From assembly GCA_964016885.1 (NCBI GenBank), contig OZ024740.1:262570001-262634000 (forward strand): a DNA stretch of 64,000 nucleotides, given 5' to 3'. Positions within the stretch are counted from its first letter, which is position 1. Each line of letters begins with the position of its first letter. Position numbers and translations under genes: made by a program. The DNA comes from Eledone cirrhosa (taxonomy: Eukaryota). Below are positions 1 through 64,000 of this stretch, in pieces. The notes under the pieces were generated by a model. The model did not search any database and had not been told where the DNA came from. It worked only from the letters and a program-made list of their open reading frames with translations.

Positions 1-3000
1 AAGTATAATATTTGGGCCTTTTGGCCCACATATTTGAACATTTTACTTTAAAAAAAATTTGTTTAAAAGAAAAAAAAACATGGCTGAGCCACGGCCCCCA
101 GCAATACGTCTGGTGTCGTCTGACAACGGCGTAAAAGTTGAGAGGGTTACAACCATTGTTACAACAGACACCACCACAAACAACGTCAACAAAGACAACA
201 CTGAGAACACTAATTTTGAAAAAATTACCACACAAATTACAACAATAACAGCGTCAACCAAAATACAGACAACAGAAAAAAATGACAACAAATGCAACAA
301 CGATATTAACACCACTAAGAAGAAAATAAACAACGACAACACCAACAGCAACAATACAAATTGCACCGAAAACAACAACAACGGTGGCACCAAAAACACA
401 ACCAACTACGACAGTAATAACAGCAACAACACCAACAATACCGTTTGTAGCATTAGCAACAGCAACAGCACCAACAACAAGACCAGTAGCGGCAGCAATA
501 ATGGTGCCGCTGAAAAAGGAGCCACTTCTTTCGCAGGTGTGGCCCGAAATATAGAAACAGTGCTAGTCACGGAGGAGGAGATGGCAGTCGCAAGAACCAT
601 GGTGTCGAGAAACGACAACAGAGTTTCCCTGAAACCTCTATCCGAGTTCTTCAAGGACCAGCAACTGTGCACGGTGACTTACCGCACTGTAAGCAAAATG
701 TTACATTGGGTGGAGAGAGCCACGGGGGTTCAAATCCAAAAGGCCTTGGGGGGCGTCTGGGCGCGCAAAACCCATATCACCCGGGAAAAAAGTACGCCAC
801 ACCAAGAGGCAAATTCTCACTCTTTGGAAACCCTAAAGAGTGAGGAGATCGTCTTGGTGCCCTCCTACTACGGACAGAAAATTATGAGGGTCAAAGTGAC
901 CCAGGTCCCTCCCAACGTGCCCATACCTTGGCTGGCCGCGTCTGTACTTGCTGGAATCGAGGAGAAGACCACCATACTGCAAATACAGAGAATGGGAAGA
1001 GAGACCTGGTCAGGAACAGGCATGCAAATGCTAATACAGACTGACCAGGAGTGTATCGAGGCCATCCCAGACATAATAGACCTCGGAGAAGAGCTCCAAC
1101 TCCCTATAAGCGTGGAAGGAAGGCGCCCAAAGTGCTATCTCTGTGGGCAGAAGGGTCACCTCAGGGCCTTCTGCCCGCAGAAGACAGCCAAGGAGAGGGC
1201 TCCCTCCTTCCGACGCCTGATCCGCTGCTACCAATAGCAGGGCAGGAAACAGAGGCAGAAGAACCTTCCATGGTGCGTAGGAGGGCACCGTCCGTGGTTC
1301 TCATACCAAGGTCACGGACAACTAAAGCAGCGGCAGCAGTGGTGGCATCACCAACAGTCGCAGTAGCTACGCCGGCGGCAAAATCGCCGGAGCGGGCTCC
1401 ACTACCACCACGAACAGCAGTGGAGCTCATTCCCTTTCCCGGGCGTCACGGGGTTCGACATGGAGTGTGAGGTGGAGGGAAGTGGCAAACGGTCTGCCAC
1501 AAAAAAAAGAAAAAAGAAAAAAACTCTTAGCTTCACCCTCCAAAAGCGAAGGCAGACAAAGAGGGGTAAAGGCGGCTAGGAGTCTTGCAGCAACACCACG
1601 ACCATCACCAGCAGAGGCAGGACGGTCAGATTTCTTCAGACGTCTAGAGACCTTTCTTGGAACGTCCCGCTCTTTAGTGTTAGTGGGCGACGGGAACAGT
1701 ATCTTAGATGCACGCTGTGATTATGTGGGGATAGTAGATAGGGCAGGAGGGTGTAAAAACCTCAACAACCTGCTCAGCCGTTTTGAACTGTCTGACAGGT
1801 ATAGACTGGATTATCCGAATGTGCCAATGTGGACATGGGCAAACCGCATCGGATCATCCAGATCGTATTTAGATAGGGTATTCTGTAGGGAAACAGATAA
1901 GGCTAGTGAAGGTTGTCCACAATTTAAAGTCGTCGACTACACGGACTACAAATTGGTGATCTGTGAAGTTGACTTAGATAGACTCCATAGGCAAGGACCC
2001 GGCTACTGGAATCTGAACGCGTCGTTCCCGGCGCGCAAAGCTTACAGAGACCGGATTAGCGAATTAGTTAAACGTGCGTTGACGGCTGCGATCGTCAACA
2101 ACAGGTGGTGTTTTACCCTGAAAATGGCTATGAGAGTAGAATCGATAAGGTTTAGCAAATGTGTACTGATAGAGGAAAATAGATTAGAGGGAGAGTTAGT
2201 TAGAAAGCTAGAAGAGGCGTTTAGGACAGGCATCGCAACCGACGTGCTTGCGGCGAGATTGGCATTCCACAAATTCCTCAACGCCAAGCATGAAGGCTGC
2301 GTTGTCAGAGATAGAGCGGGTGCTCTAAGACACGAGGACACGAAAGTCAATCAATGGGCCCGGGTGATGGAGGCGCGACGTGGTAACAAGTCCACAATTC
2401 GGTCTTTGCCTGATCAAAACGAGCGCTTGTTGCTCGAACCCGAGCAGATGTGTGCGGCTTTTCAGCTTTGCTCAAGTGTTCGGGAGCGGCGGCGGGCCGG
2501 TTCGGAGTATGGACTTACGGAGCGCAATGTCTGACTGCACGAGGGGGTAAATCGCCAGGTTTGGATGGTCTGCCTTACGAGCTTTATGCGCATATGCCAG
2601 ACTTGTTCTTGGCAGATGTCTACTGCAGCTGGCAGCAGAACGGGAGCATTCCCAGTTTTGTGAACCTGGGAGCGGTGGCGATGCTGAAAAAATCCGAACA
2701 AGGGGGACGTTATAGACAACTTCAGGCCCATAACTCTGCTAAACGCAGAGTTTAAGATTTTGCGCAAGGTGTTAGCGAAGAGATTGGCTCTTGTCGTCGG
2801 TGATCTGGTGGGAGAGGCGCAGATATGCGCCATCCACGACAGATCCATCCACTACAACCTCCATCTCATGCGATACATCATAGAGAGGATGGTTAAGGAA
2901 CCTGGCACGGGTGGGCCCTGATTTACTTGTATCAATCTAAAGAATTTGATAGGGTCGATCATCGGTACCTGGCTGCCGTCCTCGAGGCGGCCGGCTTCGG

Positions 3001-4793
3001 ACCCGTTTTTAGGTGCTGTATCGCTGCGATGCACAGCGACATCTGCTCGATTGTGTTGGTAAATGGTCACCTGTTGCAGCCTTTCAGCATCATGCGCTCG
3101 GTCCGCCAGGGTTCACCCTCTCGTCCCTCTTGTACGCACTGGCCCCCGAGCTGTTACTGCACAAATTGGAGGCGATGAGGGGGGTCCCACGCGACTGGGA
3201 TGCGGGAGATCCGTGTCAGCTTACGCCGACGCCGTCACCGTAGTGGTGTCGAGCATGAAACACGCCCAGATGATCGGCACCGCTCTCAAGGAATACGAAC
3301 TGGTGACAGGAGCAAAGATAATCAAGGATAAGTCGGTGGGCTTGCAACTCGGCACCTGAAGAGGCAACTCCATGCCATCCGACAGCGTCGTGGGGTGCTG
3401 GTTCGGTCCGGACTTCCAGATGGAGAAAAACTGGAGCGAGGTGACGAGCAGGGGGGGGGGCTCTCTCACCCAGAAAGGGTTCTGAGGAGGCTGTCTGTGA
3501 AAGGTCGGGCAGAGGTGGCGAATGCGTACATAGCATCCGTCATCTGCTACCGCCTGACCGTCGTACCTTGACCCCGCCCAAGTCTGACCAAAATGAAGCG
3601 CCTTCGCTTCCGCTTTTTTGTGGAAAGGACGATCCATATGCTGTCAACATCCGTTGCGTGGAGGACTAGGCATGCCGTGGCTGATGATGCGCAAACATGC
3701 GCTGAGGCTGCGACCTTTCTGGTGCTTCCTTGACGACGAACAGGTGTAGTCGCCGTTTGCCAGACGCGCTTTTCTCCAGCTTGTTTCCTTGACGGAGCTG
3801 CAGTCCTCTATCAGGAAAAGACTAAGGGATAGTGCTTGGAAGCTGGAATGTCTCCAAGCGCTCACCGCCCTCTACCAGCTGGGCACTAGAATCGGTGGAC
3901 CATCCACCTCGGCGTTCTATAGAGGATTACTGGAGGGGAAGAGCGACGACGTACTTGGGGTAACTCTAGGCGTCGACGAAAATCAACAAGCCAATCTCTT
4001 AGGAAGAACTTTCAGCCCGGGGCATATGGACAACTTCCAGAAATCCCTGGCCTGGCAGTGCTACTGGGGAGCGTAGCCAGTTCGGGATAAGCGCCACATG
4101 CACGGAGGTGCTGTCAGCCGAGCCTGTTCGAGATGCGCGCAGGGCGACGAAACGGTCCTGTACTCACTCGTTCAGTGCCCGAGGATTGCTGACTTGTGGA
4201 GCTATGTCGCGTGTAGGAGGTATCCGGTTATCGACTGAGTCCATTGTGCAGATAGCCCCGCCATCCTCCTTTAAAGGGGTGGAAGGGCAAGCAGTTTTCA
4301 TCTGCCTGGTGGCCATGGCGAAAGAGATTGTGTGGTGGACAAGGTTGAACGGGTTGAAAACGGACACTTTCCTCTGCGACCAATCCCTGATTAACTTTTT
4401 CAACTTTCACTTGAAGAGGAAAATCAGGGTCGAGATGCAAGTGCTGTCTTCTAGTAAGTTTGTTGAAAGGTGGGTGCAAGTAGCGAGTCTGGGCCGAGTG
4501 AACGGGCTCGATCTGAGTATACGCCTGTAGACTGAGAAGTGGGAAAAGTGAGAGAGGGTGTTTGCTCTGGTGGTCAGCGTAGCCGTGCCTTTTTGATTGG
4601 TTTTCGGCACCAGCGTCTCTCGGAGGTTTCCCCCTTTTTGGGGAATTTCTGTTGTTTGAATTTTTTTGATTTCTAGCCCAATTTTGTTATAACCTGTTTA
4701 CACGACCAAAACCCACTTTATATCGTCCTGTACTGTTCTGTGCCGTCTCTAATGTTTTTCTTCGTGTTAGCCCTTGTGACCAATAAAGAAACC
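1..4793 (+). mobile_element. Tx1/L1-clade non-LTR retrotransposon copy A, degraded, ORF1 type 1; 5' end may lie outside the window
   Basis: ORF1 with CX2CX4HX4C knuckle. Frameshifted ORF2 pieces (LVGDGN, YLDR, SPGLDG, AYAD, RQG) are homologous to intact ORF2 at 31860. An internal deletion near 1612 fuses ORF1 to mid-endonuclease. Ends AATAAAGAAACC then ATTATT. Confidence 0.93.
80..1237 (+). pseudogene. Tx1 ORF1 (gag-like): N/T-rich N-terminus and zinc knuckle CYLCGQKGHLRAFC, frameshifted after the knuckle
   Basis: ORF track 59..1237, first ATG at 80. Aligns with ORF1 at 29725 (CTVTYRTVS..VERAT..QIQKALG.VW.RKTHITR). Confidence 0.85.
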
Positions 4794-4810
4794 ATTATTA
4801 TGATTATATA

Positions 4811-5000
4811 GTAAGGCGGTGGATTGGCAGTATCGGTAGAGTATCGGACGCCATGCTTTGCAGCAAAGAGTTACGGCCCTTTATGGACTGAGTTCAAATC
4901 CCGCCGAGGTTAACTTTGCCTTTAATCCTTACGGGGTCGAAAAATAAAGTACCAGTAATACACTGGGATAATTGCTGGCCTTGTGGCAAAAGTAGAAACA
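4811..5000 (+). mobile_element. tRNA-derived SINE
   Basis: A box TGGCAGTATCGG (4825-4836), B box GAGTTCAAATCC (4890-4901), ends in (ATT)n. Four more copies in the window. Confidence 0.9.
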
Positions 5001-5015
5001 ATTATTATTATTATT

Positions 5016-5071
5016 ATAAAGTACCAGTAATGTACTGGTTAATTGCTGGCCTTGTGCCAAAAGTAGAAACA
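5016..5071 (+). mobile_element. 5'-truncated second copy of the SINE 3' end
   Basis: Repeats ATAAAGTACCAGTAAT...GCTGGCCTTGTGCCAAAAGTAGAAACA, followed by (ATT)n. Confidence 0.8.
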
Positions 5072-5099
5072 ATTATTATTATTATTATTTTTATTATTC

Positions 5100-5548
5100 T
5101 TTGAGACTCAGTCATTGATGTTATTTAACTGGAAAGTTTGTTGAAATGAATATCAAACCACTACCTGCAGCCTCAGACATTCAGGACATATCGGAGGGTT
5201 CTTGCTGTTCCCAGCAAGCATGCCCTTTGAAGTGTTAGAAAAAGCGGAGCTGGACTAATCTTCTTTAACCATCTTTGGAAACTCTTTGAAATAGTACCAA
5301 GTGCGCCTATGACAATCGGGACGACCTTGACTTCATGGCAGTTCCAAATCCTTTTTACCTCCCACTTTAAATCCTGGTATCGTTTAATTTTCTCCCTCTC
5401 CTTTTCTTTCACTCTCGTGTCAAATGGGCAGGCTACATCTACAATCAGGCACGATCTGTTTTCCTTGTCCAAAACCACCAGGTCAGGCCTATTGTGCTCT
5501 AATTTCTTGTCCGTCTGTATCCTAAAATCCCATAGCACCATTATTATT
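5100..5548 (-). mobile_element. R4/Dong-like RLE non-LTR element, 3' fragment (family a)
   Basis: ORF 5173..5541 has RPDLVV, IVDVACP, KIKRYQDL and VPIVIGALG (PD-(D/E)xK endonuclease). Flanked by (TAA)n. Confidence 0.9.
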
Positions 5549-5561
5549 ATTATTATTATTA

Positions 5562-5933
5562 TAGTTGCATTTATCTTGCTTTATGTTCATACGAGTTATC
5601 ACCAAGTCACAACCAGTGACCTCAAGAGACAACAAGGTCCACCATGTTCAAGAAAGAACATACATACACACACATGCATCTTTAGGTGCTTAGACTTGTA
5701 ATGTACTTATATTGACAGAATCTTCCTTAGTATATGGGCAGTTCCCATTAGTACTATCTTTTGTATTTCTCCTATAAGCGGGTTTTCTGGGATTTGCGAT
5801 AAGTAATCATTAGACCCCTTAGGTATTATTCCTAGAGCGCCTACAACCACTGGTATTGTTTTAGTTCTCAATTTCCACATTTTTCCAATTTCTATCTCCA
5901 GGTCCTTATACTTGCTCAATTTTTCAAATGTTT
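5562..5933 (-). mobile_element. RLE non-LTR element 3' fragment (family b)
   Basis: KYKDLEIEIGKMWKLRTKTIPVVVGALG...LMGTAHILRKILSI with a distinct 3' UTR; same family at 48720. Confidence 0.85.
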
Positions 5934-5947
5934 TTATTATTATATTC

Positions 5948-6326
5948 TTTGAGTCTCAGTCATTGATGTTAGTTAACTGGAAAGTTTGTTGAATTGAATA
6001 TCAAGCCACTACCTGCAGCCTCAGATATTCAGGGAGTATCGGATGGTTCTTGCTGTTCCCAGCAAGCCTGCCTTTTGAAGTGTTCCAAAAAGCGTGGCGG
6101 GGCCAATTTTCTTTAACCATCCCTGGAAACCTTTTGAGATAGTACCTAGTGCGCCTATGACAATCGGGACCACTTTGACTTCATGGCAGTTTCAAATCCT
6201 TTTTACCTCCCACTTCAAGTCCTGGTATCGGTTAATTTTCTCCCTCTCCTTCTCTTGCACTCTCGTGTCGAATGGGCAGGACACATCCACAATCAGGCTC
6301 GATCTTTTTTCCTTGTCCAAAACCAC

Positions 6327-6328
<2 letters not shown>
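5948..6328 (-). mobile_element. R4/Dong-like 3' fragment (family a)
   Basis: Closely similar to 5100-5480 and bounded by TAT tracts. Confidence 0.88.
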
Positions 6329-6360
<32 letters not shown>

Positions 6361-6950
6361 GCACAACATTTTAGCGAGCATAGCTCTGTAGGCTTGGGGT
6401 GTGAGCAGTGTAGTTTTTAGTGATATTGTTTCTATTGTATTGATAGTACTTTTCGTAATATATGTGGAGTGCCTAGTTGTGCTATTTTTTGTATGCTGAA
6501 TAATTTTAAGTCCTGGGGTTTTTGTTATGTATTTGTCTCTCTGTTTTTTATCATTCCTAGAGCACCAATTATTATAGGTATTGTTTCAGTTTTCATTTTC
6601 CACATTCGAGTTATTGCTATCTCTAGATCTTTATATTGGGAGAGTTTGTTCATTTCCTTGCAAGTTATAATGTCGTCTGTTGGGATTCATCTATTAGAAG
6701 GCATTTTGTTTTCTTTGTGGTCTTTGACTATAATATCTGTTTGGTTGGCTCTGATCTCCCTGTCTATATGTATTGGCATATCAATGGTTACTTTGTCATT
6801 CTTTGACACTTTTTCTGGTGTGTACCGTCTTTTTCTGTTGCTATTTCATAATGCTTCATAACTTCCAGTGTATGAAGGTCTCAACTCTATCATGGCTGTG
6901 GACATATTCGTTTTTGTCAAAAGCTGGGCATCTAGTTACTTTTTGTGCTT
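6361..6950 (-). mobile_element. RLE non-LTR element 3' fragment (family c), degraded
   Basis: Minus strand reads ...IAQLGTPHILRKVLSIQ* plus YKDLEI and IIGALG-like motifs; ends at (TAA)n. Confidence 0.75.
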
Positions 6951-6984
6951 TGTTTCATTATGTACGTTATCATTATGCAGTTTT

Positions 6985-7170
6985 GTGGTGGATTGGCAGT
7001 ATCGGTAGAGGGTCTGATGCCATGCTTTGCAACAAAGAGTTATGGCTCTTTATGGTCTGAGTTCAAATCCCGCCGAGGTTAACTTTGCCTTTCATCCTTA
7101 CGGGGTCGATCAAATAAAGCACCAGTAATACACTGGGATAATTGCTGGTCTTGTGCCAAAAGTAGAAACA
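6985..7170 (+). mobile_element. tRNA-derived SINE
   Basis: Same family as 4811-5000; A/B boxes and ATT tail. Confidence 0.9.
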
Positions 7171-7177
7171 ATTATTA

Positions 7178-7375
7178 TGCTGTTTTTCACGACAAAATTT
7201 TATGTTGCTTTTGGTCGGTTATTTCAGGGAATACCGGGCTACAACTAGAAACCTAGAATAGCTCCAGGTTTTTCATATCATCCCTTGTGATTCCACTACG
7301 GCTTGTAATCCCAAACCTTCGTCAATATTCGAGCTGGTCCCAGTAGGCATGTCCTCCAGTGTTAACATTGTTGAA
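7178..7375 (-). mobile_element. RLE non-LTR element extreme 3' fragment (family d)
   Basis: Minus strand translates WRTCLLGPARILTKVWDYKP*, similar to QRACLLGTARTLRYVL of family a; ends at the TAA tract near 7171-7178. Confidence 0.55.
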
Positions 7376-7377
7376 TT

Positions 7378-7498
7378 AGAGCCCTAGCCCCCAAAGTAGT
7401 CGATATTAACGCACTCGACAACTATAAAGCCATATAAGAGCCCTGACCCCCCAAAGTAGTCGATATTAACGCAGTAGACGTCCATAAGGCCATATAAG
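7378..7498. repeat. Two-copy 60-bp tandem repeat
   Basis: CCAAAGTAGTCGATATTAACGCA occurs at 7391 and 7451. Confidence 0.85.
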
Positions 7499-9099
7499 TA
7501 AAGAAGAAATTCTGCGAACATGATTATCTGGAAATCGAGACAATGAAAACGTAACGGTCGAAAAACCGAAATAGACCTTAAAATCATATAGGCATTTATT
7601 TATAACATCATCCTGACAAATGTTTAACTCTAGTCTTAGAACCTTAGAAATATGCGCAGCATACAGAAAAATGCACTATATTAAAGATGTTACTTGTACA
7701 GTACCAAATAAAAAAGGGCAAGAAACAGATAAAGATGTAAAAGACAAGGATGATCCTATGAATAAATCGATAAAAAAACAAATTAGATATGGAAATACGA
7801 TAGGTTCGGTACAATATTATAAGGATTGATATGTATTGTGGTGTAGAGTAAAACTAATGGGTACATAAAGCACGGTCGAATTGGGAAGAAGCTTCGGAAT
7901 CATTAGGTTCTGGGCACAATCCCACTTCGTGGGATTTAGGCCATGTGTCATTTTCTATAACCTCGATTCGAACCAACATTTTGAGTGAAATTGGATAGAC
8001 AGAAACCAATTAGGGGCTCATAGAATGGTATCCATTTGTAATGAAATGTGTCAAGCTTGTCAATATATCAGGCTGAATCTCCCTTGGATTACGATAAGGG
8101 TACCTGTGTTTGTTGAATTCTCAGTCACATGCACATTAATTTCATGTGTAGGCTGTACCATTCACCGAACAAGAACACTCATCTTCGAAACGGGTGAAGG
8201 CCCGTTCCATTCCAACGGGTGTCAAAAAATATATATACCGGGAAATAACAGTGAATTTAAAACTATATAGTAGTAGTTGTACTGTGAAGGATAACCTGGA
8301 GAGGCCTTGGGTTATCGGATAATTACTTCAATTTATAGTGTTTCAGTTATATTTTTCCCTGACAGAAACTGAACAGTAAAGGAAATAATCCATCAACTGT
8401 CAAGCATAGAATGCAATTTGAAATTTTACCCTCAATGCACATCTGATGTGAAAACAACCAAAGTATAGAAATAAAATCTACTAATTTGATTTTTGTTTGT
8501 TTTTTCTTTCATCACTTTTATATCATTGACTAGAATTTATTGTTTCTGTTTTGTTTGGTTTCATTTTGTTTACACACTAAAGCCCGACAGCATTTTACTA
8601 ATCTAGTCTAGAATTACAATTAGCAAACTTGGTAATGCTAGATTACCACCCAAAACGTTGATGGTTCAGATCTTGTAACTGGCACTAGGTTTTAGATATT
8701 TCAAAGAGCTTTATCACATGGTGGTTGCATCCAACTTTTGTAAGGAAATTGCATATTTAGTTACATCTCATTTCGTATGATGAACCATTATTCTATTAGT
8801 GTATTTTAAATCATTAAAATGACTAGCTATCGCAGAGGGATTCGGTTGGAGTATCGTGATCTAGATGTACGAGATAAATAAGGATATTAAATGGTATCAG
8901 ATTTTATTCGTTTGACAAGAAGAGAATGTTTAGCACCAATTACCCATTTCAGAACCTAATGAAAAGTGTATTGGCCGAAAAATGTCAGTCAAATACTCCT
9001 ACACTGAATGCTTAAAACTGAACCCAATGAAAGGCACGCAAGGATGATGAATCCTTGTCAATAAAGGACACAACTTTCTCCTACTGTACATGCATAGCA

Positions 9100-9255
9100 A
9101 CGATTCCTCTTACAAGCTGCCCTATAGTTTCCGACTACCAGACTTCACTAAGCAGTCTTTGGTTCACCCGACGCTCTAATTCAGATATATAACCGAAACA
9201 CTGCCTGTTTCGATCAAAGTTAAACCACGTAGTTGCGAAATAAATATTGGAAGCA
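9100..9255 (-). mobile_element. Possible old degraded SINE of a different family
   Basis: AGTTTCCGACTACCAGACTTCACTAAGCAGTCTTTGG resembles a recalled octopus SINE body; no clear Pol III boxes. Confidence 0.3.
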
Positions 9256-9351
9256 CACACACACATTTCTCTCTCCCCCCCTCTCTCTCCCTCTCCCCCT
9301 CTCTCTCTCTCTATATATATATACTAAGAAAGATACTAGGTGGACCATAAC

Positions 9352-9505
9352 GCACCAGACTACTCGATATTTGGGGTAGTAGAGTGGGCAAATTGAAAAG
9401 ATTCAAGACCCGATTGCTGAGCTCCGGCAATTTCGACAGCTAGATCAGTTCGGATCTGGCTGTCGAAACGACCGGAGCTCAGCCGACGGTGTCCTGAATG
9501 TTTTC
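9352..9505. repeat. Imperfect palindromic element (two inverted hammerhead-like arms) next to (TA)n
   Basis: GCTGAGCTCCGG...CCGGAGCTCAGC and TTTCGACAGCTAGATC...GATCTGGCTGTCGAAA are inverted pairs; a related copy is at 52284. Confidence 0.8.
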
Positions 9506-9525
9506 ATATATATATATATATATAT

Positions 9526-10031
9526 ATTAGAATTGGTGCTCTGAATTAGCGATATATATATGAATGTATATATAGTGTATTTTGCAATACACTGTATGCT
9601 TAATTAAAAGCATTTCGAAGACCATACGCTATTGTTTTAGAGTAGTGACAGACTCACTTACTTTAAATTTTTAGCAAACAGGGGAGATAAAGCTGACAGA
9701 GCTCTGTTTCGTACTGATTGGTACTTATCAAAGCCAAGTACTCCACCTGTTTGCTGAAAATCATGAATGTTTGATTCTTATAGAATTCTAGTAATAATCA
9801 GGAACTGATTATACAGAGCGGTTGCCGGTCAGGGAGAAATTGAAAATTAGAATTGGTGCTCTGAAATAGCGATATATATATGAATGTATATATAGTGTAT
9901 TTTGCAATACACTGTATGCTTAATTAAAAGCATTTCGAAGACCTTACGCTATTGTTTTAGAGTAGTGACAGACTCACTTACTTTAAATTTTCAGCAAACA
10001 GGGAATACACTATATATAAATATTTTTCATA
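9526..10031 (-). repeat. ~320-bp hammerhead-containing tandem repeat (retrozyme-like): about 1.5 units plus a short inverted tail
   Basis: Unit start ATTAGAATTGGTGCTCTGAA at 9526 and 9846; same family at 55766-56603. Confidence 0.88.
9668..9760 (-). ncRNA. Type I hammerhead ribozyme, U3-A8 core variant
   Basis: Minus strand 9735-9691 reads GGCT-TTGATAA-GTAC caatca GTAC-GAAA-CAGAGCTCTG-TC-AGCT. Helix I is extended by GGAG/CTCC and AGCAAACAGG/CCTGTTTGCT. Confidence 0.82.
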
Positions 10032-10189
10032 TGTAAACGTGACTTTCTCGGGCGTGTTTTCTCTTTGGGAAAAAAAGCACGTGATCGCCAGTTTTTTACT
10101 GTAACGCTTCACATCCTTTCGGGTCACAGAATGGAAGCCTGTTGATAACGTGAGTCCACGGTTTGGTCATCGAATACCACAAACTTGCA

Positions 10190-10935
10190 TACATCAAGTA
10201 GCTCATAGAAACATTCCTCCTTAACCACTGACCGTTGTATTGTGGGTCCATAGACACTGATAAATGTGAGATAGGAGTTGTTTTTCAGTTGAATTCGAGC
10301 AGTCTCTCAGAAATAGAAACTGGATTGATGTGACCAAATTTATTAGACACAGCAAATCCAACCCCAGCTGTTTTGTCATAATTTCCGCAACAAAAGATAG
10401 TATGGCTCCTCTCTTTGATGTTACCAGATCCTGGATGCTGTATTTCACTCAAGGCACAAATATCAATACCTGTTTTTTCGATCCAACTGCAGATAATAGC
10501 TGTAGCGCTTTCAGGCCTGAGAGAGTTTGTATCATCATTAGTAGTCCGAACATTCCAGGCTGCTAGATTAAGCATTTGCCTCTCTTTCTTAGAAGATCTG
10601 TTGTTTATTGAAATTGAATTTTCATAGGTTACTCCGAAAGCAATAGAACTATATGGACTTTGCTCATTTTCCCCCACCTATAAAAAGTGGCGCATTGGTT
10701 ACCTCGTACACAGTATCACTAGGGGAATATTCAGTGTTACTCATCTCATAAAAAGTAGGTTGCGCCAAAAGATGACGATGCTGACCAGCGCACTGCAGCA
10801 TCCCTTGGCAAGATGCCCTGGAAACTGGTGGCACAGCAAAACTGAGACAGACGCAGGAGAATCATTTCGCAGGTACCATTTTCCCGTGAGCTGGGGTAGG
10901 GATTGGTATAACGCCAGGGCATACAGTCTCTCCCC
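10190..10935 (-). mobile_element. RTE-like LINE 5' fragment (APE endonuclease N-terminus plus putative 5' UTR), degraded
   Basis: LAAWNVRT...IDICALSE...AGVGFAVS motifs in ORF 10285..10677 and a VYGPT motif in a shifted frame. Confidence 0.75.
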
Positions 10936-10939
10936 CATA

Positions 10940-10944
<5 letters not shown>

Positions 10945-11021
<77 letters not shown>
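10945..11021. repeat. (TA)n microsatellite
   Basis: Direct reading. Confidence 0.95.
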
Positions 11022-11022
<1 letters not shown>

Positions 11023-11548
11023 TGAAGTAAAGGTTCAGTGGAAATATCCATGAGTAAGGGCACTCAGTCCATAGGACGAGCTTAGTATGGGATGGGCATG
11101 GGAATTCATAAAAACTCTCCTACACACACCAGTAATTTTGGCGACGGGATTGCGGTGAGTGACAGCTCACGCCTGAATGGAGATGGCCAGTAGGCAGATT
11201 TCAGTGGTCAAACACTATGATGACGTCACGTACTATCAACCAATCTAAGTGCCGCGCAAACAGGTTGATGGCAGATGATAAGAATTCGAAGGGTCGGAGT
11301 CCAGTAGAAAGAGAATTTCTTCGAAATCAATAGACGTATCTGAGGAACTTGCGAATCCAGATTCAGGTTCGATCCACAAACAGATCACACCTCGAGCTGT
11401 TCGCCGGAGAAACAATGGTAATACCTAATAAATTGTGTTCCGATGCATCACTGATTCTTCGTTTTCCATATTATCATACTCTACACCGAAGGATCATAGA
11501 TTGGTCAACCGGCATACCGCCTATTGACGCATCCTAGCAACCATACTA

Positions 11549-11667
<119 letters not shown>

Positions 11668-11682
11668 CTCTCTATCTATCTA

Positions 11683-11866
11683 AGGCGGTTAAAATTCCCG
11701 AGATCCATGGACGAGTTCTCTCCAGCGATCTCTGTCCCTCATTATCGCTGCCATGTCCTGCGTCTCCAACAGACCAGTGTCTGTCATTAGGGCATCAACA
11801 TACGTTAACCTTGGTCTTCCTCTTCTAGTGTGTCCATGTAGGGGCTCCCAAAGGAGTACTGAGTGC
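11683..11866 (-). mobile_element. RTE-like LINE 3' fragment
   Basis: Minus strand translates VLLWEPLHGHTRRGRPRLTYVDALMTDTG...MRDRDRWRELV, typical of an RTE ORF C-terminus. Confidence 0.75.
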
Positions 11867-12104
11867 AATGTTCAATTTTTATATATTATTTTTTAATTTT
11901 TTATTTCATATTCCGCCGATTTATCTATTTCACACATCTCACCCGATTGTATTTGAATGTCACCACTACCCCTTTCTTCCATTTTATTACACTGACCAGT
12001 ATCTTCCATATAATATCATCTCTTCATACCACTTCCCTGACTTTCTCCATGTTATTGTTTTTATTGTGATTACTATTTTACACTTCTATCCACTCATCAC
12101 TGCA

Positions 12105-12186
<82 letters not shown>

Positions 12187-12200
12187 TTATTATTATTATT

Positions 12201-15200
12201 GTTCTCAGTCATTGATGTTAGTTAACTGGAAAGTTTGTTGAAATGAATATAAAGCCACTACCTGCAGCCTCAGATATTCAGGACATATCGGAGGGTTCTT
12301 GCTGTTCCCAGCAAGCATGCCTTTTGAAGTGTTCCAAAAACCGGGGCGGGGCAAATTTTCTTTAACCATCCTTGGAAACTCTTTGAGATAGTACCTAGTG
12401 CGCCTATGACAATCGGGACCACTTTGACTTCATGGCAGTTCCAAATCCTTTTTAACCTCCCACTTTAAGTCCTGGTATCGGTTAATTTTCTCCCTCTCCT
12501 TCTCTTGCACTCTTGGCTGGGCAAAAGCAGGCCTTCAAAGTCGAATGGGCAAGCCACATCCAAAATCAGGCACGATCTTTTTTCCTTGTCCAAAACCAAC
12601 AGGTTAGGTCTATTGTGTCCCAGTTTCTTGTCCGTCTGTATCCTAAAATCCCACAGCACCTTCACCTGATCGTTTTCTATCACCGACTCTGGCTTATGCT
12701 CATACCACTTCTTAGAATGTGGCAAATTGTTTACTTTGCATAGGTGCCAGTGGATTACCCTGCCCATCACATCATGTCTCCAGCCTTTATAGTGAGTCTG
12801 GGCTAGGTGTTTACATTCGGATACAATGTGAGCCACAGTCTCCTCTCTCTCTCCACAGATCCTACACAGTGGGCTAGCCTCCTCCTTTTAAATATGGTGT
12901 TTCAGCCACTTCGTTTTGAGGGCCTGCTCTTGCGCAGCCATTAACATACCTTTTGTAGCCTTTTTAAGGTCTCCTCTTTTCAACCAGTTCCATGTCTGTG
13001 GATCTCTGAAATCAGTTTCCTCAAAGAAGGTACTATGGATGGATTTTTCATGAAGGTTGCTCTTTTTCCTTGTTGTTATTTCCTCCTTGGACATCCCCTG
13101 GTCTATTGTCCTCTCCTTCAGTACAATTCTGAGCATTGGCTCCCTACTATCAGTCACGTATTTGTGTAGGTTGTTTTTCTCCATCTGAACACAGTCCTCT
13201 ATGCTGATAAGATCTCTTCTACCTTCAGATCTCCTTAAGTAGAGTCTATCGACATCACTCCTCTTGTGGAACATATTGTAGATAGTCAATGGCTTCCTAG
13301 TCTTCCTATCCATTTCTTTTTGTTCAGCAACATTCCATCTCAGAATTCCCGCACTGTACCAAATAATAGACACAGCTCCGGAATTTACTGCACTTATGGC
13401 ATTCCTACTGTTCAGATGTGGTTTTAATACGCACCTTACTCTCCGAATGTATTCAGATCTTATCAATTCCTTCATTTTTTTGTTCTTGATGTCATCAGCC
13501 TCCAGAACACCTAAATATTTGTATCCTTCTTCAGTGTCAATTTCCTTTATCATCTCACCTGTTGGTACCTGGATTCCGTTGCTTCTGCTCAATTTACCCC
13601 TCTTCATCACAAGGACTCCACACTTACTAATACCAAATTGCATACATATATCACTGCTGAAAATACGGACAGTGTCAACAAGCACATCCAACTCTTTCTC
13701 ACTCTTCCCGAAGAGCTTAAGATCGTCCATGAAGAGGAGGTGATTGATGGTAAGGTCTTCCTTTCCCAACTTGTATCCTGTTCTCACTTTTCGCAGTATA
13801 ATGGTCAGGGGCATTAGGGCAAGGACAAACAACAGAGGGGACAGGCTATCTCCCTGGAATTGATCTTCACGCCTCCCAAGGATTCTCCAGCCGATGTTAA
13901 CTCTGTTTTCCAGGACTTCATACTTTTGCTCAACAACTGTCTAATGTTATCTGCCATCTTGAAGATCTCTAGGCTTTTGGTGATCCAAGAATGAGGCACC
14001 ATGTCAAATGCCTTTTTGTAGTCTTACCATCCCATGGCAAGACCAGTATGTCTCCTCTTGCAATTCCTCATTACCATCTTATCAATAAGTAACTGGCCCT
14101 TTGTACCACGTGACTTCTTTCCGCATCCTTTCTGTTCGTCCGTAACAAGTTGTTTGTGTGGAGGTGATGGTAGATTTCCTCAGACACAATGCTTGTTAAT
14201 AGTTTCCACATTACGGACAGACATGTGATAGGTCTATAGTTGGTAACATCATTACCCTTGATTCGGTCTTTCATTACCAGAACTGTGGTACCTTTTGTCA
14301 ACCACTCTGGTACATCACCTGACATCAAGCAGTCATTGAACATGGTTGTCAGTTTCGGGTGGTGGGATGTTATATTTTTAATCCAATACCCCTGCACACC
14401 ATCTGGGCCTGGTGATTTCCAGTTGGTTAGTTTTTTGGTCTGCCCATTAAGAGTTTCAACTGCCTGTTCACTAATCTCCTTTTGTACTGTCTCAATCCAC
14501 ACTGCCTGGTCATTATGTTTAAAATCCTGCTCCCATATTCCTCTCCAGAATGTCTTAGTTTGTTCCGCCTCAGGGATCAAGTCGTTGCCTCTTTCTTTCC
14601 CTTCAAGCTGTGCAAACAACACCTTCTGGTTGTTGTCAAACATGCGGTTCTGCCTATACTGACTGACTCTGCTCTCGTATCGCCTAATTTTTGCACTCTT
14701 TGCTACAATGCGTTGCTTCAGTTCCTCTATGATAATATTTAGCTTTTTCCTCCTAGTTTTGTACTTTATTTCCAGTCTATTTTTAGTGTCTATGTTTTTT
14801 AGTGTCCCATTCAGTAGGGACTCAAGCTTTCCAATGTCACTTCTCATTTCTCTGATTTAACCATTCAGTCGTTCCTTCTACCAAGATTCTGATCTTTCTT
14901 GTTAGTTGTTTCCTCTCGCTTTTATGCCAAGTAATTTCCTCACCACATTTACTGTTGCTTTGAGGATATTGTTGCACTGGTGAAAGCTCCTCGCCTCAAG
15001 GTATGGGATGACTTTGTTTACCTTAGCTGTTGTTTCTTTTAACTTTTTCCTGTCTACAAATCTTAGGTTCATAGGTTACCCACTATCATTATTCATTTCA
15101 TCTACCACTAAGTTTAGGATATCAACCAAATCTTGCCCTAGCCCGTCAGCATTCATTTCCTCAATGGCCGTATCTTTGTTCCAGGTATTATTTATTTCAG

Positions 15201-15740
15201 CATTCTGATCATTGTCTGCTTCGGATGGTTCCTCCGTTCTCTCAACCTCTTCCCCTTTATTTCCCACTGGCTCGTTTGCCTGGCATACTCCACTCTCCAT
15301 TTCCAACCTAATCTCTCTGCTCAGTTCCTCCAGTTCCAGTTCGCTTATCCACCCATTAGTTCTTATTACCCGAGCCTGACCGGCCAATTTTTGTTCATCT
15401 AATTTAAATAGACCAATCTTGTTCCAGATATTATGCATCCGTTTCCTATAGCCCTTTTCCATGGGGTTACTCTTCAGGTAACATTGCATAACAGCTCTAT
15501 TCAAATCTTTCGTCCAGTTGGTTCTGGTCCCTTTCCTTCTTCCACTTCCTCCAACACCAGCAGTATTTGGATGACAGCCAGATCCCTGCTGCTGAGCCAG
15601 GGAGCACCTGCTGGGTGAGTGTCTGTGACATGACATTCCAGTCTCCACTTCACCGTTATTCGAACTGTTTAGGTTCGACATTTAAGCACTCATATCGAGG
15701 ATTGGTGAATGTATGGTTACATAACTACCGGTGATTTCAT
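12201..15740 (-). mobile_element. Near full-length R4/Dong-like RLE retrotransposon (family a) with disrupted ORF
   Basis: ORF pieces from 15681 down to ~12270: [23 protein letters not shown] (RT), CCHC knuckle, RHD and RLE motifs. The 3' end abuts (TAA)n/(TAG)n. Confidence 0.92.
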
Positions 15741-16159
15741 CACCCCCAGTGATTTTTGCGTAGCACCATCACACTGTAGACGAACATAAATAAACAAACA
15801 AATAGATAAAAACCTAATAAAACAAAATAAACAAAAACAAACACAAGTTTCATTGTAATGTTTGAATGTCTGACTTGTTTGTTTTTCTCCTTTGCGTTTT
15901 TCGTTTTACAAGGCCAGTAACATCGGTTACTAGTGTTGTTGCTGCTGCTGCTAAGGGAAGTAGGGGTTGTTGTGTTCATAACTTTTGAATCCCATATCCG
16001 TTGATGCGTTTGCTTCTGTCTGTGTTCTGTTCTATAATTTTTCGACTATAATTTTTTCTATCATTTTTTTCCCTTTCATCCCTACGTGGCCGATACCACA
16101 AAGCACCTGCAACACACCGGGATAATTGCTGGCCCCGTGCCAAAAGCAGAAGCACTTAT

Positions 16160-17611
16160 TATTATTATATTATAGTTTAGATTTGACATCGTTTAAACTA
16201 AACATTTTGAGAGAATTTAGACGTATTAGAGATACAACAACATAATTATTTTGGTGTTGTTGTTGTTGTTGTTAGCTGTTTGACCGAGTCACTAACCCAG
16301 TCTATTTATATCTTTTGATAGCTTCCTCGCTTCTTTTCATGTGTAGCGGCATCACCAGCCCTCTCTTAAGTAGTGAGGGAATCGTGGCGGCAGCGATGAT
16401 GCAGTGGCGACGGTGGGGATGGGGTAGCAGTACTATAGGGATGGTGCCGGTCTGTATTTGTCTAGATTTTTTTGGTAGTGGTGATGGTGATGGCGGCGGC
16501 GGTGGTGCTGGCGGTCGGGTTATTTGGTTGTTGTTGTCTAGCCATTTTCTTTTCTGACGTTTTATCAGATGAAAGAATGGTCTTTAACTAATGTATTGGT
16601 ACGCGATGGGGCCCACCCACAACCCCGGCGGACAGAATGGAGAATGCGTTTCCCCGGAGGACGGCAAGGGAGACGCGCTGGAAAAGCCACTCCAACTCGC
16701 GAGGCTCACACCTGCGGCTGGCCAGCTCAGCGCCTATAGTGGTGAGTAAGGAGGTAGCCCTGGGGCCGAGGACACCAGAAGTTTCCACTGCCAGGGGAAA
16801 CCTGTCGGAAAGTGACCGATATTTGAGGAATTTGGCCCCCTCAGCCCGACGTGCAGCTGAACCTGGGTCAGTCGCAGACTGCACCAGGTTGCGGCTGCAG
16901 AAAGTGTCGGTGCAAGTGGCAACCCAAACGAGAGGTTTGCCACCGCGGAACGGGAAGATGGTCATGCCATCTGGCCTTTTTTCATCCCCTCGATCCAGCC
17001 CCACCGGCTCGAGCTGGGAAGGGAAGCCTGCACCCAAGCCATGCTTAATGACCTCGTTGAGGGCAGTATGGCGTGGAATGCGGCCGGCACTGTGGCGACA
17101 GGAAAGCGGGTGGAGGGCGAAAGAGACCATGGTGGAACCGCAGCGACATTGGTGTGGCTGGCAGTTCCGGAGGCCAAGCCTCAGGGAAACGCCGATTCGC
17201 AGGCTATGGTTGTCTAGCTGCGTGCCAGTGGAGAAGGAGGGCAGAGCATTGACTCAGGCACCACTGTGGGGTTTGGAGACCGCACGAAAACAAGTAAGGC
17301 GGTGCTGGTCGAGCTGGCGCGTGAGCCTGTCTGAGGCCAGGCTGCACTGGATGGCATCCCAAGTGCGTTGGGGGGGACTTGACGACAACAGGGGGAGAAG
17401 GAGGAGGGACGTCTACTGTGCTAAGTCCCAGTCGGTCCCACGTCTCACAGGCGGCTTCATGTTCTCTGAACACAGAGGTGTTTTGAATAACCCTGCTGAC
17501 GAGGACGCGGCACGAGGTTACCGACGAAAGATACGCCGGCAAAGCTAGTGAGATCGGGGATCGGAGGCCTAGGCTGCCATACCTGACCGGTAAAGTGGCC
17601 TGTTGCCACCC
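16160..17611 (-). mobile_element. CRE-like RLE non-LTR element, 5'-truncated, with probable ~400-bp 3' UTR
   Basis: QATLPVRYGSLGLRS (RT thumb), CXC...H.LSC...RH and RPDG...LVW.ATC.DT (RLE); bounded by (TAA)n on both sides. Confidence 0.75.
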
Positions 17612-17635
17612 TATTATTATTATTATTATTATTAT

Positions 17636-18023
17636 TATATTATAGTTTAGATTTGACATCGTTTAAACTAAACATTTTGAGGGAGTTTAGAGATAGAACA
17701 ACATCATTATTTTGGTGTTGCTGTTGTTGTTGTTAGCTGTTTGACCGAGTCAATAACCCAGTCTGTTTATATCTTTTGATACTTTCCTCGCTTCCCTTCA
17801 TGTGTAGCGGCATCACCAGCCCTCTTTCAAGCAGTAAGGGAACAGTGGCGGCAGTGACGATGCAGCGGCGGCGGTCGTAATGGGAGCAGCGCCATAGGGA
17901 TGGTGGTGGTCTGTATTTGGTTAGATTTTTTGTGGTAGTGGTGATGGTGATGGTGGCGGCGGCGGTGTTGGTGCTGGTGGGGAAGTTATTTGGCTGTTAT
18001 TTTCTAGCCATTTTCTTTTCTGA
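17636..18023 (-). repeat. Diverged second copy of the 16160-16558 segment (probable 3'-UTR-only insertion)
   Basis: Colinear from TATAGTTTAGATTTGACATCG to CTAGCCATTTTCTTT(T)CTGAC, with scattered substitutions. Confidence 0.8.
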
Positions 18024-18270
18024 CTATAAGATTTCTGGTACAAAATTAAATATTAAATTAAATATTACATATTGGAGCCCTATGCCGTAATGTGATGCGT
18101 TGCCACTTCCTGCGAGTTAAGACTGATATCTTACGTTTCATTTGTAATAAGAATTATTCTATCACAATTTTTTTAAATATGTAAAAAAGCAAAAACTTAC
18201 GGGAGCGATTCCATAATACCCTATCCACCATGTGCGTATCTTCTATTATTATTATTATAGTATTATTATT

Positions 18271-21200
18271 GGCGACCTACGTAGTAAATCGTATTATCGT
18301 GAGCTCCGCAAAATTTGTTATTTTCAGTTGTTTAAAATTGCCATTTATGGAAAATCTTTATTGTTAACTGTATATAAGTGCACATACATTGTTTTCTGAA
18401 AAGGACAGTCAAAAAGATTGGGGCCTTGTGCCCAAAATTTAAATTTTTATAATTATCAAAAAAATTTCTTTGAAAAATCATGGCCGACTCACAGCTGCAC
18501 CAAGCAGCTGAGAGCCTTCCTCACAAACTAACACCTTACACCGAGACCACCATTGTAAATATTACTACGTTTGCCAACAATAAAAATATAAGCAGCAGCA
18601 ATATTTTAAATTTGTCTCAGGCAGACATTCATTTCCCGCAATTACCAATGACTGCAGGTGTTAAAGCCGCCACCCCCACTACCATCACCACTGCGACAAC
18701 AGAAACAAAAGAAAAAAATAAATTAACTCGTGATATCGAAATGAATTCAACCAAAATGAACTATTCCACACCGAACACCACTGACGCCACCACAACTGAA
18801 ACTAAAATTAATAATAACAAAAATAACGATAACAACAACAGCAACAATGAAATTAAGAAAACTACCCTGTCTTTTGCGAGAATAGCAAAAACGTGCGAAG
18901 CGCTCCAGATAACTCAGGAGGAATTAGAAGAAGCCAAATGAATGGTAAAGAAAGATGGGTACAGGGTCAGCCCCCCCCCCCCACAAACACACATAATAAA
19001 ATGGAGCATCGTCGCTTATGCACCGTGTCTTATCGGACAATTAACATAAAATCGCGCCATGTGGAACGGGCATCCTAGTCCCAAACCCAAAACGCTTTGG
19101 GACATGTGTGGGCAACAAAAACCCACATCAGACGTGGGCAGAAATATGGAACCGTGGACGTGTTCTTTGAAACACCACAGGAGGCCAGAGAACACTCCAT
19201 GGCCCCATTAAGAAGTGACGACTTCACACTCGTCCCAAGCTATGGTGGCCTGAGACTCGTGATCATCAGGGTGACCCACGTTCCACCGGCCATCGAAATT
19301 CCCTGGCTAATGGCTGCGTCCTCGCCGGCATCGAGGCCAACACCAAGATAATCGAAATAGCGAAAGAAAAGCAGGAGAACTGGTCCGGATTTGGGATGGA
19401 GCTCCTGATCCAAGCGGATCATAAAAACATTGAGCAGATCCCAGAGGTAATAGACCTCACTGACGGCAGCCACCTCACCGTAATCGTCGAGGGCAGAAGG
19501 CCTAGGTGTGTCGTTTGTGGTGAAGGAACCCACCCAAGAGCTTTCTGCCCTCAGGCTAAAAGGTTGAGGCCACCTCTCTTACCCACCCCAGTGACTCAAC
19601 CATCAAAACTGCCAGCAGCAGGGATGGCAGCAACAACTGTAGCAGCAACAACAGAGGCAACTGTAACAGCAACAACCGCAGCAACAGTAGCAAAACCAAC
19701 ACCACCACCACCCAACGCGCCATAACTAGCACCATCGCCTATACCATCCACCACGCCACAACCAAAACTAATACCTGCGGAGGATTTTCCACTCCCCGGC
19801 TTATCGCAACTGGAGACAGATTGTGACGACGAGTAGTGGGAATCGGTATCAGTAAAAAAGAAAAAAAGAAACCAAAAAAGAAAAAAAATACTCTTCCTTC
19901 CTCCTCCAAAAGCAAAATACAGAGGGAAACAAATAAACTATCAAACAAAAAGTTAGGACAGATATGCCACCATCCACACCAGCATCACCAACCCCATCAC
20001 CACAAACACCAACACCATCACCATCATTAACTCCAACACCACCATCACCAACACCACAAAAATCACCAAAAAGCGAAACAGAAACAAACCATAACAAACG
20101 CAGACAAAACAAAACAACCAAAACGATACACACTACAGAGCATTAAATTTGAACAACAACCAATTATTACACTACATCCAACAAAACACCAGCATCACAG
20201 AAAAAGACTACACAACAACCCAAAAGTTCACACCACCTCCACACATACAAATCACTCGCATCACACAGAAAACGTACACGACACTAAAACAAAAATTCCC
20301 CAAAGACATCGGAGACTTCCGACAAACACTCTCCAGGAGGATTTATAAGGACATCCTTCCGGAAGAGGCCACAAGCAGTGAAAAGGATGGACAAACCATC
20401 CTTCTACGAGAAGTAAGGTAAGTGGTCTTTCCCATCTTTTCCACTCCATTTCAACATGATCTCACTCATAATAGGCAGCATAAATGCGCGTGTCTTGTGG
20501 TCGTTATGGAAGCTGGGCCACCTGCTCAACGACCTCAGGTCACTAAACATAGATGTAGTGGCCATCAGCGAGACCAGAATCTCCGAAGCACGGGCCTTCG
20601 CACCAATCTTAGGCGGCTACGATGTGTACGCATCTCCCAGCCGTCCGGGATCGGGGGAGTGGGGGAGTTGCTGTGCTTTTTCGGAGAAGTTTGGATCTCG
20701 CCATACGGGCCATCTTCCTGGACCCAGAAGGTAAGTTGGTGGTGCTAGACGTGACCAGCGGAGACGGGCAATCTTTCAGGCTAGTGGCCGTCTATGCCCC
20801 AACAGGAGCAGGGCGGCCTGATTTCTTTCGGCGTATGTAGACCTTTCTTGGATCGTCCGCTCTTTAGTGTTAGTGGGCGACTGGAACGGGATCTTAGATG
20901 CACGCTGGGACTGTGTGGGCTTAACGGATAGGAGAGGAGGGTGCAAGAGCCTCACCATCCTGCTAAGGCGTTTTGAACTGACTGACAGGTACCGATTGGA
21001 TTTCCCGAATGTGCCAATGTGGACTTGGACAAATCGCATAGGGTCATCCAGATCATATCTAGATAGAGTATTTTGTAAGGAAATAGATAGGTCTAGCATA
21101 GGCTGTCCACAATTCAAGATAGTCAGCTACACGGACCACAAATTCGTGATATGTGTGCTTGACTTAGATAGGCTTCATAGACGAGGACCCAGCTACTGGA

Positions 21201-23554
21201 AGCTAAACGCGTCCTTTCCAGCGCGCAAGGCCTACAGAGACCAGATTAGCGAACTAGTTAAGCGGGCGTTGACGGGGGCCTTCGTCAACAGCAAGTGGTG
21301 GTTTGCTCTAAAAAGAGCAATTAGAATAGAGTCCATTAGATTTAGTAAGGCTTTATCAATAGAGCAAAATAGAGCAGAGGGAGAATTAGTTACATGCCAG
21401 ACTAGTTCGGAGGCCTCTTGGCGGACGTCTACTGCAACTGGCAACAGAACGGGAGGATCCGATCAAGGGGGATAACATAGATAATTTTAGGCCCATAACT
21501 CTGCTAAACACAGAGTTCAAGATTTTGGCCAAGGTGCTAGCAATTAGGTTGGCGCTTGTCGTTGGTGGTCTGGTGGGAGAGGCGCAGACATGCACCATTC
21601 CAGAAATTTCCAGCCACGACAACCTACACCTCATGCGATACATCGTAGAGAGGGTAGCTAGGGAACCTGGCACGGGTGGGTCCTTGATCAATTTAGATCA
21701 GTCGAAACCATTAGATAGGGTCGACCATCTTTACCTAGCGGCATCCTGAGGGCGGCTGGCTTTGGGCCCGTCTTTAGAGGCTGGATCGCAGCGACATCTG
21801 CTCTGTGGTGAGAGTGAACGGTCACCTTTCGGAACCGTTCAACATCATGCGCTCGGTCCGCCAAGGATGTCCCCTCTCGTCCCTCTTGTACATATTGACT
21901 CTCGAGCCATTACTGCACAAACTGGAGAAGTTCAGGGAGGTCCCGCGCGAACTAGGATGCGGAAAATCCGTGTCAGCATATGCGGACGATGTCACCGTAG
22001 TGGTGTCGAACGCCAAACACATCGAGGCGATCGGCACTACACTAAGAGAATACGAAGCGGTGACAGCAGCAATGATCAACCAGGAAAAGTCAGTGGGCCT
22101 GCAGCTCGGCACCTGGAGAGGAAGGTCCATGCCGTCCAACAGCGTCGTCGGGCGCTGGATGGACGGACCGGTTAAATTGCTCAGGGTCTGGTTCGGTCCG
22201 GACCTCCAGACGGACAAAAACTCGGACGAGGTGACGAGCAGGGTGGGTTCTGTCACCCAGAAATGGGCGGAGAGGAAGCTATCCTTGAAAGGTCGAGCGG
22301 AGGTGGCTAACGCGTACATCGCGTCCGTCATCTACTACCGCCTGACCGTTGTACCTTGTCCTAAGCCCCGCCTGACTGCGCTGGAGCGTTTGTTCTTTCG
22401 CTTTTTGTGGAAGGGACGCGCTCCGATGGAGGGCTGGAGCATGCCGTGGCTGATGATGCGCAGACACGCGCTCAGGCTACGACATCTCCACCTCTTCCTC
22501 GAGAGTGATCAGGTGTGGTCGCCGTTTGCTAGACACGTCTTTCCCCAGCTCGTCTCCTTGACGGAGCTGCAGTCCTGGGTCAAGCGAAGACCGAGAGGGA
22601 GCGCTTGGAGACTGGAATGTCTTCAGGCGCTCACAGCCCTCGACCAATCGGGCAATGTGATCGGTGGAAACTCCACCTTGGCGTTCTATAGAGGATTACT
22701 GGAGGGGAAGAGCGACGACGTACTTGGAGAAAATCTAGGCGTCGACGAAAATCAACTAGCCAATCTCTTCGGAAGGACTTTCCGGCCAGGGCCTATGGAC
22801 AACTTCCAGAAATCCCTGGCCTGGCAGTGCTATCGGGGTGCTTTGCCAGTTTGGGATAAACTCTACAGGCATGGAGGTGCCGTCAGCCGGGCATGTCCGA
22901 GATGCGCGCAGGGCGACGAAACCGTCCTGCACGCACTCGTCCAGTGTCCGAGCATTGCTGACTTGTGGGTTTATGTCGAACACCTGCTGTTACGTGCAGG
23001 ACGGATCCAGCTATCAGCTGAGTCCATCGTGAGGATTGCCCCGCCCCCTTCCTTTAGCCGGGAAGGGCACGCAATTTTTATCTGTCTGGTGGCCATGGCG
23101 AAAGAGATAGTATGATGGACACGTTTGAAAGGTCTGAAGACGAGCACGTACCTCTTCGGTGATGCCCTGATTAACTTTTTCAAATTTCATTTGAAAAGGA
23201 AAATCAGGGTAGAGAGGGAAGTGCTCTCTTCCCAGCATTTTGTTGAAAGATGGGTGAGAGAAGCAAGTATGGCCCGAGTGAATGGGCCTACTCTGAGTAT
23301 GTGTCTGTAAATTAAAGGTGGAAAACTGGGAGAGGGCACTTGCCCTGGTGGTTAGGGCCACTGTGGTCTTTTAATGGGCTTTCTCCACAAATGTCCCTCG
23401 GAAGTCTCCCCACTATTGGGGAATTTTTCTTTGTTATTTTATTTCAACCTCTGTTTTTTTTACACGCAGAAATGCCCATTTGTACCGGCCTGTATTGTCC
23501 TGTACTGTCCTTAATGTCTACTTTATGTAAACCCTTGTGGTTAATAAAGAAAAC
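18271..23554 (+). mobile_element. Tx1 LINE copy B, both termini present, degraded (ORF1 type 2)
   Basis: Starts GGCGACCTACGTAG after (TAT)n. ORF1 (18480-20421) and ORF2 (20456-23310) carry stops, frameshifts and deletions (large one near 21390). AATAAA plus (ATT)n tail. Confidence 0.95.
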
Positions 23555-23572
23555 ATTATTATTATTATTATA

Positions 23573-23617
<45 letters not shown>

Positions 23618-26600
23618 GGCGACCTACGTAGGAAATCGTATTATCGTGAGCTCCGCAAAGGTTTGTTATTTCCGTTTGTTTAAAAATTGCCATTTATGGA
23701 AAATGTTATTGTAAACTGTTTATAAGCACACATACATTGTTTTCCGAAGAGGACACCCAAAAAGATTGGGGCCTTGTGCCCAAAATTTTAACTTTTACTA
23801 TTATCAAAAAATTTCTTTGAAAAAATGGCTAATTCACCTCTACAACAAGGAGCTGAAAGCCTTCCTCACAAATTAACACCTCACACCGACACCACCATTG
23901 TAAATGTTACTACGTTTGCCAACACAAAAAAAAAATATAAGCAGTAGCAATATTTTAAATTTGTCTCAGGCAGACATTCATTTCCCGCCATTACCAATGA
24001 CTGCAGGTGTTTAACCCTCCACCACCACCACCACCGCGACAACAGAAACAAAAGAAGAAAAAAATAAATTAACTCGTGACGTCGAAATGAAATCAAGCAA
24101 AATGGACTCTTCCCCACCAAAGACGACTGACGTCACCACCACCACAACTGAAAATAAAATTAATATTAACGATAGCAACAACAACAACAATGACATTATA
24201 AAACCGACCCTCAGTTTCGCCATCGTAGCAAAACAATTCGAAGCGTTCACGGTAACTCAAGAAGATTTAGAAAATGCCAAACAAATGGTAAAGAAAGATG
24301 GGTACAGGGTCAGCCTCACCCCCCACCTAATAAAATGGAGCATCGGCGCCTGTGCACCGTGTCGTATAGAACAATAAATGTAAAATCGCGCCGAGTGGAA
24401 CGGGCATCCGAGTCCCAAATCCAAAAAGCTTTGGGACATGTGTGGGCAAGAAAAACCCACATCAGACGTGGGCAAAAGTATGGAACCGTGGATGTGTTCT
24501 TTGAAACACCAGAGGAGGCTAGAGAACACTCCATGGCCCCATTAAAAAGTGACGACCTCACACTCTTCCCAAGCTATTGTGGCCAGAGACTCGTAAAGAT
24601 CAGGGTGACCCACGTTCCACCGGCCATCGAAATTCCCTGGCTAATAGCGGCTGTCCTCGCCGGCATCGAAGCCAACACGAAAATAATAGCAGTAGCAAAA
24701 GAAAAGCAGGAAAACTGGTCCGGATCTGGGATGGAGCTCCTGATCCAAGCGGACCAAAAAAGCATTGAGGAGATCCCAGAGGTAATAGACCTCACTGACG
24801 GCAGCCACCTCACGGTAATTGTCGAGGGCAGAAGACCTAGGTGTGTCGTTTGTGGTGAAGGAACCCACCTAAGGGCTTTCTGCCCTCAGGCTAAAAGGTT
24901 GAGGCCACCTCTCCTGCCCACCCCAGTGACACAACCATCAACACCACCAGTAGCAGAAATGGCAGCAACAACTGTAGCAGCAACAACAGAAGCAACTATA
25001 ACAGCAACAACTCCAGCAACAGTAGCAAAACCAACACCACTACCACCACCAGCAAAACCAACACCACCACCACCCAACGCTTCAGAACTAGCACCAGCGC
25101 CTACACCATCCACCACACCACAACCAAAACTAACGGCTGTGGAGGATTTTCCACTTCCCGGCCTATCACAACTGGAGACAGATTGTGACGACGAGGAGTG
25201 GGAAACGATATCCGGAAAAAAAAAAGAAACCAAAAAAGAAAAAATTCTCTTCCTTCCCCCTCCAAAAACAAAATACAGAGGGAAACAAATAAACTAAGAA
25301 ACAAAAAAGTTAGGACAGATATGCCACCATCCACACCAGCATCACCAACCCCATCAACCCAAACACCAGCACCATCACCATCATTATCCCCAGCACCACC
25401 ATCACCTACACCACAAAAGTCACCAAAAAGCGAAACAAACAAACCCACAACAAACGCAAACAAAACAAAACAACCAAAACGATACACACTACACAGCATT
25501 AAATTTGAACAACAAGCAATTATTACACTACGTCCAACACAACACCAGCATCACAGAAAAAGACTACACAACAACCCCAAAATTCACACCACCTCCACAC
25601 ATACAAATCACTCGCATCACACAGAAAACGTACATGACACTAAAACAAAAATTCCCCAAAGACATCGGAGACTTCCGACAAGCACTCTCCAGGAGGATTT
25701 ATAAGGACATCCTTCCTGAGGAGGCCACAAGCAGTGAAAAGGATGGAAAAGCCGTCCTTCCCCTACGAGAAGTAAGGTAAGTGGTCTTTCCCATCTTTTC
25801 CACTCCTTTTCAACATGACCTCACTCAGAATAGGCAGCATAAATGCGCGTGGCTTGGGGTCATCATGGAAGCAGGGACACCTGCTCAACGACCTCAGGTC
25901 ACTAAACATAGATGTAGTGGCCATCAGCGAGACCAGAATCTCCGAAGCACAGGCTTTCGCACCGATCTTCGGCGGCTACGATGTGTACGCATCTGCCAGC
26001 CGTCCTGGATCGGGGGGAGGAGTTGCTGTGCTTTTTCGGAGAGGTTTGGATCTTGCCATACGGGCCATCTTCCTGGACCCAGAAGGTAAGTTGGTGGTGC
26101 TGGACGTGACCAGCGGAGACGGGCAAGCTTTCAGGTTAGTGGCCGTCTATGCCCCGACAGGAGCAGGGCGGCCTGATTTCTTCCGGCGTCTGGAGACCTT
26201 TCTTGGAACGTCCCGCTCTTTAGTGTTAGTGGGCGACTGGAACGGGATCTTAGATGCACGCTGGGATTGTGTGAGATTAGTGGATAGGGAAGGAGGGTGC
26301 AAGAGTCTCACCAACCTGCCCAGACGTTTTGAACTGTCTGACAGGTACCGAATGGATTTCCCGAATGTACCAATGTGGACTTGGACAAATCGCATAGGGT
26401 CATCCAGATCATATCTAGATAGAGTATTTTGTAGGGAAATAGATAGGTCTAGCATAGGCTGTCCACAATTCAAGATAGTCAGCTACACGGACTACAAAAT
26501 CGTGATCTGTGTGCTTGACTTAGATAGGCTTCATAGACGAGGACCCGGCTACTGGAAGCTAAACGCGTCCTTACCAGCGCGCAAGGCCTACAGAGACCGG

Positions 26601-29458
26601 ATTAGCGAACTAGTTAAGCGGGCGTTGACGGGGGCCATCGTCAACAACAAGTGGTGGTTTGCTCTGAAAAGAGCAATTAGAATAGAGTCCATTAGGTTTA
26701 GTAAGACTTTAGCAATAGAGAAAAATAGAGCAGAGGGAGAATTAGAAAATTAGATGAGGCGCTTAGCAAAGGCATCGCGACCGACGTACTTGCGGCGAAA
26801 TTGGCCCTTGACCAATTCTTCAATGCAAAGCACGAAGGCTGCGTTGTCAGAGCTAGGGTGCGTGCTCTCAGACACGAGGGGACGAAAGCCGTTCAATGGG
26901 CCCGAGTGGCGGAGGCGCGTCGTGGCAACAAAGCCACGATCCGGTCTTTGGTGGACCACGACGGGCGCATGCTACTCGATCCCGGGCAAATGTGTGAAGC
27001 TTTTCAGCGACACTTCGGGGGCAGTGGCGGGCCGGATCGAGGGATGGACTTTAGTGTCTACCTCGACGGACTGCCGCGGCTTTCGGCCACTGAGGCGGAG
27101 TGTTGCGAAAAGCCGATAACAACCGCTGAAGTACGGGATGCAATGACTAGTTGCACAAGGGGTAAATCGCCTGGTTTGGATGGTCTGCCCTATGAACTTT
27201 ACGTACAAATGCCAAACTTGTTCGGAGGCCTCTTGGCGGACGTCTACTGCAACTGGCAACAGAACGGGAGAATTCCCAGCTCTGTGAGCCGAGGAGCGGT
27301 GGCGCTGCTGAGAAAGGATCCGAACAAGGGGGATAACATAGATAATTTTAGGCCCATAACTCTGCTAAACACAGAGTTCAAGATTTTGGCCAAGGTGCTA
27401 GCAAAGAGGTTGGCGCTTGTCGTTGGTGGTCTGGTGGGAGAGGCGCAGACATGCGCCATTCCCGACAGATCCATCCACGACAACCTCCACCTCATGCGAT
27501 ACATCGTAGAGAGGGTAGCTAGGGAACCTGGCACGGGTGGGTCTTTGATCAATTTAGATCAGTCGAAAGCCTTCGATAGGGTCGACCATCATTACCTAGC
27601 GGCAGTCCTGAGGGCGGCTGGCTTTGAGCCCGTCTTCAGAGGCTGGATCGCTGCCATGCACAGCGACATCTGCTCTGTAGTGAGAGTGAACGGTCACCTT
27701 TCGGAACCGTTCAACATCATGCGCTCGGTCCGCCAAGGATGTCCCCTCTCGTCCCTATTGTACGTATTGACTCTCGAGCCATTACTGCACAAACTGGAGA
27801 CGTTGAGGGGGGTCCCGCGCGAACTAGGATGCGGAAGATCCGTGTCAGCATATGCCGACGATGTCACCGTAGTGGTGTCGAACGCCAAACACATCGAGGC
27901 GATCGGCACTACACTAAGAGAATACGAAGCGGTGACAGGAGCAATGATCAACCAGGAAAAGTCTGTGGGCCTGCAGCTCGGCACCTGGAGAGGCAGGTCC
28001 ATGCCGTCCAACAGCGTCGTCGGGCGCTGGATGGACGGACCGGTTAAATTGCTAGGGGTCTGGTTCGGTCCAGACCTCCAGACGGACAAAAACTGGGACG
28101 AGGTGACGAGCAGGGTGGCTTCTCTCACCCAGTAATGGGCCGAGAGGAAGCTATCCCTGAAAGGTCGAGCGGAGGTGGCGAATGCGTACATCGCATCCGT
28201 CATCTACTACCGCCTGACCGTCGTACCTTGTCCTAAGCCCCGCCTGACTGCGCTGGAGCGTTTGCTCTTTCGCTTCTTGTGGAAGGGACGCGCTCCGATG
28301 GTCAGGCGGTCCATCTGCTGTCAACACCCGCTACGTGGAGGGCTGGGCATGCCGTGGCTGATGATGCGCAGACACGCGCTCAGGCTACGACATCTCCACC
28401 TCTTCCTCGACGGTGATCAGGTGTGGTCGCCGTTTGCAAGACACGTTTTTCCCCAGCTCGTCTCCTTGACGGAGCTGCAGTCCTGGGTCAAGCGAAGACC
28501 GAGAGGGAGCGCTTGGAGACTGGAATGTCTTCAGGCGCTCACAGCCCTCGGCCAATCGGGCAATGTGATCGGTGGAAACTCCACCTTGGCGTTCTATAGG
28601 GGATTAGTGGAGGGGAAGAGCGACGACGTACTTGGAGAAACTCTAGGCGTCGACGAAAATCAACTAGCCAATCTCTTCGGAAGGACTTTCGGGCCGGGGC
28701 CTATGGACAACTTCCAGAAATCCCTGGCCTGGCAGTGCTACCGAGGAGCTTTGCCAGTTCGGGATAAACTCTACAGGCATGGAGGTGCCGTCAGCCGGGC
28801 ATGTCCGAGATGCGCGCAGGGCGACGAAACCGTCCTGCACGCACTCGTCCAGTGTCCGAGCATTGCTCACTTGTGGGTTTATGTCGAACACCTGCTGTCA
28901 CGTGTAGGACCTATCCAGCTATCAGCTGAGTCCATCGTGAGGATTGCCCCGCCCCCTTCCTTTAGCCTGGAAGGGCAGGCAGTTTTTATCTGTCTGGTGG
29001 CCATGGCGAAAGAGATAGTATGGTGGACACGTTTGAAAGGGCTGAAGACGAGCACTTACCTCTTCGGTGATGCCCTGATTAACTTTTTCAAATTTCATTT
29101 GAAAAGGAAAATCAGGGTAGAGAAGGAAGTGCTCTCTTCCCACCATTTTGTTGAAAGATGGGTGAGAGAAGCAAGTATGGCCCGAATGAATGGGCCTTCT
29201 CTGAGTATGTGTCTGTAAATTAAAGGTGGAAAACTGGGAGAGGGCACTTGCCCTGGTGGTCAGGGCCACTGTGGTCTTTTAATGGGCTTTCTCCACAAAT
29301 GTCCCTTGGAAGTCTCCCCCTATTGGGGAATTTTTCTTTGTTATTTTATTTCAACCTATGTTTTTTTACACGCAGAAATGCCCATTTGTACCGTCCTGTA
29401 TTGTCCTGTACTGTCCTTAATGTCTACTTTATGTGAACCCTTGTGGTTAATAAAGAAA

Positions 29459-29460
<2 letters not shown>
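23618..29460 (+). mobile_element. Tx1 LINE copy C, full-length, mildly degraded (ORF1 type 2)
   Basis: Same 5' end as B. ORF1 23825-25780 is frameshifted; ORF2 25815-29218 has a frameshift near 26745 and a stop at 28133. Confidence 0.96.
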
Positions 29461-29511
<51 letters not shown>

Positions 29512-29724
29512 GAATGCCATGGTTGACGGAGGCTCGGCTCTGTAAGGTATAGTAATTTTTAACCGTTAAAACAATTGTAAATTGTTTAAAACTTGAACCA
29601 AATTGTTGATAAAGACACCCTCCTCCTCGTGAGAGGGGTCTTTCTGTCCGTTATTTGGCCCTTCGGGGTTAAATAGCCAGTTATTGGGGTTTTGTACCCA
29701 AAATTTCATTTTAAACAAAAAAAC

Positions 29725-31824
29725 ATGGCTACCAAAAAAAAAAAATTTCATACGTCACTCCCACTCATTCCGTCTTCTTCTTCCTCAATCATCACTACAG
29801 GAGAGAGAAGATTGTCTCTCTCCCTCCCTTCTTTAAATGTGTCTCTCTCCCTACCTTCTCTTTCGCAAGCGACGAAAGAAAAGAAAAGTCTCGTGCAAAG
29901 CGTGCAAGGTTTCTCCACGACGACGACGACAGCGACGAAACAGGTGTGCGGGAAATACGAAAACCCAGTTCATTCGTCTGACGTCAGGAATAATAGCAGT
30001 AGCAGCCGTAATAACAACAGCAACAGTGACAATGAAAACAACAGTAGCAGCCGCAACAGCATCACCAGCAGCATAAACAACAACAGCATTAGCAGCAGCA
30101 ACACCAACAACAACCACAGCAACAGCGGCGGAGGCAGTAGTCGTAGTACCTGCAGCAACAACAAAAGTACCAGCAGCTCTGACGACAACAACAACAGCAG
30201 AGAAAAACCAATCTCATTTGCAGGTATTGCGAAAAACCTGGAAACAATCCTCATAACAAATGAGGAATTAGAGGAAGCGAAGAAGATGGTGACAAAGAAC
30301 GGACACCGAGCAATCTGCAAGGCAGCGAAAAATTTTTTCGAAACCCAAGAGCACTGTACGGTCACGTACCGTACAGTAAGTACAAAATCCCGTAGGGTGG
30401 AAAGAGCCACAGAGGCCCAAATACAAAAAGCCTTGGGGTCTGTGTGGCAGAGGAAAACGCACATCACCCGAGGCAAAAAATACGCCACCGTAGACGTACT
30501 TTTTGCCACACCCCAGGAGGCAAAGGCCCAATCAGTAGTGACCCTAAGGAGCGAGGAAATGGTGTTGGTGCCCTCCTACTGCGGGCAAAAAATTGTGAGG
30601 GTCAAACTGACCCACGTCCCCCCCGGAATGACCCCTTCTTGGCTGGCCGCGTCTGTCCTCGTCGGAATCGAGGACAAAACAACTGTACTGCAAGTACAGA
30701 AAAAAGTAAGAGAAGATTGGGTCGGCTCCTCCATTGAGATGCTAATCCAAACCAACCAGGAGTGCATCGAAGCTATCCCGGATGTGATAGACTTCGATAA
30801 CGGCACTCAACTGCCCATAAGTGTTGAGGGCAAACGCCCGAAATGCTTTCGCTGTGGATCGAAGACTCACCTCAGGGCCTTCTGCAACGAGAAGACCCTG
30901 AGAAAGGAGAAAACCCCCCTCCTCCCGAATCCGGTTCCACGGCTACCAGCAACAGGACAAGCGGCAACCAGGAACGATAGGTCCGTGGCACCCATACCCA
31001 CTCCACGGAAATCAAAGACAGCAGCAGCAGTGGAAATATTAACAACAACAACAGCAATACCAAATGCAGCTGCAACAGAGACTCCAGTGCAAACATCACC
31101 AACAACAACAAGTGAAAGAGTGGAGCTGGTACCCCTCCCCGACCTTACAGAATCAGACATGGAGTGTGAGGTGGGAGAGGGATGGCAAAAGGTCTCAAGA
31201 AGGCACAAACGCAGAAGCAGCGCATCGTCGCCTTTGAAAAGGGAGGAAAGAAATGAGAAAAGGGTAAAGTCTACTGCAAAGAGACCCACAGCAGCAACAC
31301 CACCAACACCATCACCACCCACACCAGCACCACCATCACCACCGGCGACAACCCCACCGCCAACAACACCTTCAACACCACCACCACAAGCACCAACATC
31401 GCAAACACAACAACAAAACACACACACCCAGCAACAACGACAAGAAAATAGCAGAACCACACCCCACCCCCAGAAAAACAAATGCACGGCAATAAACACA
31501 CACAACAAGAAACTAATGACTTACATAATTGAACACACAGACATTTCACAACAGGACTACATAATACCAGCACCAATCAAAACGCCAACTAACATAAGAC
31601 TGCTAAAAATAGCACAGAAACAATACACAAACATTAAAACGAAATTCCCCAACGCAGTTGGTGATTTCAGGGACCTAGGAGGAACCATTAATCGAAGAGT
31701 ATATTCAGACATTCTCTTAGAAGAGCCGACGACCAGCCGAAGGGACGATTCAACGGTCCCTTCACCAGACGATCAAGTGAAAAGGGATGTAAAAACCATC
31801 CCTCCTCTACCAAAAATACGGTAA
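29725..31824 (+). CDS. Tx1 ORF1 nucleic-acid-binding protein (~699 aa): S/N-rich N-terminus, CCHC knuckle, P/T-rich linker, conserved C-terminal domain
   Basis: Open frame 29692..31824, first ATG at 29725; CFRCGSKTHLRAFC. Confidence 0.9.
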   Translation: MATKKKKFHTSLPLIPSSSSSIITTGERRLSLSLPSLNVSLSLPSLSQATKEKKSLVQSVQGFSTTTTTATKQVCGKYENPVHSSDVRNNSSSSRNNNSNSDNENNSSSRNSITSSINNNSISSSNTNNNHSNSGGGSSRSTCSNNKSTSSSDDNNNSREKPISFAGIAKNLETILITNEELEEAKKMVTKNGHRAICKAAKNFFETQEHCTVTYRTVSTKSRRVERATEAQIQKALGSVWQRKTHITRGKKYATVDVLFATPQEAKAQSVVTLRSEEMVLVPSYCGQKIVRVKLTHVPPGMTPSWLAASVLVGIEDKTTVLQVQKKVREDWVGSSIEMLIQTNQECIEAIPDVIDFDNGTQLPISVEGKRPKCFRCGSKTHLRAFCNEKTLRKEKTPLLPNPVPRLPATGQAATRNDRSVAPIPTPRKSKTAAAVEILTTTTAIPNAAATETPVQTSPTTTSERVELVPLPDLTESDMECEVGEGWQKVSRRHKRRSSASSPLKREERNEKRVKSTAKRPTAATPPTPSPPTPAPPSPPATTPPPTTPSTPPPQAPTSQTQQQNTHTQQQRQENSRTTPHPQKNKCTAINTHNKKLMTYIIEHTDISQQDYIIPAPIKTPTNIRLLKIAQKQYTNIKTKFPNAVGDFRDLGGTINRRVYSDILLEEPTTSRRDDSTVPSPDDQVKRDVKTIPPLPKIR

Positions 31825-31859
31825 GTGGTCTTTCCCATCTTTTCCACTCTATTTTAAAC

Positions 31860-34800
31860 ATGACCTCACTCAGAATAGGCAGCATAAATGCGCGTGGCTT
31901 GGGGTCGTCATGGAAGCAGGGTCACCTGCTCAACGACCTCAGGTCACTAAACATAGATGTAGTGGCCATCAGCGAGACCAGAATCTCCGAAGCACGGGCC
32001 TTCGCACCGATCTTCGGCGGCTACGATGTGTACGCATCTCCCAGCCGTCCTGGATCGGGTGGAGGAGTTGCTGTGCTTTTTCGGAGAGGTTTGGATCTCG
32101 CCATACGGGCCATCTTCCTGGACCCAGAGGGTAAGCTGGTGGTGCTGGACGTGACCAGCGGAGACGGGCAAGCTTTCAGGCTAGTGGCCGTCTATGCCCC
32201 GACAGGAGCAGGGCGGCCTGATTTCTTCCGGCGTCTGGAGACCTTTCTTGGAACGTCGCGCTCTTTAGTGTTAGTGGGCGACTGGAACGGGATCTTAGAT
32301 GCACGCTGGGACTGTGTGGGATTAGCGGATAGGGGTGGAGGGTGCAAGAGCCTCACCAACCTGCTCAGGCGTTTTGAACTGTCTGACAGGTACCGATTGG
32401 ATTTCCCGAATGTGCCAATGTGGACTTGGACAAACCGCATAGGGTCATCCAGATCATATCTAGATAGAGTATTTTGTAGGGAAATAGATAGGTCTAGCAT
32501 AGGCTGTCCACAATTCAAGATAGTCAGCTACACGGACCACAAATTCGTGATCTGTGTGCTTGACTTAGATAGGCTTCATAGACGAGGACCCGGCTACTGG
32601 AAGCTAAACGCGTCCTTACCAGCGCGCAAGGCCTACAGAGACCGGATTAGCGAACTAGTTAAGCGGGCGTTGACGGGGGCCATCGTCAACAACAAGTGGT
32701 GGTTTGCTCTGAAAAGAGCGATTAGAATAGAATCGATTAGGTTTAGTAAGGCTTTAGCAATAGAGAAAAATAGAGCAGAGGGAGAACTAGTTAGAAAATT
32801 AGACGAGGCGCTTAGCAAAGGCATTGCGACCGACGTGCTTGCGGCGAAATTGGCCCTTGACCAATTCTTCAATGCAAAGCACGAAGGCTGCGTTGTCAGA
32901 GCTAGGGTGCGTGCTCTCAGACACGAGGGGACGAAAGCCGTTCAATGGGCCCGAGTGGCGGAGGCGCGTCGTGGCAACAAAGCCACGATCCGGTCTTTGG
33001 TGGACCACGACGGGCGCATGCTACTCGATCCCGGGCAAATGTGTGAAGCTTTTCAGCGACACTTCGCTCAGCTGTTCGGGGGCAGCGGGGGGCCGGGTAG
33101 AGGGATGGACTTTAGTGTCTACCTCGACGGACTGCCGCGGCTCTCGGCCACTGAGGCGAAGTGTTGCGAAAAGCCGATAACAGCCGCTGAAGTAAGGGAG
33201 GCAATGACTGGCTGCACAAGGGGTAAATCGCCTGGTTTGGATGGTCTGCCCTATGAACTTTACGTACAGATGCCAGACTTGTTCGGAGGCCTCTTGGCGG
33301 ACGTCTACTGCAACTGGCAACAGAACGGGAGAATTCCCAGTTCTGTGAGCCGAGGAGCGGTGGCACTGCTGAGAAAGGATCCGAACAAGGGGGATAACAT
33401 AGACAATTTCCGGCCCATAACTCTGCTAAACACAGAGTTTAAGATTTTGGCCAAGGTGCTAGCAAAGAGGTTGGCGCTTGTCGTTGGTGGTCTGGTGGGA
33501 GAGGCGCAGACATGCGCCATTCCCGACAGATCCATCCACGACAACCTCCACCTCATGCGATACATCGTAGAGAGGGTAGCTAGGGAACCTGGCACGGGTG
33601 GGTCCTTGATCAATTTAGATCAGTCGAAAGCTTTCGATAGGGTCGACCATCGTTACCTAGCGGCAGTCCTGAGGGCGGCTGGCTTTGGGCCCGTCTTCAG
33701 AGGCTGGATCGCTGCCATGCACAGCGACATCTGCTCTGTGGTGAGAGTGAACGGTCACCTGTCGGAACCGTTCAACATCATGCGCTCGGTCCGCCAAGGA
33801 TGTCCCCTCTCGTCCCTCTTGTACGTATTGACTCTCGAGCCATTACTGCACAAACTGGAGACGTTGAGGGGAGTCCCGCGCGAACTAGGATGCGGAAGAT
33901 CCGTGTCAGCATATGCGGACGATGTCACCGTAGTGGTGTCGAACGCCAAACACATCGAGGCGATCGGCACTACACTAAGAGAATACGAAGCGGTGACAGG
34001 AGCAATGATCAACCAGGAAAAGTCAGTGGGCCTGCAGCTCGGCACCTGGAGAGGCAGGTCCATGCCGTCCAACAGCGTCGTCGGGCGCTGGACGGACGGA
34101 CCGGTTAAATTGCTAGGGGTCTGGTTCGGTCCGGACCTCCAGACGGACAAAAACTGGGACGAGGTGACGAGCAGGGTGGCTTCTCTCACCCAGAAATGGG
34201 CGGAGAGGAAGCTATCCCTGAAAGGTCGAGCGGAGGTGGCTAACGCGTACATCGCGTCTGTCATCTGCTACCGCCTAACCGTCGTACCTTGTCCTAAGCC
34301 TCGCCTGACTGCGCTGGAGCGTTTGCTCTTTCGCTTTTTGTGGAAGGGACGTGCTCCGATGGTCAGGCGGTCCATCTGTTGTCAACACCCGCTACGTGGA
34401 GGGCTGGGCATGCCGTGGCTGATGATGCGCAGGCACGCGCTCAGGCTACGACATCTCCACCTCTTCCTCGACGGTGATCAGGTGTGGTCGCCGTTTGCTA
34501 GACGCGTTTTTCCCCAGCTCGTTTCCTTGACGGAGCTGCAGTCCTGGGTCAAGCGAAGACCGAGAGGGAGCGCCTGGAGACTGGAATGTCTTCAGGCGCT
34601 CACAGCCCTCGACCAATCGGGCAATGTGATCGGTGGAAACTCCACCTCGGCGTTCTATAGAGGATTAGTGGAGGGGAAGAGCGACGACGTACTTGGGGAA
34701 ACTCTAGGCGTCGACGAAAATCAACTAGCCAATCTCTTCGGAAGAACCTTCGGGCCAGGGCCTATGGACAACTTCCAGAAATCTCTGGCCTGGCAGTGCT

Positions 34801-35279
34801 ACCGAGGAGCCTTGCCAGTTCGGGATAAACTCTACAGGCATGGAGGTGCCGTCAGCCGGGCATGTCCGAGATGCGCGCAGGGCGACGAAACCGTCCTGCA
34901 CGCACTCGTCCAGTGTCCGAAAATTGCTGACTTGTGGGTTTATGTCGAACACCTGCTGTCGCGTTTAGGACGGATCCAGCTATCATCTGAGTCTATCGTG
35001 AGGATTGCCCCGCCCTCCTCCTTTAGCCGGGAAGGGCAGGCAGTTTTTATCTGTCTGGTGGCCATGGCGAAAGAGATAGTATGGTGGACACGTTTGAAAG
35101 GGCTGAAGACGAGCACTTACCTCTTCGGTGATGCTCTGATTGACTTTTTCAAATTTCATTTGAAAAGGAAAATCAGAGTAGAGAAGGAAGTGCTCTCTTC
35201 CCAGCATTTTGTTGAAAGATGGGTGAGAGAAGCAAGAATGGCCCGAGTGAATGGGCCGACTCTGAGTATATATCTGTAA
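31860..35279 (+). CDS. Tx1/L1 ORF2: APE endonuclease, reverse transcriptase and C-terminal zinc-binding domain (1139 aa)
   Basis: INARG, SETR, GDWN, YLDR, TDH; LDQSKAFDRVDH, RQGCPLS, YADD; CPRC...ETVLHALVQC. All intact. Confidence 0.97.
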   Translation: MTSLRIGSINARGLGSSWKQGHLLNDLRSLNIDVVAISETRISEARAFAPIFGGYDVYASPSRPGSGGGVAVLFRRGLDLAIRAIFLDPEGKLVVLDVTSGDGQAFRLVAVYAPTGAGRPDFFRRLETFLGTSRSLVLVGDWNGILDARWDCVGLADRGGGCKSLTNLLRRFELSDRYRLDFPNVPMWTWTNRIGSSRSYLDRVFCREIDRSSIGCPQFKIVSYTDHKFVICVLDLDRLHRRGPGYWKLNASLPARKAYRDRISELVKRALTGAIVNNKWWFALKRAIRIESIRFSKALAIEKNRAEGELVRKLDEALSKGIATDVLAAKLALDQFFNAKHEGCVVRARVRALRHEGTKAVQWARVAEARRGNKATIRSLVDHDGRMLLDPGQMCEAFQRHFAQLFGGSGGPGRGMDFSVYLDGLPRLSATEAKCCEKPITAAEVREAMTGCTRGKSPGLDGLPYELYVQMPDLFGGLLADVYCNWQQNGRIPSSVSRGAVALLRKDPNKGDNIDNFRPITLLNTEFKILAKVLAKRLALVVGGLVGEAQTCAIPDRSIHDNLHLMRYIVERVAREPGTGGSLINLDQSKAFDRVDHRYLAAVLRAAGFGPVFRGWIAAMHSDICSVVRVNGHLSEPFNIMRSVRQGCPLSSLLYVLTLEPLLHKLETLRGVPRELGCGRSVSAYADDVTVVVSNAKHIEAIGTTLREYEAVTGAMINQEKSVGLQLGTWRGRSMPSNSVVGRWTDGPVKLLGVWFGPDLQTDKNWDEVTSRVASLTQKWAERKLSLKGRAEVANAYIASVICYRLTVVPCPKPRLTALERLLFRFLWKGRAPMVRRSICCQHPLRGGLGMPWLMMRRHALRLRHLHLFLDGDQVWSPFARRVFPQLVSLTELQSWVKRRPRGSAWRLECLQALTALDQSGNVIGGNSTSAFYRGLVEGKSDDVLGETLGVDENQLANLFGRTFGPGPMDNFQKSLAWQCYRGALPVRDKLYRHGGAVSRACPRCAQGDETVLHALVQCPKIADLWVYVEHLLSRLGRIQLSSESIVRIAPPSSFSREGQAVFICLVAMAKEIVWWTRLKGLKTSTYLFGDALIDFFKFHLKRKIRVEKEVLSSQHFVERWVREARMARVNGPTLSIYL

Positions 35280-35540
35280 ACTAAAGGTGGAAAACTGGGA
35301 GAGGGCACTTGCCTTGGTGGTCAGGGTCATTGTGGCTTTTTACTGGGCTTTCTCCACAAATGTCCCTCCGAAGTCTCCCCCCTATTGGGGAATTTTTCAT
35401 TGTTATTTTCATTGTTATTTTTGTTACATCCTCTATTTTTGTTTTTTTTACACGCAGAAATGCCCATTTGTACCGTCCTGCATTGTCCTGCACTGTCCTT
35501 AATGTCTACTTTATGTAAACCCTTGTGGTTAATAAAGAAA

Positions 35541-35578
<38 letters not shown>

Positions 35579-35590
35579 ATTATTATTATT

Positions 35591-36481
35591 TGAGTCTCAG
35601 TCATTGATGTTAGTTAATTGGAAAGTTTGTTGAAATGAATATCAAGCCACTACCTGCAGCCTGATATTCAGGAAGCATGCCTTTTGAAGCGTTCCAAAAA
35701 GCGTGAAGGGGCCGATTTTCTTTAACCATCCCTGGAAACTTTTTGAGATAGTACCTAGTGCGCCTATGACAATCGGGACCACTTTGACTTCATGACAGTT
35801 CCAAATCTTTTTTACCTCCCACTTTAAGTCCTGGTATCGGTTAATTTTCTCCCTCTCCTTCTCTTGTTCTCTCGTGTCGAATGGGAAAGCCACAACCACA
35901 ATCAGGCACGATCTTTTTTCTTTGTCTACAACCACCAGGTCAGGTCTATTGTGTTCCAGTTTCTTGTCCGTCTGTATCCTAAAATCACACAGGACCTTCA
36001 CCTGTTCGTTTTCTATCACCGACTCTGGCTTATGCTCATACCACTTCTCAGAATGTGGTAAATTGTTTACTTTGCATAGGTGCCAGTGGATCACCCTGCC
36101 CATCACATCATGTCTCCAGCCTTTATAGTGAGTCTGGGCTAGGTGTTTACACTCGGATACAGTGTGAGTCACAGTCTCCTCTCTCTCTCCACAGATCCTG
36201 TACAGTGGGCTAGCCTCCTCCTTCTAAATATGGTATTTCAACCACTTCGTTTTGAGGGCCTGCTCTTGCGCAGCCATTAACATACCTTCTGTAGCCTTTT
36301 TAAGGTCTCCTCTTTTCAACCAGTTCCATGTCTGTGGATCTCTGAATTCAGTTTTCTCAAAGAAGGTAGTATGAAGGGATTTTTCCTGAAGGCTGCTCTT
36401 TCTCCTTCATGTTATTTCCTTCTTGGACCTCCCCTGGTCTATTTTCCTCTCCTGGACATCCCCTGGGCTATTGTCCTCTCC
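35591..36481 (-). mobile_element. R4/Dong-like 3' fragment (family a), inserted in the tail of Tx1 D
   Basis: RHD and RPDLVV motifs in ORF 35642..36172; TAT tracts on both sides. Confidence 0.92.
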
Positions 36482-36526
<45 letters not shown>

Positions 36527-36527
<1 letters not shown>

Positions 36528-39283
36528 CTTGAATCTCAGTCATTGATGTTAGTTAACTGGAAAGTCCGTTGGAATGAATATCAAGCCACTACCTGCAGCC
36601 TCAGATATTCAGGACGTATAGGAGGGTTCTTGCTGTTCCCAGCAAACATGCCTTTTGAAGCGTTCCAAAAAGCGCGAAGGGGCCGATTTTCTTTAACCAT
36701 CCCTGGAATCTTTTGGAGATAGTCACCAGTGCGCCTATGACAATCGGGATCACTTTGACTTCATGGCAGTTCTAAATCCTCTTTACCTCCCACTTTAAGT
36801 CCTGGTATCGGTTAATTTTCTCCCTCTCCTTCTCTTGCACTCTAGTGTCGAATGGGCAGGCCACATCCACAATCAGACACGATCTTTTTTCTTTATCCAC
36901 AACCACCAGGTCAGGTCTATTGTGTTCCAGTTTCTTGTCCGTCTGTATCCTAAAATCTCACAGCACCTTCACCTGATCGTTCTCCATCACCGCCTCTGGC
37001 TTATGCTCATACCATTTCTCAGAATGTGGTAAATTGTTTACTTTGCACAGGTGCCAGTGGATCACCCTGCCCATCACATCATGTCTCCAGCCCTTATAGT
37101 GGGTCTGGGCTAGGTGTTTACACTCGGATACAATGTGAGCCACAGTCTCCTCTCTCTCTCCACAGATCCTGCACAGTGGGCTAGCCTCCTCCTTTTAAAT
37201 ATGGTGTTTCAACCACTTCGTTTTGAGGGCCTGCCCTGCGCAGCCATTAACATTCCTTCCGTAGCCTTTTTAAGGTCTCCTCTTCTCAACCAGTTCTATG
37301 TCTGTGGATCTCTGTGGATTTCTCAAAGAAGGTGCTATGAAAGGATTTTTTCTGAAGGCTGCTCTTTCTCCTTGATGTTATTTCCTCCTTGGACATCCCC
37401 TGGCCTATTGTCCCCGCCTTCAGTACAGTTCTGAGCATTGGCTCCTTACTATCAGTCACGTATTTGTGTAGGTTGTTTTTCTCCATCTGAACACAGTCCT
37501 CTATGCTGATAAGACCTCTTCCACCCTCAGATCTCCTTAGGTAGAGTCTATCGACATCGCTCCTCTTGTGGAACATGTTGTAGATAGTCAATAGCTTCCT
37601 AGTCTTCCTATCCATTTCTTTTTGTTCAGCAACATTCCATATCAGAATTCCCGCACTGTACCTAATAATAGACACAGCTCGGGAATTTACTGCGCTTATG
37701 GCATTTCTGCTGTTCAGATGTGGCTTCAATACGCTCCTTACTCTCCGAATGTATTCAGTTCTTAACAATTCCTTCATTTTTTTGTTCTTAATGCCATCAG
37801 CCTCCAGAACGCCCAAATACTTGTATCCTTCCCCAGAGTCAATTTCCTTTATCATCTCACCTGTTGGTATCTGGATTCCGTTACTTCTGCTCAACCTACC
37901 CCTCCTCATCACAATGACTCCACACTTACTAATACCAAACTGCATACATATATCACTGCTGAAAATACGGACAGTGTCAACATGCACATTCAACTCCTTC
38001 TCACTCTTCCCGAAGAGCTTAAGATCGTCCATGAAGAGGAGGTGATTGATGGTAAGCCCTCCCTTTCCCAACCTGTATCCTGCTCTCACTTTTCGCAGTA
38101 CACTGGTCAGGGGCATCAGGGCAAGGACAAACAACAGAGGGGACAGGCTATCTCCCTGGAAGATACCTCTCTTGATCTTCACGCTTCCCAAGGATTCTCC
38201 AGTTGATTTCAACTCTGTTTCCCAGGACCTCATACTCTTGCTCAACAACTGTCAGATGTTATCTGCCACCTTGAAGATCTCCAGGCTTTTGGTGATCCAA
38301 GAATGAGGCACCATGTCAAATGCCTTTCTGTAGTCTATCCATCCCATGGCAAGATCAGTGTGTCTCCTCCTGCAATTCCCCATTACCATCTTATCAATAA
38401 GTAACTGGTCCTTTGTACCACGTGACTTCTTTCGGCATCCTTTCTGTTCGTCTGATAACAAGTTGTTTGTGTGGAGGTGATGGTAGATTTCCTCAGACAC
38501 AACGCTCGTCAACAGTTTCCACATTACGGACAGACATGTGATAGGTCTATAGTTGGTAACATCATTACCCTTGATTCGGTCTTTAATTTCAGAACTGTGG
38601 TACCTTTTGTCAACCACTCTGGTACCTCACCTGACATCAAGCAGTCATTGAACATGGTTGTCAGTTTCGGGTGGAGGGATGTTATATTTTTAATTCAATA
38701 CCCCTGCACACCATCTGGGCCTGGTGATTTCCAGTTGGTTAGTTTTTTGGCCTGCCCCTTAAGAGTTTCAACTGTGATACTCAAATCAGTTTGTTGGTGT
38801 GCCTGCTCACCGATCTCCCTCTGTACTGTCTCAATCCACACTGCCTGGTCATTATGTCTAACATCCTGCTCCCATATTCCTCTCCAGAATGTTTTAGTTT
38901 GTTCCGCCTCAGGGATCAAGTCGTTGCCTCTTTCTTTCCCCTCAAGCTGTCCAAACAGCATCTTCTGGTTGTTATCGAACATGCGGTTCTGTTTATACTG
39001 ACTGACTCTGTTCTCGTATCGCCTGATTTTTGCACTCTTTGCTACAATGCGTTGCTTCAGTTCCTCTATGATAATATTTAGCTTTTTTCTCCTAGTTTTG
39101 TACTTTATTTCCAGTCTATTTTTAGTGTCTATGTTTTTTAGTGTCCCATTCAGTAGTGACTCAAGCTTTCCAATGTCATTTCTCATTTCCCTGATTTGAC
39201 CACTCAGTCGTTTCTTCAACCAAGGCTCAGCTCTTTCTTGTCTGTTGTTTCCTCTCGCTTTTATACCAAGTAGTTTCCTCACC
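36527..39283 (-). mobile_element. R4/Dong-like element, 5'-truncated (~2.75 kb), few disruptions
   Basis: [26 protein letters not shown] and LFMDDLK (RT), plus RLE domain; TAT tracts on both sides. Confidence 0.94.
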
Positions 39284-40070
39284 GTATTTGCTTATTATTA
39301 TTATTATTATTATTATCATTAATCTTATTATTATTGTTGTTTTCATTTATGTTGTTCTCCTATGGAACTATAAATACTAGTCCGCCGTATCATGTACACA
39401 GATCAGTATTCTGACGATTTGGTTGGGTATCGACTGTAATTAAAGTCAAGTGACGCGACTTTTAGCGATCAGCGACTTTTAGACACCACGGACTATAGAA
39501 ACAATTGTTAACACTTTAAATAAACTCTATTGTACAGCCGTTCATGTTATCCCTCATTCTTTTACGATATATATATATATATATGCGTGTGTGTGTGTGT
39601 GTGTGTGTGCGTGTGTTTGTTTGTTTGTTCCTCGGTAGTTATTAAGTTGAAATATTTATTTGTTTTACTAGATATATACTCACAATATGTGACAGTGTTT
39701 TGTTCGAATATGTACAGTATCTCACTCATGAATCAGCGTTTAGCAAACATAAGATGAAGGCATCCTATCTATAATTTTTGCCAAGAATAGGGATACATTT
39801 CGAATTCAATTTTCTTAGGGTAAAATTATAACATGAAATATATTATACTTAATACAATTGTAAACCACAAGTCGGGATGGAAGTTCAACGGAACTACTTA
39901 TCGCTGAAACATTATTTTAATTGCACCTGATTCAAACGTTATTTAACAGACACACACACACTGAGACACACGCTGACACACACACAGAGACACACAGACG
40001 CACGCAAATACACACACAGGGACACCATACTCAATCACACAAACATATACACGTACGCACACTCACAGAT

Positions 40071-40111
<41 letters not shown>

Positions 40112-40114
40112 CAT

Positions 40115-40194
<80 letters not shown>

Positions 40195-41985
40195 TGTACT
40201 TAGTAACGCACCAAAATCTCATCTCTTTACGCATATAAGAGACAAACCATTTCGTCCGAATTTTCCCAAAACTTTCGTGATAAGAGTTTCCGAAATTTTC
40301 GAGGTGGTTTCTTATGCTTTGAGGTAGATTGAAGTGAAAGTTTCAAATGCCAGCAGTAATAAGAATATCTGTCCTTCCTTCTATCTTGACATGAAAACTA
40401 TGTGAAGAAAAAAAAAATTCTTTCCACTTAGACAATAGTTATTGGTTTTCAGCCTCTAGGAAAAATGGTATCTCTTGCATACAGATGTAAAAATCTACCC
40501 GAAGGGGATCCTGGTAACAGAGATTCCTTCCTGTGCAAAATGGCTTTGTATGCATGAAAAGGAAATTGCCCTTATGCACAGCAGAGGCTGCAGATTTGCC
40601 CTTAGCTGAATGGTGGCACAAGCGTAAAGATAAAACGAGGCCTGTAGGCATATTTCTTATTGAAGTCGCACTTACAGTAAATCACTTCATGAATATAAGG
40701 AAGAAGTTGTCAAGCAGATAATGGCAGTCACCGTCTTATGCCCAGGGATAAATAATTCTCCAAATGTCAAGATAAAATTTTGCCTGTAGTCTTGATAACA
40801 ATCGTGGCCTGTCTCCATCAAATGGCATCTTTGAATATGAGAATAGGTTACAAAATATTTGATGACATAAAAACGACTACAATCTAATAACAGACACTTA
40901 CTAGGTTACAGGGGACAAGGTGCAGATTTGATGTAAAATAATTTTTTGCGTATTGAAGAAAAATCTCAAATAATTAAATAAGAATCAACGTTTCTATCGG
41001 ATATTACGTAAGATGACATAAAATATCTAATCTCATTCGGTATTTTATTTGTTTAATTTTCAGGTGATTTTCTAGCTTTTCTTTACATTAGATGTTTCAG
41101 ATTATATACATATTTAGATTCAGGCATTATATATAAATTATTAAAAATATTGCTAAATGAGTTATTGCTTTTCGGAATATCATATTTAACGTATGTAATC
41201 TTATATTCTCATTTGAACTTCTAACAAAATACACTATAGAGCATTGCATATGAAGTCAGTGAGAATGATTACTTATAAATAATTTCATGATATTGGTGAA
41301 GTAAAGGTCTCAGTCGAGTGTGTGAGATACTAAAATGAAAGCAAAATATATTAAAAGTAAAACTAAAATTGCCAACTATCTACAAGCTTTAAAATACTTC
41401 AATATTATATGATATTTTTATCCATCGAGGAGCAGTATATCTATAAGTTTAGAAAGTTAGGCAAGCTTCTAAGAGCTTGGCATATCGAGGTCGGTGGATA
41501 TATTCAATAATCTGCAATAAAGATAATTTAAGAATCAAGTGGTAACAAAGAACCATCTACGTCTCCGTTACACATACTAGAATTTGTAACTAAATCTCCT
41601 TCAAATCCACCCTATTTAAACCTGCCCGGTCAACAACAGGAATAGAAAAAGAAGGATGAGGACCAAACAAAAACAACATCAACCACATACTATTCGAGAC
41701 TACAAAGAAGCATCTACACATTTTCTTGAAGTGTTGTATAGAACGGCCAAATCAACAACAAATTATTACTTATCACCGTGATAAAAAGAAAAGCATATAA
41801 AGTAATGTAGCATCAAACATATAAAACAATAGGATGGCAAGATCAGGAAAGCCTTTGGTCATAAGTCTGATGTTGAAACAGGGCTGACCTTGGAAATAAA
41901 CAACAATAGTAACGTAAGGTATTGGTTGGGCTTAGAAGAAAGAAAGTTTGATCTAATTAATAGTGAGATGAAATGAATGTTAGAT

Positions 41986-41988
<3 letters not shown>

Positions 41989-42063
<75 letters not shown>
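41989..42063. repeat. (GA)n microsatellite
   Basis: Direct reading. Confidence 0.95.
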
Positions 42064-42065
<2 letters not shown>

Positions 42066-42293
42066 AAGACGATGGGGAGCTGAAATGAAAGAAAAGAGAG
42101 TATGAGTGAAAAGTGAGAAGAAACGAGAGTGGGGGATATACTACTGGTAGAGTTAGGGCAGTTGAAGTTGAAATTTTAAGGTAAAAGTCATGTAGATATA
42201 ACAAAGTTCCCATTCATTCATATATATAAAATAGTATTATCGGGCTGTTCACAAAATTGCCTACGAACCTTAGTGTCTGGCGTCTCTCGTTCT

Positions 42294-42388
<95 letters not shown>

Positions 42389-42435
42389 ATATATAATAAT
42401 GATTTATTTATTTTAATAATAATAATAATAATAAT

Positions 42436-45400
42436 GATTTCTTTATTGGCCACAAGGGCTGACATCAAGAAAAACATTACAGACGGCACAGTACGGTACA
42501 GGACAGTACGATGTGGGTTTTGTGCGTGTAAATATTTTTATTATTTATATAAGAAAAGCAGTGGGCAGAGGGCAGTGAGCGCCTGGAGACATTCCAGTTT
42601 CCAAGCGCTATTCCTCGGTCTTTTCCTGACCCAGGACTGCAGCTCCGTCAATGAGACGAGCTGTGGGAAAACGTGCCTGGTGAACGGCGACCACACCCTG
42701 TTCACCGTCAAGGAGGCACCAGAGATGTCGCAGCCTCGGCGCATGTTTGCGCTTCATCAGCCATGGCATGCCCTGTCCTCCACGCAACGGGTGTTGACAG
42801 CAGATGGATCGTCTGACCATGGGAGCGCGTCCCTTCCACAAAAAGCGGAAGAGGACGCGCTCCATTTTCTTGAGAGTTGGGCCGGGACAAGGGACGACGG
42901 TGAGGCGGTAGCAGATGACGGATGCGATGTACGCATTCGCCACCTCCGCTCGACCTTTCAGGGATAGCTTCCTCTCTGCCCATTTCTGGGTGAGAGAAGC
43001 CACTCTGTTCGTTACCTCGCTCCAGTTTATCTCCATCTGGAGGTCTGGTCCGAACCAGACCCCGAGCAATTTAACCGGTCCGCCCGTCCAACGCCCCACG
43101 ACGCTGTAGGAGGGCATGGACTTGCCTCTCCAGGTGCCGAGCTGCAAGCCCACCGACTTTTACTGGTTTATCTTTGCTCCTGTCACTGCTTCGTGTTCCT
43201 TGAGAGCGATGCCGAGCATCTGGACGTTTCTGGTGCTCGACACCTGAAGTTATCAATAACATCCCCTTTGTTCGGGTCTTATCTCAGCTGCGCCACCGCT
43301 CCCCGGCTCACAAAACTGGGAATGCTCCAGTTCTGCTGCCAGTTGCAGTAGACGTCTGCCAAGAGGTCACCGAACAAGTCTGTCATAAATGCATAAAGCT
43401 CGTAGGGCAGACCATCCAAACCTGGCGATTTACACCTCGTGTAGTTAGCTATCGCTTCCCGTATTTCACCGGCTGTTATTGGATTTTGCAACACTGTCCT
43501 GCGGTTGGCGAGAGCCGCGGCAGTCCGTCGAGGTATACACTGAAGTCCATAACCCGATCCGGCCCACCGCTGCTACCGAACAGGTCAGCAAAGTGCTGCT
43601 GAAAAGCTTCACCATCTGCTCGGGTTCGAGCAACACGCGCCAGTTTTGGTCAGATAAAGACCGAATTGTGGCTTTGTTGCCACGTCGCCCCTCTGCTACC
43701 CGGGCCCATTGGACCGCTTTTGTAACCTCGTGTTTCAGAGCTCGTGCTCTCGCTCTGACAACGCAGCCTTCGTGTTTTGCGTTGAAGAATTGGTGGAGTG
43801 CCAATCTCGCCGCAAGCACGATGCGTGTCCCAAACGCCAATTCTAGCTTTCTACTAGCTCTCCCTCTACTATATTTTCCTCTATCACTAGTCCTTTGTTA
43901 AACCTAATCGACTCACTTTAATTGGCCTTTTCAGGGCGAATCACCACCTGTTGTTGACGACCGCTCCCGTCAACGCCCGCTTAACTAATACGCTACTCCG
44001 GTCTGTGTAGACTTTGCGCGCCGGGAAAGCCGCGTTCAGCTTCCGGTAACCGTTCCTTGTCTATGAAGTCTGTCTATGCCGATCTTACAGATCACAAATT
44101 TGTGGTCTGTGTAGTCGACTATTTTAAATTGGGGACAACTTATACTAGCCTTGTCTAGTTCTCTGCAGAATGCCCTATCGAGATACTATCTGGATGACAC
44201 GATGCGGTTTGTCCATGTCCACGTTGGCACATTAGGGTGATCCAGTCGATACCTGTCAGACAGTTCAAAACGTCTGAGCAGGTTGGTGAGGCTCTTTCAC
44301 CCTCCTCCCCCTATCCACTAGCCCCACACAATCCCAGCGTGCATCCAAGATATCGTTCCAGTCGCCCACTAACACTAAATAGCGGGACGTTCCAAGAAAG
44401 GTCTCTAGACATCTGAAGAAATCTGGCCGTCCTGTCCCTGTCGGGGCATAGACGGCTACTAGCCTGAACGCGTTGCCTTCGGTGCCGCTTACGTTCAGCA
44501 CCACCGACTTCCCTTCTGGGTCCAGGAAGATAGTCTGTATGGCGAGACCCAAGCCTTTCCGAAACAACACAGCCACTCCGCCCCCCTCCCCCGGACGGCT
44601 CGGAGATGCGTACACCTCGTAACCGTCGAAGATCGATGCCAAAGCTTGCGTTTCGGAGATTCTCGTCTCGCTGATGGCCACCACATTTATGTTTAGTGAC
44701 CTGAGGTCGTTAAGCAAGTGACCCTGCTTCCAAACCGAGCTCAAGCCACGCACGTTTACACTTCCGATCCTGAATACGGCCATGTTGTGTGAGGAACGGG
44801 GCAAGTGAGAAAGGATCACTTACCTTGATCGTCTGGTGGAGGGACCGTTGAATCGTCCCTTCGGCTGGTCGTCGGCTCTTCTGTGAGTATATCCGAGTAT
44901 ACTCTCCCGTTGAGTGTCCCTCCTAGGTCTCTGAAATCACCAACTGCGTTGGGGAATTTTAATGTTTTTGTATTGTTTCTGTGATATTCTTACCAGTCTT
45001 ATGTTCGTTGGTGTTTTGATTGGTGCTGGTATTATGTAGTCGTGCTGTGAAATGGCTGTGTGTTCAATTATGTAAGTCATTAGTTTCTTGTTGTGTATAT
45101 TTATTGCTGTGCATTTGTTTTTCTGGAGGTGTGGTGTGGTTCTGATATTTTCTTCTCGTTGTTGCTGGGTGTGTGTGTTTGTTGTTGTGTTTGCGATGTT
45201 GGTGCTTGTGGTGGTGTTGTTGAAGGTGTTGTTGTTGTTGGCGGTGGGGTAGCCGCCGGTGGTGATGGTAGTGCTAGTGTAGGTGGTGATGGTGTTGGTG
45301 GTGTTGCTGCTGTAAATCTCTTTGCAGTAACCTTCACCCTTTTTTCATTTCTTCCCTTCCTTTTCGAAGGCGACGATGCGCTGCTTCTGCGTTCGTGCCT

Positions 45401-46539
45401 TCTTGCGACCTTTTGCCATCCCTCTCTCACCTCCCACTCCATGTCCGATCCAGTGAGGTCGGGGAGGGGTACCAGCTCCACCCTTTCACTTGTTCTTGTT
45501 GGTGATGGTTGCAGTGGAGTCTCTGTTGCAGCTGCAGTTGGTATTAATCTTGTTGTTGATACTTCCACTGCTGCTGCTGTTCTTGATTTCCGTGGCGTGG
45601 GTATGGGTGCCTCGGACCTATCCTTCCTGCTTGCCGCCAGTCCTGTTGCTGGTAACAGTGGAGCCGGTTTCGGAATGAGAGGGGTTTTCTCCTTTCTCAG
45701 GGTCTTCTCATTGCAGAAGACCCTGAGTTGAGTCTTCGACCCATAGCGAAAGAATTTCGAGCGTTTGCCCTCAACACTTATGGGAAGATGAGTGCCGTTA
45801 TCGAAGTCTATCACATCCGGGATAGCTTCGATGCACTCCTGGTTGGTTTGTTAATTCAATTCGGCGCCTCCATTAAGATGTTAGTCATCTTAATGGAGGC
45901 GCCGACCCAATCTTCTCGTACTTTATTCTGTACTTGCAGTACAGTTGTTTTGTCCTCTATTCTGACGAGGACAGACGCAGCCAGCCAAGAAGGGGCCATC
46001 CCGGAGGGGGGAGGACTTCGGTCAATTTGACCCTCACAATTTTTTGCCCGCAGTAGGAGGGCACCAACACCATTTTCTCGCTCCTTAGGGTTACTAAGGA
46101 TTGAGCCTTTGCCTCCTGGGGTGTGGCAAAAAGCATGTCCACGGTGGCACATTTCTTGCCTCGGGTGATATACTTTTTCTACCGCCACACAGGCCCTAAG
46201 GCTTTTTGTATTTGAGCCTATGTGGCTCTTTCAACCCTACGTGACTTTGTGCTTACTGTACGTTACGTGACCGTTGGGTTTCGAAAACTTCTTCGGCTGC
46301 CTTGCAGATTGCTCTGTGTCCGGTTTTCGTCACCATCTTCCTTGCTTCCCGTAATTCCGCATTTGTTATAAGGATGGTTTCCAGGTTCTTTGCGATACCT
46401 GAAAAACGAGACTGGTTTTTCTTTCTTGTTGTTGTTGTCGTCAGAGCTGCTGCTACTTTTTTTGTTGCTGCTGGTGCTACGACACCGCCACCACTGTTGC
46501 TGTTGTTGTTGTTGTTGTTGTTGTTGCTGCTGCTTTTGT

Positions 46540-46570
<31 letters not shown>

Positions 46571-48222
46571 TATGCTGCTGCTGCTGATGTTGTTGCGGCT
46601 GCTACTAGTATTTTCCTCGCCACTGTTGCTGCTGCCGTTATTACGGCTGCTGCTGCTATTCTTCCTGAAATGGCTTTCAATGAAATGGCTAGGTCGAGGA
46701 GTGGAAAATCCTGCTCAGGCGTTGGTTTTGGTTGTGGTGTGGTGGATGGTGGAGGCGCTGTTGCTAATTCTGGCGCAGTTTCTTCTGTAGTTGCTGCCAT
46801 TTCTGCTGGTGGTTTTGAGTCACTGGGGTGGGTAGGAGAGGTGGTCTCAACCTTTTAGCCTGGGGGCAGAAAGCCTTTGGGTGGGTTCCTTCGCCACAAA
46901 CGACACACCTTGGCCCTCTACCCTCAACGATTACGGTGAGGTGGCTGCCGCCATTGAGGTCTATCACCTCTGGAATTTACTCTATGTTATTTTGGTCTGC
47001 TTGGATCAGGAGATCCATCCCAGATCCGGACGAGTTTTCCTGCTTTACTTTGTTACTTCAATTACTTTAGTGTTGGCCTCGATGTCGGTGAGGATAGCAG
47101 CCATTAGCCAGGTAATTTCGATGGCCGGTGGAACGTGGGTCACACTGATCTTCACTAGTCTCTGACCGCAATAGCATGGGGCGAGTGTGAACTCGTCACT
47201 TCTTAATGAGGCCATGGAGTGCTCTCTGGCTTCCTCTGGGGTTCCAAAGAACACGTCCACAGTTCCATATATCTTTCCACGTCTGATGTGGGATTTATTC
47301 GCCCACACATTTCCCAAAGCTTTTTTTATTTGGGACTCGGATGCCCGTTCTACTCGGAGTGATTTTGTGTTTATCCTCCGATATGACACGGTGCAAAGGC
47401 GCCAATGCTCCATTTTATTTGATGGGGGGGGGGGGCTGATCCCTGAAACCCATCTTTTTTTACCATCCGCTTGGCTTCATTCAATTCTTCCCGGCTTACC
47501 TCGATTGTTTCGCTTTTACTTGACTGCATTGGCGAAGACGCATTTTGTTTTTCGCTGCTGTTATTGTTGCTGTTGTTGTTATTATTCTCATTGTTGCTGT
47601 TGTTGTTATTGTTATTTTTGTTATTGTTATTTTTAGTTTCAGTTGTGGTGGTGGTGGTGGTGGTGGTGGTGGTGGTGGTGGTGGTGGTGGTTGTGTGAGT
47701 GGTGTTCGGCGTGGAACAGTCGATTCTGGGTGAATCCATTTCGATGTCACGAGATAATAATTTATTTTTTGTTTCTATTGTCGCTGTGGTGGTATCAGTG
47801 GTGTTGGTTGTTCTTTTTGACATTGTGGCGGTGCGGCTTTAACACCTGTAGTTATTGGTAATGGAGGGAAATCCATGTCTTTATGCGGTAAATCTATATA
47901 ATTGAGACTGCTATTAATTATATTTTCAGTGTTAGCAACCGTGGCAAGGTTTACAATGGTGGTGGTGGTGGGGGATGTTAGTCTGTTAAAAAAGGAGATT
48001 TGTCGTCCATGTTTTTTTTTTCACCGAAATATTTTGTTTGATAAATAAAAAGTTTAAATTTTGGGCTCAAGACCCCAATATTATTGAGTGACCTTTTCAG
48101 AAAGCAATATACGTGAATTTATAAACACTTAACAACAAAATTTTCCAGAACTGGCAATTTGAAACAACTGGTAACAAACCTTTGTGGAGCTCACGATAAT
48201 ACGATTTCCTACGTAGGTCGCC
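42436..48222 (-). mobile_element. Tx1 LINE copy E, chimeric (type-2 5'UTR/ORF1, then type-3 ORF1, then a divergent deleted ORF2)
   Basis: 5' end GGCGACCTACGTAGG at 48222; two ORF1 homologies in tandem; ORF2 ATG at 44783; 3' AATAAAGAAATC followed by (ATT)n. Confidence 0.92.
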
Positions 48223-48234
48223 AATAATAATAAC

Positions 48235-48274
<40 letters not shown>

Positions 48275-48277
<3 letters not shown>

Positions 48278-48682
48278 CTGGAACACAATAGACCTGACCT
48301 GGTGGTTGTGGACAAAGAAAAAAGATCGTGCCTGATTGTGGATGTGGCCTGCCCGTTCGACACGAGAGTGCAAGAGAAGGAGAGGGAGAAAATTAACCGA
48401 TACCAGGACCTAAAGTGGGAGGTGAAAAGGATTTGGAACTGCCGTGAAGTCAAAGTGATCCCGATTGTCATAGGCGCACTGGGGACTATCTCCAAAGGTT
48501 TCCAGGGATGGTTAAAGAAAATCGGCCCCTTCACGCTTTTTGGAACGCTTCAAAAGGCATGCTTGCTTGGAACGGCAAGAACCCTCCGATACGTCCTGAA
48601 TATCTGAGGCTGCAGGTAGTGGCTTGATATTCAATCCAACGGACTTTCCAGTTAACCAACATCAATGACTGAGATTCAAGGA
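48275..48682 (+). mobile_element. R4/Dong-like 3' fragment (family a)
   Basis: ORF 48302..48607 encodes the RLE C-terminus; (AAT)n on both sides. Confidence 0.92.
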
Positions 48683-48719
48683 ATAACAATAACAATAATA
48701 ATAATAATAATAATAATAA

Positions 48720-48974
48720 GGGTCTATTGATTACTTATCGCAAATCCCAGGAAACCCGTGTATAGGAGAAATACAAATGATAGTACTAATGGGAACTGCC
48801 CATATACTAAGGAAGATTCTGTCAATATAAGTACATCACAAGTCTAAACACTAAAGATGCATGTGTGAGTATGTATGTTCTTTCTTGAACATGGCGGACC
48901 TTGTTGTCTCTTGAGGTCACTGGTTGTGACTTGGTGATAACTCTTATGAACATAAAGCAAGATAAATGCAACTG
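48720..48974 (+). mobile_element. RLE 3' fragment (family b)
   Basis: Reverse complement of about 5562-5818; ends in (TAA)n. Confidence 0.85.
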
Positions 48975-48990
48975 TAATAATAATAATAAT

Positions 48991-50627
48991 GTTAAGTCTG
49001 TCTCCCAGGACTTCATACTTTTGCTCAACAACTGTCTGATGTTATCTGCCACCTTTTGGTTATCAAGAATGAGGTACTATGTCGAATGCCTTTTTGTAAT
49101 CTATCCATCCCATGGCAAGACCAGTGTGTCTCCTCCTGCAATTCCTCATTACCATCTTATCAATAAGTAACTGGTCTTTTGTACCACGGAACTTCTTTCG
49201 GCATCCTTTCTGTTCGTCCGGTAACAAGTTGTTTATGTGGAGGTGATACTAGATTTCCTCAGACAATGCTTGTTAACAGTTTCCACATTACGGACAGACA
49301 TGTGATAGGTCTATATTTGGTAACATGATTACCCTTGATTCGGTCTTTGAGGGAGATGACACCAAGAACAAAAATATGAAGGAATCGATAAGATCTGAGT
49401 ACATTAGGAGAGTAAGGAGCGTATTAAAATCGCATCTAAATAGTAGGAATGTCATAAGTGCAGTGAATTCCCGAGGTGTGTCTATTATTAGGTACAGTGC
49501 GTGAATTCTGATATGGAATATTGCTGAACAAATAGAAATGGATAGGAAGACTAGGAAGCTATTGACTATCTACAACATCTTCCACAAGAGGAGTGATGTC
49601 GATAGACTATACTTAAAGAGATCTGAAGGTGGAAGAGGTCTTATCAGCATAAGAGGTCTGTGTTCAGATGGAGAAAAACAACCTACACAAATACGTGACC
49701 GATAGTAAGGAGCCAATGCTCAAAATTGTACTGAAAGAGAGGATAATAGACCAGGGGATGTCCAAGGAGGATATAACAACATGGAGGAAGAGTAACCTTC
49801 ATGAAAAATCCCTTCATAGTACCTTCTTTAAGAAAACGGAATTTAGAGATCCACAGACATGGAACTGGTTAAAAAGAGGAGACCTTAAAAGGGCTACAGA
49901 AGGAATGCTAATGGCTGCACAAGAGCAGGCCCTCAAAACGAAGTGGGTGAAACATCATATTTACAAGGAGCAGGCTAGCCCACTGTGTAGGATCTGTGGA
50001 GAGATAGAGAGGAGGTTGTGGCTCACATTATATCCGAGTGTAAACACCTAGCCCAGACTCACTATAAAGGCTAGAGTCATGTGATGGGCAGGGTGATCCA
50101 CTGGCACCTATGCAAAGTAAACAATTTACCACATTCTGTGAAGTGGTATGAACATAAGCCAAAGTCGGTGATAGAAAACGATCAGGTGAAGGTGCTGTGG
50201 GATTTTAGGATACGGACGGACAAGAAATTAGAACACAATAGGCCTGACCTGGTGGTTTTGGACAAGGAAAACAGATCGTGCCTGATTCTAGATGTAGCCT
50301 GCCCATTTGACACGAGAGTGCAAGAAAAGGAGAGTGTGAAAATTAACCGATACCAGGACTTAAAGTGGGAGATAAAAAGGATTTGGAACTGCATGAACTC
50401 AGAGTCCCGGTTGTCATAGGCACACTAGGTACTATCTGAAAGAGTTTCCAATGATGGTTAAAGAAAATTAGTCCAGCCCCGCTTTTTGGAACACTTCAAA
50501 AGGAATGCTTGCTGAGAACAGCAAGAACCCTTCGATACGTCCTGAATATCTGAGGCTACAGGTAGTGATTGATATTCATCTCAACAAACTTTCCAGTTAA
50601 ATAACATCAATGACTGAGACTCAAAGA
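48991..50627 (+). mobile_element. R4/Dong-like element with an inverted 5' segment (48991-49348 on minus)
   Basis: An inverted RT-region piece is joined to a sense 3' portion ending in (AAT)n. Confidence 0.85.
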
Positions 50628-50662
50628 ACAATAATAATAACAACAATAATAATAATAATAAT

Positions 50663-50847
50663 TGTTTCTACTTTTAGGCACAAGGCCAGCAATTACCCAG
50701 TGCATTACTGGTACTTTATTTTATCGACCCCGTAAGGATGAAAGGCAATGTCAACCTCGGCGGGATTTGAACTCCGATCGTAAAGGGACGTAACTATGCT
50801 GGAAAGCATGGCGTCCGACCCTCTACCGATACTGCCAATCCACCGCC
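50663..50847 (-). mobile_element. tRNA-derived SINE
   Basis: Reverse complement of the 4811-5000 family; a short internal piece is duplicated at ~50847-50876. Confidence 0.9.
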
Positions 50848-50889
50848 CCGTAAGGATGAAAGGCAAAGTTAACTTCTAATAATAATAAG

Positions 50890-52046
50890 CAATGATATAT
50901 GTATGGAATTTGGTATCAATAATTGCGAGTCCTAGTGATGAAGCGGGGTAAATTGAGCAGAAGCAACGGAATCCAGGTACCAACAGGTGAGATGATAAAT
51001 AAAATTGACACTGAGGAGGGATACAAATATTTAGGTGTTCAGAAGCAGATGACATGAAGAACAAAAAGAAGTAGGAATAGATAAGATCTAAGTACATAAG
51101 GACAGTTAGGAGCGTATTAAAATCACATCTAAATAGTAGGAATGTCATAAGTGCAGTGAAATCCCGAGCTGTGTCTATTATTAGGTACAGTGCGGGAATT
51201 CTGAGATGGAATGTTGCTGAACAAAAAGAAATGGATAGGAAGACTAGGAAGCTATTGACTATCTACAACATGTTCCACAAGCGGAGTGATGTTGATAGAC
51301 TCTACTTAAGGAGGTCTGAAGGTGGAAGAGGTCTTATGAGCATAGAGGACTGTGTTCAGATGGAGAAAAACAACCTGCACAGTTGGAAGCCAATGATCAA
51401 CATTGTACTGAAGGAGAGGACAATAGACCATGGGGTCTCCACAGAGGAAATAACAAGGTGAAAAAACAACCTTCATGAAAAATACCTTCATGAAAAATAC
51501 CTTATTTAAGCAAACGGAATTTAGAGATCCAGACATGGAACTGGTTAAAAAGAGGAGACCTTAAAAAATCTACAGAAGGAATGCTAATGGCTGCATAAAA
51601 GCAAGCACTCAGAACGAAGTGAGCGAAATACCATATATACAAGGAGGAGACTAGCCCACTGTGTAGGATCTATGGAAAGAAAAAGGAACTGTGGCTCACA
51701 TTGTATCCGAGTGTAAAAACCTAGCCCAGACTCACTATAAAGGCTGGAGACACGATGTGATGGGCAGGGTGATCCACGGGCATCTATGCAAAGTAAACAA
51801 TTTACCACATTCTGAGAAAATTAACCGATACCAGGATTTAAAGTGGAAGTTAAAAAAGATTTGGAATTGCCATGAAATCAAGGTCGTTCCGGTTGTCATA
51901 GGCACACTAGGTACTATCTCAAGGAGTTTCCAATGATGGTTAAAGAATATTAGTCCAGCCTCGTTTTTTGGAACACTTCAAAGGCATGCTTGCTGGGAAC
52001 TGCAAGAAACCTCCGATATCTCCTGAATATCTGAGGCTGCAGGTAG
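50890..52046 (+). mobile_element. R4/Dong-like fragment, degraded with internal deletions
   Basis: RLYLRRSEGGRGL, RHD and KINRYQDL motifs. Confidence 0.88.
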
Positions 52047-52184
52047 CATATCTAGCATCTGCTTTCAAGAAACCACTGGTAAATGAAATAATTATCTTAT
52101 GTTATGTATTACATAACTAATAAGTACTGTAGCCTACATAGAGCACTCTTTTTTCCTGTACGTTTCCGACGGAATTACTTCATT

Positions 52185-52518
<334 letters not shown>

Positions 52519-52859
52519 ATATATATACACACACCCACGTATATATATATATATATATATTAGTGTGAGCCATAAAAAAGCAAGATCACAATACTAACGC
52601 TCCCTCTGTATTTTCCCATTATAAATGCCGCAATTGGTAAAATAAAACATATTTTGTATTAAATAAATTATTTTGAACCTTGCCTATATCATGGGGATTA
52701 TAGTGGAAAGTGTGATTATGTTGCATGAAATCATGAAAATGTGAAACCAAATATGACCATACAATAATTGTTTATTTTATTAATCCATTATATTTAGTAA
52801 ACCAGCTTTGAATATAAAGGTGTACAAGGCAGAAACAGTTTCAGTTAAGTTAACTCCAG

Positions 52860-53600
52860 TCATATTTTTTTCAGAGTTTCTTCTTTGAAATCCGGGACCT
52901 TGCGACGATTAGCTTCGACTACTTGAAGACCACACTACTTCTCCTCCTCATTCTTGGTGATGGCAACAAAATCAGTTATCAACTTGACAGCTCTCTTCGC
53001 TAGATCGTTGACTACCTTGATATTGTGAACAACAGCACAGGCATTTTGATATGACACTTGTGACGACCAAGTTGCAGGTGACAGTTCAAGCCAAGTATCG
53101 TCGAGACCAAGGAGATCGAACAGAAGCCTTGATTTCTTCCCAACTAGATGAGGCAGCTTCGTGGACGACTTCAACTCGGGAAATATTGGAGCACCACGGT
53201 CGAGAGGCCCAGACGTTTTCGTTTTGACAAGACGTTGGGCTATTTGTTTCTTCTCGGACTTGAAAACAGCGCTAGCGTCAGGTACCAAAGATACCTGCTC
53301 AGAGCAGTAGTGGCTGCCTGCGAGAGATCTCTGTTAACCTTACTGTACTGTGTCAACTTCTCGTAGAATTGAAGGTCATTGGCTGGTGCATAAGCACACT
53401 TGACTGCTGTGAGCCAGTATCGCACGTAGAATAGAACATTGAACATAAAGATCCGGCGCAACTTTTCCATTTTAGTTTGATCGTAATTGAGTCGCTCACC
53501 AAATGCATACATCTTTGCACTATAGATGATTGTGGATATCCACCGAGCGTTATGATGTGCACCAGGCGTTATAATGGCACCTGAGCCTCTAATGAACAAC
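52860..53600 (-). pseudogene. DNA transposase C-terminal fragment (hAT-superfamily-like, possibly hATm)
   Basis: PGAHHNARW...IYSAKMY, APANDL, YLWYL and VVNDLAKRAVKLITDF motifs across a frameshift. Family assignment is from memory. Confidence 0.65.
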
Positions 53601-53902
53601 CCAAATTCAAAGTTTATCCTCCCTACAAATGTAAAGACAACGCCACTCAGAATCTATGCATTAGCAAAGAATCATACTTTATGACAAAATACGAACCCTG
53701 TTTAAATGGATCCACCACAGACGAAATTACAACTGACATCCCAAAATAACACCAATGGATAAATTAAGAATCACAGTATTTCCTACAGAAATACTAAGAA
53801 AGATAGATATAGTAAGGAACATTCATTACTTCAGTTCAATTTTAGGTCACTCTACCATTAAGGTCAGTCCCATGGACAGCTTCTGTTACTACTACTAATA
53901 AT

Positions 53903-54087
53903 TGTTTCTACTTTTGGCACAAGGCCAGCAATTATCTCAGTATATTACTGGTACTTTATTTTATCGACCCCGTAAGGATGAAAGGCAAAGTTAACCTGGG
54001 CGGGATTTGAACTCATAGCATAAAGGGCCGTAACTCTTTGCTGCAAAGCATGGTGTCCGACCCTCTACCGATACTGACAATCCACCC
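53903..54087 (-). mobile_element. tRNA-derived SINE
   Basis: Same family, reverse orientation. Confidence 0.9.
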
Positions 54088-54266
54088 TACTAATAATAAT
54101 GATGTTACAACCACACCTTCTTCTTCTACTATTACTACTAGTACGGCTGCTATTGTAGTCACCAGCCACTCAAACAATCACAGGGAACAAGTCAATTACA
54201 GCTGCTACTACCACCAAACTAGCAAGAAGGAGAGAAAGAGAGAAAGAGATAAACGAAAATGTGAAC

Positions 54267-54389
<123 letters not shown>

Positions 54390-54409
54390 TTATTAAAATA
54401 ACAGATTAA

Positions 54410-54460
54410 AGTTTAAGCAAAGAATCGCTGCTTTCACCCTTAACGGGATCTTCTGAAACT
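54410..54460 (-). ncRNA. Degenerate type I hammerhead-like motif
   Basis: AGTTT-CAGAAGA-tCCC gttaa GGGt-GAAA-GCA...TGC-TT-AAACT; one core substitution (U4 to A). Confidence 0.4.
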
Positions 54461-54642
54461 AACAAAGTCAATCTGTAAACGCAGAAGTGGCTATTTCAAA
54501 AAACGTTGCAACCGGAGGAAGACAGGAAGACGATACTTTGGTTCGTGGAAACGTATTTGCTCTACGGTTCTTATATATTTGATATATATTTATCCTTATC
54601 GAGCCCTCTTTGGATTTTAGTCTTCAAATTTATTATTATTAC

Positions 54643-54730
<88 letters not shown>

Positions 54731-54884
54731 TTTGTTGGTTCACCAGTGGATAGAACTGGTCATTCCGTATGGTCAACAACCTCGATGTGATAATATGGAG
54801 TGCACTGAACGTAATTGAACTCACCCGTCTTCGTTTGTGTATTTGGTGGTGACAGTACGGAGTTAATTATTATAAAATAACAGG

Positions 54885-54922
<38 letters not shown>

Positions 54923-55355
54923 GTGTGTGTAAACTAAGATCTCTAACAACTTCTAATTAATAAACACCTTAATTTTATTATATACTTTTTATCATATTTC
55001 CTGTAGCAGGAAGAAGCTGAAATAACTATCGGCTGAACCCGGGACGATGAATTACTTTAAAAAAGATGTTTTGCTGTTATCCTATGAGAAAATCCCATTA
55101 GTATTTTCTACTTTTCTTATTTTCCTAATATATATATATATATACTATGTAGATTCCGGAATTGTATCGGAAGTAACCACAGTTAAAGAAGCTACTCAAT
55201 ACATTGGTAGAGTATAGGCATTTTTTTATTTTAAGTAGAAAATAATTTTACAGCACTTGAACTGATTCATTCGTATCAGACCTTTCTTGATGATTTTACA
55301 AGAATGAAACAGTTCTCCTTCAGTAGAAGCCCTTTGTCTCTCTCTCTCTCTCGCA

Positions 55356-55498
<143 letters not shown>

Positions 55499-55694
55499 AG
55501 AAAAACCACAGACCCTCCATCTCAACTCTACTTTTGAAAAGCAGAAGAACTGCGAAACCGGTAAAGGAACCAAATAAATATATATGTATTTTTAAAACAA
55601 TAAGACGTTGCATTTTCGATTTCATCTTTTTTTCTTGATATTTTTACTCATGTAGGACACCTCGGTTATTTTTCATTTTGTAAAAAAACCTCAC

Positions 55695-55771
<77 letters not shown>

Positions 55772-55913
55772 TGTATATATATATGAATGTATATATAGTG
55801 TATTTTGCAATACACTGTATGCTTAATTAAAAGCATTTCGAAGACCTTATGCTATTGTTTTAGAGTAGTAACAGTCTCACTTACTTCAAATTTTCAGCAA
55901 ACAGCATAGATAA

Positions 55914-55958
55914 AGCTGACAGAGTTATGTTTCGTACTGATTGGTACTTATCAAAGCC
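55914..55958 (-). ncRNA. Hammerhead ribozyme, U3-A8 variant (helix III partly mutated)
   Basis: GGCT-TTGATAA-GTACCAATCAGTAC-GAAA-CATAACTCTG-TC-AGCT. Confidence 0.7.
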
Positions 55959-56236
55959 ACGTACTCCACCTGTTTGCTGAAAATCATGAATGTTTGATTC
56001 TTATAGAATTTCTAGTAATAATCAGCAACTGATTATACAGAGCGGTTGCCGGTCAAGCAGAAATTGAAAATTAGAATTGGCGCTCTGAAATAGCGATATA
56101 TATATATGAATCTATATATAGTGTATTTTGCAATACACTGTATGCTTAATTAAAAGCATTTCGAAGACCTTATGCTATTGTTTTAGAGTAGTGACAGTCT
56201 CACTTACTTTAAATATTCAGCAAACAGGGGAGATAA

Positions 56237-56281
56237 AGCTGACAGAGCTATGTTTCGTACTGATTGGTACTTATCAAAGCC
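56237..56281 (-). ncRNA. Hammerhead ribozyme, U3-A8 variant
   Basis: GGCT-TTGATAA-GTACCAATCAGTAC-GAAA-CATAGCTCTG-TC-AGCT with an intact helix I extension. Confidence 0.75.
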
Positions 56282-56390
56282 AAGTACTCCACCTGTTTGC
56301 TGAAAATTATGAATGTTTGATTCCCCTGTTTGCTGATTATTACTAGTAATTCTATAAGAATCAAACATTCATGATTTTCAGCAAGTACTT

Positions 56391-56435
56391 GGCTTTGATA
56401 AGTACCAATCAGTACAAAACATAGCTCTGTCAGCT
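56391..56435 (+). pseudogene. Inactivated hammerhead copy (G12 to A)
   Basis: GAAA is replaced by AAAA and the helix I extension carries a deletion. Confidence 0.7.
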
Positions 56436-57559
56436 TTATGTCCCCTGTTTGCTGAACATTTAAAGTAAGTGAGACTGTCACTACTCTAAAACAATAGCAT
56501 AAGGTCTTCGAAATGCTTTTAATTAAGCATACAGTGTATTGCAAAGTACACTATATATATACCTTCATATATATATATCGCTATTTCAGAGCCCCATTTC
56601 TAACATATGCATATATAGGCTTGGCAACTTGTTGGTATAAGACGTGAATTGTCGTCTCTCCAGATTTAATTGTCGTCTCTCCAGATTTAATATATTAAAT
56701 CGACAGTAATCGGATTTATGTATGGTTTTAATTTTTCAGAAAACAAGGAAAACATACAAAAAAGATAAGTTTTTGTGCTTTGACGCAATTATTTTGAAGT
56801 ATATTTTACATATATTACCGTTTTAAACGTGTTTATTTTCACTGTGTGATACCTTCCTAGGAGACAACACACACACGTGCGTTCTATTTTTCTTGACTAC
56901 CATACAGAGCATACGTAATCTAATTTTAGTTTAACTTAAACAGATCTTGTATTATTTTGATTTTTCTGAGTAACATAATTTAATTTAATATAATCTTGTT
57001 TAATTTGGTATAATCTCATCTGTTTTTGACTCGGTTTTGTTGTTTCTTGTTTGATATGTTGATATTACAATAACTTCGTATATTTGTAAACAAACATTTA
57101 GATTCAACTTATATACAACTTACATCGTATTTCTATATCTCTATGATTCCGGTTTCTTCCATTCATTAATTTAATTTAAAATTTATTTTATATTTATGAA
57201 CTACTATTGCTCACACTGTCTCTATCTCTCTCCTTCCTTCCTCTCTCTCTCTCTCTCCCTCTCTCTCTCTCTCTAGATCAACGAGCTCTCTCTCTCCCTC
57301 TCCCTCTCTCTCCCTCACTCTCTATATATATATCCTCTCTCTCCCTCTGACCTCCCCCCTACTCTTCCCGCTATCTCTCTCGCTCCCCTCTTCTGTCTCT
57401 CCCCCTTTTCTTTTCTTTTCTTCTGTTTCTCTTTCTTTTTCTCGCTGGAGTTATATTTATCTCACTGGTGTTATATCTATATCTCCCTCCCTCCCTCTGT
57501 CCCTCTCTAACCTCTACCCTACACTTCCCACTGTCTCTCTTTCTCCCCTCCTCAGCGAA

Positions 57560-58501
57560 ATGGACTGCATGCAGGAAATAGGTGAAACTGGGAGTCAACG
57601 AAACTGGTCAAAGATGGAACTAGCGGTTTTGATCAAGGGGTGGACCATGGCTGATGGGTCTCCACCAATCAAAAAGATGGCGGAGAACCTGAAGAGCCAT
57701 GGGTTTCTGAGGACCCTGGCACAGATAGAGAGAAAGAGAAAAGAAATTGAGAAGGCGTATGTCCTCATAGCGCCACATATGGCGATGCTAAGCCGTGTCC
57801 TCAGGGAGGAGAAAACCGAAGGGAGGGACGAGGAGAAGGAGAGGGAAAAGGAGGAGGAAAAAGAAAAGGAGGAGAGCACAAGCACGGACCTGAAAGAAAA
57901 TGATATACCCTCCGCCACAGGCAGGGAGGGCAGGCCGGGCAACCAACAAGCTAAGGGCAAAGGTGAAAAGCAAAATCACCTTCCGAAGGAGAACCAAGCG
58001 CAGAGGGACCAGTGGACAACTGTTCAAAGGAAGAACAGAAAGCACCGAGACACTGGGAGCAAAAAACCCCAAGTAATGTGCAAGTTTTTCAAGAACGGGA
58101 CATGCTGGCATGGAGAGACAGGGATGGGATGCAGATTCGCCCACCCTAGGTCTCAAACGAACTATGCCCATCATACTCGCGCAACATGCCCCAGCCAAAG
58201 CCGAAATAAGCCGCTCCAGAAGTATGCTGATGTCGCGCGTGCCGCACCAACAAGGAGAAGCCACGCACATGCCGACGAGATACAGATGGCAGCAGCAGAT
58301 CAGAAACATTTTTTAGTGATGGCAGAGAAGATTGTGGGACAGCTGACCTGGCTGCATCGTCTCCAGAGCCAGGGTCATCCACACCAGCACTCGAGACCAC
58401 CGCAGTTAAGGGACCCAGAGTGGCCGCCGCTGACACCAGACCAGGTGTCATACCGACAGCTATTACTGGCACCCCAAAAGTCACACCAGTGCTGCTGCTG
58501 A
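57560..58501 (+). CDS. LINE ORF1 (313 aa): Myb/trihelix-like N-terminus, acidic linker, CCCH zinc finger
   Basis: WSKMELAVLIKGW...MAENLKSHGFLRTLAQIERKRKEIEKAY; CKFFKNGTCWHGETGMGCRFAH. Confidence 0.75.
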   Translation: MDCMQEIGETGSQRNWSKMELAVLIKGWTMADGSPPIKKMAENLKSHGFLRTLAQIERKRKEIEKAYVLIAPHMAMLSRVLREEKTEGRDEEKEREKEEEKEKEESTSTDLKENDIPSATGREGRPGNQQAKGKGEKQNHLPKENQAQRDQWTTVQRKNRKHRDTGSKKPQVMCKFFKNGTCWHGETGMGCRFAHPRSQTNYAHHTRATCPSQSRNKPLQKYADVARAAPTRRSHAHADEIQMAAADQKHFLVMAEKIVGQLTWLHRLQSQGHPHQHSRPPQLRDPEWPPLTPDQVSYRQLLLAPQKSHQCCC

Positions 58502-61430
58502 ATGTCAGGGGCCTGGTGAAACTCAGTAACATGAGTAAAATTTCCTATCTGGGAGACTTAGCCATAAGCAATCAAGCACTATGCATGGCACTAACCGAAA
58601 CGCACCTGACAAGCAGTATAGCAGATGCAGAAATACATATACCGAAATATACTGTATTTCGTTCGGACAGGAAGGAGAGAACTCATGGTGGGGTTGCTCT
58701 GTATATCCGTGAAGATGTCACACCAATTGTACTGTTGACACATTCAAACTCAGTCTGTGACACACTGATAATACATATGAAGCAACTACAGACAGTAATA
58801 TGTGTCACATATCGGCGGCCCGATGCCCCCAGTCATGAGGGTAAATTTGAGGATAGCCTAAGTAGGATAGAAGAGGTCCTTGACAAACTGGACCAGGGTC
58901 TCAACATCCTACTGCTGGGAGACTTCAACCTACCAAAGGTGAAATGGCCTGAGGTCCACCTCTTCCCTGGAATGACGTCAATAGAACAGAGACAGACGGA
59001 ATCCCTGCTGGCCCTCACACACAGGCTGTTCATGGAGCAAGCAATACTCCTCCCAACAAGAGGCGAAAATGTCCTGGACCTCTGTTTTACAAACAACGAA
59101 GTGCTCATCCACAATGTAAAGGTGACACCAACAATTCTCTCGGATCATAACTTAGTAGAGCTAATGATATGTGGTCCAGGAGAACCAACAGAGACAAAAC
59201 CACCAAGAAGCTCCAGGACCTTATCCAGCCTTAACTTCTACAAGGCTAACTGGAAAAAGATTAAGAGTGAAATCCGGAAGCAAACATGGAGTGAAAATAC
59301 CGCCACACAAGACACTAACACACAATTTCAACACTTCATGACAACGATACACACCATATGCAAAAAGTGTGTCCCGGAGAAAGAGGCAAACAGACACAAA
59401 AATCTTATTCCCAGAGATAGGAAAATCCTTATGAGCCGTAGAACTAAACTCTCAAACCAGTTGAATAGTCAACAAAACTAAAACAAGAAGGAATCTTATT
59501 TGAAACGTGCACTACTTGACACCGAGATTGCACTCAAACTTTCACATGAGAATGAAAGGGCAAAGAAAGAGAACAGGGCCATAGAAAACATTAAAACAAA
59601 CCCTAAGGCCTTCTTTAAATTTGCAAAAGAAACTGCCTCAGTACACTGCAAGATTGGGCCACTCTTCCACACGGACGGTTCATTAACCGAAAATCCCCAA
59701 GAGATATGTGAAATACTGAACGAACAGTACAAAAGTGTCTTCACATGTCCACTGAGGCACATGCAAATAACGAAGCCAGAGGAGTTCTTTGATGCCACAA
59801 CACTACATCAAGAAATGGCAACCATCAACCACATAGACATAACGGAGGAGGACGTGGTGTACGCCATTGATAAAATTAGAACAGACTCGGCTGCTGGACC
59901 TGATGGATTCCCAGCAGTTCTCTTAAAAATATGTAAGCGGGCCTTAGCAACTCCACTGAAGATGCTCTTCAGAAGCTCCTTGGCTAGCGGTGTACTACCC
60001 AGGGAGCTGAAAGAAGGCACAATATGCCCTATCCATAAAGGAGGTAGTAGAGCGGAGGCCAAGAACTATAGGCCAATCTCCGTGACGTCGCATATCAGTA
60101 AGGTCATGGAGCGAGTCGTCAGAAAGAAACTAAAGAAAATGACCGCCTGACTAGCACGCAACATGGCTTCCGCCCAGGAAGAAGCTGTCTTACACAGCTG
60201 CTACATCACTACGACTGGGTACTGAGACAACTACTAGACAGCTCACATGTGGACGTGATATATCTTGACTTTGCGAAGGCCTTTGACAAGGTCGACCACG
60301 GAATGATATGTCACAAACTACACGGACTCGGCATAACTGGAAAAGTAGGTGAGTGGCTGCATGGCTTCCTAAGGGACAGAAGCCAGGCAGTCGCAGCCAA
60401 TGGGGCCCACTCGAGGGAAACACCGATAACAAGTGGGGTGCCCCAGGGGACAGTCCGGGGACCACTACTGTTTTTGGTGGCTCTCTCGGACATGCCCTCT
60501 GTGGTGCATGCAACAACATCCCTCACTAGCTATGCTGATGACACTAAGGTAGCACAGTCAATCAAAAACCCGGCTGACGCTGCCCTTTTACAGCAGGATC
60601 TGGATGCCATATATAGATGGGCGGAAGAAAACAACATGCAGTTTAATGCTGGCAAATTCCAAGCCCTACAATACAAACCTGCAAACACAAATATAGTGGA
60701 ACACAGCTACACAGGACCAGGAGGGACCGATATCCCCGTGTCAAAATCGATACGAGACCTGGGCATAGACATGATGCATGTTTTTCTTCACACATCATGA
60801 AAATGGCGACAATGTGCAGACGACTCGCTGGCTGGATCTTGAGGAGTTTCCGGACAAGAGATCGAGACACCATGTTGACACTGTGGAGGACTTTTGTCCT
60901 AAGCCGCCTGGACTACTGCTCCCAGTTGTGGTCACCCCATAGTGTCAAACTAACCACGGAGCTTGAGGCAATCCAGCGAAGCTACACCAAGAGGATTGCC
61001 AAGATGAGGGAGACAAGCTACTGGGAGAGGCTAAAGGAACTGAACCTCTACTCCTTGGAGCGAAGACGGGAGAGATACGCAGTGATCTACATGTGGAAAA
61101 TCCTGGAGGGACTAGCACCAAACTTTGTCATTGGGAGCTGGACCAACCGTCGAACAGGACGTCACTGTGTGGTGCCAAAGGCCCCGTCTTCCACATCTAG
61201 AATAATGAGCAGGTATTGCAATAGCCTGGGATTCAAGGGCCCTCAACTCTTCAACATGCTGCGAGGCATCTGAGAGACTTGCATGACGTGGAGGTGGATG
61301 TCTTTAAGAAACATCTCGACACCTTGTTATCCAGGTTCCCGGATGAGCCCACAGCAAGACACGAGGGAAACCTAAGGGCAGCAGCAACAAACTCTCTCTT
61401 ACACCAGTGGCCAACCTATACAGGCTGGAG
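58486..61430 (+). pseudogene. CR1-like ORF2 (APE endonuclease plus RT) with stops and frameshifts
   Basis: LNVRGL, ETHL, GDFNLP, LDL, SDH; YLDFAKAFDKVDH, GVPQG, YADD; RLDYCSQLWSP, LYSLERRR. Confidence 0.9.
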
Positions 61431-61507
61431 ATAAAATGTGTAGCAACAAGGGCGGTGCCCCAGCATGGCCTCAGCCGGATGACTGAAACAGGTAAAAGAG
61501 TAAAAGA

Positions 61508-61563
<56 letters not shown>

Positions 61564-62040
61564 CGAGATTGGCAGACTGAATGAGTTGGTGCCAAATGCA
61601 ACGAAACTTAAGTATCTGCATAATGTCGCTTTTGTAACTGATCACATATATATATATAGTGCATTGTTGCATAAAACATGCAGACAGTAGATGCTATACG
61701 CTTTCTTGCTGCATTAAGTGTGGCCGAATTTCGTGTACGTGTATAGATTTTTTTGTACCCATTTACGCGTGTTGTATTGAAGCAATTAACTTTGTGTCTA
61801 TTCTGGGATTTTTACATAATCTTACGTATTGACTAAGCTGAGATGCAACCAGTAGTAGCAGGGAAACTTATGCTAATCTCGACAAAATCTTATTTTATAT
61901 ATATATATAACAATTAAATCAAGTAAGAATCATTAACACCACTTGGTAAGTACAATTGACATGAACAACTTTTGTTCATTTTTGTTCATTTCTTATATCT
62001 CTGCACATACATAGAACACAAAAGTTTGTCTTTACATAAT

Positions 62041-62228
62041 TGTTTCTACTTTTGGCACAAGGCCAGCAATTATCCCAGTGTATTATTGGTACTTTATTTT
62101 ATCGACCCCGTAAGGATGATAGGCAAAGTTAACATTGGCGGGATTTGAACTCAGACCATAAAGGGCCGTAACTCTTTGCTGAAGCATGGCGTCCGACCCT
62201 CTACCGATACTGCCAATCCACCGCCTTA
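62041..62228 (-). mobile_element. tRNA-derived SINE
   Basis: Same family, reverse orientation. Confidence 0.9.
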
Positions 62229-62731
62229 TCTTTACATACTGGTGTATCATTTATACTTTAGTTTGCCTTATATTGGTGACTTTGTTATAATGTAAGATAT
62301 ACCTACATTAAATTTGTGTTAGACCCCATTACATACGGTATACTATTCAGAAATATTAATTATTCAGAATATATTTGCTCTTTGCAAAGCTATTCTAAAG
62401 CAGAGGAATTATAAATAATAAGTCTCCCGGGTTATTTCACCCGGCGTATTCAACTATCATTTATAATTCATCTGCATTAACAACTTAGCAAAAACAACAA
62501 ATATATTTTCAACTCACCAGCGACTACATTATCTAGATAACATTGGTTATTTCAGTCGGCGACTATATGTATATATATATACATATTGTTATATTTGAGG
62601 ATGGTCATTCTGCCAATATTACTAATAGAGAGAAACATGCTTTCTGAAGATGTATGATAAATAATTGAACAATATATATTGTAGTCAGCATATGTAGACT
62701 ACTATAATAGTTTCTGAAACATATGTTAATA

Positions 62732-63960
62732 CTAGCGGCCTCCCGGCCTTCGCCCTTATTTATAAGGCACACATTGTCTCTATTTATCACATTGTCAATT
62801 TCCATAGAAATAAAAGATTTTAAAAGGTAATTAATTATTGCATAACATAACTTGAAACATTTATGTAGAATATCTAAATAAGTAGAAATTCTACAGAAAT
62901 GTAAAAAGTAATAAAAAATAATACAAAAATGTATTCTACGAAAATTATAAGACATTTACAGAACTTCAGTATATACTATGTTTTTAACATTTTTTAAGCA
63001 TATATGAAGAGTTTGTGGGGGCTTCCTACTCTGGAACAACCTACATACAATTGATCATGTGAGGAACAGCCCTCTTCTAGATGGAGACCGACAACCTGCA
63101 GTGTTTGAGCGTGGAACATGTTGATAGTCACTGCGTAACTGACTCCCGCTAGGAATTGAAATCGTTTGACAGGAAAGGAGACATCTGTTGGTATTAGCAG
63201 TATTCTAGGTATAAATATATCTCCCTGACCACACCCAGTGAAGATATTCGCTTCGATAATCTTAGGCTGTTGCTCAAGCACAACCATACGTGTCCCATTG
63301 CACAATCATGGCTGTGACATTCTTCAATTGAACGTCGTGTGGCAGCATACCGGACGGTTCTAGGGAGTTTAGAAATTGTGATGTTTTAGAGGGCAAGAAT
63401 TGCTCTTTCACACAGCCACACCTTGTTGGAATGGTGGATTTTGAAACTGGTGAATACTTGATTAAGTTTACAACGTTTTCCACAACAGTAAATGATGAAT
63501 GATGAAAACATCCTTCAGTACCAAGGGTTTGCCCTTCTATAAATGTAAACGGCTGAGAGGTGCTTATCTGTAACTCCGAGCGCTCATTCACTCCTTGCTT
63601 CTGTTTGCGGAAAAAAAGCGCCGTTGACGAGTGTGTCGGATGTAGATCAATCAAAAACAAACAAAAAAAGCTAACAAAGAAAAAATTCCCACAGAAGAAA
63701 TCTCCTAGGCTGGGAAAATTGTTGGATCAGCCAGTGCCCATCTCTCTACAGCTGATATATCGGCCATGTTGGAAGTTGGTCACCTCGTCGAACACATTCC
63801 ATTTTTATAGTGCAAAGAGGGCAGCTTCGGAACCATTGTTAATGTGTTTGCACGCATATTTTATATCCCTCCCATCCCATTTTCTGGGACAAAGGCGATT
63901 GTGAACATGTTGGAGGTCACATTAGTTGAAAACAGGAAAAAGACCTCGGATAAAAGTCTT
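62732..63960 (-). mobile_element. Helitron remnant (RepHel fragments and 3' terminus)
   Basis: PIF1-like motifs FLNSLEPSG, CNGTR, FIPRI, AVTIN and QLYVGCSRV; Rep-region IKYACKH...DEVTNFQHGRYIS at ~63740-63870; GC-rich end ...GGCGAAGGCCGGGAGGCCGCTAG followed by T. Confidence 0.85.
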
Positions 63961-64000
63961 CTTCTCGATCCCCGGGTGTGCTTTTCTATTAATTTAAAAG

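Follow-up and report, generated by a model that had tools for sequence, protein, structure and literature searches.

Family A, a repeat family represented at positions 9526–10003 of the window (the whole 64-kb stretch of DNA that was analyzed), is a dispersed, non-coding tandem family in which each 320-bp unit carries a single type I hammerhead motif with a U3-A8 core. By sequence criteria it belongs to the animal non-LTR retrozymes: the tandem unit lies within the range of 150–450 bp, each unit contains one type I hammerhead, and many dispersed copies were observed. In addition, we consider it likely that this non-LTR retrozyme has been moved by Neptune-type Penelope-like retrotransposons, which probably copied a circular RNA.

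Structure of the Unit and Its Hammerhead

The locus consists of one 320-bp unit (9845 to 9526) preceded by a 158-bp partial unit (10003 to 9846), and the following features were assigned.

9526..9845, minus strand: full 320-bp retrozyme unit of family A; 34% GC; six differences to the majority sequence built from 50 full units
9846..10003, minus strand: 5'-truncated upstream partial, unit positions 163–320; 98% identical to the full unit, without hammerhead
10004..10018, plus strand: 15-nt inverted match to unit positions 265–279; probable vestigial second (head-to-head) arm
9691..9735, minus strand: U3-A8 hammerhead of type I; the cut is predicted 3' of C17 (9695/9694)
9668..9760, minus strand: distal extension of helix I; 9760–9741 pairs with 9686–9668 around a UAC-containing internal loop, and the pairing covaries across sister families
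9526..9551, minus strand: optional 26-nt 3' tail between two fixed 3' ends; the 9526–9845 copy ends at the long site
9552..9562, minus strand: internal AT tract forming the short 3' end site, unit positions 284–294
9506..9525, no strand: (TA)n target tract at the 3' end of the element

The longest ATG frame on the closed 320-bp unit (GC 34%) is 33 aa, and the unit folds much better than its shuffled versions (z -5.66, 0/100). The original prediction had extended the locus to 10031. Only one hammerhead was found there, in the full unit and not in the partial, so that the locus is no tandem pair, and past 10003 only the 15 nt at 10004–10018 match the unit, with the remainder to 10031 unmatched. 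On the basis of their inverted match, these 15 nt are probably a tiny second arm. Because it has a single hammerhead, 9526–10003 is unable to release a monomer alone; two consecutive complete hammerheads, by which Li et al. (bioRxiv 10.64898/2026.07.22.740005) call a copy "active," were absent at 9526–10003 and present at L132, L137, L146, and L216–L221.

Several other repeats lie nearby. An abundant short repeat with a long internal hairpin (9331–9505, plus strand) stands tail-to-tail with the 9526–10003 element on the shared (TA)n tract; a related copy was observed near 52294–52463, the repeat lies across the TA tract in 11 of 159 family-A arms, and no standard hammerhead was seen in it. A broken LINE-type endonuclease fragment at 10096–10677 on the minus strand (Pfam Exo_endo_phos, E 0.005, below the cut-off) is an unrelated neighbor. 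Tandem LINE copies cluster at ~18400–35300 and 43000–47900 of the window and include an intact 1,195-aa endonuclease-RT-zf-RVT frame at 31692–35279; these copies are presumably Tx1-like.

All of the elements originally proposed for the hammerhead at 9735–9691 (minus strand) were recovered by direct reading and a descriptor scan, namely helix I GGCU/AGCU, the core UUGAUAA, helix II GUAC-CAAUCA-GUAC, GAAA, the palindromic helix III CAGAGCUCUG, and GUC. The features of the type I class are present, with a conserved core and an NUH triplet around three helices and with helix I open, and U3-A8 replaces C3-G8. The proposed continuation of helix I beyond an internal loop was also borne out by an extension of ~14–15 bp in the 9526–9845 copy, whose UAC bulge and CAA..A loop we take to resemble the tertiary contact of the Schistosoma hammerhead. 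A generic descriptor scan of the 64-kb window gave three matches (9735–9691, 55958–55914, and 56281–56237), all of which belong to family A.

In contrast to the descriptor scan, an Rfam search of the whole window at E<=1 returned no hammerhead match. A search of six loci with hammerhead models, as had been suggested, gave weak matches to Hammerhead_HH9 and none at or above the gathering score of 52: the 9691–9735 copy scored 17.8 bits (E 5.4), and a U3-A8 sister family scored 30.4 bits (E 4.9e-4). The canonical-core family of the same genome was also sub-threshold (29.1 vs. 34 for Hammerhead_1). Because they score below the Rfam thresholds, U3-A8 hammerheads are undercounted by surveys.

The window contains a second family-A locus, consisting of two arms beside a Penelope fragment.

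55775..56323, minus strand: left arm, unit positions 69–320 followed by 1–294, short end; hammerheads 56281–56237 and 55958–55914
56330..56603, plus strand: inverted right arm, unit positions 42–319, long end; core 56391–56435
55495..55707, plus strand: 3'-terminal fragment of an autonomous Neptune-type Penelope element, across a (TA)n tract from the second locus

The helix III palindrome is broken in the 55958–55914 copy, and the core at 56391–56435 (plus strand) keeps UUGAUAA with G12 changed to A and GAAA changed to AAAA. The two arms obey the long-plus-short pairing described below. The Neptune fragment has its own minimal U3-A8 hammerhead (~55530–55567), and another Neptune-type fragment was observed at 53585–53707. 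Thus, the four cores of the window do all read UUGAUAA, as had been noted, including the one without G12; however, the argument against decay that was built on this agreement did not hold, because the sharing reflects common descent only. The actual evidence against decay comes from covariation across the sister families.

Genome-Wide Copies and the 3-8 Core Pair

A DNA search of the 3.0-Gb genome returned 2,476 candidates for family A, of which 40 were scored; the dispersed copies number in the hundreds to thousands and differ by ~2.7% from the majority sequence. Among 441 copies collected by the 25-mer context of family A, 434 had U3-A8, position 3 was changed in five, position 8 was changed in two, and C3-G8 was not observed. 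This collection upheld the predicted linkage of U3 and A8, and since the family consensus is U3-A8, a CUGAUGA consensus from which U3 and A8 arose independently was not what we found. Taken together with the hundreds to thousands of dispersed copies and the absence of any frame beyond 33 aa, this consensus agrees with the original description of a non-coding, mobile, hammerhead-bearing tandem family.

A sister family that is ~76% identical to family A (314-bp unit, 2,715 candidates) has a C3-G8 core, and further sister families vary in all three helices. A pattern for the superfamily gave 8,715 exact matches genome-wide, and the reversed-pattern control gave none. U3-A8 was present in 4,527 of these matches and mixed states in 154 (C3-A8 in 82 and U3-G8 in 72); by subtraction, 4,034 were C3-G8, a number that includes an unrelated canonical-core family accounting for 23 of the first 100 pattern rows. 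U3-A8 cores can therefore account for roughly half of the hammerheads that a single pattern picks up in one genome (4,527/8,715). These genome-wide counts reflect a few founder lineages rather than thousands of independent events. At L208, L222, L223, L227, and L228, we observed an abundant, unrelated family whose hammerhead is of the canonical CUGAUGA form; it ends on (TA)n, has an AT-rich region upstream, and often occurs as inverted pairs 1–5 kb apart.

We addressed covariation in 27 representative sequences, which are related lineages rather than independent ones and were chosen by a pattern in which the core and portions of helices I and III are fixed, with mixed-state singletons left out. 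Under the specified structure, 92.7% of the cells pair, and 18 of the 30 pairs change on both sides, including 4/4 pairs of helix II and 9/15 of the outer stem. None of 500 shuffles reached the observed values, and slid controls were at most 47% paired. These results indicated that helices I–III and the outer stem covary across sister families and, on this comparative evidence, that U3-A8 is a compensated, inherited form of the C3-G8 pair and not decay. One sister family also provides a six-unit array (L216–L221; G000:C1:6519938-6521557), in which 316-bp U3-A8 units lie between (TA)n tracts. The units differ from one another by 0–1 nt, and the comparisons with 18–19 differences involve a slice running into the flank; the array is very young and a good substrate for a cleavage test.

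Ends and Pairing of the Inserted Arms

The insertions were mapped in 196 family-A segments from 113 loci, taken from the best DNA matches and the first-listed pattern matches; this set favors hammerhead-bearing copies and the first two chromosomes, and it excludes sister-family loci, Penelope loci, and segments below 90% identity. In 159 of the 196 segments, the end fell in one of two windows (unit positions 284–296 and 316–325), which together span 7% of the unit; (TA)n adjoins 130 of these canonical ends. The 5' ends were scattered; a cluster of 5' ends near unit position 160 was set aside as probably an artifact of an inverted stem. Head-to-head joining to another family-A arm was observed for 102 of the 159 arms. 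In particular, among 65 head-to-head joints, both outer ends were canonical in 40, and 35 of these 40 combined a long end with a short one (binomial p 1.4e-6). Any target-site duplication would be masked, because the insertion ends sit in (TA)n.

Family A therefore has the Penelope-type features of two fixed 3' ends, a one-sided tail, 5' truncation, an inverted arm, and a microsatellite target. Partial tandems, an inverted 5'-truncated copy, a tail at one end only, and AT-rich targets have been described for Penelope elements (bioRxiv 2021.04.23.441226; PMC11167929), and two internal start sites of reverse transcription are reported to explain the Penelope tail in vitro (PMC11167929). Judged by these structures, the insertion pattern of family A matches the Penelope signature, which the earlier reading had missed.

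Read-Through and the Template

More than one unit was present in 83 of the 159 arms, more than two in seven, and more than three in two, with the longest arm reaching 3.2 units. The upstream cleavage site was passed in 28 of 29 cases and was the stopping point once. Successive units within one arm share 64 derived changes, compared with 16 expected (maximum 32 in 1,000 permutations), and they agree at 138 of 148 polymorphic-site comparisons, compared with 78 expected. The shared variants, the agreement between units, and the near-identical six-unit array indicate that one template molecule or lineage was copied repeatedly. A circle would be the simplest reading of this template, although the shared variants and the read-through are also compatible with linear multimers that come uncut from a single source locus.

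Candidate Penelope Partners

A genome-wide search returned 10,596 GIY-YIG candidates, and the 50 loci examined represent at least five families. A near-complete element (L061:2273-8001) has a 938-aa RT and GIY-YIG frame between repeats 4,979 bp apart; we call it Neptune-type, as its Cys-rich linker before the nuclease fits the description of Neptune/Nematis (bioRxiv 10.1101/2021.04.23.441226). Autonomous elements of the Neptune type are abundant; two of their families possess U3-A8 hammerheads and terminate at (TA)n, and the hammerhead of the L061 element is a minimal U3-A8 form.

At two places (L148/L168 and L181), a family-A arm meets a Neptune arm directly in head-to-head orientation; the Neptune arm is 5'-truncated, and each of the two outer ends lies on (TA)n. 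These two mixed joints compare with 84 retrozyme–retrozyme joints, Neptune sequence constitutes 4% of the flank DNA, and 29 further Neptune loci yielded no mixed joint; thus, we regard the mixed joints as only a suggestive pointer to a Neptune partner. Because the second Neptune family had 34 long ends, 13 other ends, and no short end, we did not extend the long-plus-short rule to the mixed joints. A third candidate joint (L137/L169) was not counted, being a multi-part rearrangement in which a two-unit family-A arm and an inverted Neptune coding stretch were observed, with a further sister-family array across the terminal TA tract.

Comparison of the 320-bp unit with the 3' regions of four Neptune families gave only AT-tract matches, with scores slightly above those of shuffles. 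These scores were not accepted as pLTR homology, a judgment that covers these four 3' regions. No RT and GIY-YIG frame was found in, or routinely beside, the 320-bp unit. A same-strand pair 4.5 kb apart, considered as a possible autonomous copy, proved to be a segmental duplication. The repeat beside a GIY-YIG frame at L032, considered as a possible pLTR, is instead an insertion of the C3-G8 sister family in the terminal TA tract of that element, and 0 of 29 other loci of this sister family had attached coding sequence.

As a tentative idea, which we regard as possible but less likely than not, a Neptune RT dimer might prime both ends of a (TA)n break at different start sites and roll round circular retrozyme RNA; its halves could load different RNAs, and the mixed insertions would then be fossils naming the enzyme that moves the retrozyme. 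If this is true, the U3-A8 pair common to the retrozyme and two Neptune families would indicate either ribozyme exchange or a common origin.

Predicted Folding and Activity

The lowest energy predicted for the ribozyme region belongs to an inactive alternative fold in which GGCUUUG pairs with CAGAGCU; here the helix III sequence is engaged by the 5' side of helix I together with the beginning of the core. At 9526–10003, the hammerhead fold lies 3.1 kcal/mol above this alternative in secondary-structure energy without tertiary contacts; across the 27 relatives, the cost ranges from 0.5 to 14 kcal/mol, again with tertiary contacts not counted. The palindromic helix III is predicted to form a 12-bp intermolecular duplex (-20.1 kcal/mol), similar to the intermolecular helix III of dimeric hammerheads. 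Unit position 142, in helix III, is polymorphic in family A (G 107, U 57, C 11, A 3), and the U form weakens the predicted self-duplex from -20.1 to -7.3 kcal/mol, yet it was amplified as a subfamily.

Selection of U3-A8 to weaken the inhibitory fold was considered and rejected as a general cause: the swap worsened 11 of 17 U3-A8 rows, improved six, and would improve nine of ten C3-G8 rows. For family A itself, however, the inhibitory fold is weaker with U3-A8 (3.1 vs. 5.9 kcal/mol). A candidate off-switch helix was 90.5% paired, with weak covariation (5/500 shuffles) and with pairing partly forced by invariant bases. Retrozymes of coral, mussel, and axolotl are reported to cleave (PMC7229834).

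Proposed Mechanism and Alternatives

In the mechanism that we favor, multi-unit transcripts would self-cleave at GUC, probably as helix III dimers or with the assistance of a protein, and the monomer would be ligated into a ~320-nt circle, by analogy with other retrozymes. A Penelope GIY-YIG nuclease would then cut (TA)n DNA, and RT would start at one of two internal sites separated by ~26–34 nt; the pair of fixed ends and the TA targeting are observed in the insertions, and the enzyme is the presumed one. The RT would travel around the template for up to several turns past the cleavage site and fall off randomly, with the read-through visible in the arms and the circle presumed. Both DNA ends would often be primed, one per start site, which may be how the observed head-to-head arms, long-ended on one side and short-ended on the other, were produced.

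The same Penelope-mobilized element might instead be copied from an uncut linear multimer, with a hammerhead that works weakly, depends on a protein, or serves only for the trimming of transcripts. Such a template would suit the inactive fold being the predicted minimum and the 5' ends not piling up at the cleavage site; moreover, the Anolis Penelope element is reported to insert without needing hammerhead cleavage, with unprocessed RNA as its main substrate (PMC11167929), and only 1/9 of the predicted Xenopus retrozyme dimers was reported to cleave in vitro, whereas 8/9 did not (bioRxiv 10.64898/2026.07.22.740005). We consider a linear template rather unlikely, because random 5' truncation should shorten the arrays in each round if nothing regenerated them, and yet 83 of 159 arms are longer than one unit; in addition, the six-unit sister array is nearly identical, and compensatory change keeps the core and the helices.

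Two further explanations concern the origin of the repeat and its route of spread. That the 320-bp repeat is a detached pseudo-LTR of an autonomous Penelope family outside the sample appears very unlikely: the unit closes on itself in tandem, no coding sequence is common to the flanks of 30 loci, Penelope coding matches lie beside few family-A loci and then as chimeric joints or across TA tracts, the pair spaced by 4.5 kb is a segmental duplication, and no homology to the four Neptune 3' regions was found. These observations have to be set against the presence of all Penelope end signatures, the examination of only 50 of the 10,596 GIY-YIG candidates, and the retrozyme–pLTR homology reported in Xenopus by Li et al. 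(bioRxiv 10.64898/2026.07.22.740005). Spread by another route, either driven by LINE machinery or taking place through duplication of a satellite or hairpin element at the DNA level, in both cases with an incidental hammerhead, would draw on a window rich in LINE-type RT and endonuclease frames and on a unit that strongly forms hairpins; however, the two internal fixed 3' ends, the long-plus-short pairing, and copies longer than a unit are those described for Penelope elements, and the hammerhead covaries, so we find this route hardly credible.

Comparison with Known Systems

The U3-A8 variant, the element class, and the link between retrozymes and Penelope elements are already in print. The novelty that the original prediction attached to U3-A8 was overrated, since natural U3-A8 cores were already described by Perreault et al. 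(2011, PMC3088659) and, in Penelope elements, by Cervera and De la Pena (2014, PMC4209133). The hammerheads of these two reports have the same 3-8 covariation as family A and are described as natural and active in vitro, and ~1,300 U3-A8 matches in Schistosoma Penelope repeats are given there. The Penelope examples described in these sources are minimal motifs, whereas in family A helix II has 4 bp, helix III is full, helix I continues into a long extension, and the motif is part of a retrozyme unit.

The metazoan non-LTR retrozymes of coral, mussel, and axolotl (Cervera and de la Pena 2020, PMC7229834) are, like family A, non-coding, low-GC tandem repeats of 150–450 bp units, each with a type I hammerhead and a short palindromic helix III, and they share strong self-pairing and coexistence with Penelope elements. 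In contrast to the retrozymes described there, family A has a U3-A8 core, and most of its copies are head-to-head insertions in (TA)n that comprise 1–2 units and have two fixed ends; the main text of that report never uses the word "inverted." Cleavage and circles were demonstrated in that study and are predicted for family A.

Li, Clavereau, and Pollet (2026, bioRxiv 10.64898/2026.07.22.740005) proposed that Penelope machinery moves retrozymes, and the unit sizes and co-occurrence that they describe are similar to those of family A. Their evidence, as presented in the preprint, is co-occurrence and pLTR homology, whereas that for family A is insertion anatomy and two mixed-arm joints, with no pLTR homology found. 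Neptune-type Penelope elements (Craig et al. 2021, bioRxiv 10.1101/2021.04.23.441226; Frangieh et al. 2024, PMC11167929) share with family A partial tandems, 5' truncation, an inverted copy, a one-end tail, insertion into (TA)n or AT-rich DNA, a pair of internal start sites, and a hammerhead in the repeat. Unlike these elements, family A is without a reading frame, its tail is 26–34 nt, and its unit is not homologous to the sampled Neptune ends.

Our literature searches found no publication describing family A, although subscription journals and supplements could hold one. In the cited literature, copying of animal retrozymes into genomes is proposed and not demonstrated, and family A offers mapped start sites, the long-plus-short rule, read-through evidence, and candidate Neptune partners in the same genome. 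With its ends mapped and candidate partners at hand, family A opens the mobilization model to a direct test by the in vitro assay already published for Penelope.

At the base of helix II, the C3-G8 sister family has a U-U mismatch like that described for the axolotl HHR_Amex2 (PMC7229834). Penelope hammerheads in which a U-U mismatch closes helix II were also observed in the second Neptune family (L032, L031, L078, and L168) and in another family (L060 and L064), with a core that is either U3-A8 or C3-G8.

Follow-up and report, generated by a model that had tools for sequence, protein, structure and literature searches.

A CUYGU-loop hairpin at the 3' ends of Tx1-like LINEs and two unrelated SINEs as a probable recognition signal

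In this study, a small hairpin with a stem of 3-5 bp and a loop of 5 nt was found at the 3' ends of Tx1-like LINEs and of two unrelated SINEs. This CUYGU-loop hairpin probably serves as the 3' recognition stem-loop of a stringent Tx1-like lineage, borrowed by both SINEs. Its occurrence at the tail of the LINE and the SINEs in two animals suggests that it is a handle by which a copying enzyme holds its own RNA and that of its parasites.

The window, a 64-kb stretch of Eledone cirrhosa DNA, contains the following Tx1-like features:

1..4794, plus strand: copy A; truncated at its 5' end by the window start, with the ORF1 ATG at 80 and broken ORFs
14..27, plus strand: copy A 5' UTR hairpin GGGCC-TTTT-GGCCC, 52 nt upstream of the ORF1 ATG; positional homologue of the B/C hairpin
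4769..4781, plus strand: copy A 3' hairpin AGCC-CTTGT-GACC, in which one of the inner pairs is broken; G at 4779 in most family reads
18271..23555, plus strand: copy B; intact 5' end, frameshifts, internal deletion
18421..18433, plus strand: copy B 5' UTR hairpin GGGC-CTTGT-GCCC, 46 nt upstream of the ORF1 ATG (18480)
23530..23542, plus strand: copy B 3' hairpin AACC-CTTGT-GGTT, followed by AATAAAG and an ATT tail; not listed in the sequence-only reading
23555..23617: (ATT)21, separating copies B and C
23618..29460, plus strand: copy C
23769..23781, plus strand: copy C 5' UTR hairpin GGGC-CTTGT-GCCC
29436..29448, plus strand: copy C 3' hairpin AACC-CTTGT-GGTT
29461..29511: (ATT)17, separating copies C and D
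29512..35542, plus strand: copy D; two open reading frames, both intact
29687..29699, plus strand: copy D 5' UTR hairpin GGGT-TTTGT-ACCC, 25 nt upstream of the ORF1 ATG
29725..31824, plus strand: copy D ORF1, 699 aa, with a CCHC knuckle
31863..35279, plus strand: copy D ORF2, 1138 aa counted from its first Met, with APE endonuclease, RT and zf-RVT
35518..35530, plus strand: copy D 3' hairpin AACC-CTTGT-GGTT
42435..46668, minus strand: E2, lacking its 5' end; D-type ORF1, ORF2 and an A-type 3' end that bears the hairpin (A)GCC-CTTGT-GGC(C) at 42460-42448
46790..48222, minus strand: E1, comprising a B-type 5' UTR and a portion of ORF1, with the hairpin GGGT-CTTGA-GCCC at 48075-48063

The ORF2 of copy D has an N-terminal APE endonuclease, an RT and a C-terminal zf-RVT, and its best solved relative is human L1 ORF2p (E 2e-52), which places it in the L1 superfamily. 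Its ORF1 gave no Pfam match at 0.001, though the CCHC is visible in the sequence; the corresponding CCHC of a relative, L065, is Pfam-positive. As a lead, language-model features of ORF1 resemble ZCCHC3-type RNA-binding domains (score 0.91). A quick tree of 41 rows, none of them a named Tx1 reference, placed copy D among U1/U2-sited elements and apart from plant L1s, and the nearest relatives with known context sit in U2 or U1 genes. These snRNA-sited relatives showed no such hairpin and end in poly(A) where the end was seen. In the window, (ATT)n was found at all four 5' junctions and all five 3' junctions of Tx1-like copies. Module exchange is evident: the ORF2s of B/C and D are 95% identical while ORF1 is not shared, and E is composite. 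HDV-like ribozymes were found neither in 11 regions searched with a crude descriptor lacking a positive control nor in an Rfam gathering search of the window, L065 and L096.

A CTTGT loop closed by four Watson-Crick pairs occurs eight times in the 64 kb, always at an element end, compared with a mean of 0.77 and a maximum of 3 in 30 block shuffles; the eight are repeat copies with only three distinct stems. Eight other 5-nt loops in the window have four or five distinct stems each, more than CTTGT, so three stems around a single loop are unremarkable by themselves, and covariation judged from the window alone is weak. The Dong-R4 and CR1 ends of the window are without the CTTGT hairpin. Direct reading of the sequence confirmed all six hairpins that the sequence-only reading had placed at 18421, 23769, 29687, 29436, 35518 and 5047, and those it had described in copy A and in a "copy E" are also present, the latter being two elements (E1 and E2) rather than one. 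The pairing it had described at Tx1 3' ends holds with four pairs in three of five copies (B, C and D), and falls to three pairs in E2 and two in A. Among seven SINE 3' ends, five keep four pairs when G-U is counted, one of them with a changed loop; the example at 5047 belongs to a duplicated tail, and the first tail, at 4976, is mutated. The same loop in 5' UTRs was borne out for B and C, whereas that of copy A is TTTT or CTTTTG. In single-sequence folds, the named hairpin was dominant at the 5' site of B (0.97), at the 3' sites of B, C and D (0.55-0.89) and in SINE S6 (0.66-0.87), and not at the 5' site of D (0.09), in E1 (0.07), or at the 3' site of A and in S1, S2 and S4 (0-0.01).

Reads bear on the broken pairs. 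The pair lost in copy A is restored in 63,800 of 66,075 depth in X1 and in 2,320 of 2,660 reads in X7, with the restoring G at 4779 in only 59% in X5 and 11% in X6. The pair lost in SINE S1 is restored in 94-97% in all four runs. The break in the 3' hairpin of copy A is largely private to that copy.

Relatives of copy D were found in a second host, a squid-like animal. Their ORF2 is 41% identical to that of copy D, with saturated fourfold sites (67 of 238 identical), and they form one clade with it in the quick tree (SH-aLRT 100). The sequence GGC-CT(T/C/A)GT-GCC precedes AATAAA in 44 of 44 distinct 3' segments of these relatives, which comprise two families. Their contigs also hold a different SINE, with 12-17-bp target duplications and no match to the SINE of the window. 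The tail of this SINE reads GAC-CTYGT-GTC in eight of eight copies, which had been picked from 27 matches by the hairpin motif itself; judged by eye, these copies match the Sepioth-SINE1/2A consensus along their length. Sepioth-SINE1 and Sepioth-SINE2A, which are Ceph-SINEs, have GAC-CTTGT-GTC in a tail labelled "unknown3'" in the supplement of PMC5786205; the window SINE is of a different family and has the hairpin alone in common with them. Compared with the Tx1 3' ends of the same host, the second-host SINE tail shows no significant likeness beyond the hairpin (357-496 of 500 shuffles). The hairpin was also seen in non-coding tandem units of unknown kind in this host (L161, L172), one family of which has two pairs broken.

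Aligning the termini, as the sequence-only reading had proposed, revealed covariation of the 3' hairpin across element classes. In 16 rows picked to span these classes, 90.6% of cells are paired and all four pairs show two-sided changes, although these rows are related and anchoring on the loop favours the structure. None of 500 shuffles did as well, slid controls reached 25-50%, and a 24-row alignment gave a similar result. Thus, the 3' stem-loop is conserved with compensatory changes, as in stringent-type LINEs, and these comparisons support the existence of a conserved, covarying 3' hairpin in the Tx1-like lineage.

The SINE of the window is represented by the following features:

4815..5005, plus strand: S1, with a tRNA-like head, adjoining the ATT tail of copy A; hairpin 4976-4988 mutated at 4986
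5017..5075, plus strand: duplicated SINE tail, 71-bp period; hairpin TGGC-CTTGT-GCCA at 5047-5059
6984..7172, plus strand: S2; 13-bp target duplication (1 mismatch), hairpin 7146-7158 with a U-G closing pair
16068..16155, plus strand: S3, 3' part only; loop CCCGT
50663..50846, minus strand: S4; outer pair broken
53903..54087, minus strand: S5; 11-bp target duplication, intact hairpin 53927-53915
62042..62225, minus strand: S6; inserted in non-repetitive DNA with a 10-13-bp target duplication; hairpin 62065-62053 intact, B box at position 79 of the element

This SINE is about 185 bp long and has very high read depth; a B box was found, the A-box pattern used gave no match, and neither ARAGORN nor Rfam matched it. 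It may resemble MetaSINE or the octopus OR-OK SINEs; a search of one supplement file gave no match. Its stem-to-ATT-tail spacing is 12 nt, as in the LINE. The last 25 nt agree with the ends of A and E2 at 17 positions in exact register (0 and 2 of 2000 shuffles), a likeness that extends to the 12 nt between hairpin and tail, and with those of B and D at 14 positions, which is not significant (161 and 187 of 2000). The claim that the SINE tail carries the Tx1 hairpin in the same register is thus upheld, and the closest partner of the SINE need not be copies B-D. The Dong-R4 and CR1 elements of the window, checked as better-fitting families, match at only 9-11 and 13 of 25 positions (504-1998 of 2000 shuffles) and were rejected as the tail source. 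Loose read ends at 4967-4970 point to an extended form of the SINE in which GAC and a C-rich stretch precede the hairpin (agreement 0.46-0.57); by eye, this is also the layout of the 3' ends of the second-host relatives.

The insertion sites of SINE and LINE differ, and the suggestion that the SINE borrows the (ATT)n target site is not supported. Target duplications of 10-13 bp were found in three of five SINE copies searched, with one ambiguous and one without. The clean insertions lie in ordinary A+T-rich DNA, S2 and S6 outside microsatellites, and their duplications begin with TAT/ATTAT, the sole target likeness to the LINE. SINE heads beside ATT-rich flanks have few reads or contigs and low depth, and by read depth the SINE is far commoner and more dispersed than the (ATT)n-bound LINE.

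Several other explanations of the 3' hairpin were considered. Chance likeness among the short motifs of three classes in A+T-rich repeats would fit the frequency of three stems per loop in the window, but is largely refuted for the 3' hairpin by the end-only position, the 44 of 44 relatives, the second SINE and the covariation, and is extremely unlikely. The hairpin might instead be the site of a host RNA-binding protein acting in stability, export, germline localisation or translation, adopted by several mobile RNAs; this reading is silent on the enzyme of the SINE. It would cover the 5' UTR copy as readily as the 3' copy, the spread of the hairpin over both LINE ends, two SINEs that are not related to each other and the non-coding tandem units, the differing targets, and second-host SINE and LINE tails that have the hairpin alone in common. 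We consider it unlikely, given the hairpin-free Dong-R4 and CR1 ends, the absence of the hairpin elsewhere in the window and its fixed short distance from the 3' end, with the SINE also matching the A/E2 spacer. Alternatively, the Tx1 hairpin could be a real signal while the SINE depends for its copying on an unsampled LINE from a different clade (RTE, Nimb/I or the L2/CR1 group), whose tail would be similar through tail exchange or convergence; this is more unlikely still. The exact register with A and E2 argues against this, as do three of three clean sites that, by eye, lack the T stretch about 10 nt before the target duplication described as the RTE signature (PMC6007223), and the RTE 3' ends in part 4 of the PMC5786205 supplement, which look different. 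In its favour are the mollusc SINE partners reported so far, namely CR1, CR1-Zenon, L2 and Nimb (PMC11481361), the total of only three SINEs with L1-clade tails known in 2013 (PMC3747384), the RTE-derived middle of the second-host SINE, and the abundance and dispersal of the window SINE.

Recognition by the Tx1-like lineage is thus the explanation that we favour, and from the position, conservation and covariation of the hairpin and the common SINE-LINE register we infer protein binding and trans-mobilisation. Stringent choice of template would have been retained, or acquired anew, in this Tx1-like branch of the L1 superfamily. ORF2p translated from the element's RNA would bind the stem-loop, which lies 12-30 nt from the RNA 3' end, and would recognise the sequence of the loop and the shape of the stem; in zebrafish L2, recognition by ORF2p is likewise specific for the loop and general for the stem (PMC4176376), and a surface on human L1 ORF2p accommodates a template stem-loop (PMC10830416). 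Through the bound hairpin, the RNA 3' end would come to lie at the nicked target, in place for target-primed reverse transcription, with the AUU tail pairing with the nicked (AAT) strand. SINE RNAs with the same 3' hairpin may be copied in trans by members of the lineage, not necessarily copies B-D.

The hairpin of the 5' UTR lies 25-52 nt ahead of the ORF1 start in copies A, B and D. The D and C motifs are identical at 21 of 24 positions, and two of the three changes are compensatory, while ORF1 fourfold sites are saturated (13 of 54 identical). The D UTR had been called otherwise unrelated, but the element that it belongs to is related to C, as the D and C ORF1 cores are 55% identical. The 5' UTRs of A and C are also alike (score 54, 0 of 500 shuffles). 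In the relatives, the 5' hairpin is not conserved, with 10 loose matches in 45 stretches against a background of 18%. The 5' site of B resembles the 3' end of L096 (13 of 300 shuffles) and the SINE end (3-6 of 300). The 5' copy may be a later addition in the families of this host, possibly a captured 3' end, kept by selection. Its most likely role would be a second site for an element-encoded protein, which might move the RNA out of ORF1 translation and into particle assembly, or join its two ends; we put this forward tentatively. It is somewhat doubtful that the 3' hairpin alone matters and that the 5' copy has no function, being left over from the capture of a SINE tail or 3' end and spread by recent 5' module exchange. 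Such exchange is seen in the ORF1s of B/C and D and in composite E, the likeness of the B site to L096 and SINE ends fits a capture, and the relatives manage without a 5' copy. However, the hairpin is kept in the A, B/C/E1 and D types with compensatory change despite saturated ORF1 silent sites, and passive transfer requires crossovers flanking about 30 nt on both sides.

Similar systems have been described in other clades. Zebrafish ZfL2-1/ZfL2-2 and eel UnaL2 (PMC4176376) and bivalve CR1/L2 pairs (PMC4824008) likewise have a small 3' stem-loop with a constant loop, a covarying stem and a short-repeat tail in both LINE and SINE. Those elements belong to the L2/CR1 clade, whereas the present ones are of the L1 superfamily, share a stretch of about 25 nt and have an extra 5' UTR copy. 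Within the L1 clade, monocot lineage 1a (LINE1-1_ZM) with ZmSINE2/3 and Chlamydomonas L1-1_CR with SINEX-3 (PMC3472496, PMC3747384) also show a conserved 3' hairpin and loop, compensatory stem changes and SINE partners, but in plants and algae and with a UCU loop and poly(A), in contrast to an animal lineage with a CUYGU loop and an (ATT)n tail or none. Crocodilian SINEU was likewise inferred to be moved by a Tx1 element, Tx1-Mar; as presented in PMC4494074, that link comes from a shared target and 5' heads, with a poly(A) end and no mention of a stem, whereas here a 3' structure provides the link and no target is clearly common to both. Kibi, Koshi and Keno, Tx1 elements that target microsatellites or snRNA genes (via PMC4494074), also have two ORFs, an APE endonuclease and a repeated target, which is (ATT)n here. 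The homologous ORF2p of human L1 cradles a stem-loop of an Alu-like template upstream of a single-stranded 3' tract, and reads poly(A) bases and the stem with little sequence specificity (PMC10830416). In the present case, the conserved loop sequence points to specific reading, unlike human L1.

Whether L1-type elements were first stringent 3' readers and later relaxed to poly(A) has been debated on the basis of plants and algae (PMC3472496, PMC3747384). This question becomes directly testable in an animal Tx1-like lineage that combines a covarying signal of 13 nt with natural SINE substrates and an intact copy, D. It is possible, at a low probability, that one five-base loop read by a Tx1-type protein serves both RNA ends and was taken up separately by two abundant SINE families of cephalopod type that are unrelated to each other, Sepioth-SINE1/2A among them. 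If both ends are read in this way, the lineage would represent an animal member of the L1 superfamily that chooses its templates stringently, by structure, through a minimal signal that can be transferred; a functional second hairpin ahead of ORF1 would be a regulatory design without counterpart in the literature searched. For SINE tails whose source is listed as unknown, the Tx1-like lineage is a candidate partner, and the hairpin may offer a very small RNA tag for trans-mobilisation.

The window is a repeat cluster of an animal. Pfam and PDB searches placed its LINEs in the L1 superfamily, with APE endonuclease, RT and zf-RVT domains, and the best solved relative in the PDB was human L1 ORF2p (E 2e-52). 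The element that the sequence-only reading had treated as a single copy E turned out to be two pieces, E1 and E2. Both reading frames are open in copy D. Between copies B/C and D (23618-35542), ORF2 and the 3' UTR are about 95% alike, whereas the ORF1 core is only 55% identical and the 5' UTRs differ; thus, exchange of 5' modules is plain in this Tx1-like family.

Features of the window and of outside loci (L-numbers) in assembly G001
Copy A: Tx1-like LINE that begins at the window edge
Copies B, C and D: Tx1-like LINEs, head-to-tail, with (ATT)21 and (ATT)17 between them
E1: piece with a B-type UTR and part of ORF1
E2: piece with a D-type ORF1, ORF2 and an A-type 3' end
185-bp SINE: six copies (S1-S6), seven 3' ends in the window
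18-nt motif of the Tx1-like 3' UTR: window 23420-23430, 29320-29340 and 35387-35405; L065:10862-10880
Sepioth-SINE1/2A copies: L173:10920-11205, L174, L175 and L176 (G001 C9, C17, C18 and C19)

The window also holds minus-strand copies that we take to be Dong-R4-like and, at 57200-61500, an element that is presumably CR1-like, both labels coming from translations and general knowledge; the window SINE is presumably of the octopus/MetaSINE type. The Dong-R4-like copies (5072-5539, 12155-14953, 35545-39292 and 48275-51819) make use of the same (ATT)n/(AAT)n tracts, pointing the other way, and they are nested with both the Tx1-like copies and the SINE. A 400-bp non-coding segment is duplicated at 16156-16558 and 17626-18024 with 86% identity; both duplicates come after (ATT)n tracts and flank a 1-kb element fragment (16558-17612). 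Rfam and ARAGORN gave no match in the window. A search of viral_contigs found no LINE relative and no match to the SINE body motif, and 54 matches there to a 16-nt SINE motif were attributed to chance. The repeat mix appears to agree with the list for Octopus vulgaris in the available part of PMC13282606.

Each hairpin was found where the sequence-only reading had placed it. With the loop CTTGT and four Watson-Crick pairs there are eight hairpins in the window, all at element ends, against 0.77 expected. Because these eight represent three distinct stems, and four or five distinct stems are found on each of eight other five-base loops, the window alone does not prove the proposed covariation of the stems; the alignment that includes outside rows does support it. 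Pairs are broken in two of the five LINE 3' ends and in two of the seven SINE ends, and the 5' hairpin of copy A has a different loop. Predicted pairing was high for the 5' UTR hairpin of copy B, the 3' hairpins of B, C and D, and S6; it was low for the 5' hairpin of D, E1, the 3' hairpin of A, S1, S2 and S4. The 5' UTR of copy D contains two more hairpins at 29610-29677: at 29650-29677, a 12-bp stem capped by a UUCG loop, and at 29626, within a longer stem, one with a CTCGT loop and three pairs. No HDV-like ribozyme was found with a descriptor that had no positive control.

The covariation alignment comprised 16 rows, selected from a 24-row set plus three squid-type SINE rows; near-duplicates and SINE copies except S6 were dropped, and the L172 unit was left out. 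In these rows 90.6% of cells pair (91.3% in the 24-row set), two-sided changes occur in all four pairs, none of 500 shuffles reached the score, and slid controls pair at 25-50%; the rows are related and anchored on the loop, so these figures are not probabilities. Loop positions 2 (U) and 4 (G) are constant in all 16 rows, and position 3 is variable.

The genome_contigs scan yielded 42 loci, of which 39 come from tandem arrays of animal origin that were binned into one bacterial assembly (CAXXMW01, G001). These contigs (L065-L102 and L105) are retrotransposon arrays with a period of about 6.4-6.8 kb, without spacer or poly(A), and with interchangeable 5' UTRs; L162 also has 3.1-kb 5'-truncated units. 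The ORF2 of these relatives is 41% identical to that of copy D, with fourfold sites saturated (67/238). A quick 41-row tree groups them with copy D in a single clade (SH-aLRT 100), placed among elements sited in U1 or U2 genes, a habit of Tx1 families according to the available part of PMC4494074. The motif GGC-CT[T/C/A]GT-GCC was present in 44 of 44 distinct 3' segments, which are close copies of two families and not 44 independent cases. A second short hairpin, AATAAA and then the start of the next copy follow the hairpin. The 18-nt motif (a G run, AA and a T run) is common to copy D and these relatives (0/300 shuffles); some 120-280 nt before the hairpin, it forms another conserved signal.

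Among distant relatives (21-31% ORF2 identity), no hairpin was found in 23 downstream segments, several of which are short or stop before the true end, with a descriptor that also missed L089 and L096. Some of these elements lie at U1 or U2 genes (L103:3036-3400, L007:5815, L004:4675 and L014:9202); the 5' region of L103 comes after a U1 gene, and short pieces of it resemble the starts of histone genes. In the limpet Patella caerulea, 11 near-identical ORF2 proteins (P0032 cluster, 29% identity) carry neighbouring locus tags, which suggests another tandem array. No homologue of the ORF1 core was found among shorter proteins. An EN-RT linker motif occurs in seven of seven clade members and none of 10 others; since residues specific to the clade occur in every domain (7 in EN, 12 in the linker, 16 in RT and 19 in the C-terminal part), it was rejected as a locator of the binding site.

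Contigs and reads of four sequencing runs were placed on 4520-5012. Among the differences listed, the letter at 4779 that mends the broken pair of the copy A 3' hairpin accounted for 63,800 of 66,075 depth in run X1, 2,320 of 2,660 reads in X7, 59% in X5 and 11% in X6, and the letter at 4986 that mends the pair of S1 reached 94-97% in all four runs. SINE depth was about 40- to 160-fold above that of the LINE end; this ratio does not give a copy number. A longer SINE form is evident from loose ends at 4967-4970 (agreement 0.46-0.57). It is common in three runs, has no copy within the window, and carries about 30 additional bases, with GAC and a C-rich run, directly 5' of the hairpin; by eye, GAC and a C-rich run also stand upstream of the hairpin in the G001 relatives. 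Head-to-tail SINE joints were present but accounted for less than one percent of depth. The ATT-rich flank preceding the SINE head had less than about 3% of the head's depth, much of it from LINE ends.

The distance from stem to ATT tail is 12 nt in the window SINE and the LINE alike. The last 25 nt of the SINE match copies A and E2 at 17/25 in exact register (0 and 2 of 2000 shuffles), the G001 relatives at 15-16/25 (8 and 15 of 2000), and B and D at 14/25 (187 and 161 of 2000); matches to three Dong ends (9-11/25) and to CR1 (13/25) were not significant. Target duplications of the SINE are 10-13 bp, and their first bases are TAT or ATTAT, which is what pairing of the AUU tail with the nicked strand would predict. 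S2 and S6 lie outside microsatellites, whereas all LINE junctions are in them. Thus, of the two things that the SINE was proposed to borrow from Tx1, it may take the machinery but, on these data, does not take the target.

The G001 contigs also carry a tRNA-headed SINE of about 290 bp that is unrelated to the window SINE. Eight copies were fetched by the motif, which had 27 matches in all. Five have target duplications of 12-17 bp, with one more less certain, and the 3' end of all eight consists of GAC-CTYGT-GTC, another paired segment and TAAAT. The Sepioth-SINE1 and 2A sequences in the PMC5786205 supplement match these copies, which points to a squid-like host. That source divides these SINEs into tRNA, Core, RTE 5' part and unknown 3' parts, and the hairpin falls within the last. 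For this tail, where a pseudoknot had seemed possible, folding gave a nested outer stem enclosing the hairpin. Beyond the hairpin the tail has no significant likeness to Tx1 ends, and Rfam and ARAGORN gave no match. The Tx1-like array family of the same contigs is a candidate partner. Non-coding tandem units at L161 and L172 have the same hairpin layout, one family with two pairs broken. These units of 290-390 bp (L161:7390-8870; L172 near 3400, 11570 and 19730) have an outer stem of other letters and occur in tandem, or once per 8.16-kb repeat holding a Gypsy-like frame and two tRNA-Ser genes; Rfam gave just four weak hits on L161, below gathering score.

All five 5' UTRs carry a second copy of the hairpin, 25-52 nt upstream of the ORF1 start. 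Between D and C, 21 of 24 letters of this motif are shared and two of the three changes form a compensatory pair. That the motif is kept while the ORF1 fourfold sites have reached saturation (13/54) and little likeness is left in the rest of the UTR (5/500 shuffles) speaks for selection, although this family clearly exchanges 5' modules. The G001 relatives have no conserved 5' copy: 45 stretches of their 5' UTRs gave 10 loose hits against a background of 18%. The most likely reading, which we hold tentatively, is a second site for ORF2p or ORF1p that would limit ORF1 translation or tie the RNA ends together. The 5' copy resembles both the 3' end of L096 (13 of 300 shuffles) and the end of the SINE (3-6 of 300), both values uncorrected, a hint that it arose from a 3' end captured within a tandem array. 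That it is now a relic seems somewhat less probable than a protein site of the element, and it may also be a site for a host factor.

LINE/SINE-shared stem-loop tails are well known from L2, CR1, RTE, and the L1 of monocots and an alga, and a 2013 count gave only three SINEs with L1-clade tails (available parts of PMC3747384 and PMC3472496). The Tx1-SINE link of PMC4494074, in its accessible text, rests instead on targets and heads. Excerpts of two further sources give CR1, Zenon, L2 and Nimb as partners of bivalve SINEs (PMC11481361) and describe MetaSINE partners as unknown (PMC4824008). In the open-access literature, no description was found of this hairpin, nor of a Tx1 3' stem-loop shared with a SINE.

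In sum, the hairpin is real and is a variant within the known LINE/SINE stem-loop tails. In zebrafish L2, recognition of the loop depends on its sequence and that of the stem on its shape (PMC4176376), and human L1 ORF2p has a surface that holds a stem-loop (PMC10830416), as the available parts of these sources describe. The most likely mechanism, which we consider reasonably probable, is that ORF2p would recognise loop and stem in these same two ways, using a surface like that of human L1 ORF2p. This contact would set the RNA 3' end for target-primed reverse transcription, and SINE RNAs ending in the hairpin would be copied in trans.

What the first reader, a model, noticed from the sequence alone, without database searches (positions are those of the whole stretch)
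29512..31860. Modular 5'UTR/ORF1 swapping: intact copy D is a recombinant with a visible crossover
Seen: ORF2 of C and D is nearly identical, yet their 5' UTRs are unalignable apart from the hairpin and their ORF1s are only distant homologues. D follows the type-3 ORF1 of copy E up to CCAGACGATCAAG (~31777), then resembles the type-2 ORF1 end (GTGAAAAGG..., cf. ~25734) and takes the B/C spacer and ORF2. Three ORF1 types (A; B/C; D/E) occur in one window. Inference: template switching or recombination exchanges the promoter-plus-ORF1 cassette on a common ORF2, possibly to escape silencing.
Basis: partly seen in the sequence, partly recalled or inferred. Interest (0 to 1): 0.7.

Follow-up and report, generated by a model that had tools for sequence, protein, structure and literature searches.

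The report
Retrotransposon gene swap at splice site
An intact jumping gene in an animal genome is a hybrid of two related families, a known kind of swap, but the join falls exactly on an RNA splice signal, which hints that splicing helped build the hybrid.

Summary
Copy D (29512-35590) is an intact L1/Tx1-type LINE and a real recombinant. Its ORF1 groups with E (90% vs 63% to C); its ORF2 groups with B/C (97% vs 83% to E). AU tests reject congruence both ways. Corrections: the join at 31777/31778 is offset and non-homologous (2-nt AG overlap, ORF1 end duplicated). The 43-nt tail is only 79-82% like B/C, so it needs a second event or an unsampled donor. E is itself a composite. D and C 5'UTRs are distant homologues. 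Such swaps are well known in LINEs. New: the E-type part of D stops exactly at E's best splice-donor match (AAG|GTAAGT), which also overlaps the ORF1 stop in B, C and D. The B/C-type part starts right after CAG. B/C/D carry a strong acceptor-like site in the 3'UTR, suggesting an ORF2-spanning intron. Chance of hitting the donor is about 1%. The acceptor at the join is weak, and no RNA data or further genomic copies were available. Best reading: splice-site-guided ORF1 exchange (0.5). Rival: template switch at microhomology (0.3). Escape from silencing is untested.

The parts
29461..29511 (+). (TTA)n tract: 3' tail of copy C and insertion site of D
29512..29724 (+). 5'UTR of D; distant homologue of B/C/E 5'UTRs, with extra hairpins
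   Evidence: alignment against shuffles and folding
29725..31824 (+). ORF1 of D, 699 aa: Ser/Asn-rich N-terminus, tandem RRM-like fold, CCHC knuckle (aa 374-387), Thr/Pro-rich linker, small conserved C-terminal domain, chimeric tail
29984..31777 (+). Type-3 (E-like) segment of D; last base corresponds to E 44824, the last base before E's GTAAGT
31778..31820 (+). 43-nt type-2-like ORF1 tail, 79-82% to B/C; duplicates the homologous type-3 end; one extra base puts it in the B/C reading frame
31820..31826 (+). Splice-donor-like G|GTAAGT overlapping the ORF1 stop; best of 312 GT sites in D; start of near-identity to B/C
31825..31859 (+). 35-nt ORF1-ORF2 spacer, B/C type
31860..35279 (+). ORF2 of D, 1139 aa: APE endonuclease, RT (YADD), C-terminal CCHC; B/C lineage; under purifying selection
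35438..35457 (+). Pyrimidine tract plus CAG, acceptor-like, best of 441 AG sites in D; putative end of an ORF2-spanning intron (31821-35457)
35531..35590 (+). AATAAA and (ATT)n tail of D
23618..29511 (+). Copy C, type-2 5'UTR/ORF1, B/C/D ORF2, decayed; CAG ending at 25734 precedes the segment found in D; donor after 25776
18271..23617 (+). Copy B, type 2, decayed; CAG ending at 20378; donor after 20417
42393..46668 (-). E2: 5'-truncated type-3 element with its own spacer and ORF2, internally deleted; donor after 44824
46690..48222 (-). E1: diverged type-2 5'UTR and ORF1 N-part fused to E2 through a short duplicated filler
1..4807 (+). Copy A, type-1 ORF1; ORF1 end, spacer and ORF2 start deleted; 5' end outside the window

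Best explanation
D belongs to a recombinant, probably once-active subfamily of a (TTA)n-associated L1/Tx1-type LINE. Shown: its 5' module is type 3, its ORF2 is the B/C lineage, and the join is offset with a 2-nt overlap exactly at the type-3 donor-like site. Inferred step 1: these elements have a real 5' splice site at the ORF1 stop, normally joined to a 3'UTR acceptor to give an ORF1-only mRNA, so 5'UTR+ORF1 acts as exon 1. Inferred step 2: the type-3 exon 1 was joined at that site to a type-2-like element 43 nt upstream of its own donor. This could be splicing to a cryptic AG in a read-through transcript of head-to-tail copies, trans-splicing, or an RT jump onto the free 3' end of exon 1. 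Inferred step 3: the hybrid RNA was retrotransposed and kept both ORFs. Inferred step 4: a second exchange at or near the type-2 donor, or a donor subfamily not present in the window, explains why the tail is more diverged than ORF2.
For: The type-3 part ends to the base at E 44824, which is followed by GTAAGT, the best of 279 GT sites in E. The type-2 part starts right after CAG in both B and C. Of 1268 possible joins with >=2 nt overlap between 140 nt of type 3 and 137 nt of type 2 around the ORF1 ends and spacers, 14 (1.1%) end at the donor. None of 7 other internal junctions in A, B and E starts at GT (judged by eye, with D or C standing in for the lost sequence). G|GTAAGT overlaps the ORF1 end in 4 of 4 copies that keep that region, in two reading phases; about 0.36 are expected per copy anywhere. 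The 3'UTR acceptor-like site ranks 1/441 (D), 1/357 (B), 2/394 (C). The predicted splice has the same phase in B, C and D and adds 20 residues before a stop upstream of AATAAA. Two of 4 distant ORF1 homologues with complete C-termini end in GK or GKS, as this motif would encode; one ends DQGK like E. B, C and D lie head to tail. D ORF2 private changes are 28 synonymous, 9 replacement, 0 stops. Splice-made L1 chimeras are published (PMC13174262, passages and section 22).
Against: The AG at the join is a poor acceptor, ranking 256/394 in C and 283/357 in B. A splice join between an AG-ending exon and an AG acceptor looks the same as AG microhomology. The splice scores are my own crude counts, and the donor consensus is recalled. 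A and E lack the AG at the B/C/D acceptor position; E's alternative site is not in its top 6 of 431. B and C have an equally good donor match inside ORF2. The GK-ending test is post hoc, protein-only and n = 4; over all 150 hits only 4 end so, against about 2.5 expected. E's own composite junction is not at a splice site, so non-splice joins occur in this family. One junction only; no RNA evidence; copy number unknown.
Confidence: 0.5

Rival explanations
1. RT template switch during target-primed reverse transcription from a type-2-like RNA to a type-3 RNA at a 2-nt AG overlap. Selection for an intact ORF1 keeps only joins near its end, and the donor coincidence is chance.
For: Same-strand chimera with 2-nt overlap. 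Strand switching is a favoured model for mosaic mouse L1 families (PMC3600994 section 11). The acceptor at the join is weak.
Against: About 1% chance of ending at the donor; 0 of 7 other junctions do. It does not explain the conserved donor-like motif itself.
Confidence: 0.3
2. DNA-level origin: a 5'-truncated type-2-like copy inserted at the end of a type-3 ORF1, or an end-joining deletion fused tandem type-3 and type-2 copies; the hybrid locus was then retrotransposed.
For: Tandem arrays exist. E is such a composite, with a duplicated filler at its join. Truncated insertion between ORF1 and ORF2 is proposed in PMC4120745 section 13.
Against: The four visible 5' ends all abut (TTA)n, and the join site is not such a tract. 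There is no filler at D's join. It needs the same ~1% coincidence.
Confidence: 0.15
3. The 43-nt tail is a tandem duplication inside type 3, and the only crossover is a homologous one at 31820.
For: Near-identity to B/C begins at 31820 (30 identical nt). The tail is homologous to the type-3 end.
Against: The tail is 33/42 to C and 32/39 to B but 22/42 to D's own upstream end and 23/42 to E's.
Confidence: 0.03
4. Assembly artefact joining two copies.
For: Repeat-rich region; no reads were available.
Against: Only 2 nt of overlap; the tail matches no window copy closely; both ORFs stay open; D ORF2 has its own mostly synonymous changes.
Confidence: 0.02

Closest known systems
Mosaic mammalian L1 families (mouse 5'UTR replacement and inter-family recombination; PMC3600994, passages and section 11; PMC5381506, passages)
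   Same: Different 5' modules on a shared ORF2; region-dependent trees; intact recombinants.
   Different: Here the whole ORF1 (63% identity) is exchanged, the 5'UTRs are distant homologues, the join is offset, and it sits on a donor-like site. The string 'splic' does not occur in either paper's main text.
Reticulate ORF1 evolution in L2/CR1 LINEs (PMC4120745, passages and section 13)
   Same: Whole ORF1 moving between ORF2 lineages.
   Different: That is ancient and between clades, with no junction seen; here it is between subfamilies, with the junction resolved to the base.
Splice-made mRNA/L1 chimeras, e.g. RAP1GDS1/L1PA2 (PMC13174262, passages and section 22)
   Same: 5' part ends exactly at a donor; 3' part is a near-complete LINE, sometimes with no clear acceptor; product can retrotranspose.
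   Different: The 5' partner there is a host exon; here it is the 5'UTR+ORF1 of a sister retrotransposon.
SpIREs (PMC5860796, abstract and outline only)
   Same: Retrotransposed product of spliced LINE RNA.
   Different: SpIREs are internal splices of one L1 RNA and mostly dead ends; D joins two subfamilies and keeps both ORFs.
Tx1-clade sequence-specific LINEs such as Kibi (TC)n and Koshi (TTC)n (PMC4494074, passages)
   Same: RRM+CCHC ORF1, APE-RT ORF2, association with a microsatellite.
   Different: The repeat here is (TTA)n; clade placement by RT tree was not tested.
Zebrafish LINE with functional splice sites (Tamura et al. 2007, PMID 17174483; title seen only in reference lists; content recalled, paper not held)
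   Same: A LINE with functional splice sites; I recall an ORF1-only spliced RNA, unverified.
   Different: I recall no link to ORF1 swapping; not checked.

Membership tests
L1-superfamily non-LTR retrotransposon | Two ORFs; ORF2 with APE endonuclease, RT and C-terminal zinc motif | tested here: met
   Pfam Exo_endo_phos, RVT_1, zf-RVT; motifs
L1-superfamily non-LTR retrotransposon | ORF2 closest to L1 among solved retroelement proteins | tested here: met
   L1 ORF2p E 2.7e-52 vs R2 1.3e-21; only 14 PDB sequences matched
L1-superfamily non-LTR retrotransposon | No LTRs; 3' simple-repeat tail | tested here: met
   (ATT)n tails in all five copies; no long terminal repeat seen in the self-comparison
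Tx1 clade | Type I ORF1 (RRM plus CCHC knuckle) | tested here: met
   Tandem-RRM fold matches, weak, best E 2.4e-4; CCHC at aa 374; Atlas hits CCHC/ZCCHC3-like 0.88-0.93; type described in PMC5203782 passages
Tx1 clade | RT phylogeny with Tx1 references | not tested
   No named Tx1 reference among the 120 listed hits
Tx1 clade | Target-sequence preference | tested here: inconclusive
   4 of 4 visible 5' ends abut (TTA)n; one window only
Splice-made LINE chimera | 5' part ends exactly at a splice donor | tested here: met
   D31777 = E44824, followed by GTAAGT; motif match only, use not shown
Splice-made LINE chimera | 3' part starts after a splice acceptor | tested here: inconclusive
   CAG present but ranks 256/394 and 283/357; true donor subfamily unsampled
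Splice-made LINE chimera | Spliced RNA observed | not testable with these tools
   No transcript data
Splice-made LINE chimera | Target-site duplication around the whole chimera | tested here: inconclusive
   Both ends lie in (TTA)n, so a duplication cannot be told
mRNA/L1 chimera (PMC13174262) | 5' partner is a host-gene exon | tested here: not met
   5' partner is a sister element's ORF1
SpIRE | Internal splice of one element's RNA | tested here: not met
   Two subfamilies joined, with a net duplication of the ORF1 end

The most novel reading that the evidence does not exclude
This LINE family has a conserved intron spanning ORF2, which makes 5'UTR+ORF1 a true exon. Because the elements pile up head to tail in (TTA)n, splicing from one copy's ORF1-end donor into the next copy routinely builds new autonomous subfamilies: exon shuffling between retrotransposons, with the spliceosome as the recombinase. 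This would give a concrete, testable mechanism for modular ORF1/promoter exchange in LINEs.
Probability: 0.3. Interest if true: 0.75.

Novelty: new variant of a known kind. Interest (0 to 1): 0.48.

Why it matters
LINEs are known to exchange 5' modules, but the mechanism is unsettled; PMC3600994 lists three models, none involving splicing. A base-resolved junction on a conserved donor-like site turns this into a test: breakpoints should cluster at that site, and spliced RNAs should exist. If the coincidence is chance, this is an ordinary, clear example of a recombinant LINE subfamily, probably in a cephalopod (nearest named ORF2 hit is Argonauta hians, 73%; host inferred).

Tried and rejected
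Word-index protein searches for ORF1 relatives found none. The full HMMER search found 624 at E<=0.001, 150 listed; the 37 best single-stretch hits compared were only 24-41% identical to the D core, so no second D-type junction could be looked for. The bacterial/archaeal genome scan gave 57 pattern matches and 0 confirmed. The cluster look-up for source names could not be made, so the origin of the ORF1 homologues is unknown. Rfam at gathering threshold gave 0 matches in the window, so no known ribozyme in the 5'UTRs. Pfam MBD matches to ORF1 are below cut-off and were ignored. My early idea that the acceptor is conserved at one position in all five copies was wrong: A and E lack it. A generally fast-evolving ORF1 tail is unlikely, as B and C are 145/152 identical there. 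Selection on the D ORF1 core could not be shown (2 synonymous, 0 replacement, p = 0.08). Literature: no paper held all of Tx1 / non-LTR retrotransposon / ORF1 / splice donor; ZfL3 gave only unrelated papers; searches listed nothing on splice-mediated ORF1 exchange between subfamilies. The library lacks most subscription papers, I had no Repbase, and no supplements were opened, so absence from print is not established. Papers read as passages without useful content: PMC3894237, PMC11203168, PMC12026185. Metagenome and viral contig collections stayed unchecked.
Full report
Setting. The window is repeat-rich animal DNA with five copies (A-E) of one LINE family. B, C and D lie head to tail, separated only by (TTA)n. 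D runs from 29512 to 35590 and has two open frames. ORF2 has APE endonuclease, RT and zinc-binding domains, intact motifs, and L1 ORF2p as best solved relative. Its nearest named hit is from Argonauta hians at 73%, so a cephalopod host is likely (inference). ORF1 is predicted with a confident N-terminal core that weakly matches tandem RRM structures, followed by a CCHC knuckle. That is the type I ORF1 associated with Tx1 elements (PMC5203782, passages). Tx1 membership by RT tree was not tested.

The recombination is real. In the ORF1 core D is 453/502 identical to E and 341/545 to C. In ORF2 D is 562/581 and 640/660 identical to C but 481/578 and 551/661 to E. Trees give (D,E) at 98/98 for ORF1 and (B,C,D) at 100/100 for ORF2. 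AU tests reject (B,C,D) on ORF1 (p = 2.9e-5) and (D,E) on ORF2 (p = 4.9e-35) (6 and 5 rows, none left out). A and E fall on the same side in both trees, so D is the discordant copy. D's ORF2 has 28 synonymous, 9 replacement and 0 stop changes private to it, against 29% synonymous expected if neutral (p = 7e-9). C has 22/14/1 and B 22/45/3. So D's ORF2 descends from an active lineage, and an assembly join is unlikely. Whether the junction was present throughout that time is not shown.

The junction is not a simple crossover. D matches E up to 31777 (1 mismatch in 45 nt) and shares only 2 nt (AG) with B/C before the switch. The E-type end and the B/C-type end are homologous, so D carries this segment twice. 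The 43-nt tail is 33/42 identical to C, 32/39 to B and 22/42 to D's own upstream end, which rules against a local duplication. It has 6 of 36 D-private changes against 45 of 2718 in ORF2 (p = 3.8e-5), whereas B and C are 145/152 identical in their ORF1 ends. Near-identity to B/C starts at 31820. The tail therefore came from a more distant type-2 relative, or two events occurred. A relative of about that distance exists in the window: the 5' part of E is 85% identical to B/C in the ORF1 core, but it lacks its ORF1 end. One extra base in D's tail places it in the B/C reading frame.

E is a composite: a diverged type-2 5'UTR and ORF1 start (48222 to ~46690) fused, through a short duplicated filler, to a 5'-truncated type-3 element. 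No second type-3 promoter is present, so promoter exchange is inferred from D alone. The D and C 5'UTRs are distantly homologous beyond the hairpin (z = 4.2; first 135 nt z = 4.2 for C, 2.2 for B, 1.7 for E).

The last type-3 base in D corresponds to E 44824, which is followed by GTAAGT. By my crude consensus score this is the best of 279 GT sites in E. The same G|GTAAGT overlaps the ORF1 stop in D (best of 312), B and C (tied best of 253 and 290). A has lost the region. About 0.36 such 7-mers are expected per copy anywhere. B, C and D have an acceptor-like site in the 3'UTR ranking 1/357, 2/394 and 1/441. Splicing between these sites would remove ORF2, keep the same phase in all three, and add 20 residues before a stop upstream of AATAAA. 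A and E lack the AG at that position. A has two other high-ranking 3'UTR sites; E has one that is not in its top six. Five of the 37 best distant ORF1 hits share the C-terminal domain. One ends inside the domain and was dropped. Two of the other four end in GK or GKS, as the motif would encode, one with the same four residues as E. This is post hoc and protein-only; over all 150 hits 4 end so, against about 2.5 expected.

On the other side of the join, B and C have CAG immediately before the segment found in D. The junction is thus what splicing from the type-3 donor to a cryptic type-2 AG would leave. Among 1268 possible joins with at least 2 nt overlap in the two ORF1-end regions, 14 end at the donor. 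None of seven other internal junctions in A, B and E starts at GT (by eye, using D or C for the missing sequence; the aligner split E's two deletions into six rows). Against this, the cryptic AG ranks 256/394 and 283/357, an AG/AG splice join cannot be told from AG microhomology, and there is one junction and no RNA evidence.

Mechanism. I put splice-site-guided exchange at 0.5 (read-through or trans-splicing, or an RT jump onto the free first exon), template switching at chance microhomology at 0.3, a DNA-level fusion or truncated insertion at 0.15, and duplication or artefact at 0.05 together. These are judgements, not computed values. The mosaic and the junction position are shown; the intron, the splice event, the second exchange and subfamily status are inferred. 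Escape from silencing is untested.

Comparison. 5'UTR replacement and inter-family recombination are established for L1 (PMC3600994, passages and section 11; PMC5381506, passages). Whole-ORF1 exchange is proposed for L2/CR1 (PMC4120745, passages and section 13). [quoted passage not shown] Splice-made host-exon/L1 chimeras that retrotranspose are described, with speculation that chimeras drive 5'UTR swaps (PMC13174262). SpIREs are internal splices (PMC5860796, abstract). Searches listed nothing on splice-mediated ORF1 exchange between subfamilies, in a library that lacks most subscription papers; no supplements were opened.

Verdict. The finding as written is a correct example of a known phenomenon. 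The splice-site coincidence makes it a new variant with a sharp test. Interest 0.48; most novel reading probability 0.3, interest 0.75 if true.

Noticed in passing
window 46690-46668 (-): Copy E is a second composite: diverged type-2 5' part fused to a truncated type-3 element, with a 10-nt sequence repeated across the join, as in templated end joining.
   Followed up: partly
window 31480-31740 (+): ORF1 has a small C-terminal domain with no Pfam match, conserved across ORF1 types and in five distant homologues; partly confident in the model.
   Followed up: partly
window 35440-35545 (+), and the same block in A, B, C, E: A ~100-nt block before the tail is 77-86% conserved across all ORF2 lineages; candidate ORF2p recognition signal or second exon. 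A/E and B/C/D have acceptor-like sites about 60 nt apart within it.
   Followed up: partly
window 35544-39292, 12155-14953, 48275-52046 and shorter pieces (-): A second, R2-like LINE family (RT matches R2 structures; C-terminus resembles a restriction-like endonuclease, recalled) also lies in TAA/TTA tracts. Dong elements target TAA (PMC3812793, passages); the Dong/R4 label is a lead only.
   Followed up: partly
window 57200-61273 (+): An unrelated, frameshifted APE-RT LINE (Exo_endo_phos_2, RVT_1); clade not determined.
   Followed up: no
window 29612-29715 (+): D's 5'UTR has two or three hairpins where B/C have one; no Rfam match.
   Followed up: partly
window 26086 and 20731 (+): B and C have a second strong donor match inside the endonuclease region; D differs there.
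   Followed up: no
window 4797-5016, 6967-7178, 50655-50847, 53887-54103, 62036-62228: A ~200-nt dispersed repeat at about 90% identity, SINE- or MITE-like.
   Followed up: no
window 9506-10003 and 55731-56617: Another repeat, with direct and inverted copies near 55.7-56.6 kb.
   Followed up: no

Follow-up and report, generated by a model that had tools for sequence, protein, structure and literature searches.

A 323-nt hammerhead unit in Eledone cirrhosa that resembles animal non-LTR retrozymes, with insertion ends that point to Penelope-like machinery

A short hammerhead-bearing unit occurs at two loci of the 64,000-nucleotide stretch of Eledone cirrhosa DNA analyzed here (the window), and its insertion ends have a form that suggests Penelope-like transposons as the source of the inserting enzymes. 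Locus 2 is read, with moderate confidence, as a non-autonomous hammerhead retroelement (non-LTR retrozyme) inserted in trans by the reverse transcriptase (RT) and GIY-YIG endonuclease of a Penelope-like element (PLE); as end marks of the PLE type are seen at both loci, PLE machinery is proposed as the inserter of the retrozyme unit. The kind of system is already known, and the junction anatomy usefully supports PLE-driven mobilization. Feature coordinates are collected in Table 1.

Table 1. Features of the two loci and of the neighboring motif, in window positions
Feature	Positions	Strand	Remarks
Locus 1	9526..10003	-	1.49 units, one intact hammerhead (U3 9731, C17 9695)
Inverted piece closing locus 1	10004..10018	+	15 nt exact, ends in internal TA tract, tail-less
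Neighboring piece with hammerhead-like motif	55500..55701	+	U3 55534, A17 55563, U3-A8 core, 6-nt palindromic helix III, helix I 3 bp
(TA)34 tract, putative insertion target	55701..55768		68 nt, bordering the left end of locus 2
Unit 1, 3'-most in RNA	55766..56069	-	stops in its own internal TA tract, tail-less, 16-nt slippage duplication
Hammerhead 1, type I, U3-A8 core	55896..55978	-	U3 55954, C17 (cleavage) 55918
Monomer, cleavage site to cleavage site	55918..56240	-	323 nt, 34% G+C
Unit 2, 5'-truncated at 56323	56070..56323	-	56070-56096 is the segment forming the tail at element ends
Hammerhead 2, type I, U3-A8 core	56219..56301	-	U3 56277, G12 56256, C17 (cleavage) 56241
Inversion junction	56322..56336	+	15 nt equal to unit 2 (RNA sense) immediately 3' of the cleavage site
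Inverted 5'-truncated copy, dead hammerhead	56330..56603	+	0.85 unit, 274 bp
Tail-bearing end of locus 2	56578..56603	+	26 bp past the internal TA tract

Architecture of the Loci

Locus 2 contains a direct repeat (55774-56000 and 56097-56323, 96% identity, spacing 323) which carries two type I hammerheads on the minus strand, followed by an inverted copy. An earlier note on this DNA had placed two same-strand cores 323 bp apart at 55914 and 56237; the cores and their spacing hold, and the two positions are the left edges of helix I. Hammerhead 2 is built from a helix II of 4 bp with a 6-nt loop, a helix I of 4 bp, an internal loop and a long extension. Hammerhead 1 has an intact core, a 3-nt change in its helix I extension, and has lost the helix III palindrome. 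The G12-to-A change claimed for the inverted hammerhead is present at 56416 (U3 at 56395), and 9 nt of the helix I extension are missing after 56383; as G12 is the general base of the hammerhead (available text of PMC6155905), this copy is fairly called dead. The claimed fold-back of roughly 250 bp is likewise borne out, its arms being 56070-56323 and ~56359-56603 (about 250 bp) with an ungapped core of 193 nt at 95%, and the locus does adjoin a (TA)n tract. Short microhomologies flank the 15-nt insert of the inversion junction on both sides. Rfam microRNA matches over the fold-back were far under threshold and were discarded as mere hairpin matches.

Folded as a circle, the monomer is predicted to reach -78.3 kcal/mol (z -4.5), a value reached by none of 100 shuffles. 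The longest ATG frame in the rolling monomer is 25 codons, and the two longer stop-to-stop frames that span locus 2 gave no Pfam match. Locus 1 is about 95% alike to locus 2 with unrelated flanks; its tail-bearing end lies at a (TA)11 run, and the short inverted piece that had been noted at its other end proves exact over its 15 nt.

In searching the window for hammerheads, a generic descriptor gave 3 matches against 1 in 30 dinucleotide shuffles, and a looser descriptor gave 4 against 0 in 40 shuffles. The helix sizes and internal loop of the unit hammerhead are canonical and its pairs covary; the core at both loci is the U3-A8 variant and not C3-G8, which is probably the cause of the Rfam miss, as no hammerhead match over the window reached the gathering threshold (HH9 was weak, at an E of 0.22). 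A scan of metagenome and viral contigs with the unit hammerhead pattern gave no match. A perfect 12-nt palindrome in helix III is found at locus 1 alone, with a self-duplex of -20.1 kcal/mol; at locus 2 the duplex energies are -7.3 kcal/mol for unit 2, 0.0 for unit 1 and -1.0 for the pair of unit 1 with unit 2. The palindromic helix III proposed earlier therefore stands for locus 1 and for the family, whose variation retains it, but is lost in unit 1 and weaker in unit 2.

Family Abundance and Ribozyme Variation

Nine of 14 public runs match the stretch or part of it, none of them recorded as RNA, and four of the 14 (X1, X12, X4 and X5) were compared with one permuted monomer; X5 belongs to a group of runs, X5-X9, in which the shares were small. 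In organism A the unit was matched by 2670 contigs of X1 and 3489 reads of X12, in organism B by 32 contigs of X4 and in organism C by 2 contigs of X5; these totals are not copy numbers. The unit is an abundant, high-copy family, and abundant enough for junction marks to be counted genome-wide.

Variation in the ribozyme was read from 40 of 63 variants listed, the 17 from 56230 rightwards being analyzed. Among those listed for X12, a helix II U-A pair is changed to C-G at shares of 0.236 and 0.241 on its two sides, another C-G pair of helix II to U-A at 0.116 and 0.113, and the helix III loop is changed at 0.098 and 0.100 with the palindrome retained; these counts are marginal and not linked haplotypes, and a few subfamily events may underlie them. 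Besides the three doubly changed pairs, two changes repair or keep a pair; a helix I G.U is changed to A-U at a share of 0.54. None of the 11 unpaired core positions carries a variant, again among the variants listed for X12. The majority letter at 56250 (0.76 in X12) is the one that gives the perfect 12-nt palindrome of locus 1. In X4 the helix II changes stand at an equal two-contig depth of 9.89, which suggests that the paired changes are linked.

As three ribozyme pairs are changed on both sides at matching shares, the unit ribozyme, including its helix III palindrome, is judged to have been under selection and to be functional at the level of the family, a reading which draws on covariation in the letters. 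The helix III loop bases cannot pair in a monomeric tetraloop, so the upkeep of the palindrome points to a dimeric helix III; the compensated loop change would be natural evidence that dimeric cleavage was selected, even where a monomeric helix of 4 bp could form.

Five 'molecule end' peaks in the RAD run X12 (56010, 56065, 56072, 56148 and 56212) were rejected as element termini and taken as restriction ends, since every one of them coincides with an AATT site (in the reference for four, in the majority allele for the fifth), and the loose ends at these peaks were rejected as ligation chimaeras. Depth in X1 is 496k at 56162, 48-58k at 56258-56291 and 255k at 56026, with no steady fall from one 3' end. 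Joints that go back 323 nt show only continuity across the chosen cut point of the monomer.

Insertion Ends and Junctions

Read as RNA, each locus has two 3' ends, both facing outwards. The left end of locus 1 (9526/7) and the right end of locus 2 (56603) fall within 1 nt of the same unit position (the equivalent of 56070), 170 nt 3' of the cleavage site, an agreement expected by chance about 3 times in 323 by simple arithmetic. The left end of locus 2 and the inverted piece of locus 1 both end in the internal TA tract, about 27 and 44 nt earlier. A tail of 26-27 bp is thereby found on one side only at both loci, and at both an inverted 5'-truncated copy stands beside a partial tandem, the inverted part being 274 bp in one and 15 bp in the other. 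Both loci have (TA)n at their left end, and a TA-like stretch of 14 nt lies at the right of locus 2. The reading of two start sites is based on four ends at two loci, and the tail-less ends could instead be products of later slippage between TA tracts.

The RNA 5' ends are not constant: that of locus 1 stops 11 nt before the next cleavage site, and those of locus 2 are at 56323 and 56330. An inversion through the 7-nt microhomology used at locus 2, with an identical landing point, is carried by one X4 contig (depth 3). Apart from this contig, six opposite-strand joints were seen, each at a place of its own, five of them in single X1 contigs and one in X12 with 4 reads. The earlier note had expected copies to begin at circularly permuted positions around the unit; this is contradicted by the four RNA 3' ends in the window, which occupy two fixed places. 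The fixed ends remove that proposed sign of a circle, though a circle copied from a fixed internal start may give the same ends.

In contrast, the tandem-plus-inverted ends that the note had called Penelope-like are seen at both loci, together with the (TA)n target and the one-sided tail. PLE insertions are described with an inverted 5'-truncated copy, a tail at one end and a microsatellite target (PMC8557442), and with the one PLE examined in vitro AT-rich DNA is cut and extended on both strands, reverse transcription starting at two internal sites which bound the tail (PMC11167929); both papers are cited here from the portions available. As observations beside these, CTAA precedes 4 of the 36 (TA)n run edges among those listed, at 55128 (+), 55701 (+), 52560 (-) and 9527 (-); CTAA is also the last letters of the unit tail and may be a 3' end that several elements targeting (TA)n have in common. 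A palindromic element of ~150-200 bp occurs at 9354-9506 and 52283-52463 (~70% alike), each copy beside (TA)n and one abutting locus 1.

Since every end feature of the loci is a PLE feature, the unit could be taken for the pseudo-LTR (pLTR) of an autonomous PLE, the loci being its 5'-truncated partial tandems; U3-A8 cores are reported in PLE hammerheads (PMC4209133), and retrozymes are related to pLTRs in the available text of Li, Clavereau and Pollet (bioRxiv 10.64898/2026.07.22.740005). Upstream of the hammerheads at both loci, however, the same unit recurs after 323 (320) nt with no ORF between, the join across 56070 is present in an X4 contig too, and the canonical helix sizes with a long helix I extension are unlike the minimal PLE motifs, which leaves this explanation with very little probability.

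Mobility of another kind, by a LINE in trans or at the DNA level as a MITE, a fold-back or a Helitron-type element with internal repeats, is held to be highly improbable. It would account for the long terminal inverted arms of locus 2 and for a possible 7-nt duplication, a match between 55695-55701 and 56597-56603 that flanks the locus amid microsatellites and may be a target-site duplication or the neighbor's own end. Several microsatellite-associated LINE families also crowd the window, and LINEs are left open as retrozyme partners (available text of PMC7229834). Locus 1, however, has only 15 inverted bases and the two ends of each locus differ, the inversion points vary (six opposite-strand joints at six places), there is no poly(A), tRNA gene or match to Pol III A/B boxes, and a ribozyme under selection implies an RNA step.

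Circular or Linear Template

The direct arms span 1.73 turns of the unit at locus 2 and 1.49 at locus 1 and pass through intact cleavage sites, so that the template was not a cleaved linear monomer. The three copies of locus 2 have in common a minor letter at 56250 (24% in X12), and both copies of locus 1 a minor letter at the position of 56198; this sharing of family-minor letters within a locus argues that each locus came from one template lineage. The copies of locus 1 differ at 2 of 110 sites against 3-8 between loci. Those of locus 2 differ mutually at 4-7 of 110 sites (unit 2 and locus 1 at 3-5), so that age blurs the template test there.

A circle is a plausible template, and an uncleaved linear multimer suits the data just as well. 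The same element and PLE partner could have worked from the linear multimeric transcript of a homogenized tandem donor, in which the hammerhead only frees the 5' end, as in an internally deleted PLE reduced to its pLTR; this is an unlikely explanation, though one of real weight. After a full unit, locus 1 stops 11 nt on the 3' side of a cleavage site, which leans to a 5'-cleaved linear RNA; a loose end in X1 (7 contigs, median 12 nt) leads into those same letters, a weak point in its favor. The fixed RNA 3' ends also suit this reading, head-to-tail insertions are described for non-autonomous PLE derivatives in the available text of PMC8557442, and uncleaved RNA was the main substrate for PAc in vitro (PMC11167929, in part). 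Against this, the animal retrozymes tested, from coral, mussel and axolotl in three phyla, all gave circles in the account available from PMC7229834, and both arms of locus 2 cross intact cleavage sites of a seemingly efficient, selected ribozyme, which a ligated circle explains simply.

Proposed Mechanism

In the favored reading of a retrozyme inserted by a PLE in trans, donor copies elsewhere in the genome would be transcribed as multimers whose hammerheads cut at GUC, either as monomers or as dimers through the palindromic helix III, and a host ligase would close the 323-nt monomer into a circle. The PLE protein would then cut a (TA)n tract on its two strands, and each 3' end so made would start a cDNA on one and the same RNA. 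The two start points would be fixed internal positions ~27-44 nt apart, one being the RNA's own (UA)n tract, able to pair with the target, and the other the tail end. One cDNA would pass more than once round the template (1.73 and 1.49 turns) while the other would be shorter (0.85 turn and 15 nt), and microhomology would join the two, giving tandem and inverted copies with a tail on one side only.

Some evidence is set against this model. The RTs found in the window belong to AP-endonuclease and presumably RLE-type LINEs, without a PLE partner. The single PLE tested in vitro could insert without its hammerhead (PMC11167929), and of nine Xenopus retrozyme dimers one was cleaved (bioRxiv 10.64898/2026.07.22.740005), both according to the text available from these sources. 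The more specific proposal, that the ends bear the marks of a small circular RNA on which a PLE primed from both target ends, through the (UA)n tract and tail signal of the circle, and that the piece at 55500-55701 is an end of the partner PLE, is tentative and rather doubtful; if true, it would be direct junction evidence for the enzyme that moves animal retrozymes and for its start on the circle.

Release of a Monomer from Locus 2

The earlier note had proposed that the tandem units could excise a monomer of ~323 nt. The two intact cores 323 bp apart are in place for this, but excision from this copy is doubtful, with hammerhead 2 sequestered and the palindrome of hammerhead 1 lost. In equilibrium predictions without tertiary contacts, a read-through RNA of the minus strand has hammerhead 2 entirely base-paired with the inverted arm (helix II probability 0.00, against 0.81 alone), and the antisense arm precedes it in transcription of that strand; hammerhead 1 is predicted to stay free in the same RNA, at 0.79. 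For both cores, folds with 3-bp monomeric helices come within 1.5-2.3 kcal/mol of the optimum, and cleavage may be possible from a start just upstream of hammerhead 2. Folded alone, the tandem part pairs unit with unit (helix II probability 0.14-0.15, helix I 0.01 even in the best copy), so equilibrium folding of this part cannot judge activity. Owing to the sequestering arm and the lost palindrome, locus 2 is probably a spent product and not a source, with predicted poor release of monomer; a general point suggested by this is that an inverted arm can silence the copy which it caps.

Neighboring Elements and Search for a Partner

A Pfam scan of 129 window ORFs (96 of the 99 stop-to-stop frames of at least 60 aa outside LINE blocks, and 33 others) found no PLE RT, GIY-YIG or PLE-associated domain, in accordance with the earlier statement that no Penelope-like RT is encoded in the window; the three omitted frames are microsatellite-derived, and short or decayed PLE fragments could be missed by such a scan. 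The RTs present are AP-endonuclease LINE domains and RT fragments, and the minus-strand RT family has what we take to be the look of an RLE-type LINE.

The window holds a head-to-tail array of about three AP-endonuclease LINE copies with zf-RVT at 18244-35590 (+), of period ~6 kb and 89-95% alike, including one ORF2 of 1195 aa at 31692-35279, with more distant copies at 38-4807 (+) and 42393-48275 (-). Broken LINE copies, which we presume to be RLE-type, lie at 12155-14953, 35544-39292 (-), 48275-52046 (+) and 4815-6360; they are partly tandem and carry an RT and a C-terminal nuclease-like region. To the right of locus 2, an exact 21-bp tandem duplication is found after 44 bp (56647-56688), and an AP-endonuclease LINE with frameshifts after 600 bp (57200-61273, +).

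Directly left of the (TA)34 tract lies a piece of ~200 bp (55500-55701), between (TG)n and (TA)n and in single copy in the window, with a hammerhead-like motif which is unrelated to the unit hammerhead and was matched in none of 40 shuffles. The putative cleavage site of the motif and the (TA)n edge are 137 nt apart, and the last 6 nt of the piece are those of the unit tail, letters which may alternatively belong to a duplicated target. Rfam gave no hammerhead match to the motif, and its pattern had no match in metagenome contigs. A U3-A8 core with a 6-nt palindromic helix III is the build described for some PLE motifs (PMC4209133, in part), and the piece may be a truncated PLE end.

Comparison with Known Systems

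On its sequence features the unit is assigned to the animal non-LTR retrozymes, which it fits on every feature that could be tested. Retrozyme units are short tandem repeats of ~150-450 bp with G+C under 45-50%, compared to 323 bp and 34% here; a type I hammerhead in at least two consecutive units is found at locus 2 (locus 1 has only one), coding capacity is absent, and a dispersed and tandem repeat family is seen in the two loci of the window and the matches in public runs. Target-site duplications of retrozymes, where present, are longer than 4 bp; the 7-nt match on the two sides of locus 2 may be one, or may belong to the end of the neighboring piece. Other classes were set aside: an autonomous PLE, as no RT or GIY-YIG ORF lies in the element; a MITE, as the ends differ within each locus and the inverted parts are 274 bp and 15 bp; and a tRNA-derived SINE, with no match to simple Pol III A/B box patterns and no gene called by ARAGORN.

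The papers compared below are represented by their available portions. Animal non-LTR retrozymes (Cervera and de la Pena 2020, PMC7229834; Li, Clavereau and Pollet 2026, bioRxiv 10.64898/2026.07.22.740005) share with the unit a non-coding tandem repeat of ~170-400 nt and low G+C, one type I hammerhead per unit, a high copy number and a branched fold that keeps the ribozyme region local; the U3-A8 core is unlike theirs. In these portions the inverted 5' copy, one-sided tail and (TA)n target seen here go unmentioned for retrozymes. No published retrozyme copies with a one-sided tail and an inverted copy were found, PMC7761336, PMC8969392 and PMC6765202 included as far as their available text goes, though subscription papers, Repbase entries or supplements may have one. 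A literature search on the spelling U3-A8 returned PMC4209133 as its sole match, and the spelling U3A8 none. The published case for PLE mobilization of retrozymes draws on co-occurrence, shared hammerheads and pLTR phylogeny, the authors of the two retrozyme papers calling the mechanism open, and PLE-specific junction marks on retrozyme copies would be more direct evidence for it.

The hammerheads of the Cercyon PLE of Schistosoma mansoni (Cervera and de la Pena 2014, PMC4209133) are like the unit in U3-A8 covariation and a palindromic helix III; unlike the unit, which has full helices I-III in tandem, they are minimal and mostly single, and the neighboring motif at 55534 is closer to them than is the unit hammerhead. 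Non-autonomous Chlamys derivatives such as MRC1 (PMC8557442) are comparable as non-coding PLE passengers with pLTRs and head-to-tail insertions, but most Chlamys elements lack canonical hammerheads and they are green algal. The insertion ends are matched by those of EN+ PLEs (Craig et al. 2021, PMC8557442; Frangieh et al. 2024, PMC11167929), which show partial tandems, an inverted 5'-truncated copy, a tail at one end, a microsatellite target and a fixed internal RT start 3' of the hammerhead (170 nt in the unit). The tail, measured to the TA tract, is 26-27 bp long in the unit compared to 30-40 bp in EN+ PLEs, and the unit differs from them in having no RT/GIY-YIG ORF and in a hammerhead that is canonical where that of PLEs is minimal.
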